Notes under the pieces: generated by a model
What the model was told of the DNA's origin: nothing
What the model saw: only the letters and a program-made list of their open reading frames with translations
The model's database searches: none
Shown: positions 1 through 64,000 of the stretch, in pieces
How positions within the stretch are numbered: the first letter of the stretch is position 1
Layout of the letters: each line of letters opens with the position of its first letter
From: Marsupella aquatica
Taxonomy: Eukaryota > Plantae > Marchantiophyta
DNA: 64,000 nucleotides
Assembly (NCBI GenBank): GCA_973895155.1
Contig: OZ316899.1
Coordinates: 16,643,974 to 16,707,973 of the forward strand
Reading direction: 5' to 3'
Made by a program: the position numbers and the translations under genes

Positions 1-1426
1 GAAATTCTCTGTAGGTATCCTCATGGGAATGTTGTGCCCTTGTACATTTTCAGGAGCACTCTCCTGAGGGGCATTATCTACATCAACATCACCTGGGGGG
101 AATGAGGTGCTGCAACTGGAGTTGGTATAGGGGTTCGGGTTGCAGCTCGCCTGGAAGCTGCCTCAAGAGCTTGAGCTGCAGCTCGCTCTTCTTCCTCCTC
201 CCTCTGCAGCTTCAACATGGCAATTCTGATTTCCTTCTGTCTACTCTTGATGAAGTACTCCCGACAGTCCTCATCAATGTCATAGAGCCTAAGTGTGAAT
301 AAATTCTGCTTGTCTTGCAATTCTGCAAGCTTCAATCGCCTAGCACTGATTTCTACCATATCTCATTGTGCATAGGCTGCCATTCGTGAGTTGCATTCAC
401 CAACTTTCTGCTTCTTTGCAATCTTATTCCCTAGTGGCCTCAACTCACCAAAATGGGTACTCTCTTGATCAAGCTCTCTTCTGCTCTGTCTTTGGCCTTG
501 CTCATTCTCAACTTGCTCTCCACCACACTCAGCATTTGGAGACTCATTCTCTTTGTCATCAGGGAAGCCCTTTCCCTTTCCCTTTTGCTTCCTCGCCTTC
601 TTTTGTGCAGATTTTTGCTTCATGTCATCCATAGTCATTGCAAATCAAGGACAATCTTTCAACAAATACCACTAGTCAAGGTAGCTGAAATCCTTTGCCT
701 TCGGATGCTTTGTCACATACAACTCCTTTTCTCTGGCCACAGTATCTTCCTCGTTCTCACCGGAATGACAAGCATCAACTACAGATGCACACGACCCTGA
801 AAACTTGGCAAAGTCGTGTTTCAAGTCGCTCCACTTGCTCTCCAGAGATCGACAGTTCCTCTTCTGTGTGTCCTCTGGTCGATTGTCGTTGTAGTGGATT
901 GTTGTTTGATCCCAAAACGCTCCATTCTTTTGCCCAAATCCAATGATTGGGTCTTGCAAGACATGCATCCACAAACAAACCAATTGCTTCAACTCTGCAG
1001 ATGAGAAATTGCTGCCTCTTGCTTTGGTCGCGTCTGCCATTGTTGCTGTCTCTGCTTCACGAGGGGAACATGCCGCAGGATGTGGATCGTGCAATTTTTG
1101 CACAACACACATACCTGTAGCAACACAGTTGAATAGTGTTTGTCGATAGTCCTCTAGTTCCACCATGAGGATGGCGCCCCCTAGTGAATGCAGAGCCGTC
1201 CATTTCTTCCCAGATCCACAACTCTCCTCCGTGCGATTCAAATGGAGTGTTTGAGTGGGCAGGGGTAGTGCGCGGAAAAATGCCGCGCGGGAGGTCTATT
1301 TTGGCGAGACGGGATGGTGTTTTTAAAAAATCCGTGTCCCGGTGGGGATGAAAATACCCCTCCACAATCTTCCTTGCGGTAAAACCCTCACCGGGCAGGT
1401 ACTTGCCGCGTCCGGTGGGGATGCTC
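1..1426 (-). mobile_element. PIF/Harbinger DNA transposon, right-hand part (continues left of the window)
   Basis: Ends in GGTGGGGATGCTC (reverse complement GAGCATCCCCACC, Harbinger-type TIR) followed by TAA at 1427-1429. The gypsy RT then resumes exactly at the TAA of the uninterrupted copy (CAACCTAAGAACATAAAG near 12150). Carries a Myb/SANT-like ORF. Confidence 0.85.
78..1040 (-). pseudogene. Harbinger ORF1, Myb/SANT-like DNA-binding protein with NAM-associated-type C-terminus (interrupted)
   Basis: ORFs 672-1241, 363-638 and 78-359 are colinear. Motifs RGSNFSSAE..LVCLWMHVLQDPIIGFGQK...FW, RSLESKWSDLKHDFAKF, RPLGNKIAK and DEDCREYF are typical of Harbinger ORF1. Confidence 0.75.
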
Positions 1427-1429
1427 TAA

Positions 1430-3391
1430 GAACATAAAAGATGTAAGATCCTTCTTGGGGTGCATTGGCTATTATCGCCGGTTCATCAAGGATTTTGCCA
1501 AGCTAGCTTTACCATTAACCAACATGCTCAAGGCAGGCGCAGACTTTGAACCCACACCAGAGCAAGTAACAGCAGTGGTGGAATTAAAGCAAATGTTAGT
1601 GGAGGCCCCAATCATGATAGCACCAGACTGGAACAAGGATTTTCATGTCTTTGTAGATGTCTCAGGCTTTGTATCGACTCAGTACTAAGTCAATTGGATG
1701 AGAAAGGAAGGGACCATCCCATATACTTTGCAAGCCGCCAGCTTGCTGATGCCGAACGAAATTACTCCACCACAGAAAGAGAAGCATTAGGAGTCATTTA
1801 TTCATGTAAAAAGTTTAGGCATTATTTGCTAGGGTACAAGGTAATCTTTCATACTGATCATGAAAGTTTGAAGTACCTAGTAAACAAGCCGGACCTCATA
1901 GGCAGGGTAGCAAGATGGATATTGTTATTATAGGAATTTGACTACGAGCTAAAAATCAAGCCGGGAAAACTACACGCCAATGCTGACTTCTTTTCAAGGA
2001 TCATAGGCAAACCTGCCATGGATTGCATTGATGATCGATTCCCCAACAAGGAGCTATTTGTTGTGGAATTAGCTGATACATGGTACCCTGAGATTTTACA
2101 ATTTCTCAGCACAATTAGATTACAGCCAGGACTAAGCCAAGAACAAGCCGCAGTTTTTCTGGGGAAGGACAGACAATATCAGTGCATTAAGGGCGTGCTA
2201 CACAGGTATGGAATCAGCGGCACAATTCAAAGATATTTGGAGAAGGGAGAGGTAAAATGAGTCTTACGAGCTATGCATGGAGAGGAGGCCGGAGGACATT
2301 TTGCTCCAGTAACCACATCTAAAAAAATATTAAATGCCGGTTACTGGTGGCCCACCTTGCACAAAGATGTCTATCAGTTTATCAAACAATGCGATTCTTG
2401 TCAACGAGCGGGAGGACCAAGGGCGTCCACAAGACATCCACTGCATCCTATTCTACCTCTGGCACCAATTGAGAAGTGGGGTGTTGATTACATTGGACCC
2501 CTGAAACCATTGACCCATCCTCGGAGGAACAAGTATATAATCTTGGCCACGGATTATGCAACTAAGTGGGTAGAGGCCAGGCCGACAACAAAGGATGATG
2601 CAATTACTATGGCTCAATTCATGTATGAGCAGATCTTCACCGGGTATGGCGCACCCCTAAAATTAGTTAGTAATAGAGGAACCCATTTTTTGAATGATAT
2701 AATCAGTCGTTTAAATGAGCAGTATTTAGTTAGACATAGGCCCACTACTCCTTACCACCCAAAGGCAAATGGGTTGACAGAACGAGCCTATGGAATTATA
2801 GGAAAAATATTAAACAAGACTGTAGCCTAAAACAAACTCAATTGGGATGATAAATTGTTTGCTGTTGTTTTTGGTTACAATTTAGCCTATAAATCCACTA
2901 CCGGTCATACACCCTTTTTCTTAACCTTTGGACAGGAAGCTCTGGTACCCATGCAACTTGAGATTCCTACATTTCAAGTTACAATTGAGGAGAGAGCCTT
3001 AGAGGAGGAAAGCCTAAAGGAGCAAGAATATAGATTAGAAGCCTTAGAAGAGGCAAGAATGATTTCATCCGAGAGAGTAGAATATAGACAGAATACCATG
3101 AAGCAATAGTATGATAAAAACTTGAAACCAGTTAGTATTCACACAGGAGATCTTGTGTTACTTTATGACAGTAGGTATAGTAGGTTTCCAGGTAAACTTT
3201 ACACTTGCTGGTTAGGACCCTTCAGGGTAACCATGAAGTTCTCCAATGGCTTTGTACAATTGGCCAACATTATTGGAGAGGTGTACCCGGTTTGCATTCA
3301 CTACGACCGCCTCAAGAAATACTATATGGACGAAGATGAAGTTGTTTGCAAGGACGTTTCACAATTGAGTGAAGAGCCATGTGATACCTAG
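1430..3391 (+). pseudogene. pol: Family A Ty3/gypsy pol remnant (RT end, RNase H, integrase)
   Basis: Colinear diverged copy of 12156-14137. Motifs FLGCIGYYRRFIKDF, YSTTEREALG, GGHF, WGVDYIGP and WLGPF; several in-frame stops. Confidence 0.95.
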
Positions 3392-3495
3392 CCAGGAATC
3401 ACTAGGCCAGTTTAAATGGTAAAATCTGGAGTATACCTTGGAAACACATTAGATAGTAACAAAAACAAGGAAAATATAAATAATTAAGGGTGACT

Positions 3496-6400
3496 ATGGA
3501 ACCCGGAAGTAAGGTCGCCGAGGGAGGGAACACAATTAGGGTTAGGGCGCGCTTAGTGCCAGCGGCTATGGGTAACCAACGGGAAGGAAGACCAGACAGG
3601 GGGGTAAGGACCGATCGCAAGGAATGGTGGCTCATTTGCAAGCACAAACTAAGCAGATGACTACGTGAAGCCAACTATTGTCAGCTGCTTAGGCAAGCAC
3701 TCTGGGCGGGAGCAAATACCGACTATTAACTCAAGAAGGGTATGAGCAACGTCAATCAAGATGCTCATTTTTGGAGATGCTTGTTTGAACGGGAAACTGA
3801 GTACATTGGGACCAACAAGGACGAAGAATCAGAAAGAGCAGCTCGAGAACGGTAGGAGCTCGCTCGACTGTGGGAGCTGCAGAAGTCTGCCTTCTTAGGA
3901 GGAGAACTCATCAAGGCTGAATTCCTGTGGACACCTACTGGCAACGAGCTAGACGACCTTCTATTTTGCGAGAACAAAATTGTCGGCATCCGGGAAGCCA
4001 TCAGCTGCTGCAACGACATACACTAGGAGTTGAAGGGTAGCACGGAGGGGTGGACAAAGGCAATCGTGCTCGGAAAAACATCCATGGCAGCCGCTATGAA
4101 GAGGAAAGGGAACAACAATGAAGAGGCCACCCCTGCAAAGAGAATGAGGTCGGCGACACCAAGGATGCCAGCCGAGCAGGGAAGCAAGAGGCCGGAAGAA
4201 GCACCCAACAGAGCAGCCCCGAGTCTTCCCCACCAGATGTCGCTCCCCCGAGCTTTGATGGGATAAAACAGATGGCACATGAGTTTCAGGAGCAACTCAG
4301 GAAAGAAGAGGAGGCAGCCCTGGCTAGGGAGAAGGATTTACCTAGGGGAGAATGGCCAGAAGACATCCGGCGGCTTGCAGAAAGATGGGGCAGCCCTCCA
4401 TCCACGATAGAAGATATCCAGAAGGCGGCTTGGGAACAAAGGCCGCGGTGGTTGATGTCGATGACTACTACTCACTCCACCTATGCTAAAGAAAGAGCCA
4501 TGGAGTACGGGGAGATGTGTGGGGAACTTGCGCTCAGCATCTTTGGGGAGGAGTTGGAGCAGGGACCCTTTTTCCAGAGAGAGATGTTGGAAAACACCCA
4601 TTGGAAGAAGTAGTGGCTTTGGAGAGAAGAAAGAAAGACGAGGTCATTCGATGGCTTAGAGAGAAGAAAGCCGAGGCAGAGGACCTGAAGGCGGCCAAGA
4701 AAGCCCAAGATGAGCTACGGATTACGCAGCATGAGCTAAACATCATGCAGGGGCAACTGGATACCGCTCAGTCTGATAATCAGATTATCAAGGATAAACT
4801 GACTCGGACCCAAGGGGAGTTGGCCAATGCGGTCAAGGAAAGGGAGAAGTGGAAGCAAGAGCTAAGGGACGCAGAGGAGGCCCACATAGCAACCAACAAT
4901 CAGGCCATGGCGGAGACCCAAAGGAGGGAGAGGGCATTGAAGGGGGAGCTTGAGGATATCCACAGAACCCTTGAGCAGAAGGAGGCCGAGTTAGGGAAAT
5001 CCTATCAAGGAATTATTGTGCTGCAGCAGGAGCTTATGTGGTGCGTCCCATGGCTCCCCAAACCCAAGAAACCCCCCCGCACAAGCCGATTCCCCTATTC
5101 CTCCTTCAAGATCTTCTTCAGTTGGTTGAGGAGGTACCCGTTGTAATCCCGGCTTGGGTTTGGCCTTTCTGCCAGGTAGACCTGAGCCTTGCCGATCTCT
5201 GCCCTCGGCAAGTTACAATGCATGGTCACCCGCAAGAAATCAATCATCTCTCCGATGTGTGGGTTGGTGTAGGTGTTTCGGAAGAAGTCATTCTTCGTTG
5301 ATGGTCCTAGGATTGACCGGAACTCCTTGTCAGTTAAGGTCTTCCTGGTATCAAGGAAATCCTTCCCATACACCCTCGTGGAATTGGTCTCGGGTTTCCA
5401 TGATCCCACGAATTCTAATAAGTCTGAGTCCGGCACCTCCGGCTTCAGCCATGGTAATCTTACGAAGGTTTCCAAGCCGGATCCAGCCATGAAGCCCTGG
5501 TACTTCTTGGTCTGCATGGCCGTAAAGCATGCATCCTCCTCCCGTGCAAAATGTAATTGCACTTCCTCTGGTAGGGTCGCCGCCCAGCCTTTCCAGGTGT
5601 CATCCTTTGTTGGAATGGCATTGATGGGATCGACCTCCTCCTCTTCGGCTTCTCCTTGCCTCCTGTTCTGCTGCTCTGCTGGTTTCCTTGGTGCCGCCGA
5701 CCTCGTTCTTTTTGCCGGGGTGGCCTCTTCGTTGTTGTTTCCTTTCCTCTTCATCTCGGCTGCCGTGAATGTTTCTCCTAGCACAGTTTCCTTTGTCCAC
5801 CCTTCCGTGCTACCCTTCAACTCCCAGTGCGCCGGTTGATGGCTTCCCAAATGCCGACAATTTTGTCTTCGCAAAACAGAAGGTCATCAAGCTGATTGGC
5901 AGTAGGAGTCCACAAGAACTCGGCCTTGATGAGTTCTCCTCCTAAGAAGATAGACTTCTGCAGCTCCCACAGTCGAGCAAGCTCCTGCCATTCTTGAGCT
6001 GCTCTCTCCGATTCTTCATCCTCGTAAGTCCCAATGTACTCAGTTGCCCGTTCGAACAGGCATCCCCAAAAATGTGCCGCTTGATTGATGTTGCTCATAC
6101 CCTCCTTGACTCGATTGTTGGTATCTGTTCCCACCCAGAGTGCTTGCCTAAGCAGCTGACAGTATTTGGCCTCCTGTAGTCGTCTACCCAGTTTGTGCTT
6201 GCAATTGAGCCACCATTCCTCGCGAGCGGTCCTTACCTCTCTCCTCCTCTAGTCTTCCCTCTCGTTGGTCACCCCTAGCCGCCGACGCTTAGCGCGCCCT
6301 AACCCTAATCATGTTCTCTCCCCCGACGTCCTTACTTCCGGCCTCGGCCCGGGTTCCATAGTCACCCTTAATTGTTTATATTTTCCTTGTCTTGTTACTA

Positions 6401-7337
6401 TACTAAGGTGTTTCCAGGGTACACTCCTGCTTTTACCATGTAAACCGGCCTAGTGATTCTTGGCTAGGCATCACAGCTTGCATCCCTGGCGGCCAACTTC
6501 AAGGGTGACTTGCATGAGAAAGACGACCAGCTCGATCAGACTTATGCCAAGATGAACAAAATGGAGTCTGAGGTCGTAACGGAGCTCGACAAGGAGCTAA
6601 GAGCATCCCAGGAGGAGAGGGCTACCTTAAAGAAGGGATTGGAGGAAGCCCAGAAGGAATTGGAGGAAGCCCAGAAGGAGCTGGAGGAGGCGCGAAAGGA
6701 CCTGGACAAAACGCAGGAGGAGTTGGAAGAAAGCACGAGGAAGATGGAGAACTTACAGCGGCGGGCCGAAAACCAAACGGAGCGGCTGAAGAAACAAGCC
6801 GCAATATTTAAGTGCTTGGCTTCATCAGTTCCAACTCCAATTGGGGCAACCAAGTTGCCAGGAGTAGTACTGGCCAAAGGACAAGCCGCGACACTCGCAC
6901 CGGTACCGGAAGTAAGTGGCAAGGGGAAGGGACCAGCTGCCAAAACATGGAAGAAGAAGAAGCAAAAACCTTCTGGGTCAGGGAGTAACACGGCTTCTCA
7001 AGCCGTCATGACCACAGAGGAGAACTCAGCACCAACCTTAGGCAGGGTCACGGCAGAGGATCCAATTGTCCTAGAAGGCGGGGATGGCAAAGCCAAGGCC
7101 AGGACAATCAGTGATGAAGCCGGGGTACCGGATCCACCACTAGAGCATGTCGGGGATGCCGTAGCTGTATTGGAGGCCGTGACCGATGCTGAGGCCAAAG
7201 CCGAGGGTGGACCCGGTCAGGCCATGGGAGAGTTGATTGGGTTTGGGGCAGGTAATCTGTTAAAAGATGGACCTACGACAGTGGCTGCAAAGGAAGCATT
7301 GGGGGCATCCATTGACGATCAGTCACCGCTACCATGA
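3496..7337 (+). pseudogene. LTR-encoded accessory ORF of family A, copy 1 (deleted, split by insertion)
   Basis: ORFs 4030-4266, 4272-4613, 4517-5146 and 6510-7337 match the protein encoded at 14217-17938. Confidence 0.85.
5037..6475 (-). mobile_element. Internally deleted solo LTR of family A, inverted, inside another family A LTR
   Basis: Both LTR termini are present (TGTGGTGCG...GCATCACA), flanked by GCTTA/GCTTG (5-bp TSD, 1 mismatch). About 3.2 kb is missing at a junction near 5095. The empty site GAGCTTGCATCC is seen near 17090. Confidence 0.9.
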
Positions 7338-7921
7338 CAGTGGTGGAGGGCCGCTCCTTTTATGGAGGGCCGCTCCTTTTATGGAGGGCCGCTCCTTTTA
7401 AGGAGGGCCGACGTGGAGGAAGGAGGCGTGAGTGGGCAAGGCAGGCTCAAATCTCCAAGTTTAGGATTAGGATCAGGACCAGGAGGCGGCCCTGACACTT
7501 AGCTTAGTGGGATTGCGGTTCCACTGGTAAGAGCAACACTTGTACTCTTGCCTCGCTATACATAGGTAGATTCAGAAAGTAAGCAAGGGAGTGAGAGTTG
7601 GATGTGTCGAGCTGAGAGAGGTCTTAGCGGCTTAACCAAGCCTATTGGGGATCATTTCGGTGGCAGAATCCAAATATACCTAACAAGAAGGAGGGGAAGA
7701 CAAGGGAAGGCCTAGATTAGGCCGGCTATGTATCTCATGACCCGATGAAGGATCTGTCCAGTATATGTGTGTAAGATGTTAATAGTATTAGTAGAAGGAG
7801 GTTAGCAGCGTCCCATGCCACTAAGCCGCGAAAACGGCCTCGCCAAGCGCAAAACCTACGGGAATCGGCTTGTGAAGGGGGGTTTCTGGGGTTTAGGGAG
7901 CGATGGGACGCACCACATTTT

Positions 7922-7939
7922 TGGCGCTAGATGGAGGGG
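7922..7939 (+). promoter_or_regulatory. Primer binding site, probably tRNA-Asn
   Basis: TGGCGCTAGATGGAGGGG 4 nt after the LTR end. It is complementary, with one mismatch, to the recalled 3' end of plant tRNA-Asn(GUU), CCCTCCTTCTAGCGCCA. Confidence 0.75.
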
Positions 7940-7986
7940 GCATTTCTTAAGCCGTGAGATATGAAGTTAGGAAAGAAGCGTAGGTA

Positions 7987-10824
7987 ATGACTGAACCTAC
8001 GCCAAGGGAGGAAAGAGCGATTCAACGGGAGAGAGCTCGTCTGCAGCAGCTCGCCGGGTGGCATGATACACAGCGACTGAGAGGGGTAGAAAGAGCTGGT
8101 AGCTCCGAAGCTGGAAGTGGCGTCGAAGAAGACATACTAGAAGAAGAGTCGGTAGGAAGAAACGAGTACCCAACCGACATGGGGGAACCAGAGGCACGGC
8201 CAGACGAGAGGCCAGGGACCAGACTGAGCCAACGGTCGTGCATTCATTACAAGGCATTTCATGGGAGAGGAGATGAGGATCCGGACGAATGGTTGGATGA
8301 TTTCGAGGGAACCGTTGCAGCAAATGGAGAATCGGCCATCAAGATGCAGATTCTTCCCGGCCTGTTCAAGGGTGAGGCTAGGCCTTGGTACAAAGCATTG
8401 GATGTGGAAGATCAAGCCATCTGGGATATCTTCAAAACACTATTTGTTAAGGAGTTTCAACCCATTGGAACTTCAGAACTAGCAGTGCTGAAGTTGGGAC
8501 GACTTTGGTTCAAGGAGAACAAATCCTTCAGGAAGTTCTTGCAACGCTTTCAGAAACTGGTAAGACGTACAAAGACCAATGCATCTGAAGGTATGCAACT
8601 TCAATGGTTGGTGAATGCTTTGCCACAGAAGATGAGTTTTGCAATTAGGAAGGAGAACCCAGAGACTTTAGCCGAGGCAATTAAAGATATTCAATTATAC
8701 ATTAATGCAGATATCACAAGCCGAAAGAAACAGCTTAAGTCTGAGAGTTCCTCATCGGAGGAAGGATCACCCCATAAGAAAAAGGATAATAAAAAGAAAC
8801 ACTCTAAGAAGTCAAGAAGTGATAACTCAAGCTCGGATAGTGGAAGTAGCAAGAGTGAGTCATCCTCTAGTTCTAAAGAAGAAAAAACTAGGAAAAGGAG
8901 GGGCAAAAGAAGAGGGAAGACGAAAGTCAAGCTGGAGGCTAAACCACCAGATAACATCGTAGCCCTTACCGAGCAGCTTAAAGCTATAATAGCAGAGGTA
9001 AAACCAAAGAAGAAGGTAGTGCAGGAGGATAGCTCTGTATGGTGTGCCTTATGTTATAAAACCGAACACCATAAAGATGCATGTCCTAAGCTCAATAGTA
9101 GTCATGTTCGGCATGTGGCTGAAGTCAGACCATGTCAGGGAGAAGTAGAGTACTTTCAAGGAGATGCCGCTGATAGTGTTTTCGGCATCAGTGAGACTGG
9201 AGCACGAGACCTATCCAACCGACCTGCATCTCTCTGGTCAGGATTAAGGAACAATCCAGGAGAGATGTATCCTCGGATTATTCAGAATCCGTCAGTACCT
9301 CCTAGGCCGAATGTGCAAAGATTTGCGGCATGCTATAATTGTGGTCAACCTGGCCATTTTGCTAGAGAATGCCCGAATACACGCAAACAAGGTGATGGAC
9401 AGCCAGCTCAGGTATGTATGGGATGCCGACAGGAGGGTCACATGCTAGGACAATGTCCTACTTGGTTGGCGGGATTGGCCGCAAATCATAAGCTCTTGCC
9501 GGTCAAGGTCTTGCCGCCAGGTACTACCCCAGGAGGAGTTCAATCAACCATATCGAACTCGGATGGCAAGTGGATGTCGAGGCAGAATTTGGACCTTCTG
9601 ATGATGAGACCGAGGCCCTATCAACATTTTCAGAAGAGGATATGGATCGTGATTGCTACCGGGTCTCTACTCGATCAACCAGAAGGAAGGAAAGGTGGGA
9701 TGGGCTGGCCAAAAATAAAGGGAAGGTTCAGGAAGAAAAGATCGACTCTTCGTCAACATCAACGGAAGGAGAAGGAAGGGCACCGTCAACACAGGCAAGC
9801 CATGAGCCCACCAGTGAGCCCAATCCTTCACAGGACAGCGACTTATCGAGACCACCCTAAGTTGTTCTACCCATCTATCACGGCTAGTGTTAAGGAACAA
9901 CTGCGAGAATTAGAAACCCTGGAGAATACTGAAGCCATAGCCAAGGATATGAAACGAGCAAAAGCATTGTTTGCTTTGGAAGATCCAACGGCTGTGGGGA
10001 CTAGCGTGACACCACTGGAGAAGCCGATAGTTCCCTATGACCTGGCTAAAGATGTACTAGAATCTAGAGTCTCGGCAACAGTAGGTCAACTATTGAAAAA
10101 TAGCCCGTACTTCCAGAAGCAGTTAAGAAAAGCGATCCTCGGCAAGCCAAGATTACCCAAGGTAGCGACCAGATCCGATGTACTAATGATAGAAGAAGAT
10201 CAAGGAGCCCCAGCATTACCATTAGTGATTCAAGGAGAAATATTACTACGGGTACCCATCGATGGAGGATCAGGGGTATGTATTATGATTGATTCAACAG
10301 CAAAGGGGTGGGGTCTAACACCGGAAATGACTGGAAGAGTGTTGAACATGGCCAATGGGTATCAGGTCATTTCCACGGGAGTGTTAACTGGCATCAAGAC
10401 AGAGATAGGAGGTATCTTCTTTAGCATTAACTATGTAGTAATGAAGCCGATAAATCCTACATCATTCCGGCTATTGATTGGTAGGCCGTGGCTATACCTA
10501 GCCAAGGTAATAGAGGATTGGGGTAAGAAGGAGTTCACTTTTGTGACCCCCTCTATCACGGTATCCTGGGATACCAAGGATGACCGCAGAAGAAACATCA
10601 GGGAGGTAGACAGGTACGACAGTGGACTGGAATCAGCCGATGAGGTACGATGGTTAGAATGCCTCGCTGACCAAACCGAAGAAAGTGTCTTTGGACCAGA
10701 GGTGTCCCCCAGCGGACTATGGCAAGAACCTATGGAGAATGACTTGGAGGATTGTGAAGACAAAGCCGAGGACTGCTTTGCCATAGAGTCCACCTTTTTA
10801 GCTGCAATTCCGGAAGTAAGCTAG
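7987..10824 (+). CDS. gag: Family A gag-protease polyprotein (likely local frameshifts near 9570-9860)
   Basis: Retrotransposon gag motifs (FHGRGDEDPDEWL, GEARPWY), three CCHC knuckles (CALCYKTEHHKDAC, CYNCGQPGHFAREC, CMGCRQEGHMLGQC), and protease motifs IDGGS and LIGRPWL. Confidence 0.9.
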   Translation: MTEPTPREERAIQRERARLQQLAGWHDTQRLRGVERAGSSEAGSGVEEDILEEESVGRNEYPTDMGEPEARPDERPGTRLSQRSCIHYKAFHGRGDEDPDEWLDDFEGTVAANGESAIKMQILPGLFKGEARPWYKALDVEDQAIWDIFKTLFVKEFQPIGTSELAVLKLGRLWFKENKSFRKFLQRFQKLVRRTKTNASEGMQLQWLVNALPQKMSFAIRKENPETLAEAIKDIQLYINADITSRKKQLKSESSSSEEGSPHKKKDNKKKHSKKSRSDNSSSDSGSSKSESSSSSKEEKTRKRRGKRRGKTKVKLEAKPPDNIVALTEQLKAIIAEVKPKKKVVQEDSSVWCALCYKTEHHKDACPKLNSSHVRHVAEVRPCQGEVEYFQGDAADSVFGISETGARDLSNRPASLWSGLRNNPGEMYPRIIQNPSVPPRPNVQRFAACYNCGQPGHFARECPNTRKQGDGQPAQVCMGCRQEGHMLGQCPTWLAGLAANHKLLPVKVLPPGTTPGGVQSTISNSDGKWMSRQNLDLLMMRPRPYQHFQKRIWIVIATGSLLDQPEGRKGGMGWPKIKGRFRKKRSTLRQHQRKEKEGHRQHRQAMSPPVSPILHRTATYRDHPKLFYPSITASVKEQLRELETLENTEAIAKDMKRAKALFALEDPTAVGTSVTPLEKPIVPYDLAKDVLESRVSATVGQLLKNSPYFQKQLRKAILGKPRLPKVATRSDVLMIEEDQGAPALPLVIQGEILLRVPIDGGSGVCIMIDSTAKGWGLTPEMTGRVLNMANGYQVISTGVLTGIKTEIGGIFFSINYVVMKPINPTSFRLLIGRPWLYLAKVIEDWGKKEFTFVTPSITVSWDTKDDRRRNIREVDRYDSGLESADEVRWLECLADQTEESVFGPEVSPSGLWQEPMENDLEDCEDKAEDCFAIESTFLAAIPEVS

Positions 10825-10883
10825 TTGGATGAAACGGCTAAGAGGGGAGCTATACCCGTGATGGTGGATTTTCCTCAAGCGTT

Positions 10884-13800
10884 GTGGCAGAGCCGGCAGG
10901 ATCCACAACGCCGTCTATCATTGGCAAGCAATTAAATACCAAGGTATCGACATACAAGCCGATTACGAGGGCAGAACAAATTGAGGCCCTATTAGAAGTC
11001 GGGAGAGCACAGCGGCCTGACCCTCAGGAGGAAGAGGTGGAAGAGGTGGAAGAGATGCACAGACACAATCCAGAGCCGAGGCAGGAAGGGAAGCCGACTA
11101 CCAATTCAAAACCGAATAGACCGGCAAGGAGACAATCTGTGGGCACCAAGGGAGAAACCGACTCGGCTAGTACAGCCGAGATTCCAGTTTATGGAGGTAT
11201 GAGACTGGAGAGGCTGGAAGCCGAGCTGGACCCGAATTTGAAGAAGCAGATTAATATGATCCAAGCACGGCAATATCGGAAGCTCGACTTAGGAGAAGGA
11301 AGGGAACTGAACTTAGGGAGAGACCTAGCACCTGAGCTTGAGAAAGAGATCAATGACTTACTGATTGAATTTCAGGATGTGTTTGCATGGAGTCACCAAG
11401 ATCTAAAGGGAGTAGATCCAACAGTAGGGGAACATTGAATTGATCTCATGTTAGGAGCCAAATCATTCAGACAACCAATTCGAAGGATGAATCCTAAGTA
11501 TTCCCTGATGGTCAAAACAGAAATCGACAAATTAGTGGAAGCCGGATTCATCACTCCAGTCTTGCATTCAGACTGGGTGTCTCCAATTGTGATAGTACCT
11601 AAGAAAGCTGGACCCGATGGTCAACCCAAGATCCGTGTTTGTCAGGATTACAGAAAGTTGAATGAGGCTACGTTGAAAGATCATTTTCCTTTACCCTTTA
11701 CTGATATGGTGTTAGACATGGTAGCCAGTCATGAACTATATTCATTCATGGATGGGTACTCTGGTTATAACCAAATCAGGATTAGGCAGGAGGACCAAAT
11801 CAAGACGGCCTTCATCACGGAATGGGGGATCTATGTCTTCAATCGTATGCCGTTTGGACTCTGTAACGCACCAGCTATGTTTCAACGATTGATGGTGAAC
11901 ATTTTCCATGATTACTTGAGAAAGTTCATGGAAATCTTCATTGATGACTTTGCAGTATTCGGGAAGGCATCAAAGCATGCTAAATACCTAAGGAAGACCT
12001 TCATGAGATGCAGAGAGGTAGGTCTCAAGTTACATCCAGATAAATGTTTCTTTGGGGTAACAGAGGGTGTGCTACTAGGTCACAAGGTATCAAAGAAGGG
12101 CATCGAGATTGACAAAGGTAAGCTAGCAGTATGGCTTGACATCATGCAACCTAAGAACATAAAGGATGTAAGATCCTTCTTGGGTTGCATTGGGTATTAT
12201 CGCCGGTTTATTAAAGATTTTGCCAAACTAGCTTTACCATTAACCAACATGCTCAAGGCAGGCGCAGACTTTGAACCCACACCAGAAAGAGTAACAGCTG
12301 TGGTGGAATTAAAGCAAAAGTTAGTGGAAGCCCCAGTCATGATAGCACCAGACTGGAACAAGGAATTTCATGTCTTTGTAGATGTCTCAAGCTTCTGTAT
12401 CAGCTCAGTACTAAGTCAGTTGGATGAGAAAGGGAGGGACCATCCCATATACTTTGCAAGCCGTTAGCTTGTCGATGCCGAATGGAACTACTCCACCACA
12501 GAAAGAGAAGCATTAGGAGTCATTTATTCATGTAAAAAGTTTAGGCATTATTTGCTAGGGTACAAGGTAATCTTTCATACCGATCATGAAAGTTTGAAGT
12601 ACCTAGTAAATAAGCCGGACCTTACAGGCAGGGTAGCAAGATGGATTTTGCTATTACAGGAGTTTGACTACGAGTTAAAGATCAAACCGGGGAAGCTACA
12701 CGCCAATGCCGACTTCTTTTCAAGGATCACAGGTGAACCTGCCACGGATTGCATCGATGATTCCCCGACGAGGAGCTATTTTTTGTGGAAATAGCTGATA
12801 CATGGTACTCGGAGATTTTGCAATTTCTCAGCACGTCCAGATTACAGCCAGGGCTAACCCGAGAACAAGCCGCAGTCTTTCTGCGGAAGGTCAGACAGTA
12901 TCAGTACATTAAGGGTGTACTACACAGGTATGGAATCAATGGCACTTTTCAAAGGTGTTTAGAAAAGGGAGAGGTAAAACGAGTCTTACGGGCTATGCAT
13001 GGAGAAGAGGCCGGAGGACATTTTGCTCCAGTAACCACTTCTAAAAAGATATTAAATGCCGGTTACTGGTGGCCCACCTTGCACAAGGAAGTCTATCAGT
13101 TCATCAAACAATGTGATCCCTGTCAGCGAGCAGGAGGACCAAGGGCGTCTACAAGACATCCATTGCACCCTATTCTACCTCTGGCACCATTTGAGAAGTG
13201 GGGTATTGATTACATTGGACCGCTGAAACCATTAACCCATCCTCGGAGAAACAAGTATATAATCCTGGCCACGGATTATGCAACTAAGTGGGTGGAGGCC
13301 AGACCGACAACGAAGGATGATGCAATTACTACAGCTCAATTTCTGTATGAGCAGATCTTCACCAGGTATGGAGCACCCCTAGAATTAGTTAGTGATAGAG
13401 GAACCCATTTTCTGAATGATATAATTAGTCGTTTAAATGAGCAGTATTTAGTTAGACATAGGCCTACTACTCCTTACCACCCAAAGGCAAATGGATTGAC
13501 AGAACGAGCCAATGGGATTATAGGAAAGATATTGAACAAGACAGTAGCTCAGAACAAACTCGATTGGGGTGATAAATTGTTTGCTGCTGGTTTTGCTTAC
13601 AATTTAGCCTATAAATCCACCACTGGACATACACCCTTTTTCTTAACCTTTGGACAAGAAGCTCTGGTACCCATGCAACTTGAGATACCGACATTTCAAG
13701 TTACAATTGAGGAAAGAGTCTCAGAGGAGGAAAGCCTGAAAGAGCGAGAATATAGATTAGAAGCTTTAGAGGAGGCAAGAATGATTTCAGCCGAGAGAGT

Positions 13801-14137
13801 AGAATATAGACAGAATACCATGAAGCAGCAGTATGATAAAAAGTTGAAAGTAGTTAGTATTCACACAGGAGATCTTGTATTACTTTATGACAGTAGGTAT
13901 AGTAGGTTTCCAGGGAAGCTTTACACTCGCTGGTTAGGACCTTTCAGGGTATCAAAGAAGTTCCCCAACGGCTCTGTGCAATTGGCCAACATTACCGGAG
14001 AGGTGTACCCAGTTCGTATTCACTACGACCGCCTCAAGAAATACTATATGGACGAAGATGAAGTTGTTCGCGAGGACGCTTCACAATTAAGTGGGGAGCT
14101 ATGTGATGCCAAGCCAGGAATCACTGGGCTAGTTTAA
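10884..14137 (+). pseudogene. pol: Family A pol: reverse transcriptase, RNase H, integrase (a few stops and frameshifts)
   Basis: RT motifs RVCQDYRKLN, MPFGLCNAP and FIDD; RNase H; integrase HHCC and DDE core; WLGPF. RT-RH-INT order, with no chromodomain or additional RNase H seen, indicates a non-chromovirus gypsy. The frame ends 36 nt inside the 3' LTR. Confidence 0.95.
14089..14100 (+). promoter_or_regulatory. Polypurine tract of family A
   Basis: AAGTGGGGAGCT immediately before the TGTGATG LTR start; equivalent tract before 3380. Confidence 0.7.
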
Positions 14138-14216
14138 AGGGAAAAGGGAAGTGTACCCTAGAAACACCTTAGTATAGTTACATAAATAAGGAAAATATAA
14201 ACAATTAAGGGTGACT

Positions 14217-17200
14217 ATGGAACCCGAACTGAGGCCGGAAGTAAGGACGCCAGGGGAGAGAACACGATTAGGGTTAGGGCACGCTAAGTGCCGGCGGCTA
14301 GGGGTAACCAACGGGAGGGAGAACCAGAGGAGGAGAGGGGTAAGGACCGCTCGCGAGGAATAGTAGCTCATTTGCAAGCACGAACTGAGCAGGCGACTAC
14401 GGGCGGCCAACTACTGTCAACTGCTTAGGCAAGCGCTCAGGGTGGGAATAGATACCGACTATCAACTCGAGAAGGGTATGAGCAACGTCAATCAAGCGGC
14501 ACATTTTTGGGGATGCCTGTTCGAACGGGCAACTGAGTACATTGGGACTTACGAGGACGCAGAATCGGAGAGAGCAGCTCGAGAACGGCAGGAGCTCGCC
14601 CGATTGTGGGAGCTGCAAAAAGCTGCCTTCTTAGGACGAGAACTCATCAAGGCTGAATTCCTGTGGACGCCTACTGGCAACGAGCTAGATGACCTGCTGT
14701 TTTGCGAAGACAGAGTCGTCGGCATCCGAGAAGCCATCAAACGCTGCAACGACATACACTGGGAGTTGAAGGGTAGCACGGAGGGGTGGACAAAGGCAAC
14801 CATGCTAGGAGAGACATCCATGACAGCCGAGATGAAGAGGAAGGGGAACAACAACGAAGAGGCCACCCCGACAAAAAGAACGCGGTCGGCGGCACCAAAG
14901 AAGCCAGCAGAACAACAGAGCAGGAGGCAAAGAGAAGCCGAGGAGGAGGAGGTCGACCCCATCAATGCCATTCCAACAAACAATGACACCTGGAAAGGCT
15001 GGGCGGCGACCCTACCGGAGGAAGTGCAATTATACTTTGCACGGGAGGAGGATGCATGCTTTACAGCCATGCAGACCAAGAAGTACCAAGGCTTCATGGC
15101 CGGATCCGGCTTGGAAGCCTTCGTAAGATTACCATGGCTGAAGCCGGAGGTGCTGGACTCAGACTTGTTAGAATTCGTGGGATCATGGGAACCCGAGACC
15201 AATTCCACGAGGGTGTATGGGAAGGATTTCTATCTCACTCCCCGGGTGATTGCTGAAGTGTTTGGCTTGCCGATGGGTAATAAGACCAAGGTTGATACCA
15301 GGAAGACCTTACCTGACAAGGAGTTTCGGTCGTTCCCAGGACCATCAACAAAGAATGGCTTCTTCCGGAACACCTGCACCAACCCGCATATCGGAGAGAT
15401 GATCGATTTCTTGCGGGTGACCATGCACTATAACTTGCCGAGGGTAGAGATCGGCAAGGCTTAGGTCTACCTAGCAGAAAGGCCAGACCCAAGCCGGGAT
15501 TACAACGGGTACCTCCTCAACCAACTGAAGAAGATCTTGAAGGAGGAACAACAGGTGATCGGCGCGGGAAGCGTGTCCCGGCTTGGCTATCACATGCCGC
15601 TATTGTGCCGGTATGCCAGAAGTCAAATCTTTGCCCCAGTACTTCCCCTATCGGCAAGAGCACCGGAGGAGGTCCCGAAGCAGAGGCCGGCACCAGAGAA
15701 GCCCAACCAGCCCGACAGTCCGACAATCGAGCAGGTGTTTAGACCAAGGAAAGAAGACTTGCCGATGCAGCAACAGGCATGCAGAATCTGCTGAAATTGC
15801 TAGAGAAGGAAAGGAGAATGGTTCCGGCAACGGCAACAACAATGGCACCAATACAGAACGCTGCCCCAGAAGCCGACCTAAGCCGGCTTACAAGGGAAAA
15901 CCCCTTTACTGGAGTCAAGGAGAGAGGGAGGCCGGAACACGAGCCGGGAGTCCGGATGTATGTAGGAGCCTCAAGTCCCGAAGCCGAGGAAAAGCAGGCA
16001 GTAGCTCGCGGCCACGACAAGGAGAACAAGAGATCAACATGGAAGCCGGAGGAGGAACCAAGACCGGTGAGAGGTGAAGCCGTGTTCACGACAAAACCAG
16101 GAGAACAGCGGGAGAAGCCGGTAGTCCAAGCCGAGGAGGAGGCAGTAGAGGACTACAGCAATGATGACTCCGGCTACGGGTCGGATCATCATGTTCCAGG
16201 AGTAAGGACCTGTGGCCGGTTCATCCCCACGCTCCCAAGAGTAGTTCAAGGAGACCCAAGCCAGCAGAGCAGCCCCGAGTCTCCCCCACCAGATGTCGCT
16301 CCCCTGAGCTTTGACGGCATAAAACAGACGGCGCAGGAATTTTAGGAGCGAATCAGGGAGGAAGAGGAGGCAGCCCTGGCTAGGGAAAAGGATTTACCAG
16401 GAGGAGAATGGCTAGAGGACATCAGGCGGCTTGCAGAAAAACAAAGCAACCCTCTTGCCACCGTAGAAGAAATCCGCAAGACGGCTTGGGAGCAGAGGCT
16501 ACGATGGTTGATGCCAATGACTTCTAGTTACTCCACCTATGCTAAGGATAGAGCCATGGAGTACGGGGAAATGTGTGGAGAGCTGGCGCTCAGCATCTTT
16601 GGGGAGGAGTTGGAGCAAGGACCCTTTTTCCAGAGGGAGATGTTGGAGAAGCGCCAATTAGAAGAAGCGGTGGCTTTGGAAAGAAGCAAGAAGGATGAGG
16701 TCATCCATCGGCTTAGGGCAAGAGAAGCCAAAATCAAAGACCTGAGGGTGGCCAAGAAAGCCCAAGATGAGCTACGGATTAAGCGGCATGAGCTAAATAT
16801 CATGCAGGGCCAATTGGATACCGCACAGTCTGATAATCGGATTATCGAGAATAAACTGACTCGAACCCAAGGAGAGTTGGCCGATGCGATCAAGGAGCGG
16901 GAGAAGTGGAAGTGAGAGCTGAGGGATGCAGAGGAGGCCCACATAACGGCCAACAACCGGGCCATGGCGGAGACCCAGAGAAGGGAAAGGGCATTGAAGG
17001 GGGAGCTCAAGGTTATCCGCGGAGCCCTTGAGAAGAAGGAGGCCGAGTTAGGGAAATCCTATCAACGGATTATTGCGCTGCAGCAGGAGCTTGCATCCCT
17101 GACGGCCAGCTTCAAAGCCGACCTGCGTGAGAAGGACAATATGCTCGATCAGACTTACGCCAAGATGAACCAGATGGAGTCTTTCATCATTGCAGAGCTC

Positions 17201-17938
17201 GACAAGGAGTTAAGAGCGACCCAGGAGGAGAGAGCTGCATTTAAAAAGGAATTGGAGGAAGCCCAGAAGGAGCTGGAGGAGGCGCGCAAGGACCTGGACG
17301 AAGTGCAGGAGGAGTTGGAGGAAAGCACGCGGAAGCTAGAGAACTTACAACGACAAGCCGACAACCAAACGGAGCGGCTGAAGAAACAAGACGCAGTATT
17401 TAAGTGCTTGACTTCATCAGGGCCAACTCAAATTGAGGCCACTAAGTTACCAGGAGTGGTACTGGCCGAAGGACAAACCGCGCCATTTGCACCAGTGCCG
17501 GAAGTAAGTGAGAAGGGGAAGGGGCCAACTGCCAAACCAAAAAAGAAGAAGAAACGGAAACCTTCAGGGTCAAGGAGTAATACGGCTCCACAGGCCGTGG
17601 TGACCATGGAGGTAAACCCAGCACCGACCTCAGGCAGGATTACGACAGAGGCTCCAACTACCCTAGAAGAAGGGGATGACAAAGCCGAGGCCAGGATACT
17701 CGGTAATGAAGCCGAGGCTGAGGCCGTAGCCGAGGCTGAGGCCGTAGCCGAGGCTGAGGCCGTAGCCGAGGCTGATGTTGAAGCCGATACCGTAGCCGAT
17801 GCCGGGGGTGGACCCAGTCAGGCCGATGGAGAGTTGACTCAGTCAAGGACAGGTAATCTGTCAGAGAACGAACCTACGACAGTGGCTGAGGAGGAAGCAT
17901 TGGGGGCATCCACTGAGGAACAGACACCGCTGCCATGA
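14217..17938 (+). pseudogene. LTR-encoded accessory protein of about 1240 codons: plant-mobile-domain/transposon-protein-like region, long coiled coil, basic NLS-like patch, acidic tail
   Basis: ATG 14217 is in frame with ORF 14442-15464. It continues through 15537-15794, 15779-16345, 16508-16915 and 16964-17938 across single stops that are sense codons in other copies. Motif LLEFVGSW...VYGKDFYLTPRVIAEVFGLPMG; KKKKKRK. Confidence 0.8.
17709..17775 (+). repeat. 18-bp coding tandem repeat (AEAVAE)n
   Basis: GCCGAGGCTGAGGCCGTA about 3.5 times; not expanded in the other LTR copies. Confidence 0.85.
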
Positions 17939-18838
17939 CGGTGGTGGAGGGCCGCTCCTTTCAAGGAGGGCGGACGTGGAGGGAGGAGGCGTGAGTGGGC
18001 AGGGCGGGCTCAGATCTCTAAGTTTAGGATTAGGATCAGGACCAGGAGGCGGCCCTGACACTTAGCTTAGTGGGATTGCGGTTCCACTGGTAAGAGCAAC
18101 ACTTGTACTCCTGCCTCGCTGTACATAGGTAGATTCAGTTAGGTAGATTAGGCTTACGCTGCAAAGAATTAGGCGGATCCACTACCAGGATAAGTACCTG
18201 GGCAGCGGGGAGCTCAGGGCCTCTTCTTTAGCAAGTTTTTAGTTGCACCAGCCGGGCTGGGATCAAGTAGTAAGAAAAGCTCTCGGTTAGTCATACAGTG
18301 ACCCTTGTGTATATTCATGTTTCCTCATGCCTAAGAGCTGAATAGAGTTGGCCTCACGGCTTAGTTCACAGAGCTTGTGTATGAGATGTACTGTTTGTAT
18401 GGCAAGTGCATGGTATGACTCAGTCAGAAGGAGTCATTTTGCTATTTGTGTGTCGCATTAACTTGTGTGAAGAGTGCCCACATCAACTAATAGATGAAGG
18501 AAAGTAAGCAAGGGAGTGAGAGTTGGATGTGTCGAGTTGAGAGAGGTCTTAGCGGCTTAACCAAGCCTATTGGGGATCATTCCGGCGGCGGAATCCAAAT
18601 ATACCTAACAAGAAGGAGGGGAAGACAAGGGAAGGCCTAGATTAGGCCGGCTACGTATCTCATGACCCGATGAAGGATCTGTCCAGTATATGTGTGTAAG
18701 ATGTTAATAGTATTAGTAGAAGGAGGTTAGCAGCGTCCCATGCCACTAAGCCGCTAAGCCTCGCCAAGCGTGAAACCTGCGGGAATCGGCTTGTGAAGGG
18801 GGGTTTCTGGGGTTTAGGGAGCCATGGGACGCACCACA

Positions 18839-19344
18839 GCTGTTCTGGTCCCTGCGTGTTGAGACAAGCTTGGGACAAGCTTTAGGACAAGCTACGCTAT
18901 TTGGGCCATGAGCATGTCCTGAGGTCAGGGCGGTCAGTTAGTGATGGATAGGTACGAGGGGGAACCCGGGCCGCGCCCAAGGAAGGAGCTATCGTGGATG
19001 AACGGTGGGCGTGGGTTCTGGTTCCGGCTTATGGCATCGGGAGGACCTATCGCTGACCTATTTACCAACGTCTGTTGAACTTGAGTTAGGATGCTAGACT
19101 TGGTGAGTTCTATATCCTAAAGGGTTACTTACCGAGGTGTTTGGTTGCTTGTGCAAATAGGGAGGACCGTTGAGTAGCGGTCGTGTTAGAGAGCAAGTGC
19201 GACTTTGTATGGGAGGGGCCATTGGCGGTGCAAGGGGCACTAGTTTACTTGCTCAAGGTATTCCGTGTAGGCGTTCGAGCACCAAGGGCACTTAGGCGTG
19301 AGTGCTGGGATTGGTGAGGGCGCTAGGTGGCAAGGTCCACCACT
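18839..19344 (+). repeat. Family B 5' LTR, 3' part (remainder displaced by the family A insertion)
   Basis: Near-identical to about 47845-48336 and 50360-50868; ends CCACCACT. Confidence 0.9.
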
Positions 19345-19346
19345 TG

Positions 19347-19358
19347 TGGTATGAGAGC
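19347..19358 (+). promoter_or_regulatory. Primer binding site, initiator tRNA-Met type
   Basis: TGGTATGAGAGC (canonical TGGTATCAGAGC, 1 mismatch), 2 nt after the LTR end. Confidence 0.85.
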
Positions 19359-19693
19359 GATTGCTGGCATAGACACCGGGCCGGGGTTGTGCTAAGTCGG
19401 AATCAAAAAATCTTAGCGGATTTTTGCGGGGACGTAGTGCTTCAACTTGCCCGGCGGGTTGACTGCGAGCATGTTTGGTTGCTGGGAACATGGCTAAAAA
19501 CACTTGATCAAAGAGTGGCAAACAGGCTCCCCCCACCAAGGGGAGAGCCCAAGTCCAAGATGAACAGAAGGAGGACGGGTTGACTTCCCTAGACAAACAT
19601 TTTAAGCAGGACAAAGAAGACGCAACGGCCAAACCGTCAACCGCTACGGTGAACACGTCAAGTGCAGAGCATCGTTGACTTAAAGGGAAGGAG

Positions 19694-21623
19694 GTGGCTA
19701 ATCCTTCAGAGGATGGGTCAAATGACGATGACTCCGATGCAGAAGGAAGCGATGACGAGGCTGAAGCCGCAACAGAGGAAGAGGATCAGGACCCAGAGGA
19801 GGAACTGATCCCAGCCTTGAGAGGGTTGAATGCGGAACCAGAGGATGATGTCGAGCCGGACGTCATCGTGGATAATTTGACCAAGCAGAACCAGGATGAC
19901 GCGGGTGATACCTCAGTCCCGGGAGGTCATGGTGCTCGCAAGACGCGGGGGGTATCACCAAAATCCACAAGAGAACCTAAGGACAGGCGGCCCGCAAAGG
20001 AAAGACGGTTGGAGGACCGTCCTCATACAACCCGCAAGGGCCCGGCCGCTGACAACGGTCTGGGTCCATTGACTCAAGACCAACGACTCATCTACGAGCA
20101 GTTGGAACACAACAAGGGGGCCCAAATTAAGTACTTACTTAGTTTGGGTAGTCAGAGTGCATCGCGTCCCGAGGGGGGAATGGTAGTTGGACGGAGTATG
20201 TTCCAAGTGAACCAGCTACCGACTCCTCCAACTTACAATGGGGCCTACGAACAAAGTGGACAAAAGTTCTTGAGTTGGCTCTCCACGATGGAGATTCATC
20301 TCCAAGCGTGCGTTGAGCGTTCCACTTGGGCTACCGCAGCCGCTCCTTACCTGAAGGACTATGCCTTGACTTGGTACAAGTCATGGAAGAAGTCGCGAGA
20401 GGACTCCTCCTTGCCGTTAACTTGGGAAAACCTGGTTGAGGGTCTCCATGCTCATGTCACCATGGAGTACCCGGAACGGCACGCTCATAAATGTGTAACG
20501 GAGATGAGCTTCAGGGGTGATATCCAAAAGTTCATCAGTTATTACCAGAATCAGCTGGCGTGTATCCCGGCGGGACAAGAGACCCTACATACACAGCTTC
20601 ACAACTTTATCGTGAAGCTCCCGCCGTTGCTCAGGGAAAAGTTGCAGGAAAAGCGTCATGAGTTCAAAACGCTTTCTGACGCCTTCGACAAGGCCACTAC
20701 GTTAGTGAATAACCGTCCAGACTTGGCGAAGGTGGGTGGCAAGGGATCCAAGGGGGAAGCTGGGAAAGCAAAAGGTCCCGGGAATAAGCGTAAGCAACCT
20801 GAGGGGGCGGGGGCCAGTGGTTTGGATCCCCAGCCCCAGAATGGAGAAGCTAAGCAAAACCGGAAGGCCAACAACTTTAAGAAAGGAGCCTCATCAGCAT
20901 AGAAAGCAAAGAAGCAGGCAACCATGGAGCAGAGTCAGGCTGAAGGTTCGTGCTTCACATACATGTGGTGCCATGGGCTATCAAAGTAAGGATTGTTCCA
21001 CGAAAGGTGGCAAACCAGGTGGAGGGCAGAAAAGCATTAAGGTAAGTATCGCTCTAACCGAACCCTTAGTAGCTGACAAGGTCCCTATAGGGGATGTCCC
21101 TGACGGAGAGAGGGTGTTGTTGCGAGAGAAGATACCTAAAGTTAAGACAATGGATCCTGAAAAACTGATTTTTGTGAATGTCACTTCTAACGGTAATCTG
21201 GGTGTTGCTTTGGTGGATACAGGCGCAACCACCTGCTTCATAAGTGGGCAGGCGGCAACTTGTCTTGGGGTGGACGTGCTAGAGTTGCTACAACCGTTAG
21301 TGTGCAAGTTTGTCAACGACACGAAAGGGATAGTGTCGAGGGTAGTGCATAGACTTCGGGTAGAGGTCATAGGCAAACAACAAAATTTTGTTACTCAAGA
21401 GATGTTCTACGTTCTAGACGGTCTAGCCGTAGACTTCATTTTGTCGGTAGGTTATCTCAGAAAGCACAATGTTACCTTGAAACCGGGGGGTGAGGTGCTC
21501 CATTTTCCCAATAAGGGCGGTGAGCCCATCGTTGTACACGAAATTACCGAAAATAAAGAAAGATTTCTTAAAGTAAGTAAAGTGTCATGGATGTCTCCGT
21601 GTGTATCGGCGAAGCAATGGTGA
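19694..21623 (+). pseudogene. gag: Family B gag and aspartic protease
   Basis: Gag motifs PPTYNG...FLSWL and LKDYALTWY; degenerate knuckle HTCGAMGYQSKDC; protease LVDTGATTCFI. Frame is broken near 20900. Confidence 0.85.
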
Positions 21624-21638
21624 AAAGACTTCAAGGAT

Positions 21639-23829
21639 GTGGAATACCAATGGACAAAGGAGAGACAACACGCCTTCGAGAAACTCAAGAGCAAACTTAC
21701 TTCCGCACCTATCTTAATTCCACCTGACTGGAATAAAGATTTCCATGTATACATTGATGTGTCAGCATTTTGTATAGGAGCGGTCCTAAGCCAACAAGAT
21801 GACAATAAGGACCATCCTATTTATTATGCCAGCCGACAAATGAATGCGGCAGAGAAGAACTATTCAGTAACTGAACGAGAAGCCTTGGGAGTGGTTTTTT
21901 CTTGCAAAACATTCAGGCATTACCTCCTGGGGTATAAAACTATCTTCCACTCCGACCACTCTTCTCTTAAGTACTTAGTGAACCAACCAGATTTATCCGG
22001 ACAAATTGCTCGTTGGGTATTGTTGTTACAAGAATTTGATTTTGAGGTGGTAGTTAGACCGGGCCAACATCATGAAAATGCAGACTATTTATCTAGACTC
22101 CTCGGTCCAGAAAGTTCCACTCCCTTGACAGATGTATTTCCGGATGAGCACCTATGGCATATAGAAGGATCTGAATCCTTATACTTTGATATAGTCCAGG
22201 CCTTGCTCACGGGCACACTTCCTAAGAATCTCAGCCTCGAGCAACAAGCTGTTTTTATCCACAAGATTTCCCCTTACACTTTGCAAAATGGGATCTTGTA
22301 TAAACTCACCCCTGACCAGAAATTGAAACAATGTCTAGAAACCAAAGAAATCTCTCGAGTTATTTAAGCTATGCACACCGAAGAAGCGGGTATAGCGACG
22401 GAGACAGGAAACAGGTAAACAATATTTTTTTTTCCTGTTTTTAAAATGCTGTTACCAGGAAAAAATCACTATTACCAGGAAAAATGACAATTTAAAAATG
22501 TCTCCTAAAACATGTTATTTCCAAAAAAATTAGCAATGCAACATTTTTGGCTAGCTTTGGGCGCTACTATTAGCAGCGCCGGGCGCTAGCAAAAAAAACT
22601 GGTCGACCGGAAAAAAACACTTTTTTTTTCAAAAAAAAAAAAATTCAAAAAAAAAATTCAAAAAAAAAATTCAAAAAAAATTCCACCCATTTTCCTGTTA
22701 CCAGTTTTTTTTCTTGTTACCAGTTTCTATTATTAAATCCTGTTTCCTGTTTGCTGTCTTTTGTAAACACCTCGAAGAAGCTAGAGGGCATTATGCAATG
22801 AATATGACTGTCAAGAAGATTCAAGCGGCCGGATACTGGTGGCCGACTATGCATAGGGACACCTATCAGTATATCAAAGCTTGTGATCCTTGCCAAAGGT
22901 ATGGCAGACCATCTTCCTCTTCTCATTGGCCACTAACCCCAATTCTACCATTGGCACCTTTTGAAAAATGGGGAATTGACTTCATAGGCCCTATCCAACC
23001 TGCTGCCGCTCGGACACGGGCTCGATACATTATCTTAGCAACCGACTATGCCACAAAATGGGTTGAAGCTCGAGCGACTAAGAAAAATGATGCAGCAACA
23101 GCCGCCAAGTTTTTATTTGAAGACATCATCACCCGGTTTGGATGCCCATTGGAATTGGTCAGCGATTGAGGTTTGCATTTTCTTAACCAAACTATTCAAC
23201 ATATCACTAACTTATATTTAATCAAGCACAGGAAAACAACTCCCTATAATCCCAAAGCAAATGGATTAACGGAGAGGGCAAATGGGCTAATGGGGCGAAT
23301 CTTAACCAAGATTGTGTCCGCACACAAAACTGACTGGGACCAAAAACTCCATTTTGCCTTATGGGCATATCGAACAGCAGAGAAGATCACAACTAAACAC
23401 ACACCTTTTTACTTGGTATATGGCTTAGCAAGTATTGTGCCCATTGAGTTTGATCATCCTACCCACCGAATTAGTTCCATTAATAGATTAAACATCAAAA
23501 CCAGTCAAGATCTCAGGCTTCCTGCTTTGGAAAAATTGGAAGAGGATAGATACCTTGCCTTAACCGAAACAAATAAGCAGCAGCAAATGAGAACTGTTCG
23601 TTACAATCGGAAGATGAAGAAAGTCGATATAGAACCAGGGAATTATGTCTTATTATATGATAATCGGCACATGGTTTTCCCGGGGAAGTTGCATACTCGG
23701 TGGTTAGGGCCATACTTGGTGAAAGAAGTCTTTCCCAATGGATCACTGCAGTTAACAGATTTAGAGGGTGAAGATTTACCTACTAGGGTAAATGGCTCTA
23801 GGGTCAAGAAATATCACATGCCACCTTAA
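21639..23829 (+). pseudogene. pol: Family C pol fragment (RNase H and integrase)
   Basis: ORFs 21639-22367, 22714-23169 and 23173-23829 with YSVTEREALG, WGIDFIGP, PKANGLTER and WLGPY. Confidence 0.92.
22388..22772. mobile_element. Non-autonomous MITE-like insertion (possibly Mutator-type)
   Basis: AT-rich 385-bp insert flanked by the direct repeat CGAAGAAGC (22379-22387 and 22773-22781). Imperfect inverted ends share ACAGGAAACAGG. It interrupts MHTEEA|RGHY of the integrase. Confidence 0.8.
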
Positions 23830-24685
23830 TGAGGTTTGCGAGGGCGCTGCACCAGTTGAGGAGGGGGCTATGTGAGATAAGGATGTTTATGAATGAAGGG
23901 TTAACTAACCATAAATTTTAGAATTTTTAAGTTTAAGATCTCAAATAAGGCTGAAGAGGGACCTGAAGACTACTTTGAAGTGGTATGAGACTTTCAAGCC
24001 CATCTGAGGTCAACCCGGATTGATATTAGAGAAGGAGGATCGACCCGGAACTTTTTACTATAAGCCGTGGTGAGATATAAAAGCTTACAACGCGACTCTA
24101 CTGAACAACAACTGTCCTTTGCCAAAGTTTTTAAAACCATAAGTTAAACACAAGCACGACCACAGCAGAATTTGGATATAAAGAAGGAGAGTCGATCCGG
24201 CCTCTCACACCTCTCAAAGCCAAACTTAGTAGGTTTTGAGCTCCCAAGCACATTAGGCTATTTAAGCAATAGAGTGAGGAGGCTCTACCCTTTTGATAGA
24301 GGATCTTGGGTCCGGATTATAGGACCAATCTTGCATTGCATGATGAGAGCCTGGATATCACTAGTACATATTACGCTCTTTTCCGATGCTCAATTTTTGC
24401 GAACAATTGACGTCCGATTCTCCTGAAATCGGAAAATCCCATTCTCATAGAATGGCAATATACCATACTCTTGGCTTCGGATATCTTCTTTTCCGATGTA
24501 AATACCAACGGAACCCATTCCGATGCCTTAAAAAACGGATCATATCCGTTATAAAATACATCGGATCCCTCAACAAAAACTTTGTTTAATAGGTCCAATG
24601 TTGTTTGTAACGGAAATAGTGTGCGTTGCAATATTGATCGCAAAGGTTCCGTAGTTGATAATAACGAACATTATATCCGATTATG

Positions 24686-24845
24686 GTAGAATGGGAAAGT
24701 CCGATGCTAGTAGAATGGGAAAGTCCGATGCTTGGAGAATGGGAAAGTCCGATGCAGGTAGAATGGGAAAGTCCGATGCTTGGAGAATGGGAAAGTCCAA
24801 TATTTGGAGAATGGGAAAGTCCGATGCTGGAAGAATGGGAAAGTT
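24686..24845 (+). repeat. 21-bp tandem repeat in the CACTA element (inverted counterpart near 25970-26100)
   Basis: About 7 units of AGAATGGGAAAGTCCGATGC followed by a few variable bases; reverse-complement units CATCGGACTTTCCCAT at the other end. Period checked from the 8-codon peptide repeat is 24 bp including the variable bases. Confidence 0.8.
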
Positions 24846-25404
24846 TGACTGTGATAGAATGACAAGTTATGATTGCATGTGTTAGATGGCCCATGTATGC
24901 AGTCACATCCCTCATACTCCCCCCAAAAGAGTACACAATCATTCTTGCATGTATGAATAATTTCATACTTGAGGCCAATAGATTGCAATGTCCTTTTTGT
25001 TCCCTTTCAAGACCCCGACATGTTGTTCCCTTCTGGCAGTATGCACGTACTGATGCAAAGTCCATTGAAATAGATCATCTGAAAGGAGGTTGCTTGTCCC
25101 GTGTAGTCTTTGTTGCAAGTTCATCAACAACATAATTTATAACTTAGGTGAGACAATCGAGAGCCCTTGACGCCAAGGTTTGGAGGGACTAAAATTTCTT
25201 CCATTAGCAAATAAGCCATATCCCATATCAGGTCCAATTAATAAAGGAGGGCTTTGCTATCCACAAATGACCTCAAATTCCTATTGGTTGCTCCAAGGGA
25301 GTGCTAGTCGGAGGGGAATTTGAATAGATCACACAAAAATCAAATGTCATGATACAGCAAAATCCATCAAGAATGGGTCCAAATTATGGGTCTAAATAAA
25401 CTCA

Positions 25405-25845
25405 AGAAGTGTATAAAATTCCCAAACACTCCAAGTCAAACATTAGAAGTACTAAGCTTGCATGTACAATGCAAGGAATATAAACCACCAAGTTAAGCTC
25501 ATGCTTGAGGAATAGCCATTGGGATGGGTGACCAATTAGTTGGTAAATGGAAAGTTGAATTCAGAAGTGTATAAAATCCTCAAACACTCTAAGTCAAACA
25601 TCAAAAGTACAAGCTTACATGTACAATGCAAGGGATAGAAACCACCAAGTTAAGCCCATGTTGGAGGAATAGTAATTGGGATGGGTGACCAATTGGTAAA
25701 TGAAGAAGTGTATAAAATCCTCAAACACTCTAAGTCAAACATCAAAAGTACTAAGCTTGCATGTACAATGCAAGGGATAGAAACCACCAAGTTAAGCGCA
25801 TGCTCGAGGAATAGCAACTGGGATGGGTGACCAATTAATTGGTAA
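25405..25845 (+). repeat. About 150-bp tandem repeat, three copies, inside the CACTA element
   Basis: Units begin AGAAGTGTATAAAAT near 25405, 25563 and 25704. Confidence 0.85.
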
Positions 25846-26629
25846 TAAAAGGAGATGGGGCACCACACTTGTAGTTGAAGAATGAAGGGTGAAATCTAAA
25901 GGGAGAGAGGGGTGACCATATGCTCCCGCTCCAATAGATATCTTATGCTTATCCCATTTTAATTGTTTTGGATTTTCCCATGCTCCCACCATCGGATTTT
26001 CCCATGCTCTCACCATTGGACTTTCCCATTCTTTGAGCATCGGACTTTCCCATTCTCCCAGCATCGGACTTTCCCATGCTCTCACCATCGGACTTTCCGA
26101 TAGTAGTCCGATTGTCGATATCCGATACTATTAACATGGCATATTACGATGTTGGAAGAATCGGATATATGATTTTTTCAGATTTTATTTTCCAAAGGCG
26201 TCCGATGCGGCGAGGGTCGGAAAAAGGAGGTAAAATGTACTAGTGTATGGGGGTACTGACTGATTCGTTGTGAGGGGAATGCCTACTCCACCGCTGGGAG
26301 TGAAGGCAGGAAGTTTGAGATCCTGATCGTGGATACATCGGTAGTGAGAAGGGCGGCCAGGTCGACCCGGACATCACCATTGCAGGCCCGATTGAGTCTA
26401 GCTTTTCCCCAAGTTTGATGCACCTGCATTGTGGTTGACGGAATCTTGATACACTTCTCCAGAAAATCTTGTCAGTTGATCAGGAACGCTACGGCCAGGT
26501 CGACCCGGACATTTCTACCATTGGTCAACACCGAAGCAATTGAACATTCTGAAGTCGTAGAATTGTAGAGCTCGCCGTAGAGGAGGCAGACCATTTATTG
26601 GAAATCAATTTGCTGCTTCCAGCAATCCT

Positions 26630-29106
26630 ATGGAGCAAGGGGCGGATCCAGCTAGAATGTCCACTTCTCGCGTTTCTAAGGGGTATTCAACCTCAACATC
26701 ACCTGCACCTACTTCGGTTAAAGCCCCTGTGAGACAATTGAAGAGAAAAGAGGTCCCTGTTGCCATGAAAATTCTAAGGCCAGCTATTCCGGACAGTGAA
26801 ACTGAGAAGGTCAAATTGAGGGAGTCTTTGCTCAGGATGGGCTGTGAGTCTCTGATGGAGCTACCCTGGAGTTATCAGAGCGAAGATATGATTAGAGAGA
26901 TCCGATCCAAGGAGTATTAGGCTGAGTTTAAGGATACCTCCAGAGTCCGACCTGAGCGATGGACTCAGATGATGGTTGCAGGAGCTTTTGTATTAGAGGA
27001 TGAAGGAGAAGGTCTAGTGGGGAGAGCTGTCAATCTAATCCTTCCTTACTTCAAAGGAGCCATCGACAATAAGGACGGGTTCAATGTTTCTAAGTGTTTG
27101 GATCCTGATTTGAAACGAGTCTTCAGCTTCCTGCTACCCCTGCTGTATCCTGAGAAGTCAAGAAGAGTTACTATTGGAGTTGGCTCTACCATTGTTGCTG
27201 CTTACAAGGGAGAAAGAAAAGTCAACTGGGCTAAGCTTATCTTTGATCTGATAAGGAAGTTGGTATAGAACCTGTCCAATAAGGGTCCTACTCCCCTCTC
27301 CTGCTACCTGGTACATCTATATAGCTTTGAAGGAGTCTTGTTCAGAGAGGAGAAGAAGTTACTATTGGCCAAGTTCAACTTCATAAAGTATGGAGAGACA
27401 GATCCGGATATCACCCAGGCCACCTTTGATGACAGTGAGGATGACAAACCAGCAGAGACAAATCCTTGAAAGACCCGGTCTGCTGCCCGGACCCGGACTT
27501 TTCCGACTCGACCTTCGTCGACCCGGCTGAAAAAAGGAGAAATGGAGGACTTTCGGAACTCAAAATCTTCTGAAATTTTTTCTAAGAATTATGATGGAAC
27601 TAAGGTAAAATCCTAAGTTCAACTGATGAGTCTACTGACAACTATAAAGAATTTCAAGCTATGGGGTTTTACGGAGGGGATTGTGGATCCAAAAGCCTGT
27701 CAGAAAATTAAAATAGAACCTGGTAAATTCCTTAACATAAGTAAACACATTCAAGGAGATTTGAGGGAGAAATACATCGATCTACTCAAGCAATACCAAG
27801 ATGTGTTTGATTGGAGCCACAAGGACATCAAGGGAATTCATCCATATTTGGGACAACACCGAATTGATCTTATTGAAGGATCAGTACCAATTCGGCAAAG
27901 ACAGTACCGACTCAACCCTAAGTACTCCATTATGGTTAAAGAAGAGAAAGATAAGCTAACTGAAGCAGGATTTATTTTTCCAGTACTCAACAGCGAATGG
28001 GTATCCCTCATTGTCATTGTTCCCAAGAAGTCTGGACCTGATGGCAAGGTCAAGATCCGTGTGTGTCAAGATTATCGCAAGCTCAATGCGGTTACCAGGA
28101 AAGATCACTACCCTCTACCATTTATTGACCTCGTTTTGGACACATTAGCTGGTCATGCTCTATTCAATTTCCTTGAGGGGTATTCAGGATAGAACCAAGT
28201 TTTCATGAGGGAAGAAGACAGGGATAAGACCACTTTTACGACAAATTGGGGTACTTATGCTTTTAATGTAATGCCGTTTGGATTGTGTAACGCCATGCCT
28301 CCCAAGACACCCTAGCTGATTTCCAGATCATCTCAGACACATTCCAGAAGGTGAAGAGGAAGACCACTATGATGGAGAAGGTCATCACTGACATTTCTCA
28401 GAAGTTAGGAGTGAAACCAGGGCAGATTCTTGAGAAGATCTCCACCATGAGTGATGCCACAGATAAGAGGAAGTTGGAGAAGGAGAATGAGTTCCTCAAG
28501 AAGAAGGTATCTGAACTCAAACAGCAGTTAGAAAGGAGTAAGAAGAAGAATGAGCTTGAGCATACTCTCTAACTCAGTATCACTCAATCTTTGGATCTGA
28601 TTGAGCCTTTGACTAAGATAGCTTCTCTGGATCTTCTTAAGGCCCAGATTTATGATGAGTATTTGGCCAAGAACACCACACCCATCCTTTTCTCCAAGAT
28701 TAACCATTTAGTGGTAGATGTGAGTGCCAAGGTGGATGATGCACTTACGGGCCTCTCAAAGACCTGTGAAGCCTTAAGGGAGATGAGTGACTTGACTACA
28801 GAGGAGCTATTAGCTGATACTGAGATTCCTCCCTTTACTACCAAGTCTTTCTCTCCTAGTCCTCATGAAGGAGTCTATTCCACTGGCCCCTCATCACTCC
28901 TCAACCCTCCTGGTTTCCCCACTCCCAGTACACACTTCCACTCCCATTCTTACACTTATTCTCATGACCCAAGTGCCCATCAGGAGAACATGGATATTGA
29001 CCCGTCCATCCCTTTTACCACTGGCCAGCAGGGAGTTTTCCTTCGACCAGAACCCCTTGCCATGGCTAACGCTGAAGAGGTTCCTTCCCAAAAGCTAGGA
29101 CCATAA
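26630..29106 (+). pseudogene. Family C accessory ORF (PMD/transposon-protein-like region plus coiled coil), interrupted
   Basis: ORFs 26630-26920, 26969-27268, 28351-28572 and 28591-29106. Motifs GCESLMELPW and YFKGAIDNKDGFNVSKC parallel GLEAFVRLPW and SFPGPSTKNGFFRNTC of the family A LTR ORF. Confidence 0.7.
27530..28294 (+). pseudogene. Isolated RT N-terminal fragment inserted in the family C accessory ORF (boundaries approximate)
   Basis: KKSGPDGKVKIRVCQDYRKLN...MPFGLCNA, then an abrupt return to accessory-ORF sequence; no TSD seen. Confidence 0.85.
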
Positions 29107-30102
29107 TAGAGTTATATTTAGAGAGTTGGAGCCACATTAGTACGTTTAGACCTAGAAATAGCTATATAGATTAGTATATGAGTAAGTAGACTCCAGTATT
29201 TTGTTTATGTAGTTATTGGAGACTCTACTCCATTTTTTAATAGGGTAGCTTACATTTGTTTACATATTCCTTTAGACTTGAGTTTTGAAAAGGCATGTCT
29301 TTTCATAATTCCCTCTTTTAGTATAAAAGGAGGAGAACTCGAAGTCAAAGAGGGAGAGAAAATATACATTTGATTTCCTCATTGCCTTTGAAGGAATCTA
29401 TGCCTTTTCTTCCCTTCTTTTTACCATGGTTGAGTAAAAGGAAGAAGTTCTAGCAACCCTTGAGTTGTTGTGAAGTGTTCAAGGAATGCTAGAGTGTGCC
29501 TTAATGATATTGGAAGATCAATGAGGTTTGTGACCAATACATTTGGAAGATTCACCAAAGAGGAAATTGACATTTGCACAAAACTCAAACAAGCAATCTT
29601 AAGGATTGTAGGACAAGTAAGCCAATTCAAGTATCCGAGTACCGTCCTTAACAAGACCAGAAAAGTGTCCCGGGTTGATTTACATTCATGTCTTCTAAAT
29701 TCAATAGATGGAGAAGAGTTGCTACGAGAAAATCAAAAAACATAGAAAATGTTGATTTCTGAATTTTAAATTAGGCCATAATCCTTATTGAAGGAGTGGT
29801 GATGGTCAGAAATTCAATTCCCTTGCACTTCGAAAACTCCTATCTACTCTCCCTCTAGTTTTAATCTTTTGTTAATTCTAGTCTTTATTATTGCACTGTG
29901 AATCCTAAGGATTACCCACTTGAGTTGTGGTTAAACACTTATGTTAAGAAGATCATTAGAAATCTCTCCAACCTAGAGAATGTTGGTGAAAACTTCTCAA
30001 ATTATGTTAATTTGGTCTTTTTGATCTCATCCACTCCTAACCGGAACAAAACCGAGTTGTTAAGGAGTAACTAGTCATTTATCTCTTTATCACCTTGCTA
30101 CA

Positions 30103-31412
30103 GAATTCCTGAAATTTTAGAGGAATTCAACGACGTGCTCTCGCAAAATCTACCTAAAGGTTTACCCCCGCGGAGAGAAGTGGATCACCAAGTTGAGTTG
30201 GAGTTGGGATCGGCTCCTCAAGCTAAAGCTCCTTATCGTCTAAACCTGAACGAGCAAATGATGTTGAAGAATGCCTTGGAAGAGTTGATCGACCAAGGGT
30301 TCATTTGCCCTAGTAAGAGTCCTTACGGGGCGCCCGCGCTGTTTGTGTCCAAAAAGGATGGTACTTTGAGATTGTGCACAGATTACCGGGCACTCAATAA
30401 GCAGACGGTAAAGAACAAGTACCCGTTACCTCATATGGATGACCTCTTTGATTGCCTCTCCGGGGCTAAGAAGTTTTCAAAGGTGGACTTGCGGTCTGGG
30501 TATTACCAGATCCGCATGGCTAAGGGAGACGAGTATAAGACCGCAATGCGCACAAGGTTCGGATCCTATGAGTTTTTGGTTATGCCGTTCGGGTTGTGTA
30601 ATGCAACCGCAATGTTCATGAAGATGATGAATACCATCTTTCATGACTTGTTGGACCAAGGAGTGGTCGTCTTTATTGACGACATCCTAATCTACTCGAA
30701 AACGTTGGAGGAACATGAGCAGTTGCTTAGAGAAGTGTTCTCTTGCCTTTGTAAGGCTCGTCTCTTTGCTAAACCTAGCAAGTGCGAGTTTGCGATAAAC
30801 AAGATTCAGTTCCTTGACCATACCTTTACCCCAGAAGGGATTACGCCTAGTCAGGACAAGCTTAAGGAGATCAAAGAATGGGAGCGCCCGTCCAATGTAA
30901 GGCAAGTTAGAGCCTTCTTAGGATTTACGGGGTTCTATCGGAGATACATGAAAGACTATGCGAGGATCGCGAGGCCCCTAAACGCGCTAACGTTGAAAAA
31001 CAAAGTGTTTGTGTGGACACAAGATTGCGAGTTAGCATTCCTAGAACTTAAGAGGTTCATGATAACGTCGCCGGTTCTAAAGTTACCTGAGATGGGGAAG
31101 CCGTTCGAGATTTGGACAGACGCAAGTGATTATGCCATTGGCGCCTGTCTTCACCAAGATGGGCGTCCTGTGGCCTTTGAGTCATGTAAGTTGGAAAATC
31201 ACTGGATCACACCGGAAAGGGAAATGTATGCTGTGATCTATGCGTTGAAGAAATGGGAGATTTACCTTAAGAACGGTCCCAAAGTGGTAATCCACACATA
31301 TAGCTCGCCAGCCGGGTACTTCAGTTCTAAGCCAAGGCTGAACCCCAAGGAAATGCGCTGGCAGATGTTCTTGGCGGATTTTGATTTCAAAGTCCACCAC
31401 GTTCTAGGGAAG
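30103..31412 (+). pseudogene. pol: Family B reverse transcriptase and RNase H
   Basis: GLPPRREVDH, SPYGAPALFV, DYRALN, DLRSGYYQ, FIDD and TDASDYAIGA. Cut at HVLGK by transposon D. Confidence 0.95.
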
Positions 31413-31960
31413 ATCAGCCTTTTCATTAAAAGTGTATTATTATTTTATTTATGTACATTTGGGCAATGAAAAATGTATTTTTGGGCGAGGAAAAGTGTAC
31501 ATTTGGCCAATGAAAAGTGTACATTTGGGGCTTTAAAAGTGTATATTTGAGTACATTTGAGTGAAAGAAACATATATTTGGCTTAAAAAGTGTACATTTA
31601 AGTGCAGTTGGTCTACAAAGTGTAACTTTGAGTGCAACAAAGTGTACATTTGGCCTAAAAAGTGTACATTTTCCTACCAACTCTTATTATAATCATTTAA
31701 AAGAAAGGAATGAATAGAAAAATATTTTTAATTATGCAAAAAAGCAAACATTCATATTCATAACATTCAAAAGTTTAGAAAATGAGGAGATAGTATAACT
31801 AACACTCAATGACATGGTCTCACATTAAAACTATTAGAATAGTAAATAACTAGTACGTAAGTTACTATGTTTGAATGAGTGTCGACTATTTACATAAAAA
31901 CTAGGTAAGTAACTATCTAAATTAATTTAATTATTATAGCTTCGCAAGTAACAACTAAGT

Positions 31961-34900
31961 CTACTTGTCCATCCTTTGGAGATAACATTGGACAGTTTGT
32001 AGAACATTTCGAGGAATCTTCAAACCTCTGCCCGCCATGTTTTCTTCTTTCATGCCAGATTTAAAACCATACATTGCAGAATTTGCATACTGCCAATGTT
32101 GAGCGTTCTCACCAAACCCTGGATCTCGTTCCCATGTCTTAGTGGACATGAAGCAGTTTAGATACCGTGCACTCTCAGTCACATCAAGTTTAGAGTGTTT
32201 AGGCCTCCACCATTTGACTGGAAACATTGGAGCATATTTTTGAGGCAGAGGAGGGTTTGTTGGAGATGTAGTTGGGACTTCATGCTTAGGGTCCACCAAA
32301 CCCAAAGCTCTCACTAACCAAAAATGACCTCCACCATTTTTATTCTCCCAATCATCCTCGGGTCAAAGAAATACAAAGTTCCTTTCATGGATATCCTGTA
32401 GGGGAATCCACCGTCCTTGTTCTCTCTCAGCTCAAGATCCAACAAATGGTGTTGCTTGATCTTCCATCTCTTCCAAGATCTCATTTTGAAGAGCCGTCAT
32501 CTCTGCATTCTCCTCATCTTCACTTGGAGGACCACTTTGTTCCGGTTGGTTGACCTTGTAACCAGTGCCGTGGTTAGTCTTAGGCCAAAATCTATTTTTC
32601 AAGGGAAATTGAGTACTTCCCTCCCCTTCTAGTGCGAGCCCATTTGTCAACAACTCCACAATTCTCTCCCAAAATTTCACAAGAGGAAATCTTTCCTTAT
32701 ATGCTATAGATGTCTCATCAGTGCAACTCCTTCTCAAAAAATCAAGGTACTTGTTAAGAAATGGGATAATCTCTTCAGATTTTTTGTGTATCTCTCCAAT
32801 GGATTTAGCTAAGGGCTCTCCACTAGGTAAAAGAAGAGAATTTGTTGTCAAATCTGTTGCCCAAATACACCTCCCTCCAACTGGAGCCCAAGCTTGCTTT
32901 ACATGGGACTTATACTAAAATATTGGTACATTATCTCTCATAGAGAAAATAAATGATACGGATTTTGAGTGACCTTGAATATCTTTAACTTTGAAAGTTT
33001 GAAGATATTCTTTGTAAAATGCAACTTCTTGTATCAATCTGGGAACTGGATGAATGCTCTCACATTCCCAAACCTTTGCCATAAGAGCAAGGAGAGTTGC
33101 AACTTCCTTGTGCTGAACTTGATATGATACCTTCGAAAAGAGTGCATCAACATCTTTGTGTGTATGACCAACCATTAGAAAAGACATTTGAACAGTTTCA
33201 AATACTCCTCTACTCACAAGCTCACTACAAAATGCCATGACAGTCTGGTTTTTGTTATCCTTTGCTGAGTTATCCATTTGCAGTGTTAGGTGCCTTGGCA
33301 AGGGCTTGAAAGATGGGCTGCCTTGTTCCCCATGCATGTCCCCTCCTTGATCCTCACCATGTTGGGTGGAGAGCGTCTCCGTCTGACTCTCGGCTGCATC
33401 TTCAAAACCAATATACCTATTCATTGGAATACTCTTTGGTTCCAAATATCCCTTAAAAAATGCATCAAAGTCAAGAAGGGCTTGAAAGAAAGGTCTATGA
33501 GGTTCCAAATAAAGGTCATCCAACATGTCACCTGTCTTGTCTCCATTGTACTCGTCAAGGTCTTGAAGACACTTAGCCAAGGATGTCACCGTGAAATCAA
33601 CATCTCTTGGCCAAAGGCCAGTGACACTAAAGTGTGCATAGACTCCTAGATTCCTTCCGTGGGTCAACATCCCTATGAGAGCAATAGGTAGTGGCATTCC
33701 ATGACCCGAAAGCGATTTAGGAGTACTAACCATTTTTGGAATCCACGTCTTTGCTTGATCCATCTTGTCGTGAATGATGCAAAGATATTCCCCTGGATAT
33801 TGCTTAGCCATCACTCGATGAGCATAGTAAACATATCTATGTGACATCTGCTCACAAAGATGTTGCGCTCGTTTTTCTTCAATTTCAGCATGCTCTTTTT
33901 TCCTTCTTTCTCGCATCAAACTATCTTTGTATTCACAACAAAGAGTACATTTGGCAAATGCACCATCTTTATGGAAACTGAAGTTTGCAAATGATTTGCT
34001 CCAAATCTTGTACAGAGTATTCTCTGTAACTGGAGGAAGCCCCTCTTCCTTCATCTTTGTTCTCACATCTTCCAAAATCTCCAACTTCTTGTAACATGCT
34101 GGAAGACGATACTCAATGAAGTCTGTCCCATGAGCCCCAGCATAAGGTATATGAGGCATGGGCTCTGCATTTTGAGTCAAAAAATCCTCCAACAGAGCTC
34201 GTGCATGCAAGGTATTTGTCCTTGTTTTCATGGAGCCCGTGTTTCCATGGAACCCAATTTTCCAACCCTCCACATATCTCCTTTTGTAATCATAATATTT
34301 CATGTGGCTAAAGCTATGGATGATTGCAAATGCATGTCTACATACGACCATACCCTTGAGAACATGGTGCCCCTTATCACGAACATCATCTTCTCTATAG
34401 TGGAAGAGGTTGAAAATGTGTGATGTTTTTGACTCGCTAGACATCCCGTGAAATTCTATCCGGATATCTTCTATGTCTTCTCTTGGCATAGTCAGACAAC
34501 ATTTCTGCTTGCAACAATTCTCTCTTTTAATTTCATCAATCGAAGCTTCCGTTGTTTTTGAAACTGCCTTGGTTTCCAACAACCTTCTCTTCTTTTCAAT
34601 CGGATCTACATGAGTCCTCTTGTTGAAATTGTATAGCCTTGTGCGCGGCATTCCCCTATCATTTACATTTGGATAGAGATCATCCCTATCCATCGTCTCC
34701 ATCCTCTCTGAACCTTCAACCAAAATGTCCGACAAAAATTTCCCGTTTGCAAGTAGTTTTGTTGAATCAATCCGCCACCGAACCAAAGTAATTACTCCCC
34801 TATGGAAATTGGAAAAGTATTGTGATTCCACCACATCTTTCACAGCAATCCCTACATGGTCCTCACCAAGGATTTCATCGTCAACCGCCGTCGTTTCTTG

Positions 34901-35750
34901 AGGCACAGTGATGGTCCCCGTGGCAACCCTATTGGTTTGATCTGAACCGATGTATAGTTCGACCAACTCTGACATCCAATTTGACCGTTGGAAATAGTCA
35001 CAATTAGTTTTAGAAATTTCAGCTGAGGGAGACTTCGCAACAAAACTCCGCTCTATGTTGATATCATCGCCCGCAGCCTTCTTTGAGAAACTTTTTCTAC
35101 TTCGGACATCTGCCACATCCCAGAGAACCCATGAGTCTTTTGCCTCGTCAATTGTTTCAGCCCTGCTGTGTTTGTAAGGTAAAACCCTACTCCCATGAAT
35201 GACATCAGTGACCCTCACACTGATCCGTGATTCACCAAGTAAAATGTTGTGAATCTTTCCGTTGGATTTGTATTGAAAACAACTCCAAGGGCTACACAAC
35301 ACCCAAAGATGAACATTTCAACCTCATCCCCTTGCCTCAGAGTGGTCGATGAGTCCTCCTCTACAATTGGATTTTTTTCCCAATTACTCTCCAGTTGATT
35401 TGAACAACTACCTAAACCCTAAACTCTAAACCCTAAACCCTAAACCCTAATGCATTTTTGAGAATTTATTATCGTTGATAGATATGCGCAAGACAAATCC
35501 CAAATAACGCAAGAATCAATGGCATCAAAAAGGTTTTCTGCCCGAGGCATTGGAAATGGTAGTTTTGTGGTTCGGTCAAAAACTTTCTCAATGAGAATGC
35601 CCATTCGATTCTCTCTCAACAATATCTTTTGAACACTATCTTGCGGGTTGATTTTTTGAATTGTCCCGCTTGCAACATCGTAACCACCAATTGTCAATAT
35701 CACATTGTCGCCTCTCAAAAATATTCCGGTCATTCCTACAACGTGTTCAC
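31961..35750 (-). pseudogene. Transposase of element D
   Basis: Main ORF 32915-35302 with KCTLC..H, IIHDKMDQAK, LQMDNSAKDNKN and FLMVGHTHKDVDALFS (DDD-type triad). Extensions 35440-35733, 32432-32851 and 31961-32314 lie across stops and frameshifts. Candidate splice acceptor near 35751. Confidence 0.8.
35411..35450 (+). repeat. Interstitial telomeric repeat (CCCTAAA)n
   Basis: About 5.7 units, one of them CTCTAAA, within the transposase N-terminal region. Confidence 0.9.
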
Positions 35751-35814
35751 CTGCACAATTTGAAATGTAAGGTATTAGTTAACAATGGTCCCAACTAGGA
35801 AGCAAATAGGTGTG

Positions 35815-36975
35815 AACCCTATCCAAGGAAAGTGCGCAAATAGGGATCATCCCCATCAAGCAAAATAATAGGTCCCTAAACAATCCTTATCTAGCCCTAA
35901 GATCCCTGATCCCTATTCAAACGTTGGATAGGGATGATCCTTGTCCAGACGGCAGATAGGTTCTGTCACTGTCCAAACAATGGACATAGATGATCCCTGT
36001 AAACGGCGGATAGGGATCATCCCTGTCAAAAATACGGTCAGGGATGATCCCTGTCAGAACGGTGGATAGGGTCTGTCACTGTCCAAAGGGCGGACACAGC
36101 TGATCCCTGTCCAAATGGCGGATAGGGTCTATCACTGTCCAAACAATAGACATGGATGATTGAAGGTCCGGATCACTTAGGATCACTCAACGGTCCTATC
36201 TGAAAGTAAAACCTTTCATATTGGGTTCCCATAAAGCAAATACCTCAAACGACAGAGAGGGATCATCCCTATCCAAATGGTGGACAGGGATCATCTCTAT
36301 CCAAAAGCCGGACAGGGATCATCCCTATCCAAACGGTGGACAGGGATCATCCCTATCCAAATGGTGGACAGGGATCATCTCTATCCAAAAGCCGGACAGG
36401 GATCATCCCCATCCAAACGGTGGACAGGGATCATCCCTATCCAAAAGCCGGACAGGGATCATCCCTATCCAAATGGTGGACAGGGATCATCTCTATCCAA
36501 AAGCCGGACAGGGATCATCCCCATCCAAATGGTGGACAAGGATCATCTCTATCCAAATGGTGGACAGGGATCATCTCTATCCAAAAGCCGGACAGGGATC
36601 ATCCCCATCCAAATGGTGGACAGGGATCATCCCTATCCAAATGGCGGACATGGATCATCTCTATCCAAACAGTGGATAGGGATCATCTCTATCCAAAAGC
36701 CGGACAAGGATCATCCCCATCCAAACGGTGGACAGAGATCATCCCTATCCAAACGGTGGACAGGGATCATCCCTATCCAAAAGCCGGGCAGGGATCATCC
36801 CCATCCAAATGGTGGACAGGATCATCTCTATCCAAACGGTGGACACACAATATTCTTATCCAAAAGCCGGACAGGGATCATCCCCATCCAAATGGTGGAC
36901 ATGGATCATCTCTATCCAAACGGTGGACAGACATCATTCTTATCCAAACAGCACATAGGGATGAACCCTATCAAA
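35815..36975. repeat. 28-bp tandem array of a palindromic unit
   Basis: GGACAGGGATCATCYCTATCCAAA plus AGCC/TGGT/CGGT; about 26 regular units at 36250-36975 and degenerate units at 35815-36160. Confidence 0.95.
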
Positions 36976-38344
36976 ACAGCTAACAGGTATGACCCTTGTA
37001 CGGAAAGTTAACCTCTACACACTAATTTAATGTTTGACCAAGAAAGGTTGGATTGAGATGATCCCAATCGTGAGTTGGGCTGGATACCCCAACCTTAAGT
37101 AACTTAGATATACAATTCCTAAATTTGATACCAATGGAATATTCTAGAATTGAGTTGAAAGTTACCTGTAATGGAAATGATTCTTGAACACAAAACTCAC
37201 TTAGTTTATGTTATCAAACCAAGTAATAAAATACTTTGTTGAAGGGGTAGTTATCAGTAAGCTGGTAAACTAAATGCTTCAGGGGTGTGGAAGAAATTAA
37301 AACTAGATGTTCTATCTAGAAAACAAGAGTGGCTCAATGGGGCTCCGTAATGAACGGACCTGGTTGACAGACTGAATGACAATCTAGAAATGAAAATACC
37401 AAATGAGGAGCAGCCGGACCAGCCCAAGTATCTTATACCATTTGTTCAAGATTGCTCTTATGGATAAGGCAATGCGTGATCAGCCTTAACCAGCGGCGGA
37501 GTTTAGGGTCGAGTGGATGAGGTAGTCCACGCCACACAACAAATTTGAGCGGCACAATTTTAGGGCAGCCTTGTGATTAGGGTTTGCCTCGCACGGCTGT
37601 TTGCCTCGCCTCGCACCTCGGCCTCCCACGTGTTGTGCCTCGCCTTCCACCTCGGCCTCACCTTGGAGGGGGGGTAAAGGAGGCAAGAGGTCCTACTTGG
37701 GCCTCATTCTTCTTCCCTCCTCCCTCCGCTCCTCCTCTTCTCCGCTCTTGCGCTCCTGTGCTCCTCCGCCTCATTTGCTTCACTCCGCCTCATTTGCCTC
37801 ATTCACTTCACTCTCCTCCTGTGCTTCACTCTGCTCCTCTGCTTCACACTAAAGTTTTTGCCCTAGCCGCCACGTTTAGTGCCCTAGATCTAACGCTTTG
37901 TGATCCTCCACGTGTCCATATGGCCATGTGTCACAAGATGGATCCATCTAGACCTATTCATGTGTCTTTGGTCATTGAGCCAATAGAGGAGATAGACCTC
38001 TCCTCCATTGAGGATGTGGTCGACATGGCCCTTGAGGATTCCAGAGCCTTCCAATTGCTCAATCCAAGTGAGTATCTTGGTAACAAGTTGAATATTTGTG
38101 CAGTGGACAGAGATCATCTCTGTCCAATTGGATAGAGATGATCCTTGTCCAAGTAGAGTCCAAGTAGAAGATAGTGATCTTTATTAGGAATTGGATAGAG
38201 ATGATCTCTGTCCAAACTGAGGACAGAGATCATCCCTGTCCAATTGGATAGGGATCATCTATTTCCAAAATGACGATAGAGGATGTCCAACCAGAGGATC
38301 GAAACTGTTCTATCAGAGGATGCTGAGGATCTTTATTTGGAACT

Positions 38345-38613
38345 GGATAGAGATGATTTCTATCCTCTACTTGGATAGGGATGATCTCTGTCCAATTCCT
38401 AATAAAGATAATCTTTGTTTGATCAGAGGATACTGACGATCTTTATTAGGAATTGGACAGAGATCATCCCTATCCAAGTAGAGGATAGAGATCATCCCTA
38501 TCCAATTGCTAATAAAGATCGTCAGTATCCTCTGATCGAACAAAGATTATCTTTATTAGGAATTGGACAGAGATCATCCCTATCCAAGTAGAGGATAGAG
38601 ATCATCCCTGTCC
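38345..38613. repeat. Near-perfect inverted repeat (arms about 130 bp) built from the same palindromic motif
   Basis: 38345-38475 is the reverse complement of about 38483-38613 with few mismatches. Confidence 0.9.
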
Positions 38614-40334
38614 AATTGGATAGGGACCATCTCTATCCAAACTGTGAGAAAACCTCATCTTTGTCGATTACAAATTAAGATTTTCCAAACTAATATGCAT
38701 GGATGAGACTATTGTAGGGAGCAATCTAAATGGATTGAAACCAGCAATTTCAGAATCAGATTGCTCCGAGGGAGTCTTGTTGGAGCAGAGCAAACCAGAT
38801 TTTCATTGGGGTCTTGAGTTCTCTAGAGTTGATTTTGATTTCCTTAGCACGTCAGAGAGACGGGATCCCATTTTGTGCATAAAGGTCAGAACAGAAGATC
38901 AAGAGACTCTTGTACTCGGACCTGTAGTCTTCATTGGAATTGAAGGAAGAGGGTTTGTTTCCGTCATTCTTGAGCTCCATGAAAGGATACGATGGGTTAA
39001 GCTACATCTACCATCAAAGGCGTATTCTTCAGAGTTCAATGTTGAGTGGTCTGCTTTTGGAGAACTTGGCGTGATGGCAATGGGCTTTTTCCCTAAGTCG
39101 TATTCAACTCAAAAGGTGATTGCTGGAGTGAAGGGGATTCTTCCACTTGAATCATGTATGGGTTTCAATATGTGACGCTGAATATCCATAAACACCAAGG
39201 GAATTATACATTTCCAGTGACATGGATTTTAAATAATTTGCTCGACAAGGCAGGATTCCTATCTTCAGAATCAGGTGTTTGCCTTGACAAGAAAATTGCA
39301 TTTGCAGAGGAGTTTGCGATGGATAATGCAAAAAAGTGGGTAGAATCATTACCCAAGCCTACAAATGTTGCACCTGTAGCGGTGAACGAGCTTCCAGTAG
39401 TTGTTAACAAAGAAGTTCCCAAAGAAGTTCCCAAACCTAGAAAAATATCTCAGGAGACAACAACAGGGACTGCAGGAACAATGGTTGGGACAAGCACCAA
39501 ACAAGTGGTAGGGAAGCAAAGACTAAGAGAGAGGAAGGGTCACGAGAAAATTGAGACATTGCCAAAGGAACCCGAGAAGAAGCCAGTAGCGAAGAAACAG
39601 AAAACTGACAAGTTTTATTTGCGGTCAACCCCTACAGACGTACAGATGCTCCTAGAAGATGAGGGAGACAAACTTGATGCCTCTGAGGAGAAGAAGGTCT
39701 TAGAAGGAAATGATGTTCTCCAGAGAATAGAGTAGTACTATACTTTTGGGATAAATGAACTATTTTCTATTCCAGTGGAGAATTGTGCCTACACCTGCAA
39801 GATTATGTTACAGGGATGCTCAGTAGTACCCATGTGAAGCACATAGCCAAATCCATGGTCAAAAACCCTAGACATGAACCTCACGTTGCGGACCTGCTTC
39901 CTTATAGTCCAAAGCTTAGAAAGTTGCTCCATTTTGACAGCACGTAGAACGACCGTAAAGACTTTCTTGCAGGAGTGAAGAAAGGCGAGATTGGTTTCTT
40001 TGCCATCATTGGGCAACATTTGGCTAGGGCGGCCAAGTGGGTTCTCGAATGGGCCAAAACTGATGCCAAGCTCACAGTGGTGGCAAAAAAGTTAAAATAC
40101 AGGAAGTCTAGATTATTGTCAGACCTTACACCATCGGCTATATTGGTTGAGCACTCAATGAGATCAAATGCCATCAATTCGACGATGGTGTTTCAATCGT
40201 GCTTCAAAGATACAATTGTTCATGCAAGGAAAAAATTCCTTGAATGCGGAGGACCAAGAAAGCCAAAGCACGGGGACAACAAGTCAAACGCCCAAGAGAA
40301 TCAAAAATTTCAGGTGAGAAACATTTTTCTTGTT

Positions 40335-40748
40335 TGGACAGAGATGGTCTCTGTCCAAGAGTGTGACCGTCCGTTACATTGATTTTAGTTCAATATATTT
40401 CTGGTTATGACTTGGATGGAGATGGTCTCTGTCCAAGAGTGTGATCGTCCATTCTAGAGATTTCTCTTCCTTCTACTTTTGGTTATGACTTGGATGGAGA
40501 TGATCTCTGTCCAAGAGTGTGATCGTCCATTCCAGAGATTTCTCTTCCTTCTACTTTTGGTTATGACTTGGATGGAGATGATCTCTGTCCAAGAGTGTGA
40601 TCGTCCATTCCAGAGATTTCTCTTCCGTTTACTTTTGGTTATGACTTGGATGGAGATGATCTCTGTCCAAGAGTGTGATCATCCATTCCAGAGATTTCTC
40701 TTCCTTTTACTTTTGGTTATGACTTGGATGGAGATGGTCTCTGTCCAA
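40335..40748 (+). repeat. 78-bp intronic tandem repeat (about 5 copies) carrying the palindrome variant TTGGATGGAGATGATCTCTGTCCAA
   Basis: Units start at 40403, 40481, 40559, 40637 and 40715, within intron 40314-40820. Confidence 0.92.
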
Positions 40749-42072
40749 CAAGCAAGTGATAGTTTGTTGTCAAATCTCATTGATTGTAGATAACTTATTT
40801 TCCCCTAATTTTGACTGTAGGATTATTTGGCATTGGCAAGGATGACCATGGGGAGAAAAGACTTGAAAAATGTATATTGGTTGCTCTTTGCCAAGAATGA
40901 TCTTTTCAAGCTCTGGCAGTTAGTGTGCCAAACGTGGATTGATGGACATCTTCCTGATGGTACACAGGGAAACAAAAGGTCCAAAAAGGGTATAACGGTC
41001 GCAATGTTTCGTTGTTTTGATGGTGAAATCTCAAGTAGAGATTTGACCAGAATTTTGAACAAGGTGAAGTCAGGTCAACTTTTATTGAAGAAGGATTCGA
41101 CAAATAAGTCAGATGTTCCAGCAATGGAGGACTTTACAAAGGAGGTGAAGATATTGATCAAACTGAAGTCTCTTATTGGAGATTACTACTTCAAGAAGGA
41201 TCCAAAAAAACTTCCCAACAGATAGTGATTGGGTTAAAGTAATTGAGGTCCTCCCATTGTTAGGTGCCGAGTTGGAGTTGAACACGTGCCGAAGAGCGGC
41301 TGGTGAAGTATGGTTGACAAATTTATTGAAGTCTAATCATACAAAGGAGAGTGAGATATTGCCAATGACATTGGTGATGCGTCTAGATGATATTTAGTGT
41401 CAAAAGTTTGGCGGTGGGACAAGTTCTCGGACCCAACCGTGGGTCACATTTTTTAGTAACAACCTAATGAAGATAGTGGATCCGGAGTCGTTGGAAGAAC
41501 AATCTCCAACATGCTCTCTTGCAATTTTTGATTTCAGCCGACTTCAACGGAAGGAGTGGACCGAAGCAGAGATTTTGGTACTCTTCCAATACATAGTAGA
41601 GCTACCACGGAATCCCACCATTGTTGTGATGATAACTGTCCATCCGGGTTACCTTGTACTGAATGTCCTAAGCGCTCTTCGTAAATTAGGACATTCAAAA
41701 ACTCTGACTATTCACATTGAGTATGGGAGTTATTACCGAGATGATCAACCTCACCCTCACGACTCATGTTGGAAGGGAGGAATAGAAGAAGTTATCTTTG
41801 CGGGAATTTCTCGCGAAGAGAACGTCAGCTGGGATGAAGTGTTCAAGCCCAACCAGATGAAGCCAAAATGGGTGTACGGTGAAAAGGATACTGATTTTGT
41901 GGTTGAGAAGGTCAAGGGAAAGGCAAAGGACGCGGACGAGGAGTCATTACATGAAGATCTAAGAAATATGATGACCCCAGAAGAGGCGGCAATACTTCTG
42001 CACATGGCACCTCGATTTGAGACGGTCGGCGCTTGGGGTGGGTGGGTGAATCCTCACGCCAAACCCACACGG

Positions 42073-42921
42073 TGTTGCGAGAACTTAAAGTTAGGGCTCC
42101 TCGGGCAAACTACGCATTTCTGGCTGCGATCGGGATAGGTGACAAGCACTTTTCGGAGCGAACTCTCACTCCTTTATATTTTTTACTTTTCTCACAAAGG
42201 TTACAATAGGTGCCCTCAAGTAAGCTTGCCCGCAAGAGTCTGGTAGCTGGCCCTACGGCGGGCCACTACCTCTAACTTGTCGGGTAGAACTCCTCGAGCG
42301 ACTAACTACTCAAAATCTGACGGAAAAACTATCCTCCTTAGCTCACAAAACCAAAAACTCGACTAGCTACTCCACTAGTCTAAAACAGCTCGCACGGAAC
42401 TCAGGCCTGGACCAACGAGGCTCTGAACTTGAGAAATCCTCGCCTGGATTGACAAGACTCCAAACTTGAGAAATCCCCGCCTGGATCAACGAGACTCCAG
42501 ACTCGAGAAATTCCCCGCCTGGATCAAAAACTCCCCACCTGGATCAAAAACTCACTCGGAACTCCAAAACCACCGCACAACAGTCAAGTTCCGCAGAACG
42601 GAGCAGAACTCACAGAACGCAACTCAATAGATCTCAATAGACAACCGCCAACCTCAATGAGCCGACGCTCAAGTCTTAAGTAGCATAAAAAACCCAACCA
42701 TCCAGCCTGAGCCAGCTGCCAGCTGCCAGGCTCATCCAAACTCCAAGCCTGGTGACTCACCCAAACACCAAACCTGGTGATGACGAGTCACCCAATCGCC
42801 AAACCTCAATCCATCCAACCAAGCAGCCCCTCCGAGTCAGCATGCACGCAACCCAACCGGGAGGCATCGCCCTTCATCCCCTATAAAAGCCATTCCTGAG
42901 CCGAAATCTTTCGGCACGATA
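42073..42921. mobile_element. Probable solo LTR of another family inserted in the methyltransferase-like region
   Basis: TGTTG...CGATA (likely from CGACA), flanked by ACGG/ACGG. Removal restores the frame KPTR|MIQK. Internal 36-bp repeats at about 42425-42550. Confidence 0.75.
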
Positions 42922-44250
42922 ACGGATGATCCAAAAGATCATCCAAACATTGTTCGAGCCGGGGGATTTGATTCTTGACTTTTTTTCTGGCGGTCAAGTG
43001 ATGAAGGCATCCCTTTTTTCTCAACGTGAATGTTTGTTTATTGTGACTCTCAACATGAGAGACATTTTGTGGAAGCATATGCTTCGTTCCTTTGTGAGAA
43101 GGTTCCCACCATCAAAGATCGTTATGATCGCTATGTCGGAGGAAGTTCTAGACATTGGGAACCCTCTTCTGCCGTTGTGCTATTGACGATGAATCAGATG
43201 GTGATCAAGAAGATGGAGCTGACCAATCAGTCAAAGACAATGGGCCATCGGAGGGGGCATATGTGAAGAATTTGGATGACCGAGTTGGCGAGGGTGAAAA
43301 TATTGACCTTGTGGAAGACGATATGATTGTTGGATCTGCACCTTGGAGTTCACCAATTACAGATGTTGCCCCCATGGGCCCCTACGAGGGCCCGTATGAT
43401 GATAACTTGGATAGAGATGGTCTCCATCCACAATTGCCTGGACAAGAGATGGAAGTTGATACGTTTGAAAAACTGTCTTCACAACAACCTTCTCAATCAA
43501 GGTGCAAAGAGGCATGGTGAATCCAATGAACTCGACACATTGGGATTGAGACCACAACCCATCCAAATAGCTGACATTCCCGTGAATGAAGCAAGTGCAT
43601 CCACGACTGCTGACAACCAGGCAGGTGCTTCAATTTGTCCCGATACACTCTTTTCCGCTTCTGATGACAAATTGGTGTTTGTTCGATCACAATCAAGAAC
43701 CATTATCCTTCCACTCTCAAAAAAGAAAGGGAAGAGAGTAGGATCAACTGGATATAAGTCACTTGAATATGATTGTCGATGTTACGTGTGGCAAAGTGGA
43801 CCCGATGTAGGAACTGAAGTTGCATTGGATGCTGCTCAATCAATTTTGAACAATGACTCGTTCAAAAAGCACAAGAAAGATCCAACTTATAGAAGTGGAG
43901 AATTGGGATTGATAATTCCGGTTTGGTCTGCACCTTATTGGATAGAGGAGAGTACCTCCGATGTCAATTATGAGATCCAACAAGAGCTCGGTGATGATAT
44001 CTTGATTGATGAATATGGATCTCATTGTTAGCCAAGGTCTAGATTGAGCCATGTGACCTTATCAATTTGATATAATATAGTCTGTATAATTATACTTCAA
44101 GTTTAACAATTAGAGCATCAATATCAATATCCATCTCCTCTTTACGGTTTCTCAATGAATACGGTCAGTATGCAGGATTGACAGAGATGATCTCTATCCA
44201 AACTTCAAATGTGGTTTTTTCTCTAAGATTGGTATTTGTTGCACTTGCAG

Positions 44251-45287
44251 AACCAAGACCTTGTTCCATCAAGCGCAAATTGCTGATTTTGGATCTTAAC
44301 AAAATACTTTGGGATTCAGTTGAATTCCAAAGCAAGGGAAAATCCAGAAATGTTGTGACCCCAAGTGGAGTGCATTGGGATAGAAAAAATGGAATTAGTC
44401 GCATGTATACAGAAAGGCCAGGGATCCATGAGTTTCTAAAGTTGGTTTTTGACCGATTTGACGTTGCAATTTGGACATGTGCTGGGGTACAACAAACAGT
44501 GAAAATGTTGAACATGATGTTCACTGCTGAGGAGAGATTGAAACTTAAGTTTGTATTCACACAGGTGGAAGCCTTTGACACAGGCATTCAAAGGCGTGAC
44601 ATTACAAATGGAAAGGCAAATCTGCTACTGAAGGATTTTCGGGTGGTATGGAGTGGATTTGGAAATCTATATGATGAAACCAACACCCTCCTTGTGGATG
44701 ACTCCCCCCTTAAGGCATTTGCCAACCCAAGCATGACCGGACTATTTCCAGTGCCCTACACGCATGCCAATTGTGGGGATAATTTTCTTCTTACAATTCT
44801 TTGGCCTTGTCTTGATAAACTATCACATGCAAGTGACATTAGATGTTATCTTCTTCTTAACTCTCCACTGTGGTCTCTATTGCACATAAAGAGAGACAAG
44901 GTAAAAAATGAAATTACTTATGATCAACTTAGTAAGAGATGCGCAACAAAAATTTGGAAGTCACAGTTTACGCATAGTGTGTTGGACCTCAATAGCAATG
45001 AGATTCCTTGGAACGTGAAGCATCGTAGATGTAGTTTACGTCCTGAGGCAGAACTTGATGATGCACTTGTCACCTCACTTGCTAAAGCATTTGTAGGACG
45101 GGACTATTCAGGTCCGTATAGAGAAAATCCCAGACACTTTTTGCGGGAGATTATAGCCATTAGGAACAACACCACCAAGTTTCAGCTCCCTGAAGATAAA
45201 GGTACTTGCAACCGTGACACTAGGGTAGATAGTAAAGGAGACAGGGGCACGTGCTCACATACACATTGTAAGGAGCAATTTGTTTAG
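44251..45287 (+). CDS. FCP1/SCP (NIF)-type HAD phosphatase-like domain, last exon of the cargo region
   Basis: KLLILDLNKIL, RPGIHEFL..FDRFDVAIWT, LLKDFRVVW and NTLLVDDSPLKAFANP; candidate acceptor TTGCAG ending at 44250. Confidence 0.85.
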
Positions 45288-45696
45288 AGATCTGACTCGT
45301 GTTAAGCCCCTTAGATAGAAGAAATACATTGTAAATTTGGAGATAATTGTATATTATTTTATAATCTATATGGAGTTATGTCATTTTGTTCACACATATT
45401 CAAGGGCTTCTTTGTGCTGAAATGTTTTTATAAGTATGATCTCTATCCTACTATTCTTTGTGAATTAATAAATAATGATCTCTATCCTATTATTCTTTGT
45501 GAATCAATAAATGATATAATATGTATTATTTATTAATATAATACTAATATGATTTGGCCTATAAGGTGTACATTTAGAGACCAAAAAGTGTACATTTTGG
45601 TTTCTTAAAGTGTACATTTGGGGACATGAAAGTGTACATTTCAAGACTGATTTGTGAACAAAAGAAAATACACTTTTAATGAATAGGCTGATGAAG

Positions 45697-46412
45697 ACAA
45701 ATGCGGCAGCGGACGCATTATCGCATAAGGACCAACATCGGGTCAATGGGATCACGATGCTCGAATCCGAGTGGCCAAAGGTTCTAGCCGCAGCGTATGG
45801 GGATGACAGGTTAGCTAAGGAATGGCAAAGCAATGGGGGTAGCCAAGGCAAGGTAAGGCATGTATTGTTGGGGTTGGATAAGACGCATAATGTCTAGTTA
45901 TGGCAATACAAGCAGAGGCGTGTGTACATACCGGAGTCTCTAAGGTTAGAGGTTCTGCAAAAGTACCACGACTCGCCCTCGGGAGGGCATGGAGGACAAG
46001 CCGCTACGTATCGCAGCATGTCACGAGATGTGTATTGGCCGGACATGAAGCAATCGGTCCTTCAACACGTGCAAAGTTGTAACTCATGCCAAAAGAACCA
46101 AACGGTCTATAGGGCAAAAGGAGGACTACTACAACCCTTACCAGTAGCTGCGGCTCCATGGGAGTCTATCTCCATGGACTTCATTGTTGGGTTACCTGAG
46201 TCCCACGGCAATAACTCCATCTTAACAAATGTGGATCATTTTTCCAAGATGGCGTATTTCTTGCCTACTCCAAAGATGGTTTTGGCCCGAGAGGTTGCCA
46301 ATCTAGTATTTGACAATGTCTTCCGACAATGGGGATTGCCGTTGCATATCCTGTCCGACCGCGATACCAAGTTCACAGGCCATTTTTGGAAGGCGTTGTT
46401 CCGGTTATCCGT
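45697..46412 (+). pseudogene. pol: Family B integrase, 3'-truncated
   Basis: HDSPSGGHGG, YWPDM..CNSCQ, PWESISMDFIVGLP and SDRDTKFTGHFW; similarity stops before the catalytic E. Confidence 0.9.
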
Positions 46413-46842
46413 TGTGAACTGGTACAGGCAGCTGTAGCTACCTTTGTGACTTGTATCCTAGTTTCACTCCTCTCGGCCTCTTAAGGATAAAGTCGGATTG
46501 CGTTGGTGCTAGAGGTTGTTGGGCGGCCGATTTTCTTTTTGCGAGTGGAAGTTGACGGTGCCCGCCCTACATCTATGGGCGGGCTAGTTTGAACCAAAGG
46601 GGAGCGCCCCAAGGGGAGGACAATGGGTTCGATGAGTTTGGAGTTAGCTTACCCGTTTGGACTGACATCCTACTTGGATGAGTGGGATAGGTTGGAATTT
46701 CCTAAGTTTGGAATGCGCATACAAACCTGGTTTGCATCAGCCTTATGGGCAAACCATTTGTTACCTCATAAAATTTTCAAGGCCCAAAGTGGTCTAGGCG
46801 TGTTGGAACGTTTACTGAGGTCACGCGAAAGTGACCATTTTT

Positions 46843-46851
46843 AAGGGGGGG
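46843..46851 (+). promoter_or_regulatory. Polypurine tract of family B
   Basis: AAGGGGGGG 4 nt before the LTR start at 46856. Confidence 0.75.
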
Positions 46852-46855
46852 TGCA

Positions 46856-48336
46856 AGTTGCGGAACTCGACTACATTAACACTTAGCTCCGGCGTCGCTG
46901 ACTCCGACGCCGAGCTCCCTTATGGTCCAGGCTCGGATAGGCCATCCGGGGAGGACTTAGCATGGGGAGACTTGTGGGCAATGAGACGTGGCACTGGCGA
47001 GGCAAGGGGCCAAGCTGGGGACACACACTAAGGACTTGGACTAGCCTATGGCTGGTCGGGTCAAGGGAAAATGGGCCGGGCTCAAGGATGGCCGTCCGGA
47101 CCATCGGATGGACTTTGAGTTCTGAGGGCTTGGGAGTGAGCTCCTCTCGGGCCCAAGGCCAATGGAGTTGACGCCATTGGCAACGGACGCTTGGGGCGCA
47201 AGTTGTGGCCCAATCTGGGTGGGGCCGGTCGAGGGCCCAGAGCGGTGATCAAACCCGAGGGCGTAGGCATGAGCACTGGGTCGGCCCGGTCACAACGGGC
47301 TAAGGCACTCCGCTTGCGGATGCCTATCAAGAAAGTTATGGGCGTTGCTAGTTGGTGGCGCACCCATTATGCGCGATGGGATCCGGGTTGGGGGCCAAAT
47401 GTTTAGGGACCAAAGCTGGTCCGGGGTTGGCAGGTCTCCAGAATCATATATGAGGAGAGTGATGTCTCCCTGGGGGCTAAGGCCGAGCCGAAGTCGTGAG
47501 CCGCGGCGGTCGCGATACTAAGAGAAACCGCCAAACATAAATGGCGATATCTCCCCAACGGGAAGTCCGTTGGAGGACTTCTTGGGTGCGTTGGAAAGCT
47601 CTTGAGGAGGGCGTAGCCCTCCTGAGCTCAGATGGGTCCGGAGGTGCCATGGGTTCTCGTGGTTTGCGGGTGTTAGCTCGCCCGCTTGCCAAATCTTGCC
47701 GAACAACAGCCAAGCCGCGTTCAGCCTCCCAAGGGAGCTTGCGTTGGGGAGGCAAGGCCAAGTAGGTATGGAGGCTGAGTCCCACGGATGATCGGTCCCT
47801 AGACCATCAGTGGGGCGAACCGGGAGTGGTTGTTAGAGTCGGGGCCGTTCTGGTCCCGACGTGTTGAGACAAGCTTGGGACAAGCTTTAGGACAAGCTAT
47901 GCTATTTGGGCCATGAGCATATCCTGAGGTCAGGGCGGTCAGTTGGTGATGGATAGGTACAAGGGGGAACCCGGGCCGCGCCCAAGGAAGGAGCTGTTCT
48001 GGACAAACGGTGGGCGTGGGTTCTGGTCCTGGCTTATGGCATCGGGAGGACCTATCGCTGACCTATTTACCAACGTCTTTTGAACTTGAGTTAGGATGCT
48101 AGACTTGGTGAGTTCTAGATCCTGAAGGGTTACTTACCGAGGTGTTTGGTCGCTTGTGCAGATAGGGAGGGCCGTTGAGTAGTGGTCGTGTTAGAGAGCA
48201 AGTGCGGCTTTGTATGGGCGGTGTAAGGGCACTAGGTTACTTGCTTGAGGTATTCCGTGGAGGCGTTTGGGCACCAAGGGCACTTAGTCGTGAGTGCTGG
48301 GATTGGTGAGGGCGCTGGGTGGCAAGGTCCACCACT
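46856..48336 (+). repeat. Family B 3' LTR (1481 bp; AGTTGC...CCACCACT)
   Basis: Homologous along its length to 49403-50868, and in its 3' part to 18839-19344. Confidence 0.9.
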
Positions 48337-48975
48337 CCTGGTCAGCGGGGACCCCAGAGCCTTTAAGCAAGTTTTTAGTGCACCAGCAAGGCTGGAATCA
48401 GTTAGTAAAGAGAAGCTCTCGATTAGTTATGGAGTGACCTTTGTGTATATTTATGTTTCCTCATGCCTAAGAGCTGAATAGAGTTGGCCTTCCAGCTTAG
48501 TTCACAAACCTTGTGCATGAGAAGTACTCCTTGTATGGCAATGGCATGGTATACCTTAGTCAGTAGGAGTCATCTTTCTAATTGTGTGTTGCATCAACTT
48601 GTGTGAAGATTGCCCACATCAACCAAGGAGAGAAAGTAAGTTAGAAGCAGGGAGAGTTGGATGTGTTGAGCTAAGAGGGCTCTTAGCGGCTACCCAAGCC
48701 AATTGGGCATCATTCCGGGGGCAAAATCCAAACATAACTAAAGGAAGACTAATAGGAGAGACGGAAGTGAGGCCTAGAATAAGTCGGGTACATATCTCAT
48801 GACCCGATGAAGGATCTGTCCAGTATATGTGGTTAAAACGTTAGTACAGTAGTGAGAGGAAAGCAACATCCCATGCCAATAAACCTTGGAATCAGCCTTG
48901 GCAAGCAAGAAACCAGTGGGAATCGGCTTGCTCAGGGAGGGTTCTTGGGTCCAAAGAGGCATGGGACGCGCCACA
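48337..48975 (+). repeat. 3' end of a diverged family A-like LTR (host of element B)
   Basis: Similar to 18197-18838; ends GGGACGCGCCACA. Confidence 0.85.
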
Positions 48976-48999
48976 CAGGTACCGTGATGAAGTCCCCAG

Positions 49000-49345
49000 C
49001 AGCAGATTGATTGACTAAAGCTTGATCAACATCAGCTTGCCCTCCTTCAAACTTCAATCGACACCAATGCCAAAGCAACTTGCATGAAAGATATATTCCA
49101 TTAAGTTCATTGAATTTGGCGGTAACAGAGGATACAACTTGCAAGAAAGGGGCACAGTGCAACGAATGAAAGGAGACCCGCATGGTGCACTAGAAGATTT
49201 GAGCGAGTTGTTAAGCTCAAAACCAGATGACTACAAATGCCTTGAACACTATGGCCTGTCAGGTTCTTGTTGTTAGACAAGATTGGAGCTCAAGCGGATG
49301 CTGAGTGCGCACTTAGAGTCAAACCTGGAAATGTAGACTCCAATG
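49000..49345 (+). pseudogene. TPR-repeat protein fragment
   Basis: Manual translation across frameshifts gives LQERGTVQRMKGDPHGALEDFERVVKLK.DDYKCLEHYG and VRFLLLDKIGAQADAECALRVKPGN, two TPR-like units. Confidence 0.6.
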
Positions 49346-49402
49346 AGTAAGCAAAAGGCTTTGACCTTGGAACAAAGTCCACTCGGACTACAACTTCAAA
49401 TA

Positions 49403-50868
49403 AGTTGCATAACTCGACTACCTTAACAAATAGCTCCGGCGTTGCTGACTCTGACGCCAAGCTCCCTTATGGTCCAGGCCCGGATAGGCCATCCAGGGAG
49501 GACTTAGCATGGGGAGGACTTAGCATGGGGAGACGTGGCACTAGCAAAGGCAAGGCACCAAGCTGGTGACACACACTAAGGACTTAGACTAGCTGAGTGC
49601 TGGTCGGGTCAAGGGGAAAGGGGCCGGGCTCAAGGTCAACCTCTAGACCCCCGGACAAACTTTGAGTTCTGAGGGCTTGAGTGAGAGCTCCTCTTGGGCC
49701 CAAGGCCAATGGAGTTGACGCCATGGGCAACGGGCGCTTGGGGCGCAAGTTATGGCCCAATCGGGGGTTTCATGCGGCAATGAGATCTGAGGGCCTAGGC
49801 AGGAGCATTGGGCTAAGGCACTCCGCCTGCGGACGCCTAACTAGGAAGTTATATATGGGCATTGCCAGTTGGTGGCGCGCCCAGACATGCGGGATAGGGT
49901 CCGGGTTGGGGACCAAAAGTTTGGGGACCAAAGTTGGTCCGAGGGTGGCAGGTCTCCATAAGTACATATGAGGGGAATGGTGTCTCCCTGGGGGCTAAGG
50001 GCGATCCAAAGTTGTGAGCCGCGGCGGTCGCAACACTAAGGGAAATTGCCAAACGGAAATGACAATATCTTCCCAACGGGAAGTCCGTTGGAGGACTTCT
50101 TTGGTGCATTAGAAATCCCTCAAGGGCTACATCTTCCTGAGCTCAGCTGGGTCTAGGGGCGCCATAGGTTCTTGAGTTTTGCGGGTGTTATCTCGCTTGC
50201 TTGCCAAATCTTGCCAAAAGAGTAGCCAAGCCGCGTTCAATCTCCCAAGGGAGCTTGCGTTGGGGAGGCAAGGCCAAGTAGGCATGGAGGTTGAGTTCCA
50301 AGGGTGCTTGGCCCCTAGACCAACAGTGGGGTGAGAACCGGGAGCTGGTTGCTAGAGTTGGGGCCATTATGGTCCCGTCGTGTTGGGAGAAGCTTGGGAC
50401 AAGCTTTAGGACAAGCTACGCTATTTGGGCCATGAGCATGTCCTCGGGGCAGGGCGGTTAGTTGGTGATGGATAGGTACGAGGGGGAATCCGGGTTGCGT
50501 CCAAGGAAGGAGCTATTCTGGATGAACAGTGGGCATTGGTTCTGGTTCCGGCTTATGGCATCGGGAGGATCTATCGCTGACCTACTTACCAATGTCTGTT
50601 GAGCTTGAGTTAAGATGCTAGACTTGGGGAGTTCTAGATCCTGAAGGGGTACTTACCAAGATGCTTGGTTGCTTGGGCAAACAGTGAGGGCCGTTGAGTA
50701 GCGGTCGCATTGGAGAGCAAGTGCGGCTTTGTATGGGAGGGGCCGCTGGTGGTGCAAGGGGCACTAGGTTGTTTGCTTGAGGTATTCCGTGGAGGCATCC
50801 GGGCACCAGGGGCACTTAGGCGTGTGTGCTGGGATTGGTGAGGATGCTGGGTGGCAAGGTCCACCACT
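49403..50868 (+). mobile_element. Solo LTR of family B
   Basis: AGTTGC...CCACCACT flanked by perfect AAATA direct repeats (49398-49402 and 50869-50873). Confidence 0.92.
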
Positions 50869-51051
50869 AAATAGCTCAGACTGTACATAAAAAATAATCT
50901 CATTACTTCTTAGTTATGTGGATCCTTCATGGAGATGACAGAGCGCTGAAACAAAATAGGCCATTGCCAACGGCAAAGTTTAAGGGGACACACACAACTA
51001 GTATCCCAGGAACCCAAAGACAGCTGTTGTAGAGTCTTTCAATAGACCATT

Positions 51052-54000
51052 TGTGACGCCGCCAGCACGGCGGTTAATGAGTAATCCGGTCTAATCCGTG
51101 CTTAGCACAAGCACTATGGACATAGTAGTCCGTAATAATTAGCATAACGACACTAAAGTAGGTAGTAATGACGACTAGGACATCATTAGTCAATAAGGAG
51201 CATTTACGCTGGGGCTGGCAGCGGAGCACCATTTGTACCCTCGAGTTTCAGGCGTGTGGGGAGGTCCCCTCGGGTCCATATAAAGACTCAAAGGGGCGGC
51301 TCGCTGACACGCTCTGACCTAGCCCTGTGGAGTGGCCGGTATGCTACAAGCGCGAAAGGAGCGGCCTATCAAAAGGAGGAAGGGGCCGTGCGGCCGACGA
51401 GCTCTGAGGGTATAAAAGGCGGGCCATTCTCTTGTGAGCACCAACACTTCACCCATTGCGCCAGCTTTGATCCCAACTTACTCATCTATTCCTTAGTCAT
51501 CCACCGCCTTTCCCTATATGTCTATCACTATTATGTCCAGTTCTGCCCTTCGGTTTTGGCTTCAATTTCTGTCCATCGGAAATCATTTAGCGAGTCATTG
51601 GCCAAGGTCAACCCGCGCCGGTACGAAATCAAGAGGTAGTACAAACAACTCATCCATCTGGCCGGGCGCTCTCACTATAACGGAGATTTCAACCTCCCGT
51701 TCCAGTGCAAGCTTTGTCATCCCGACGAGATCTCTGAATACTTCTTTGATGGCCCAAAGTACGTCGGTTTCCAGGAAGCACTCCTTCGGCTTCCGGATAA
51801 GGTCTTCACACTCCCAGGCATGATCGACTTACAAAGACACCACTTTGATCATATCCCTGCCAAAGTCCAGGCCTCCATAGACTACCAGTTTGGTACCGCC
51901 GCCACGGGTGGAACGCCTATCCTGACCTCACTCGGCTTCCCCGCAGATGTCCTGAATCTTATGGCGCCTCCTCTAGCTACAACGGGTGCCACCTCATCGG
52001 TGCCCGTGCCAACACCACCTCAGCCTCAGCCAAGCCAATCTCCACCATTGGTCCCACCACCCCTCTGGGTGCGATCCATGGTAAACACGGTGAATATCAG
52101 TTCCAAAGACAAGGAGGCTCACCCTCCCCTGAACCGGCGGCCATGAGGTGCAAATCAGCATGCATCGGGCAACCGAGCGCCACTCCCACAAGCCCGGGGG
52201 GATAACACAATGATTGTAGCGGACCCAACACCAATACTTATGGCGGTAGCGCTGCCGCCGCCCGATAGAGAGGATGGGGAAATGTCCCCCTCTTCAAGTC
52301 ACCCCGGGAAGCAGTCCCGGGGTAGGAAGAGAAAGGAACCCGCAGCTGTATCCGGGCTGCCTTTGGCCACAGTTGCGGTGGCCAAGCTGACCATGCATTG
52401 CATGGGGGAGAATGTCCATAAGAACATCCTCCACCCCAAGCATGCATGCTACCTGAAGATCCAAGGGTTTGAGCACCTCGCCTCTCTCCCTTGGAATGGA
52501 AGCAGGTACTACGGGCAGGACATGACGAAGTTCATCCAAAACTTTGATGAGGCCCGCCAACAAACCCAAGCGCACGAGAGAGTGATGTCTCTCAATGAGG
52601 CACGTCTTAAAATGATCTTTGGCCTACCCAAAGGACTAAATCGGGTAGAATCACGGGCTCCCGGAGGCAAGGGAGCCAAGTATCAGTCCTCTAGCTTCCC
52701 GGCCGAGGGAGCAGTGGACAACGGATTCTTGATGAGGACATGCCTCATCCTGGAGGTAGCAGAATGACTGAAGTTCCAGCGGTACGCCCTCCACGTGATG
52801 GAACCAAAGGGCAAAATATCCATCGCCCAGGTCATCCAAGTTGAGAACTACCGGCCTAGGAAGTGGGCGTCCTTCTTTGTCAAGAAGTTCCACAAGGAGA
52901 TGGAGTGGAGAAAGAAGACTTTGTACCTTGGTGGGGAGGCGTACTTTGCTAGCCACATTGAAATCATCATTGAGTGGTACGCCTATTTTGACCACCGAAG
53001 CCTCCCTCGTATCAACGAGCCCGAGCTGACCCCATTGCAGTGGATATTCCTGACCTAGGAGAGGCGACCTCAGCCCAAGGCCCAAAGTCTGGCGGCCGTA
53101 AGACTTGCTACCCCGGCCCCGCAATCAGCTGCTGCTGCCCCTCTGAATGTACCAAACAATGCAGTCACTGCGACCCTGGACGCGATCAACCAGGTCAACG
53201 CGATTGAAGCTGGGCTGGCAGAGGCCGGACCCATTCAAGCCCAAGATTGCAGTCGCAGAGGACGTCCCGCCAACCTCCACAACTGATCAGGAGAACCACC
53301 CAGCCCCAACAAACCTAGCCCCCTCTCCCGCCATACTTCAAGGGCTGGACATCACCACTCCAACTCCTGCGTGAGTTGGGGTCTATCCTTGCCCAAACCC
53401 AGAGGGGCATAGTCTGGAAAGCCCGGAACTCTTTGCACCAGGCAGATTTTTGAATGGATTGTTGGGGGACTTCTCTCAACAAATTGCACGGGATAACGGG
53501 GAGTACATGGCACGGAAGGTGGCCTACTTCTTCAACCAAGAGTTGGTTGCAGCCATGCGGGCAAGATATGCGCAAGCCGAGGCCATGCAAAGAATAGAGC
53601 GGTATTGGATTGAGTCTGCCCACCTGAAAGACAAAGTTGCATCCCATGAGACTAAACTCCAACTGCTGCAGCCTCAAGTTGCGGCCCCTGAAGATCAGGT
53701 GGCCAAAGCTAGGGCCCGGGCATCCTTGGCAAAGCAGGCCGGAGTCGGGAAGGACACCGAGATCACACGGCTCCAAACCTAGATTGACGGTTTGAAGGGA
53801 CAAGCCATCATCTGGCAAAAGGATGTAGAGGAGGCCGTACGCTTAGGCCCAGCGGGGCACAGCCAAGGTAGATGTCCTAAAGGCGGAAGTGGCACGGTTT
53901 CAAGGAGAAGCCTCAAAGCAGGCCCAGTTGGTGGACAAGCTGACGAGCAACGTCCAACAACTAGAAGAGACGTGTCAGGAAGCCGCTGAGGAGATGGACG

Positions 54001-54421
54001 TGGCAGCGCGAGAGAGTGAATCTCTGCTGGACCAGGTCCAGCTCCTCAAGCAGGACGTCGACCGGCTCAGAAGGCAGCGGGATGGACGCTCCAAGTCCAA
54101 CTCTGGTGGATCTAGCAAGCATGCCAGAAATTAGCGGCGGGATAGGTGTAGGATAGAGTTAGGAATAGGATAGTTAGGCAATAAGGACAAGCGCCAAAAC
54201 TAGTTAACGGCACTATCGTATCCAACCAACCTTCATAGTTAGGATCTTAGAAGAAGACACGTCGTTTTATGGCCTGAAAGTTAGCAGAGTTTAGAATCTG
54301 GGATAGCTTAGATTCAAGCACGTGGTCAGTGCGGACCCCGGCTCTTAGTATTTAGTGCACCCCTCGGTAGAGGCAGGGGGTTTTTAGTTTCAGAACTGGG
54401 TATCCGCAGGGTGTGCGGGGA
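51052..54421 (+). mobile_element. Putative LTR of a further family (F) with an internal accessory ORF; right end not seen
   Basis: Starts TGTGACGCC, resembling the A-family TGTGATGCC. TATA-like GTATAAAAGG near 51410, followed by a degenerate ORF related to the A LTR ORF. Confidence 0.5.
51515..54134 (+). pseudogene. Family F accessory ORF (PMD-like region plus coiled coil)
   Basis: GFEHLASLPW, MIFGLPKG, SFPAEGAVDNGFLMRTC and KISIAQV align with GLEAFVRLPW, EVFGLPMG, SFPGPSTKNGFFRNTC and EIGKAQV; coiled-coil ORFs at 53450-54134. Confidence 0.7.
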
Positions 54422-57400
54422 TGTGATGCCTTGCCAGGATCACGAAGTAATAACTAAGCCTAAAAAAATGGCTAAATAAGGATAGATAGAGAGTATAAGG
54501 TAACAATAAAGACCGATGCCAATTTCTACGTGTAGATGATAAAGGAAAGGATCCAACGGTTGAGATCCAGCGGATTGGAGTTATGACCTAATCCATGCTT
54601 GATCACAAGGACCCCTAAGTGGCGGCTTCGGAGTAAGGTGACCAATACTCTGCCATTTTGCATTCTCATGTACACGGTTTTGACATTGAGGAGCGACTGT
54701 CAGTCGAGTGCTAGGTGGATTGGGAGATTGCACAAGTTCTTGGCATTCGGTGGAATGAACACGGTGAATCAGGCAGGGAAGTTTTGGGGCTGTTTGCTTG
54801 AAGAAGCAAGGCAGTTGATACCTATGTATGAAGACGTTGAGTCGGAGCGTGCAGCCAGAGAACGAGCGGAGCTTGCGCGATTGTGGGGAATTTACAAAAC
54901 GGCATTTGTAGATACGAAGGAGGTGTTGGAAAAGTTCTCGTGGACACCCACCAGTGCGGAGCTTGACAAATTGCTGATCCGGGAGAATAAGGTCGTGGGG
55001 ATTAGGGAGGCAATCAAGAACGCAAGGCGGCCACTTTGGGAATTGAAGGGTCACACTGCGAAGTGGACGAAGGAAGCCATTCTCGGGGAGTATTCAAGCG
55101 CTCAAGAGATGAAGCGCAAGGGAGGTTCGGCATCCGCCACTCCAGCAAAGCGAACTAGGTCGGAGAGACCAATCAAGATGGAATCTGGGCCAGTTAGAGA
55201 TTGGGCTGTAGAGGATAAAACCATGACACGGTGGGCGAACAGGTTACCTACCGATTTACAATTACAGTTTGCAAGAGATGAGGATGAGGTCTTCAGTGCC
55301 CTTCAGGATAATAAATATGCAGGATATATGAATGACACTGGGTTGGAGGGCTTTGTCAGGTTGTCCTGGAGGATGGTAGACATACCAGATGAGGATTTGT
55401 TGGACTTCGTGGGATGCTGGGAGGCTTCTTCCAACACGACGCTACTGTATGGAAAGGTGTTCGAACTAACACCTGCGCTTATCAAAGCCGTCTTCGCCTT
55501 ACCAACAGGAAGGAAGACTAAGGTAGAGCAGAGGAAGACGTTGCCGGATGACCAGTTCAGGTCATTTCCAGGGCCTTCCACTAAGAATGGGTTTTTCAAG
55601 AATCAATGTACCAACCCGCATATAGGGCAGCTGATTGATTTCCTGAGAGTCACATTGCATTGTACCTTGTCGAGAGCAGAAATTGGCAAAGCCCAGGTAT
55701 TTTTGGTGGAGAATATCGATGCAAGCCGAGACTACAACGGCTATCTCTTAATGCAGTTGAAGAAGGCATTAAATGAAGAGAAGCGAAGCATTGGGGAGGG
55801 AGCGGTATCCAGACTAGGGTACCATCTGCAATTACTTTGCCGATATGCAAGAAGCCAGTCTTTTGCACCGGTGTTGCCTATACAAGAGCGGATGCCGATC
55901 ACTGCACCACTTGAGGAGGTGGGGGAGGACGAGGAGCCTCTAAGCAAACAACGCCATGGGAGGAGGTTGGCAACACCAGCAACACGAGAACGGGAGCATT
56001 CCCCTATCAAGGAGCCAGAGGTAGTAACATATGATGTAGTGAGAAATCCGTTGCGCGGGCCTACTCGTAATAATCCATATGCAGGCATCCAATTGGTCGA
56101 AAGGAAGATGACTGCCGAAGAGAGAAAGAAATATGACAAGCGAATGGATTCGGAGACAGATGAGGAGGTAAGCCAAAGCCAGGAGAGGCCGGTATTAAGA
56201 GCTTCTAACAGAGCCCAAGTGGAGGGACCTGTGGAGGAAAGTCAACCAGCAGCAGCCCAACAATATTCGGAGGAAGAGATCAGGGGCTTTGGAGGAGAGG
56301 CCAGCATGCTAGGTAGTCAGGTTAATGTGGATGATTACGATGATGACTATGTCAATCACGGGGAGAGGCCGGTACCAGGAGTTAGAACGATGGGAAGGTT
56401 TTGTAGAAGACTTCCCGCAGTCTTCTATGGCAAGCCGAAGGACCAGAAAACACCAGAATCTCCTCCACCAGATGTGACGCCGTTGGAATTTGACAAGATG
56501 AAGGAAGCTAAAGCCGGGATACAAGAGAGGATTAAGGAGTGGGGGGGCCGGAATGCAGAACAGGAATGCCAGCTACCAGGAGGAGAGTGGCCGAAAGAAA
56601 TAAGACGGCTTAGTGAGAGGCAGGCCGAACTCTCACTGACTTTGATCAATTACGGGTAGAGGCTTGGGAGAGACGACCTCGATGGCAGATGCCAGTATCA
56701 CTTGGGAGGTCAAACTACGCAAGAAATCGGGCTAAGGAGTATGCAGACATGTGTGGGCTCTTAGCCTTAGAAATCTTTGGTAATGAGTTGGAATCCGGGC
56801 CATTTCTTAGAAAAGAAGTGGCTGATCAAATGAGACTAGAGGAGGCAATGATGTTGGAGTGGTTAAAGAAAGAGAAGGTAATCGCTCGGCTTCGCTCCAT
56901 GGAAGCCGAAGTTGCTAAGATGAAGTCTGGACAACCAACTCAACAGGATCTCTTGGCCAAGCAGCAGAAATTAGAATTGGCAAACAACCAATTGGAAAAC
57001 TACCAATTGGATAACCAGCAGATCAAGGAAAAATTGACAAAGGTAGAGCTAGAGTTAGCCAATTCAAAAGCAGAAGTACAGGGTCTAAATCGCCAAGTCA
57101 AGAGGCTCAGAAAGACGGCTAAGGATCAGGCCACCGAGAGCGAGAAGGCCTTGGCAGAAGCCCAAAGGAAGTATGACAAGTTACTCGACCGGTTGGATAC
57201 CATGTGTGAGAAGCATGATGACGCCATGTGCAATGCGGCCAATGATCACTTAAACCGGGTTCAACAGATACGCAAGGAGCTACAGGAGGAGCTAACCAGG
57301 ACAAAGCAGGCATGGATGGACGAGGTCACAAAGCTGGAAGGCATCAACGACTCCTTGAAAGTAGCCGTAGATAAGCAAGAGTTGGAGATCGTGCAGATCT

Positions 57401-57533
57401 TGAATGAGGAGCTGAAGATGGCCAGGTCCAAGATACAACGGCTTAACGATGAAGTTGAAGACGTATCTCAAGAATTGGAGGAGGCCAGGGATAAGATGCT
57501 CGGGTTACAGAAGCGTGCCGACAATCAAACGGA
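54422..57533 (+). repeat. 5' part of an LTR from a family A sister lineage
   Basis: Starts TGTGATGCCTTGCCAGGATCAC like the A LTR; homology ends at KRADNQT near 57533. Confidence 0.8.
54599..57533 (+). pseudogene. LTR-encoded accessory protein, sister lineage (686-aa open stretch plus coiled coil)
   Basis: Colinear with the A ORF (NQAGKFWGCL, SFPGPSTKNGFF, SRLGYH, PESPPPDV) despite strong DNA divergence. Confidence 0.85.
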
Positions 57534-58973
57534 CTCGGGGGGGTCACGGTATGTAGGGCTCTACATCGCGTGCGATGTTTTAGGGTCTGGACCCCCTAAC
57601 TTTTAAGTGAATTTTTTTTTCCCCACTCCCTTACTTTCTGAAAAGCGGCCATTTTTTGAATTGTTTACCCCTATAAAACTTTATGGAAAGTTTTATGATG
57701 ATTTAAAAAATGCCTATTAAGGAAAGTAAAGTACCTCAATAGTATAGAGCCAATTGTGCAAATTGATGCGCATTTCCAATACATTCAATGAATTTGCATC
57801 ATGAAGTTGAATATCTTGTAATGCATTCATATATTGTCATCCAACAACTTGTAGTTTTCACTCTTGAATAGTGAAGCATGGTGGGTGCCAGATACTATGA
57901 ATAGGTAACCGAACATCTTAGGTTGCCTATTCAAGGCATCGGTACTCTACCTTGTTTCACTATGAACTCCAACATGATGATGTCCACATCTCTACCTTCC
58001 TTCACAGACTCATGCATGATGATGTCCACATGACGGAGGGGAATTGAACCCCTGTGTGGTGCGTCCCATGGCTCCCTAAACCCAAGAAACCCCCCAGCTC
58101 AAGCCGATTCCCGCAGGTTTCGCGCTTGGCGAGGCCATTTCCGCGGCTTAGCGGCATGGGACGCTGCTAACCTTCTTCTACTACTACTATTAACATTTTA
58201 CACACATATACTGGACAGATCCTTCATCGGGTCATGAGATACGTAGTCGGCCTAATCTAGGCCTTCCCTTGTCTTCCCCTCCGTCTTGTTAGGTATGTTT
58301 GGATTCTGCCGCCGGAATGATCCCCAATAGGCTTGGTTAAGCCGCTAAGACCTCTCTCAGCTCAACACATCCAACTCTCACTCCCCTGCTTACTTTCCTT
58401 CCTCTATTAGTTGATGTGGGCACTCTTTACACAAGTTAATGCGACACACAAATAGCAAAATGACTCCTTCTGACTGAGTCATACCATGCACTGGCCATAC
58501 AAACAGTACATCTCATACACAAGCTCTGTGAACTAAGCCGTGAGGCCAACTCTATTCGGCTCTTAGGCATGAGGAAACATGAATATACACAAGGGTCACT
58601 GTATGACTAACCGAGAGCTTCTCTTACTACTTGATCCCAGCCCGGCTGGTGCAAACTAAAAACTTGCTAAAGAAGAGGCCCTGAGCTCCCCGCTGCCCAG
58701 GTATTTATCCTGGTAGTGGATCCGCCTAATTCTTTGCAGCGTAAGCCTAATCTACCTAATAGTAATCTACTTGCCCGGATCTACTTATGTACAGCAAGGC
58801 AGGAGCACAAGTGTTGCTCCTACCAGTGGAACCGCAATCCCACTAAGCTAAGTGTCAGGGCCGCTCCTGGTCCTGATCCTAATCCTAAACTTGGAGATCA
58901 GCGCCCGCCCTGCCCACTCACGCCTCCTCCCTCCACGTCCGCCCTTCCTAAAAGGAACGGCGCCCTTGCACCG

Positions 58974-61900
58974 TCACGACACCGGTGGTGGATCCTCAAT
59001 GGACGCCCCCAACGCTTCCTCCTCAACCACTGCCGTAGGTTCATTTTCTGACAGATTACCTGCCCTTGACTGAGTCAACTCTCCATCGGCCTGACTGGGT
59101 CCACCATCGGCATCGGCATCGGCTCGGGAATCATTCTCGGCTACGGCCTCAGCCTCGGCTACGGTCTCCCCGACCTGCTCAAGAGGCGGATCTGGGATAT
59201 CGGCCTCATTACTGAGTAGTTCGGCTTGGGCCGCACCATCCCCACCTTTGGTGATAGCGGGATCTATTGCCGTGTTCATGCCGGAGGTTGGTGCTGGGTC
59301 TACCTCCTTGGTCACCACGGCCTGTGGAGTCGTATTACTCCTTGACCCTGAAGGTTTCTGCTTCTTCTTCTTTTCTGGTTCGGCAGCTGGTCCCTTCCCC
59401 TTCCCACCTACTTCCGGCACTGGTGCAGGTGGCACGGCTTGTTCTTCGGCCAGTACCTCTCCTGGTAACTTGGTTGCCCCAATTGGAGTTGGGCCTGATG
59501 AAGACAAGCACTTAAATACTGCGGCTTGTTTCTTCAGCCGCTCTGTTTGGTTGTCGGCCCGCCGCTGGAGGTTCTCCATCTTCCTCGTGATTTCCTCCAA
59601 CTCCTCCTGAGTCTCATCCAAGTCCTTGCGCGCCTCTTCTAGCTCGTTTTTGGCTTCCTCCAATTCCCTCTTGGTGGTAGCCCTCTCCTCCCGGGTTGCT
59701 CTTAGCTCCTTGTCGAGCTCTCCAATGATGACAGACTCCATCTGGTTCATCTTGGCATAAGTCTGATCGAGCATCTTGTCCTTCTCCCGTAGGTCGGCCT
59801 TGAAGCTGGCCGTCAGGGACGCAAGCTCCTGCTACAGCGCCATAATCCCTTGATAGGATTTCCCTAACTCGGCCTCCTTCTGCTCAATGGCTCCGCGGAT
59901 TTTCTCGAGCTCCTCCTTCAACGCCCATTCCTTTCTTTGGGTCTCCGCCATGGCCCGGTTGTTGGCTGTTATGTGGTCCTCCTCTGCATTCCTCAGCTCT
60001 CATTTCCACTTCTCCCTCTCTTTGATCGTATCGGCCAACTCTCCTTGGGTCCGCGTCAGTAGATTCTTGATCATCCGATTATCAGATTGTGCAGTATCCA
60101 ACTGGCCCTGCATGATATTTAGCTCATGCCGCTTAATCCGCAGCTCATCTTGGGCTTTCTTGGCCACCCTCAGGTCCTTGATTTCGGCTTCCCTTTCCCT
60201 AAGCCGACGGATGACCTCATCCTTCTTGCTTCTTTCCAAGGCCACCGCTTCTTCTAATTGGCGCTTCTCCAACATCTCCCTCTGGAAAAAGGGTCCCTGC
60301 TCCAACTCCTCCCCAAAGATGCTGAGCGCCAGTTCTCCACACATCTCCCCGTACTCCATGGCTCTGTCTTTAGCATAGGTGGAGGAAGTAGAAGTCATCG
60401 GCATCATCCACCGCGGCCTCTGCTCCCAAGCCGTCTTGTGGATCTCTTCAATCGTGGCTAGAGGTTTGCTTCCTTTTTCGGCTAGCCGCTTGATGTCCTC
60501 TGGCCAATTTCCTCCTGGCAAATCCTTTTTCCTAGCCAGGGCTGCCTCCTCTGCCTGCCTGATTCGCTCCTGAAATTCCTACGCCGTCTGTTTTATGCCG
60601 TCAAAGCTCGGGGGAGCAACATCTGGTGGGGGAGACTCAAGGCTACTTTGCTGGTTGGGGTTCCCTCGTACTACCCTTGGAAGTGTGGGGATAAACCGGC
60701 CATAGGTCCTTACTCCTGGAACGTGATGGTCCGACCCATAGTCGGAGTTATCATGGCTGCAGTCCTCCACTGCCTCCTCTACTTCTTGGACTTCCGGCTT
60801 CTCCCTCTCCTCTTCGTCGGTAGGAGCTTCAGGCAATTCTGCCTCAGATTTAGAGCTTGAGACTCCCACGTACATTCGAACACCCGGCTTGGATTCTGGC
60901 CTGATTCTCTCCTTGTCTCCAGTAAAGGGGTTTTCCCTTGTAAGCCGGTGTAGGCCTACCTCTGGAGTAGTGTCCTGCATTGTTGTCGTTGCCATTGTCG
61001 TTGCCGATGCCGATCTCTTTTCTTTCTCCAGTAGTTTCAGCAGATTCTGCATGCCTGGTTGCTGCATCGGCAAGTCTTCCTTCCTTGGCCTAAACACCTG
61101 CTCGATCGTAGGGCTAACAGGTGGTTGAGGCTTCTCTGCTACCGGCCTCGGTGCTGGAGCTTCCTCGGGTGCCCTTACCTGTAGGGGAAGTACTGGGGCA
61201 AAGGTCTGTCCTCTGGCATATCGGCACAACAGCGGCATGTGATAGCCAAGCCGCGACACACTCCCCATGCCGATTACCTGCTGCTCCTCCTTTAAGATCT
61301 TCTTCAATTGGTTGAGGAGGTACCCGTTGTAGTCCCGGCTTGGGTCTGGCCTCTCTACCAGATAGACCTGTGCCTTGCCGATCTCTGCCCTCTATAAGTT
61401 ACAGTGCATGGTCACCCGCAAGAAGTCGATCATCTCTCCTATGTGTGGGTTGGTGCAGGTGTTCCGGAAGAAGCCATTCTTCGTTGATGGCCCGGGGAAC
61501 GACCAGAACTCCTTGTCAGGCAAGGTCTTCCTGGTATCAACTTTGGTCTTATTGCCTATCGGCAAGCCAAACACTTCGGCAATCACCTTGGGAGTAAGAT
61601 AGAAATCCTTCCCATATATCCTCGTGCAATTGGTCTCGGGTTCCCATGACCCCACGAATTCTAATAGGTCTGAATCCGGTACCTCTGGCTTCAGCCATGG
61701 TAATCTTACAAAGGCCTCTAAGCCGGATCCGACCATGAAGCCTTGGTACTTCTTGGTCTGCATGGCCGTAAAGCATGCATCCTCCTCCCGTGAAAAATGT
61801 AGTTGCACCTCCACCGGTAGGGTTGCCGCGCAGCCTTTCCAGGTGTCATCCCTGGTTGGAATGGCATTGATGGGATCGACCTCCTCCTCTTCGGCTTCTC

Positions 61901-62642
61901 CCTGCCTCCTGCTCTGCTGCTCGGCTGGCTTCTTTGGTGCCGCCGACCTCGTTCTTTTTGCCGGGGTGGCTTCATCGTTGACAGCTCCCTTCCTCTTCAT
62001 CTCTGCTGCCGTGGAGGTTTCTCCTAGCACCGTTGCCTGGGTCCACCTTTCTGTGCTACCCTTCAATTCCTAGTGTATGTCGTTGCAGTTCTTGATGGCC
62101 TCTCGAATGCCGATGATTCTGTCTTCGCAAAACAGAAGATCGTCGAGCTGATTGGAAGTAGGAGTCCACAAGAACTCATCCTTGATGAGTTTGCCTCCTA
62201 AGAAAGCCGTCTTCTGCAGCTCCCACAATCGAGCGAGCTCTTGCCGTTCTCGAGCTGCCCTTTTTGATTCCTCATCCTCGTAAGTCTTGATGTACTCAGT
62301 TGCCCGTTCGAACAGGCATCCCTAGAAATGTGCCACTTGATTGACGTTTCTCATACCCTCCTTAGGTCGATCATCATTATCTACTCTCTCTCCGAGTGCT
62401 TGCCTAAGCAGCTGACAGTAGTTGGCCTCCCGTAGTCGTCTGCCTAGTTCGTGCCCTAAACCCTAAACCCTAAACCCTAAACCCTAAATGAGCCACCATC
62501 TCTTGCAAGCGCTCCTTACCCCTCTCCTCTTCCGGTCCTTCCTCCCGTTGATCCTTCCTAGCTGCCGACGCTTAGCGCGCCCTAACCCTAATCGAGTTTT
62601 CACCCCCAGCGTCCTTACCTCCAGCCTCGGCCCGGGTTCCAT
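58974..62642 (-). pseudogene. Accessory ORF in the solo LTR
   Basis: ORFs 61392-62066, 60579-61307, 60000-60521 and 58974-59774 match 14217-17938. Confidence 0.88.
62454..62488 (+). repeat. Interstitial telomeric repeat (CCCTAAA)5
   Basis: Five perfect units, absent from the three other A LTR copies. Confidence 0.95.
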
Positions 62643-62885
62643 AGTCGCCCCTAATTGTTTATATTTTCCTTGTTTTGTCCCTATACTAAGGTGTTTCCAG
62701 GGTGCATTCCTGCTTTACCCACTTAACTGGCCGAGTGATTCTTGTCTAGGCATCACACCCTGATTGAGCATAAATCTCAATTTGCCAATCCGCCATCCCC
62801 TACTCTACTCCCTCCCACTAACCCTACACATGCATCACATACACACACAACAAACTACTTTTAATAAACAATAGTCAATTATATA

Positions 62886-64000
62886 TCACAATTTACTCAC
62901 ACTTTGAATGTATGCAGTCAAAGCTTGCAAGTCACTTGCATCTAGTACATACACTCTGTCAACTATCCCAGACTTCATTGTCAAGTTCACATTTGAAATT
63001 ACCATCTCAATATCAATCCATTGTCCATCTGTTGCATCATAAGTGAACAAAGTTTTGTTGTTACGAGTAGATTTGTACCAATTACACTGCAAGCGGCACA
63101 CACTTCCACTCTGTCCAATTGCAGGTATAGGCCTGTCCAACAGATCTATTGCTTTCCGACGTCTGACCCAATGGGAGTCATTCTTCTGTATCATAAACTC
63201 AATCCTACCCAACCAATATTCCTTCTTTGCAGATGTTGCGTCAACAACATGCCCTTTATCTATTCCCTTCCTCTTCTTTGACTTGGATGATCTGGTAGAA
63301 GGACCAACCTCTGCAGCAGACTCAAACAAAACTGCTATATCAGTACCAATGTCAACCAAACAAGTCACAGAGTCACCATTTTCCTTCTCCTTACCAGTAG
63401 TGTAATAGGTCTTCTGGGCTATCCTAGTTAGCCTATCCTTTGACATGAAAGGATTGCAGCACAATTGACTCACAAGAGTGGACTTGTAGATAGTCCTTCC
63501 CTCATAAGTTATAGTAGACACTACTGACCGGGGTGTCTGCACATCAGTTAAGTTTGCTTGAACTCCAGCCAAGACATGCCTTACTTCATGTCCTAGTGTC
63601 TCCATCTCACAAAATGGGTTAGTGTCCACCTCAATCGAACAATCATCAACTGTTAGTGGCTCAATACAATCCTGACTGTCTATAGTGTCCCATGAATCAA
63701 TCCGATTGAGATCTTCTTCAGGATCTTCAAACTCTAGAAACTCTCCAATTGGGGGCTCAGGTCTAGGGCCTACAGTAGATCGATCCTCAACTATGTCTTC
63801 AGCATCATCACATAACACAGCCTCTTTCATGACACTTGTATCCGGCCAAGTCTCTGCCTCCACCTCCCAAGGATGAACCCACCATCGTCTTTTTGCTGCT
63901 GGCAAAGAACTCCTTGGTGACATGTTCAGCTTGCACAACAAATCCTTTGCTTCCTGCAAACCTTCCTTTAGAGCATCAACAACCAGCTCATTAGTCTGAA
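62886..64000 (-). CDS. C-terminal part of an uncharacterised, probably transposon-encoded protein
   Basis: 357-aa ORF near the window edge with IYKSTLVSQL..MSKDRLTRI, YWLGRI and CNWY; no catalytic motif within the window. Confidence 0.5.
   Translation of the reverse strand, partial: QTNELVVDALKEGLQEAKDLLCKLNMSPRSSLPAAKRRWWVHPWEVEAETWPDTSVMKEAVLCDDAEDIVEDRSTVGPRPEPPIGEFLEFEDPEEDLNRIDSWDTIDSQDCIEPLTVDDCSIEVDTNPFCEMETLGHEVRHVLAGVQANLTDVQTPRSVVSTITYEGRTIYKSTLVSQLCCNPFMSKDRLTRIAQKTYYTTGKEKENGDSVTCLVDIGTDIAVLFESAAEVGPSTRSSKSKKRKGIDKGHVVDATSAKKEYWLGRIEFMIQKNDSHWVRRRKAIDLLDRPIPAIGQSGSVCRLQCNWYKSTRNNKTLFTYDATDGQWIDIEMVISNVNLTMKSGIVDRVYVLDASDLQALTAYIQSVSKL

Follow-up and report, generated by a model that had tools for sequence, protein, structure and literature searches.

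Structure of the element

A large DNA transposon of 14.3 kb occupies positions 31413-45692 of the window, the 64 kb stretch of DNA that was analysed, and carries a transposase gene on the minus strand and, divergent from it, a cargo unit on the plus strand (Table 1). Its ends are real: the 22-nt core of the terminal inverted repeat (TIR) is confined to these two sites in 64 kb (0.00 expected), and excision in silico of the element with one copy of the GAAG target site duplication (TSD) brings the peptides ..HHVLGK and TNAAADALSHK.. together in the same Ty3/gypsy pol frame. The 4-bp TSD claimed by an earlier sequence-only reading is thereby upheld, while the TIRs, which it called exact, are near-exact, differing only at position 9 of the 26 nt compared. 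Six copies of the subterminal AAAGTGTACATTTGG motif lie on the left and four on the right (0.17 expected).

Table 1. Features of the transposon, with positions in the window
Feature	Position	Strand	Remarks
Left TSD	31409..31412	.	GAAG
Left TIR	31413..31438	+	26 nt; starts ATCAGCCT; 1 mismatch with right arm
Left subterminal repeats	31451..31673	.	AAAGTGTACATTTGG motif x6, ~22-nt spacing
Transposase gene	31961..35733	-	TNP1-like N-terminal repeats, DUF7869 DDD catalytic core
Telomere-type run	35411..35450	.	(CCCTAAA)n, between first and second TNP1-like repeats
Palindrome array, transposase-cargo spacer	35907..36996	.	GGACAGGGATCATCCCTGTCC type
Second palindrome array	38104..38640	.	Immediately upstream of cargo gene
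Cargo N-terminal region	38648..39732	+	Conserved domain, then Lys/Pro-rich linker
ParB/DndB-like part	39759..40313	+	In-frame stop 39945-39947
Intron	40314..40820	+	Phase 0; donor CAG/GTGAGA, acceptor TGTAG/GAT; from splice-site reading, also annotated in P0033
Helical linker domain	40821..41394	+	
MTase-fold domain, N-terminal half	41398..42072	+	Terminates in VNPHAKPTR
Nested high-copy insertion	42073..42922	.	Splits methylase-like domain; ~849 nt plus 4-nt microhomology ACGG
MTase-fold domain, C-terminal half	42923..43066	+	Motif I GDLILDFFSGG
Conserved C-terminal domain	43570..44031	+	KLVF..GxTGY..DEYGS; includes stop codon
NIF/FCP1-like HAD exon	44251..45287	+	After acceptor-like TTGCAG; no ATG nearby; ends in Cys/His-rich tail
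Right subterminal repeats	45558..45643	.	AAAGTGTACATTTGG motif x4
Right TIR	45667..45692	-	26 nt
Right TSD	45693..45696	.	GAAG

The transposase core displays the DDD motifs HDKMD, QxDNxxxxNKN and GHTHxDxD, and the open reading frame at 32915-35302 (-) matches Pfam DUF7869 at 2.7e-40, in agreement with the original description of a large transposon with a DDD-type transposase; a homologue is present in the moss Physcomitrella. In this copy two in-frame stops, at 32915-32917 and 32432-32434, interrupt the gene. The copy as a whole, whose decay was recognized from the outset, is dead: it has premature stop codons and frameshifts and carries a nested insertion of 849 nt.

Since none of the runs on record as RNA contained the stretch, the gene model was built from open reading frames, splice-site reading and one automatic annotation, the Calypogeia fissa protein P0033. 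The N-terminal region falls in two frames in this copy and forms a single ORF at another locus (L004). The peptide IIGQHLARAA, quoted in the sequence-only reading, exists within 39975-40382; the ParB/DndB-like part has the family consensus FLAISGQHSARAA, represented here by FFAIIGQHLARAA. The helical linker has a frameshift near 41207-41212 and is followed by an in-frame stop at 41395-41397, and in the C-terminal half of the methyltransferase (MTase) domain the frame shifts where 1 nt, at 43032, is missing by comparison with other copies. A second quoted peptide, HAKPTR/MIQKIIQ..DFFSGG, does exist as a join, but across a nested insertion and not across an intron, because joints skipping 853 nt occur in all four runs; the insertion is missing from other copies, the region being contiguous in C. 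fissa. The NIF part may be a fusion with the MTase-like protein, a product of alternative splicing, or a gene of its own.

Palindromes are scattered over the non-coding parts of the element, which contains 25 of the 27 palindrome core matches of the window (<1 expected). The spacer array has a 28-nt period with approximately 25 copies, plus 56/110-nt variants, and the second array has periods of 25/28/55/110 nt and hairpin arms of 135 nt. The cargo intron contains a 78-nt array of 5.3 copies with six palindromes, and palindromes are also found in the corresponding intron of L002, L005, L007 and Riccia. Elsewhere, palindromes take equivalent relative positions in the other loci, while their sequence differs from lineage to lineage.

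Domains of the cargo

By profile and structure comparison, the fold of the methylase-like part is truly that of a beta-class N6A/N4C methyltransferase, as had been proposed. It gives a profile match to M.RsrI at 9.8e-8, and with its AF2 model (pLDDT 84.5) the top Foldseek matches are all beta-class N6A/N4C MTases, at about 1e-7; the best viral match is a phage ParB/sulfiredoxin-MTase fusion. Most family members score under the gathering threshold of Pfam PF01555. Run exhaustively against 1.8 billion representatives, phmmer retrieved no more than 30 relatives and not one ordinary host methylase family.

The proposed function as an amino-methyltransferase fared less well. Each of the 21 family sequences spanning the site has another tetrapeptide in place of motif IV, (D/N/S)PP(Y/F/W): they read DF[S/T/A/G/V][R/K/Q], DLLR or DLAR, this copy having LAIFDFSRL at the position of DPPY, and the Riccia sequence reads DLTH. 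Motif I is altered as well, its glycine loop being SGG and thus shorter by one residue than that of M.RsrI. Because the catalytic tetrapeptide is replaced throughout, canonical amino-methylation by the cargo appears unlikely. VNPxAKP, GDTVLDFF and an acidic residue after strand 2 (YSD) are conserved, and motif IV keeps its Asp; a non-canonical catalytic activity would be compatible with purifying selection and with the D, F and R that are conserved at motif IV.

For the ParB-like part, Pfam, a PDB profile search and our own (poor) structure model yielded nothing indicative of ParB; ParB_N and DndB neighbours came from the Atlas alone, at TM 0.51-0.57, and these are leads only. The FCP1-type HAD domain reported previously is matched by Pfam NIF at 1.6e-14 in this copy (1e-14 to 5e-18 among the matches), although the second position of DxDxT is Asn. 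Motif I reads DLN[G/K], and LILDLNKIL in this copy, its second Asp being replaced by Glu in Riccia and by Asn, Lys or no residue in Ceratodon; conservation extends to the Asp nucleophile, the motif II T and the motif IV DD. UBLCP1 (3shq) is the closest solved structure. Compared with NIF/FCP1/SCP-type HAD phosphatases, the bryophyte domain has a long C-terminal extension whose tail is rich in Cys and His, besides lacking that second Asp.

Related elements and selection

Two full elements with related TIRs were identified in C. fissa, L005:1530-14198 (TSD TTCT) and L007:2514-16254 (TSD AGAG), so that 4-bp TSDs flank all three elements. Both repeat the layout of the window copy, cargo included: a transposase divergent from ParB-like, MTase-like and NIF parts. 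The cargo order is common to four short contigs and one Riccia locus: an MTase-like ORF precedes a NIF ORF in L001, L003 and L004, and at Riccia L008 the ParB-like/MTase-like gene is divergent and the start of NIF is present. The moss relatives carry NIF-like genes only. Amino-acid identity of the cargo genes in other species is 30-58%, and dN/dS between L005 and L007 is 0.20-0.48 across every cargo segment (0.33 for the MTase-like domain); with the conserved layout, this shows the cargo to be part of the family and under purifying selection. The window copy, although dead itself, probably belongs to a family of autonomous, cut-and-paste TIR transposons of 13-14 kb in bryophytes, both liverworts and mosses.

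Discussion

4-bp TSDs are the defining feature of the Sola superfamily, which has DDD-type transposases and TIRs and is found in the moss Physcomitrella (Bao et al. 2009, via PMC10741241). Our element shares the type of transposase, TSD and TIRs, and its size falls within, and above, the 2-15 kb reported for Sola (PMC10741241), a likeness by description; however, Pfam labels its transposase core DUF7869 only, and we found no text in the Sola literature describing a ParB/MTase/NIF accessory unit.

VANC proteins are the anti-silencing proteins of Arabidopsis VANDAL (Mutator) elements, which accumulate short, lineage-specific, non-coding motifs. The bryophyte element seems comparable in combining an element-encoded accessory protein with lineage-specific short motifs in its non-coding regions, although its cargo has no sequence or fold relation to VANC. 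Another parallel, in gene content, is the PAG cassette carried by red-algal Plavaka, Zisupton and Mutator elements, whose authors propose that the ParB-like protein binds its own element (bioRxiv 10.1101/2025.02.11.637652): there too, DNA transposons bear a methylase gene of PF01555 type together with a gene for a ParB-like DNA-binding protein, and inverted-repeat arrays lie beside the latter. The red-algal cassette, however, consists of two genes on CACTA-type elements, fusing the methylase to SET and the ParB-like protein to a 2OG oxygenase, whereas the bryophyte element, likened to PAG2/PAG3 by description, joins ParB-like and MTase-like parts in a single protein whose catalytic motif is degenerate, adds a NIF-like gene and pairs them with a different transposase family, in land plants. 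Phage and prophage fusions likewise place a ParB-type N-terminal domain before a beta-class N6_N4 MTase (PMC12704722; PMC4738411), but retain DPPY/SPPY, which the bryophyte family lacks while having extra N- and C-terminal domains and introns.

On balance, we favour the view that the cargo is an element-specific DNA-recognition and regulatory factor, and not a canonical DNA amino-methyltransferase, within a bryophyte TIR family with a conserved divergent unit. An active, non-canonical amino-methyltransferase that marks the element's own DNA seems to us distinctly unlikely, even though the beta-class fold, the conserved residues and the purifying selection described above accord with it, and liverworts use a prokaryote-type N4C methylase, MpDN4MT1 (bioRxiv 10.1101/2021.02.12.428880). 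Against it stand the absence of PP and an aromatic residue at motif IV in every sequence, the shortened glycine loop, the low PF01555 scores and the precedents of METTL14 and the DIRS1 domain, MTase-fold proteins without motif IV that are regarded as inactive (PMC4738411). The N6A-MTase-like domain of the DIRS1 retrotransposon, with substituted catalytic and substrate-binding residues, is similar in that a mobile element retains the fold despite such changes, but it belongs to another, PCIF1-like group of MTases, forms part of a retrotransposon polyprotein and is not accompanied by a ParB-like part (PMC4738411).

The dS between L005 and L007 is 0.37-0.78 in the cargo half and 0.08-0.20 in the transposase half, a disparity that indicates module exchange. 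It would fit an independently selfish, PAG-like cassette, hopping among transposon lineages for its own sake or to general benefit without recognizing its carrier, as would the moss relatives with NIF-like genes only and the reports of PAG genes on Plavaka, Zisupton, Mutator and Fanzor (bioRxiv 10.1101/2025.02.11.637652). Yet at every locus seen the cargo keeps its orientation and its neighbour, a transposase of this one family, and the palindromes vary with the element lineage and sit within the cargo's own introns; we regard such a cassette as unlikely. That the cargo represents fragments of host genes captured just once, in Pack-type fashion, and does nothing for the element, as the many stops and frameshifts of the window copy might suggest, is hardly credible: those lesions and the insertion are private to this copy, the phmmer relatives are few and include no ordinary host methylase family, and the layout conserved across species, with the identities and dN/dS (<0.5) given above, refutes it.

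Returning to a regulatory factor, the palindromes scattered in the element's non-coding parts, each lineage having its own, suggest that the element recognizes itself, a parallel to VANDAL/VANC and to the PAG cassette of red algae. They lend indirect support to the earlier idea of self-recognition or anti-silencing; its other half, self-marking by methylation, gains none. That the cargo protein binds the palindromes is purely our inference; the TNP1-like domains of the transposase or host factors could bind them instead, or they could be hairpin satellites without function. The second, divergent unit is predicted to encode one multi-domain protein, comprising, in this order, an N-terminal domain, a ParB/DndB-like part, a helical linker, a beta-class MTase fold and a C-terminal domain, after which comes the NIF/FCP1-like HAD domain. 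We propose that this protein may bind the palindromes spread over its own element, in the manner of ParB on parS, of VANC on VANDAL motifs or, as has been proposed, of PAG3 on Plavaka repeats, and that, once bound, it would help either expression, through anti-silencing, or transposition, the phosphatase-like protein perhaps acting as a partner or as a decoy for phospho-CTD-type targets.

Boundaries, target site and host gene

A 26-nt inverted repeat beginning ATCAGCCT, the arms of which differ by one mismatch, lies at the two ends of the element, and the tetramer GAAG is found at both flanks. The 22-nt core of this repeat occurs twice in the window, in both cases at an element end, against an expectation of 0.00. 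With the element and one GAAG deleted, ..HHVLGK and TNAAADALSHK.. fall into a single frame of a Ty3/gypsy pol gene. Given the terminal inverted repeats (TIRs), the matching flanks and the restored reading frame, we conclude that the element is an insertion that duplicated 4 bp of its target site; a sequence-only reading of the window had proposed this duplication together with exact TIRs, and the latter are in fact near-exact. A 15-nt subterminal motif, spaced at approximately 22 nt, is present in six copies at the left end and four at the right, where 0.17 were expected.

The insertion lies in the pol gene of a Ty3/gypsy-type LTR retrotransposon. This gene covers reverse transcriptase, RNase H and the beginning of the integrase region, and its frame is open on both sides of the element. 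The three target site duplications identified, in the window and in two full-length elements of the liverwort Calypogeia fissa (L005 and L007), are all homopurine or homopyrimidine tetramers (n = 3), and on these three cases the family may prefer such targets.

Coordinates of features in the window and in related loci
Locus	Feature	Position	Strand	Detail
Window	Host pol gene, left part	30135–31412		
Window	Host pol gene, right part	45697–45900		
Window	Target site duplication	31409–31412		GAAG
Window	Element	31413–45692		
Window	Transposase ORF	32915–35302	-	
Window	Transposase C-terminal part	down to 31961		
Window	Transposase in-frame stops	32915; 32432		
Window	Upstream TNP1-like repeat	35440–35733		
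Window	Telomere repeat run	35411–35450		(CCCTAAA)n
Window	Second telomere repeat run	62454–62488		(CCCTAAA)n
Window	Cargo N-terminal domain	38648–39172		
Window	Cargo frame changes	near 39100–39150, 39780–39800, 41207–41212		
Window	Cargo in-frame stops	39945; 41395		
Window	Intron donor	40313/40314		CAG/GTGAGA
Window	Intron acceptor	40820/40821		TGTAG/GAT
Window	Nested insertion	42073–42922		
Window	Cargo 1-nt deletion	43032		
Window	Cargo C-terminal domain	43570–44028		KLVF..GxTGY..DEYGS
Window	Palindrome core matches outside element	28324; 28432		
L005	Element	1530–14198		
L005	Target site duplication	1526–1529		TTCT
L007	Element	2514–16254		
L007	Target site duplication	2510–2513		AGAG
L009	Three tandem NIF-like ORFs	2727–5875		upstream of DUF7869 transposase

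Transposase and superfamily

The transposase ORF matches Pfam DUF7869 at 2.7e-40 and, with an upstream TNP1-like repeat and a C-terminal part, it aligns with the transposases of C. fissa; in the window copy it is broken by two in-frame stops. In an alignment of 16 relatives, taken from liverworts, mosses, bivalves and one sea urchin, the consensus includes HDKMD, D243 of QxDNxxxxNKN is invariant and D283 and D285 of GHTHxDxD are nearly so. The conserved positions and the Pfam match bear out the earlier call of a DDD transposase on the minus strand, the catalytic role of the aspartates being assumed from their position only. A word-based search with the whole transposase recovered a single relative, since its words came from the variable N-terminus, while residues 470–795 recovered 80, including a homologue in Physcomitrium.

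The Sola superfamily is defined by a DDD transposase and 4-bp duplications, and has been reported from the moss Physcomitrella (PMC10741241). Both features are present here, with 4-bp duplications in the window, L005 and L007, and on this definition membership of Sola is probable. Pfam assigns the transposase core to DUF7869 only, a family of which a literature search found no mention. Two TNP1-like repeats near the 5′ end of the transposase gene adjoin each other in C. fissa, whereas in the window a run of plant telomere repeats separates them; a second such run is located far outside the element.

The cargo is conserved across the family

An exhaustive phmmer search of 1.8 billion representatives with the cargo exon at 41398–42072 returned only 30 relatives. 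The long ones lie on short contigs that carry a methylase-like ORF, either with a NIF ORF behind it (L001, L003, L004) or by itself (L002). Both C. fissa elements repeat the full layout of the window, that is, a transposase and, divergent from it, a ParB-like part, helical linker, methylase-like part, C-terminal domain and NIF domain, between TIRs related to those of the window and with their own 4-bp duplications. Contigs from four public runs show the family to be multi-copy in two organisms. A more distant version of the cargo unit was found in Riccia sorocarpa. In a locus of the moss Ceratodon purpureus (L009), only NIF-like ORFs accompany the transposase, three of them in tandem; no methylase-like part is present, and a near-palindrome peculiar to this locus is dispersed through it.

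Between L005 and L007 every cargo segment has a dN/dS of 0.20–0.48. The cargo is present in other copies of the same layout and is not a one-off capture; the element encodes its own conserved DNA-related machinery. Divergence between the two elements is a mosaic, with dS of 0.08–0.20 in the transposase half and 0.37–0.78 in the cargo half, which suggests recombination or module exchange among sublineages.

Judged against L001, L004 and L007, in which the ORFs are intact, the window copy is dead. Its cargo carries frame changes at three places, two in-frame stops, a 1-nt deletion and a nested insertion that the other copies lack, in agreement with the decay first noticed. The nested insertion (~849 nt) has a 4-nt microhomology, ACGG, at its joint and internal tandem repeats of 37 nt and 20 nt; no TIR was recognised in it. 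Its contig depth exceeds that of the element around it several-fold, which makes it a separate high-copy repeat.

One phase 0 intron of the cargo is well supported and is annotated in the C. fissa cargo protein P0033 as well. The join HAKPTR/MIQK in the methylase peptide quoted in the sequence-only reading, in contrast, spans the nested insertion and not an intron. In every locus a stop codon following DEYGS closes the methylase-like ORF, and across loci there is no conserved splice donor at this end that could fuse it to NIF. The NIF exon starts behind an acceptor-like site and lacks a conserved ATG, so it is probably spliced to an upstream sequence. The cargo exons of the window were searched singly; the conserved N-terminal and C-terminal domains of the cargo matched no Pfam family.

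A methylase fold without its catalytic motif

The family profile of the methylase-like part matches M.RsrI at 9.8e-8. An AlphaFold model built from 27 sequences (pLDDT 84.5) has M.BceJIV, CcrM, M.PvuII, M1.HpyAVI, M.MboIIA and M.RsrI as its top Foldseek matches (2e-7 to 3e-6), and all of its best PDB matches are beta-class N6A/N4C DNA methyltransferases. The amino-methyltransferase fold named in the sequence-only reading was correctly recognised: a Rossmann-like fold with the beta-class motif order, IV before I, is present. Its best viral structural match is a phage ParB/sulfiredoxin-methylase fusion, and tblastn against phages gave nothing beyond weak motif-I matches to mycobacteriophage methylases. 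Scores against PF01555 (N6_N4_Mtase; gathering threshold 26.7 bits) were 17.9 bits for the window piece, 23.5 for P0002, 19.6 for P0008, 23.3 for P0018, 29.2 for P0012 and 26.8 for L005, with no match for P0021.

The catalytic motif IV, (D/N/S)PP(Y/F/W), is present in none of 21 family sequences. At this position all 21 instead have LA[I/F][V/L]DF[S/T/A..]R or a sequence close to it (consensus LAIVDFSR). Riccia has FLDLTH there. At motif I, the SAM-binding motif, VLDFFSGG is conserved, with a loop that falls one residue short of FxGxG in M.RsrI. That motif IV has been replaced and yet conserved, in a part under purifying selection, speaks for the retention of a function other than canonical amino-methylation. 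The proposal that the element encodes its own DNA-modifying or DNA-binding machinery is supported in part: the machinery is present and conserved, but most likely serves recognition or regulation and not active amino-methylation.

The ParB-like part

The family consensus of the ParB-like part is FLAISGQHSARAA, preceded by a VPVE..I strand and a ..MIxNP..EPQ.ADLIPY segment. Relative to the Arg-rich nucleotide-binding box (GxxRxxA; DGQHR in DndB), the consensus SGQHSARAA retains Gly, Gln, His and the beginning of the ARAA helix, and has serine at the first Asp and at the Arg of DGQHR. Five versions of the domain matched nothing in Pfam, including ParB_N (PF02195) and DndB, at E-values up to 1–5, and a 10-sequence profile searched against PDB sequences found no ParB, only spurious fimbrial and ATPase matches. 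In PHROGs the sole match (0.047) was to a ‘DNA binding domain’ family. An AF2 model of this part was poor (pLDDT 48), and neither a wide VIA-align search nor a Foldseek search of the PDB with it gave anything above noise. A hypothetical protein of Klebsiella phage Miami, found by phage tblastn (0.07), was discarded; it has no Pfam domain and hhalign gave it 0.4% probability against the ParB-like alignment.

In the Atlas, a resource of protein models and neighbour clusters, the model of P0033 scores TM 0.51–0.57 against clusters of ParB_N and DndB; by features it scores 0.90–0.92 against those of ParB_N and DUF6551, and fungal DUF3723 is also among its feature neighbours. We treat the ParB_N/DndB/DUF6551/DUF3723 neighbourhood as leads and not as a test. 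By protein-language features, residues 1–215 of P0033 lie nearest to clusters of fungal DUF3723 proteins. That family has been linked to the giant Starship transposons (bioRxiv 10.1101/2021.12.13.472469), a hint that unrelated mobile elements of eukaryotes repeatedly carry ParB-like accessory proteins.

The NIF/HAD part

The FCP1-type HAD domain reported earlier is present, with NIF profile matches (PF03031, threshold 21.8 bits) of 54.4 bits in the window and 55–65.7 bits in L005, L004 and L001. Its closest solved structure is UBLCP1, which has LDIDYT at the DxDx(T/V) position. This catalytic motif is absent from the NIF parts of the window, L001, L003, L004, L005, L007, Riccia and Ceratodon. 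Motif I reads LDLN[G/K] in the window, L001, L004, L005 and L007, LDCNG in L003, LDVEG in Riccia, and DIND, DIKG and CVNG in the three Ceratodon ORFs.

Palindrome arrays

With up to one mismatch, the core GAGAT[G/C]ATCTC occurs 27 times in the window, 25 of these inside the element, against fewer than one expected. The two matches outside have no palindromic context and were counted as chance. Arrays occupy the spacer between transposase and cargo, the intron between ParB-like part and linker, and the gap before the NIF exon, and one site lies inside the transposase ORF. The C. fissa palindrome has a different sequence, with a core common to that of the window, and occupies corresponding places. 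The palindromes of Riccia and of Ceratodon are quite different again and are likewise spread over non-coding parts, one of those in Riccia falling within the equivalent intron. Since position is conserved while sequence changes, the palindromes suggest candidate sites that co-evolve with a binding protein.

Discussion

To our knowledge, few transposons carry proteins that recognise their own DNA. The closest published precedent is the PAG accessory gene cassette of red-algal DNA transposons, in which a PF01555 methylase gene and a ParB-like gene are adjacent to inverted-repeat arrays that the authors propose to be bound by the protein (preprint). Compared by description, a PF01555-type methylase part, a ParB-like part and inverted-repeat arrays on a DNA transposon are all found here. 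The PAG methylase differs in being accompanied by SET and the PAG ParB-like protein by a 2OG oxygenase, whereas Pfam detects neither domain in any family member of the bryophyte cargo.

A more ambitious reading, which we consider rather unlikely, is that the cargo is a transposon-borne eukaryotic analogue of ParB/parS, in which a catalytically retired methylase-fold ParB-like protein and a pseudo-phosphatase provide self-recognition and anti-silencing in land plants, having evolved independently of VANDAL/VANC. The ParB-like protein with its retired methylase fold would recognise the lineage-specific palindrome of its own element, which concerted evolution would maintain in the promoter spacer and introns; together with a pseudo-phosphatase from the family of RNA polymerase II CTD phosphatases, it would shield or activate the element. 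If true, self-recognition and anti-silencing in land plants would here be sequence-specific.

At the level of the most likely reading, a recognition or regulatory module, the family adds a land-plant lineage of such transposons, in liverworts and in reduced form in mosses, with a different transposase family. Its cargo genes, although transposon-borne, will be called host methyltransferases or phosphatases when bryophyte genomes are annotated. The phage-like architecture of a ParB-like part followed by an N6_N4 methylase fold, with a catalytic motif that was replaced and then conserved, offers a natural case of the role a methylase fold may take once methylation has ceased, with element-specific palindromes as its possible binding sites.

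Follow-up and report, generated by a model that had tools for sequence, protein, structure and literature searches.

Several described systems resemble the locus reported here. In the VANDAL transposons of Arabidopsis, which are of MuDR type, arrays of VANC motifs are private to each family, lie in introns and upstream regions, and evolve as tandem repeats (PMC5735166, PMC10398659). The 21.5-kb Sola1-1_Ec32 element of Ectocarpus has a divergent accessory gene with ParB-like and DNA-methylase regions (PMC12477816), and the same paper cites Iyer, Abhiman and Aravind 2011 for such accessory genes in green algae; the Ectocarpus protein has been suggested to bind, and to modify, the element that encodes it. 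In red algae, the PAG3 protein of Plavaka transposons (EnSpm type) is ParB-like at a weak HHpred level, adjoins inverted-repeat arrays, and is likewise proposed to bind its own transposon (bioRxiv 10.1101/2025.02.11.637652).

Element D is 14.28 kb long (31413-45692), is bounded by terminal inverted repeats (TIRs), and lies nested in a gypsy pol gene within the window, the whole 64-kb stretch of DNA that was analysed. Removal of the element and one GAAG restores the pol reading frame (L-G-K-T-N-A-A-A-D-A-L-S). A relative in Calypogeia fissa, L001, has ATCAGAGTATTCATTAAAAGTGGA at both ends and the target-site duplication TTCT. Both elements thus have TIRs (24-26 bp) and a 4-bp target-site duplication, as in the Sola (Sola1) superfamily; Bao et al. 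are said to have described 4-bp duplications for Sola elements in 2009. Element D, whose transposase core matches Pfam DUF7869, is probably a member of a Sola-like family of cut-and-paste transposons of liverworts. Its features are as follows.

31409-31412, left target-site duplication, GAAG, read from the sequence
31413-31438, plus strand, left TIR, ATCAGCCTTTTCATTAAAAGTGTATT, matching the reverse complement of 45667-45692 at 25/26 positions
31451-31671, plus strand, left subterminal repeats of about 22 bp with core GTGTACATTT (tandem repeat and motif count)
31961-35733, minus strand, transposase pseudogene with DUF7869 DDE-type core (Pfam E 2.7e-40) and N-terminal TNP1-like repeats
34671-34691, single palindrome in a transposase coding linker, reading M-D-R-D-D-L-Y-P
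35815-37070, 28-bp palindrome array of about 33 sites, between the divergent genes, ahead of the first transposase exon that can be recognised
37920-44031, plus strand, decayed accessory gene, traced as separate exons from tblastx collinearity with L001 and homologues P0002-P0010 and P0162
38103-38640, 12-13 palindromes forming an inverted-repeat cluster, within putative intron 1 of the accessory gene
40334-40748, 78-bp repeat, 5.3 copies with 93% matches and one palindrome per unit, in the intron that follows the ParB-like exon
43409-43429, single palindrome where homology places the accessory protein's disordered linker, reading L-D-R-D-G-L-H-P
44178-45287, plus strand, third gene, NIF/FCP1-type (HAD) phosphatase (Pfam NIF E 1.6e-14)
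44179-44201, single palindrome between the accessory stop and the phosphatase open reading frame
45437-45489, 39-bp repeat with two half-sites, 3' of the phosphatase gene and within the right subterminal region
45558-45641, plus strand, right subterminal 22-bp repeats with core GTGTACATTT (tandem repeat and motif count)
45667-45692, minus strand, right TIR, pairing with 31413-31438
45693-45696, right target-site duplication, GAAG, read from the sequence

In-frame stops interrupt the transposase gene near 32915, 32431 and 32365; across these three, a full-length relative, P0011, matches 35284-31970 at 43% identity by tblastn. At E 0.001 or lower, 3643 relatives of the DUF7869 core were found. 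Stops and frameshifts also interrupt the ParB-like exon of the accessory gene, and this copy of the element is dead. The divergent layout (transposase, minus strand; accessory gene, plus strand) recurs in L001 and in a second C. fissa relative, L006; the phosphatase gene is found in these two and in L009. Both subterminal regions, the usual place of transposase binding, are filled by the GTGTACATTT repeat, which is distinct from the palindrome. Its core has nine exact matches in the window against 0.05 expected, located only at the two ends of element D.

The half-site of the palindrome, TTGGAYAGRGAT, has 77 matches with at most one mismatch in the 64-kb window, where 1.82 are expected and the largest shuffle gave 6; all lie within 34669-45489, inside element D. 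The full 21-mer, GGAYAGRGATSATCYCTRTCC, gives 54 sites at four or fewer mismatches, 21 of them exact, all between 34671 and 45448 and within 6 kb either side of the accessory gene. Beyond the element, the other 49.7 kb of the window contain no copy of the motif and only two unrelated palindromes of 10-1-10 geometry. Information content, taken over 50 sites, is at background beyond TT-GGAYAGRGATSATCYCTRTCC-AA, and the flanking sequence is not the same among the three repeat formats. The perfect palindrome is GGACAGGGAT-S-ATCCCTGTCC, and C>T and G>A transitions from that form account for the Y/R degeneracy. Because the palindromes show such transition decay, nothing now selects them in this copy.

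A preliminary description had reported one palindrome of 21-25 bp, amplified across element D in three repeat formats, with isolated copies besides and none elsewhere. These observations are borne out: the unit has that length and about 50 copies, the 28-bp array, the inverted-repeat cluster and the 78-bp intronic repeat were each detected again, and single copies were recovered at 43407, 44179/44190, 45439 and 45478. The copies were also said to be almost all intergenic or intronic; two sites (34671 and 43409) are coding. The full site at 34671-34691, in the transposase reading frame, and a degenerate site at 37050 had been omitted from the earlier list.

The 28-bp array is regular over 36258-36948 (24.7 copies), and its degenerate 28/56-bp part starts at 35907. 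The inverted-repeat cluster, whose intron is predicted to run from GT at 38068 to AG near 38716, has 135-nt arms that are 93% complementary; folded as RNA, 38300-38625 is predicted to form a near-perfect hairpin of about 135 bp (-224 kcal/mol, z -27). At the intron holding the 78-bp repeat, the exon junction, between QKFQ and DY, agrees with that in P0002 and P0162.

L001 and L006 are collinear with element D in coding DNA only, with protein identities of 40-69%, and their non-coding DNA is unalignable. Their palindrome, GCCTCGAGAY-N-RTCTCGAGGC, is confined between the TIRs in both elements and has the 10-1-10 geometry and GAGAY-N-RTCTC core seen in element D. What is new here is that the positions of palindromes are conserved across families without conservation of their sequence, sites embedded in coding DNA included. 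Palindromes occupy the same seven or so intervals in the three elements; the outer arms differ (GGAYAGRGAT-S, GCCTCGAGAY-N, GGGTAGAGAT-S and GGGTCGAGAC-W), and geometry and core are common to all. In the interval of the intergenic array, palindromes lie at 8585-9730 in L001 and 6860-7372 in L006. In that of the first-intron cluster, L006 has five sites (8786-8956) as 35-bp direct units; the long hairpin is peculiar to element D. The intron after the ParB-like exon has private palindromes in L001 (6175-6241), L006 (10695-10750) and Riccia L022 (10865-11020), and a repeated 21-mer in L008. The spacer that precedes the phosphatase gene has five to six half-sites in L001 (3197-3354) and about ten sites in L006 (13236-14322), and the 3' flank has a variant palindrome, GGGTAGAGAT-S-ATCTCKACCC, in both (1765-1953 and 15498-15567, respectively).

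The two coding sites also lie at orthologous places in all three elements. The transposase-linker site corresponds to 11011-11031 in L001 and 5586-5606 in L006, where it reads G-R-D-G-L-D. The accessory-linker site corresponds to 4370-4390 and 12532-12552, reading G-R/Q-D-R-L-E-A, a peptide also present in the annotated protein P0002. In Riccia, L022 encodes an accessory homologue with 23% identity and carries its own 20-bp palindrome, arrayed at a 28-bp period in the same intron, with no DUF7869 transposase within 10 kb (20 kb of flank); this case suggests that the palindrome motif follows the accessory gene. L009, a more distant relative of 5.5 kb, lacks palindromes over the portion that was covered. 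In a metagenome contig with Copia, the identical 21-bp core makes up an unrelated 63-bp satellite, and therefore the sequence as such is not unique to the family of element D.

Regions of the accessory gene comprise a ParB-like segment (39727-40379), a helical region (40821-41222), a methylase-fold domain (41398-42135), motif I (42923-43036) and, as far as 44028, a conserved C-terminal domain. Structural modelling clearly indicates a beta-class DNA-methylase fold of the CcrM, M.RsrI and M.PvuII type, with a PF01555-type domain. The model aligns with CcrM over 218 residues (Z 15.6, rmsd 4.7) and also matches M.MboIIA (Z 14.8) and M.RsrI (Z 14.5), with a Foldseek E of 6.8e-06. Pfam finds N6_N4_Mtase motif I at E 0.0019 in element D, and at E 1.9e-3 to 3e-6 over this element and its relatives. 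A fold of this type reads short palindromes. Canonical motif IV (D/S-P-P-Y) is absent from every homologue seen, and D-F-[STAG]-R replaces it in close homologues. For the ParB-like segment, the ParB N-terminal domain has no Pfam match at E up to 10 in pieces of the window, a profile search of PDB found nothing relevant, and AlphaFold2 gave pLDDT 47, also below 50 in a larger model. DndB, of the ParB clan, was matched at E 0.015 in one of six aligned homologues; an Atlas feature search gave ParB_N at 0.91, a lead only; and a DGQHR-like motif, S/T-G-Q-H-S-A, is conserved. The helical region (model residues 200-400, pLDDT 75-93) had no convincing structural match, the match list being dominated by the methylase domain, and no helix-turn-helix was identified in the protein. 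Among the open reading frames of element D, Pfam recognised DUF7869, a weak N6_N4_Mtase and NIF only, with no ParA, as in L001, and no VANC-type family.

The likeness to VANC and VANDAL suggested in the preliminary description stands. Element D too has an element-private short motif in its own non-coding DNA, in accessory introns and upstream of the transposase gene, with tandem amplification, fast change in copy number, and different motifs in related families. It differs in being DUF7869/Sola-like with a 4-bp target-site duplication rather than MuDR-type, in lacking a VANC homologue, in having a palindrome of 21-25 bp where VANDAL has an oriented 9-bp word, and in placing some sites in coding DNA; binding and hypomethylation have been shown for VANC, and the binding proposed for element D is a prediction from sequence comparison. 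Sola1-1_Ec32, likened here by its described layout and domains, is similarly a large Sola-type element (>10 kb) with the accessory gene opposite in strand to the transposase and a PF01555-type methylase domain after a segment described as ParB-like. However, PMC12477816 reports no palindromes, the methylase is predicted active there while motif IV is replaced in all members here, and element D has the phosphatase gene in addition. With Plavaka, the shared features are an accessory protein described as ParB-like and tandem inverted-repeat arrays beside its gene across families, which here means element D, C. fissa and Riccia. The partner domain of PAG3 is instead a 2OG oxygenase, the transposase superfamily is another, and neither a positional map nor coding-embedded sites are described for it. 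The proposed resemblance to bacterial ParB/parS fares worse. Palindromes do cluster near a gene with a possible ParB-type N-domain, implying dimeric recognition, but element D has no ParA and no demonstrated ParB domain or helix-turn-helix, carries tens of 21-25-bp sites where parS comprises a few of 16 bp, and is a chromosomal transposon with no obvious need for partition.

We lean towards reading the palindromes as family-specific arrays of candidate sites for a dimeric protein encoded by the element, most likely the accessory protein. Comparison among relatives suggests that the palindrome behaves as a selected, family-specific recognition site; to this extent the earlier suggestion of selection for a dimeric-protein site is supported, and binding itself we infer. 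The palindrome would be a family-private cis-recognition site, recognised by a symmetric dimer of a protein that combines the ParB-like segment, helical region, methylase fold without motif IV and C-terminal domain. Candidate sites lie in the inter-gene region, two accessory introns, the spacer before the phosphatase gene, the 3' flank and two coding linkers. Because they are spread over the element, the reader protein would coat or mark its own element alone, tuning transcription or chromatin. Such self-marking would follow the logic of VANC in VANDAL, and the one suggested for the ParB-type accessory genes that algal transposons carry. The 25-, 28-, 78- and 110-bp formats would exist because new sites arise through tandem duplication, and specificity would drift between families in the outer arms, with the GAGAY-N-RTCTC core and 10-1-10 geometry fixed. 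Arrays can also expand through slippage alone.

The transposase gene has the largest array immediately upstream, and the transposase of a relative has tandem copies of PF03017 (TNP1/En/Spm, E 2.4e-08) at its N-terminus. The palindromes might be bound by the transposase through such TNP1/TnpA-like repeats, as an internal transposition enhancer or an autoregulatory operator of the divergent promoters, by analogy with Spm TnpA, the AtMu1 transposase and the Mu internal activation sequence. The palindrome in the 5' leader of L002, a relative's mRNA-like contig, is consistent with this, and transposases can act as sequence-specific transcription regulators (bioRxiv 10.64898/2026.08.24.746577). It nevertheless seems unlikely, given that both subterminal regions hold another motif, that the transposase-side terminus has no palindrome nearby in element D or L001, and that the Riccia array accompanies an accessory homologue whose 20 kb of flank hold no DUF7869 transposase. 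We regard as quite unlikely an origin as functionless internal minisatellites, produced by slippage of a palindromic unit, for which the three periods, variable copy number and dead copy would speak. Neutral satellites are not expected in the same intervals amid otherwise unalignable non-coding DNA, would not persist as single sites in the linker-coding DNA of two genes, in each of three elements, and would not keep geometry and core while arms change. A variant of this explanation has a role in RNA only, the hairpin at 38300-38625 feeding small-RNA silencing; tandem repeats in non-coding transposon DNA are known RdDM targets (PMC10398659), but C. fissa has direct units in place of the hairpin.

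A true ParB/parS-type system, with a CTP-dependent clamp that is loaded onto the palindromes and spreads from there, or a methylation cassette acting on the central GATC, is very unlikely indeed. The gene next to the palindrome clusters does have a DGQHR-like motif and weak ParB-clan leads, against which stand the lack of a significant ParB match or recognised ParA gene and the number and length of the sites. As for methylation, the fold is clear and GATC was rightly noted in many units (41 of 47), which is an automatic consequence of GAT-S-ATC; as a methylation target it is not family-wide, being found in 49 of 77 C. fissa sites (64%) and absent from the Riccia palindrome, and motif IV is missing throughout.

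More tentatively, there may possibly be a single transposon-borne module for self-recognition and transcription control in land plants, made up of the palindromes, the ParB-like/altered-methylase protein and the phosphatase (NIF, Pol II CTD-type). If so, a dead DNA methylase would have been turned into a sequence reader of a 21-bp palindrome. This reader would co-evolve with the sites it recognises, with the result that a family addresses itself only, and would recruit a phosphatase to the divergent promoters of its own element. Maintenance of the sites in coding sequence would then mean that codon choice gives way to selection on the DNA itself.

All palindrome sites in the window fall within one DNA transposon, element D (31413-45692), which is bounded by terminal inverted repeats (TIRs) of 26 bp and by a 4-bp target site duplication (TSD), GAAG; excising the element in silico together with one GAAG restores the interrupted reading frame of a gypsy pol gene. 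The host gene is of Ty3/gypsy type, with reverse transcriptase and RNase H to the left of D (30135-31469) and an ORF resembling an integrase to its right (45922-46437), and the insertion point is a conserved ...ADALS... stretch. On the minus strand of D lies a transposase gene whose core matches DUF7869 (E 2.7e-40), and the plus strand carries a long accessory gene followed by a NIF/FCP1-type phosphatase (E 1.6e-14). Assignment to Sola is putative and drawn from the element's architecture and its 4-bp TSD rather than from a profile. This copy of the element is dead. A full-length transposase relative of 1250 residues, P0011, aligns to 35284-31970 through three in-frame stops, and stops and frameshifts interrupt the accessory gene's ParB-like exon. 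A heptamer repeat (5.7 copies by TRF, 35411-35450) separates two N-terminal transposase ORF pieces. A region of about 0.8 kb with 37-bp and 20-bp tandem repeats (42135-42923) splits the methylase-fold ORF of the accessory gene from its motif-I piece; the tblastx map contains no counterpart in relatives, and the region is either intronic or was inserted later in this copy.

The phosphatase gene lies downstream of the accessory gene in every element with that region in view, including those at L001 (Calypogeia fissa) and L009 (a more distant 5.5-kb relative).

NIF/FCP1-type phosphatase gene
D 44178-45287
L001 2055-3053
L009 4047-5132

A reading in which the phosphatase ORF supplies the C-terminus of the accessory protein as a further exon was rejected. 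All accessory-protein homologues stop earlier, at ...DEYGSF, so the phosphatase is a separate third gene and not a fused exon.

With one mismatch allowed, the half-site TTGGAYAGRGAT has 77 matches across the 64 kb of the window, where 1.82 would be expected and shuffled sequence gives at most 6; all of these matches are confined to 34669-45489. The full 21-mer GGAYAGRGATSATCYCTRTCC was found at 54 sites with up to four mismatches, 21 of them exact. The three repeat formats named in the preliminary description were all recovered.

Repeat formats of the palindrome in element D
36258-36948, 28-bp array, 24.7 copies
from 35907, degenerate 28/56-bp part of the 28-bp array
38103-38640, cluster of inverted copies, largest arms 135 nt, 93% complementary
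40334-40748, 78-bp repeat, 5.3 copies, 93% matches

For a set of 50 sites, information content is high within TT-GGAYAGRGATSATCYCTRTCC-AA and at background level beyond it. The flanks are unlike between formats, so the shared unit is the 21-25-bp palindrome itself. Its Y/R degeneracy corresponds to C>T and G>A transitions from a perfect palindrome, GGACAGGGAT-S-ATCCCTGTCC, from which we infer that the copy is old, was probably methylated and has decayed by deamination. The remaining 49.7 kb of the window, which includes several other transposons, contains no copy, in agreement with the earlier observation that the motif is absent outside D; only two palindromes of the same geometry occur there, both unrelated to the D motif. 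Almost all sites had been placed in intergenic or intronic DNA; those at 34671-34691, a full site overlooked previously, and 43409-43429 lie in coding sequence.

A second, different repeat, roughly 22 bp long and with GTGTACATTT as its core, is present at both ends of D, where nine exact cores occur against 0.05 expected. These subterminal repeats are natural candidates for transposase-binding sites.

Subterminal GTGTACATTT repeats
31451-31671, plus-strand orientation
45558-45641, plus-strand orientation, not inverted relative to the other end

The nearest protein in public collections, at 49% identity, comes from the liverwort C. fissa. A complete element spans 1530-14197 of its locus, L001, with TIRs nearly identical to those of D, a TSD of TTCT, and a nearly identical subterminal repeat, GTGGACATTTGGG, at the same places. 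By tblastx, D and L001 are collinear across all coding parts at 40-69% identity, while the non-coding DNA is not. The L001 element has a palindrome of its own, GTCGCCTCGAGAY-N-RTCTCGAGGCGAC, which is present in all four C. fissa loci fetched and is confined between the TIRs where both are visible (L001 and a further locus, L006). A variant, GGGTAGAGAT-S-ATCTCKACCC, occurs near the phosphatase-side terminus in C. fissa elements, and an mRNA-like contig for the transposase of another relative has GGGTCGAGAC-W-GTCTCTACCC in its leader. All four palindromes have a 10-1-10 geometry and the core GAGAY-N-RTCTC, and differ at arm positions 2-5. These related families, across which the preliminary description had proposed to check motif/protein co-variation, each have their own palindrome, the geometry kept and the arms changed.

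With coding matches used as landmarks, palindromes were found in the same intervals of D, L001 and L006.

Palindrome sites in matched intervals
Upstream of first transposase exon: D 35815-37070; L001 8585-9730; L006 6860-7372
5' part of accessory gene: D 38103-38640; L006 8786-8956
Intron after ParB-like exon: D 40334-40748; L001 6175-6241; L006 10695-10750
Spacer before phosphatase gene: D 44179; L001 3197-3354; L006 13236-14322
3' flank of phosphatase gene: D 45437-45489; L001 1765-1953; L006 15498-15863
Single site in transposase coding linker: D 34671-34691; L001 11011-11031; L006 5586-5606
Single site in accessory-protein coding linker: D 43409-43429; L001 4370-4390; L006 12532-12552
Further palindrome relic: D near 33365, opposite L001 12308 and L006 4288

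The coding-linker sites read in frame as x-R-D-x-L-x-P in all three elements, and the linker peptides are found in the annotated C. fissa proteins P0001 and P0002. Retention of the DNA motif at these places seems to restrict the choice of codons.

The exons of the accessory gene of D were searched one by one. A homologue, P0162, is the 1219-residue continuous product of an mRNA-like contig, in which a ParB-like segment is followed by a helical region, a methylase-like domain and a C-terminal domain; the continuity of this chain supports the exon junction that places the 78-bp array of D in an intron. Residues 240-940 of P0162, modelled with AF2 (701 residues, 20-row alignment, mean pLDDT 63), show a confident helical region and methylase domain. 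The modelled domain matches beta-class N6/N4 DNA methylases, with Z scores of 15.6 for CcrM (218 aligned, rmsd 4.7), 14.8 for M.MboIIA and 14.5 for M.RsrI, and a Foldseek E of 6.8e-06. Motif I (D-F-F-S-G-G) is retained. In close homologues D-F-S/T/A/G-R stands in place of motif IV, a change that makes methyl transfer by the accessory protein doubtful.

The ParB-like label of the N-terminal segment is putative. The segment has no Pfam match, DndB was detected in one of six members (E 0.015), and a PDB profile search returned chance matches only. The 150-residue segment gives an AF2 pLDDT of 47, and the same part falls below 50 in the 701-residue model. The Atlas feature score places a ParB_N cluster (0.91) behind DUF3723 (0.95). 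A conserved S/T-G-Q-H-S-A motif is similar to DGQHR, a signature of the ParB clan, and is treated as a lead only.

A more distant homologue, P0166 of Riccia sorocarpa (23% identity), is encoded at locus L022 by a gene annotated as 'DNA methylase N-4/N-6 domain-containing'. The intron that carries the 78-bp repeat in D here holds a 28-bp-period array of another palindrome, CTTCGGGACG|CGTCCCGAAG, with more copies nearby.

Riccia palindromes in and around the gene (L022)
9786-9824
10865-11020
11529-11548
13335-13354

No DUF7869 transposase was found within 10 kb on either side, so the palindromes travel with the accessory gene. Divergent minus-strand ORFs upstream (1127-6441), for which Pfam gave no match, may represent a transposase that goes unrecognised.

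Six sequencing runs, from three organisms, contain 9-48% of the sampled words. A metagenome scan for the 21-mer, which bears on sequences other than this genome, returned nine single matches, roughly the chance number for 32 variants in such a collection, and one apparently unrelated 63-bp satellite; none of the matches has protein or DNA similarity to D. The satellite, present in 11.7 copies on a eukaryotic contig that also carries Copia, has an identical 21-bp core, GGATAGGGATSATCCCTATCC, inside a longer palindrome, and may reflect convergence or an unrecognised relative.

63-bp satellite in metagenome contigs
L017 3506-4243
L012 1-520

We propose that the palindrome arrays are family-private sites for a dimeric element-encoded protein, probably the accessory protein, which would thereby address regulatory and intronic DNA of the element that encodes it. 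Binding by the transposase is a rival reading, and its N-terminus has TNP1/TnpA-like repeats; the association of palindromes with the accessory gene would favour that gene's product, and is a stronger argument than its ParB-like label. The palindromes might instead be functionless, or act at the RNA level, as the ~135-bp hairpin formed by the cluster at 38.3-38.6 kb (z -27) could suggest. Neutral satellites, though, should not endure at corresponding positions, two genes included, beside unalignable non-coding DNA.

A true ParB/parS system or a methylation cassette is a further alternative. Of the likenesses first drawn, to parS/ParB or to VANC-bound repeats, the VANC site pattern stands, and the ParB label is putative. 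The suggestion that GATC is a methylation target is weak: 41 of 47 D sites contain it because GAT-S-ATC does so automatically, but only 49 of 77 C. fissa sites do, and the Riccia palindrome lacks it. GATC was rejected as the point of the motif. Binding by the accessory protein might serve anti-silencing, as for VANC, or mark the element as self, or bring in the phosphatase encoded beside it.

The VANC targets of VANDAL elements are private motifs in introns and upstream regions that evolve as tandem repeats, and the D palindromes follow the same pattern of placement and evolution (PMC5735166). Ectocarpus Sola1-1_Ec32 carries a divergent ParB-like plus methylase gene, the layout seen in D (PMC12477816). 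Red-algal Plavaka elements have inverted-repeat arrays beside a ParB-like accessory gene, as D does, and the same self-binding has been proposed (bioRxiv 10.1101/2025.02.11.637652). Our search of the literature, which was not exhaustive, found no such palindrome/accessory module in liverworts or other land plants.

For ParB-type accessory genes of algal transposons, self-recognition has been proposed without any defined target. VANC in Arabidopsis is, to our knowledge, the sole transposon system for which experiments show recognition and reprogramming of its own copies. The liverwort family supplies candidate targets, three mutually different palindromes of the same geometry, together with a conserved site map and natural full-length relative protein sequences, and so reduces the hypothesis to a simple binding experiment with specificity controls built in. 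Co-varying palindromes, the site map and coding-embedded sites are new beyond prior proposals. If borne out, the hypothesis would place ParB-type accessory modules in land plants, and would exemplify a DNA-methylase fold retained without its catalytic motif.
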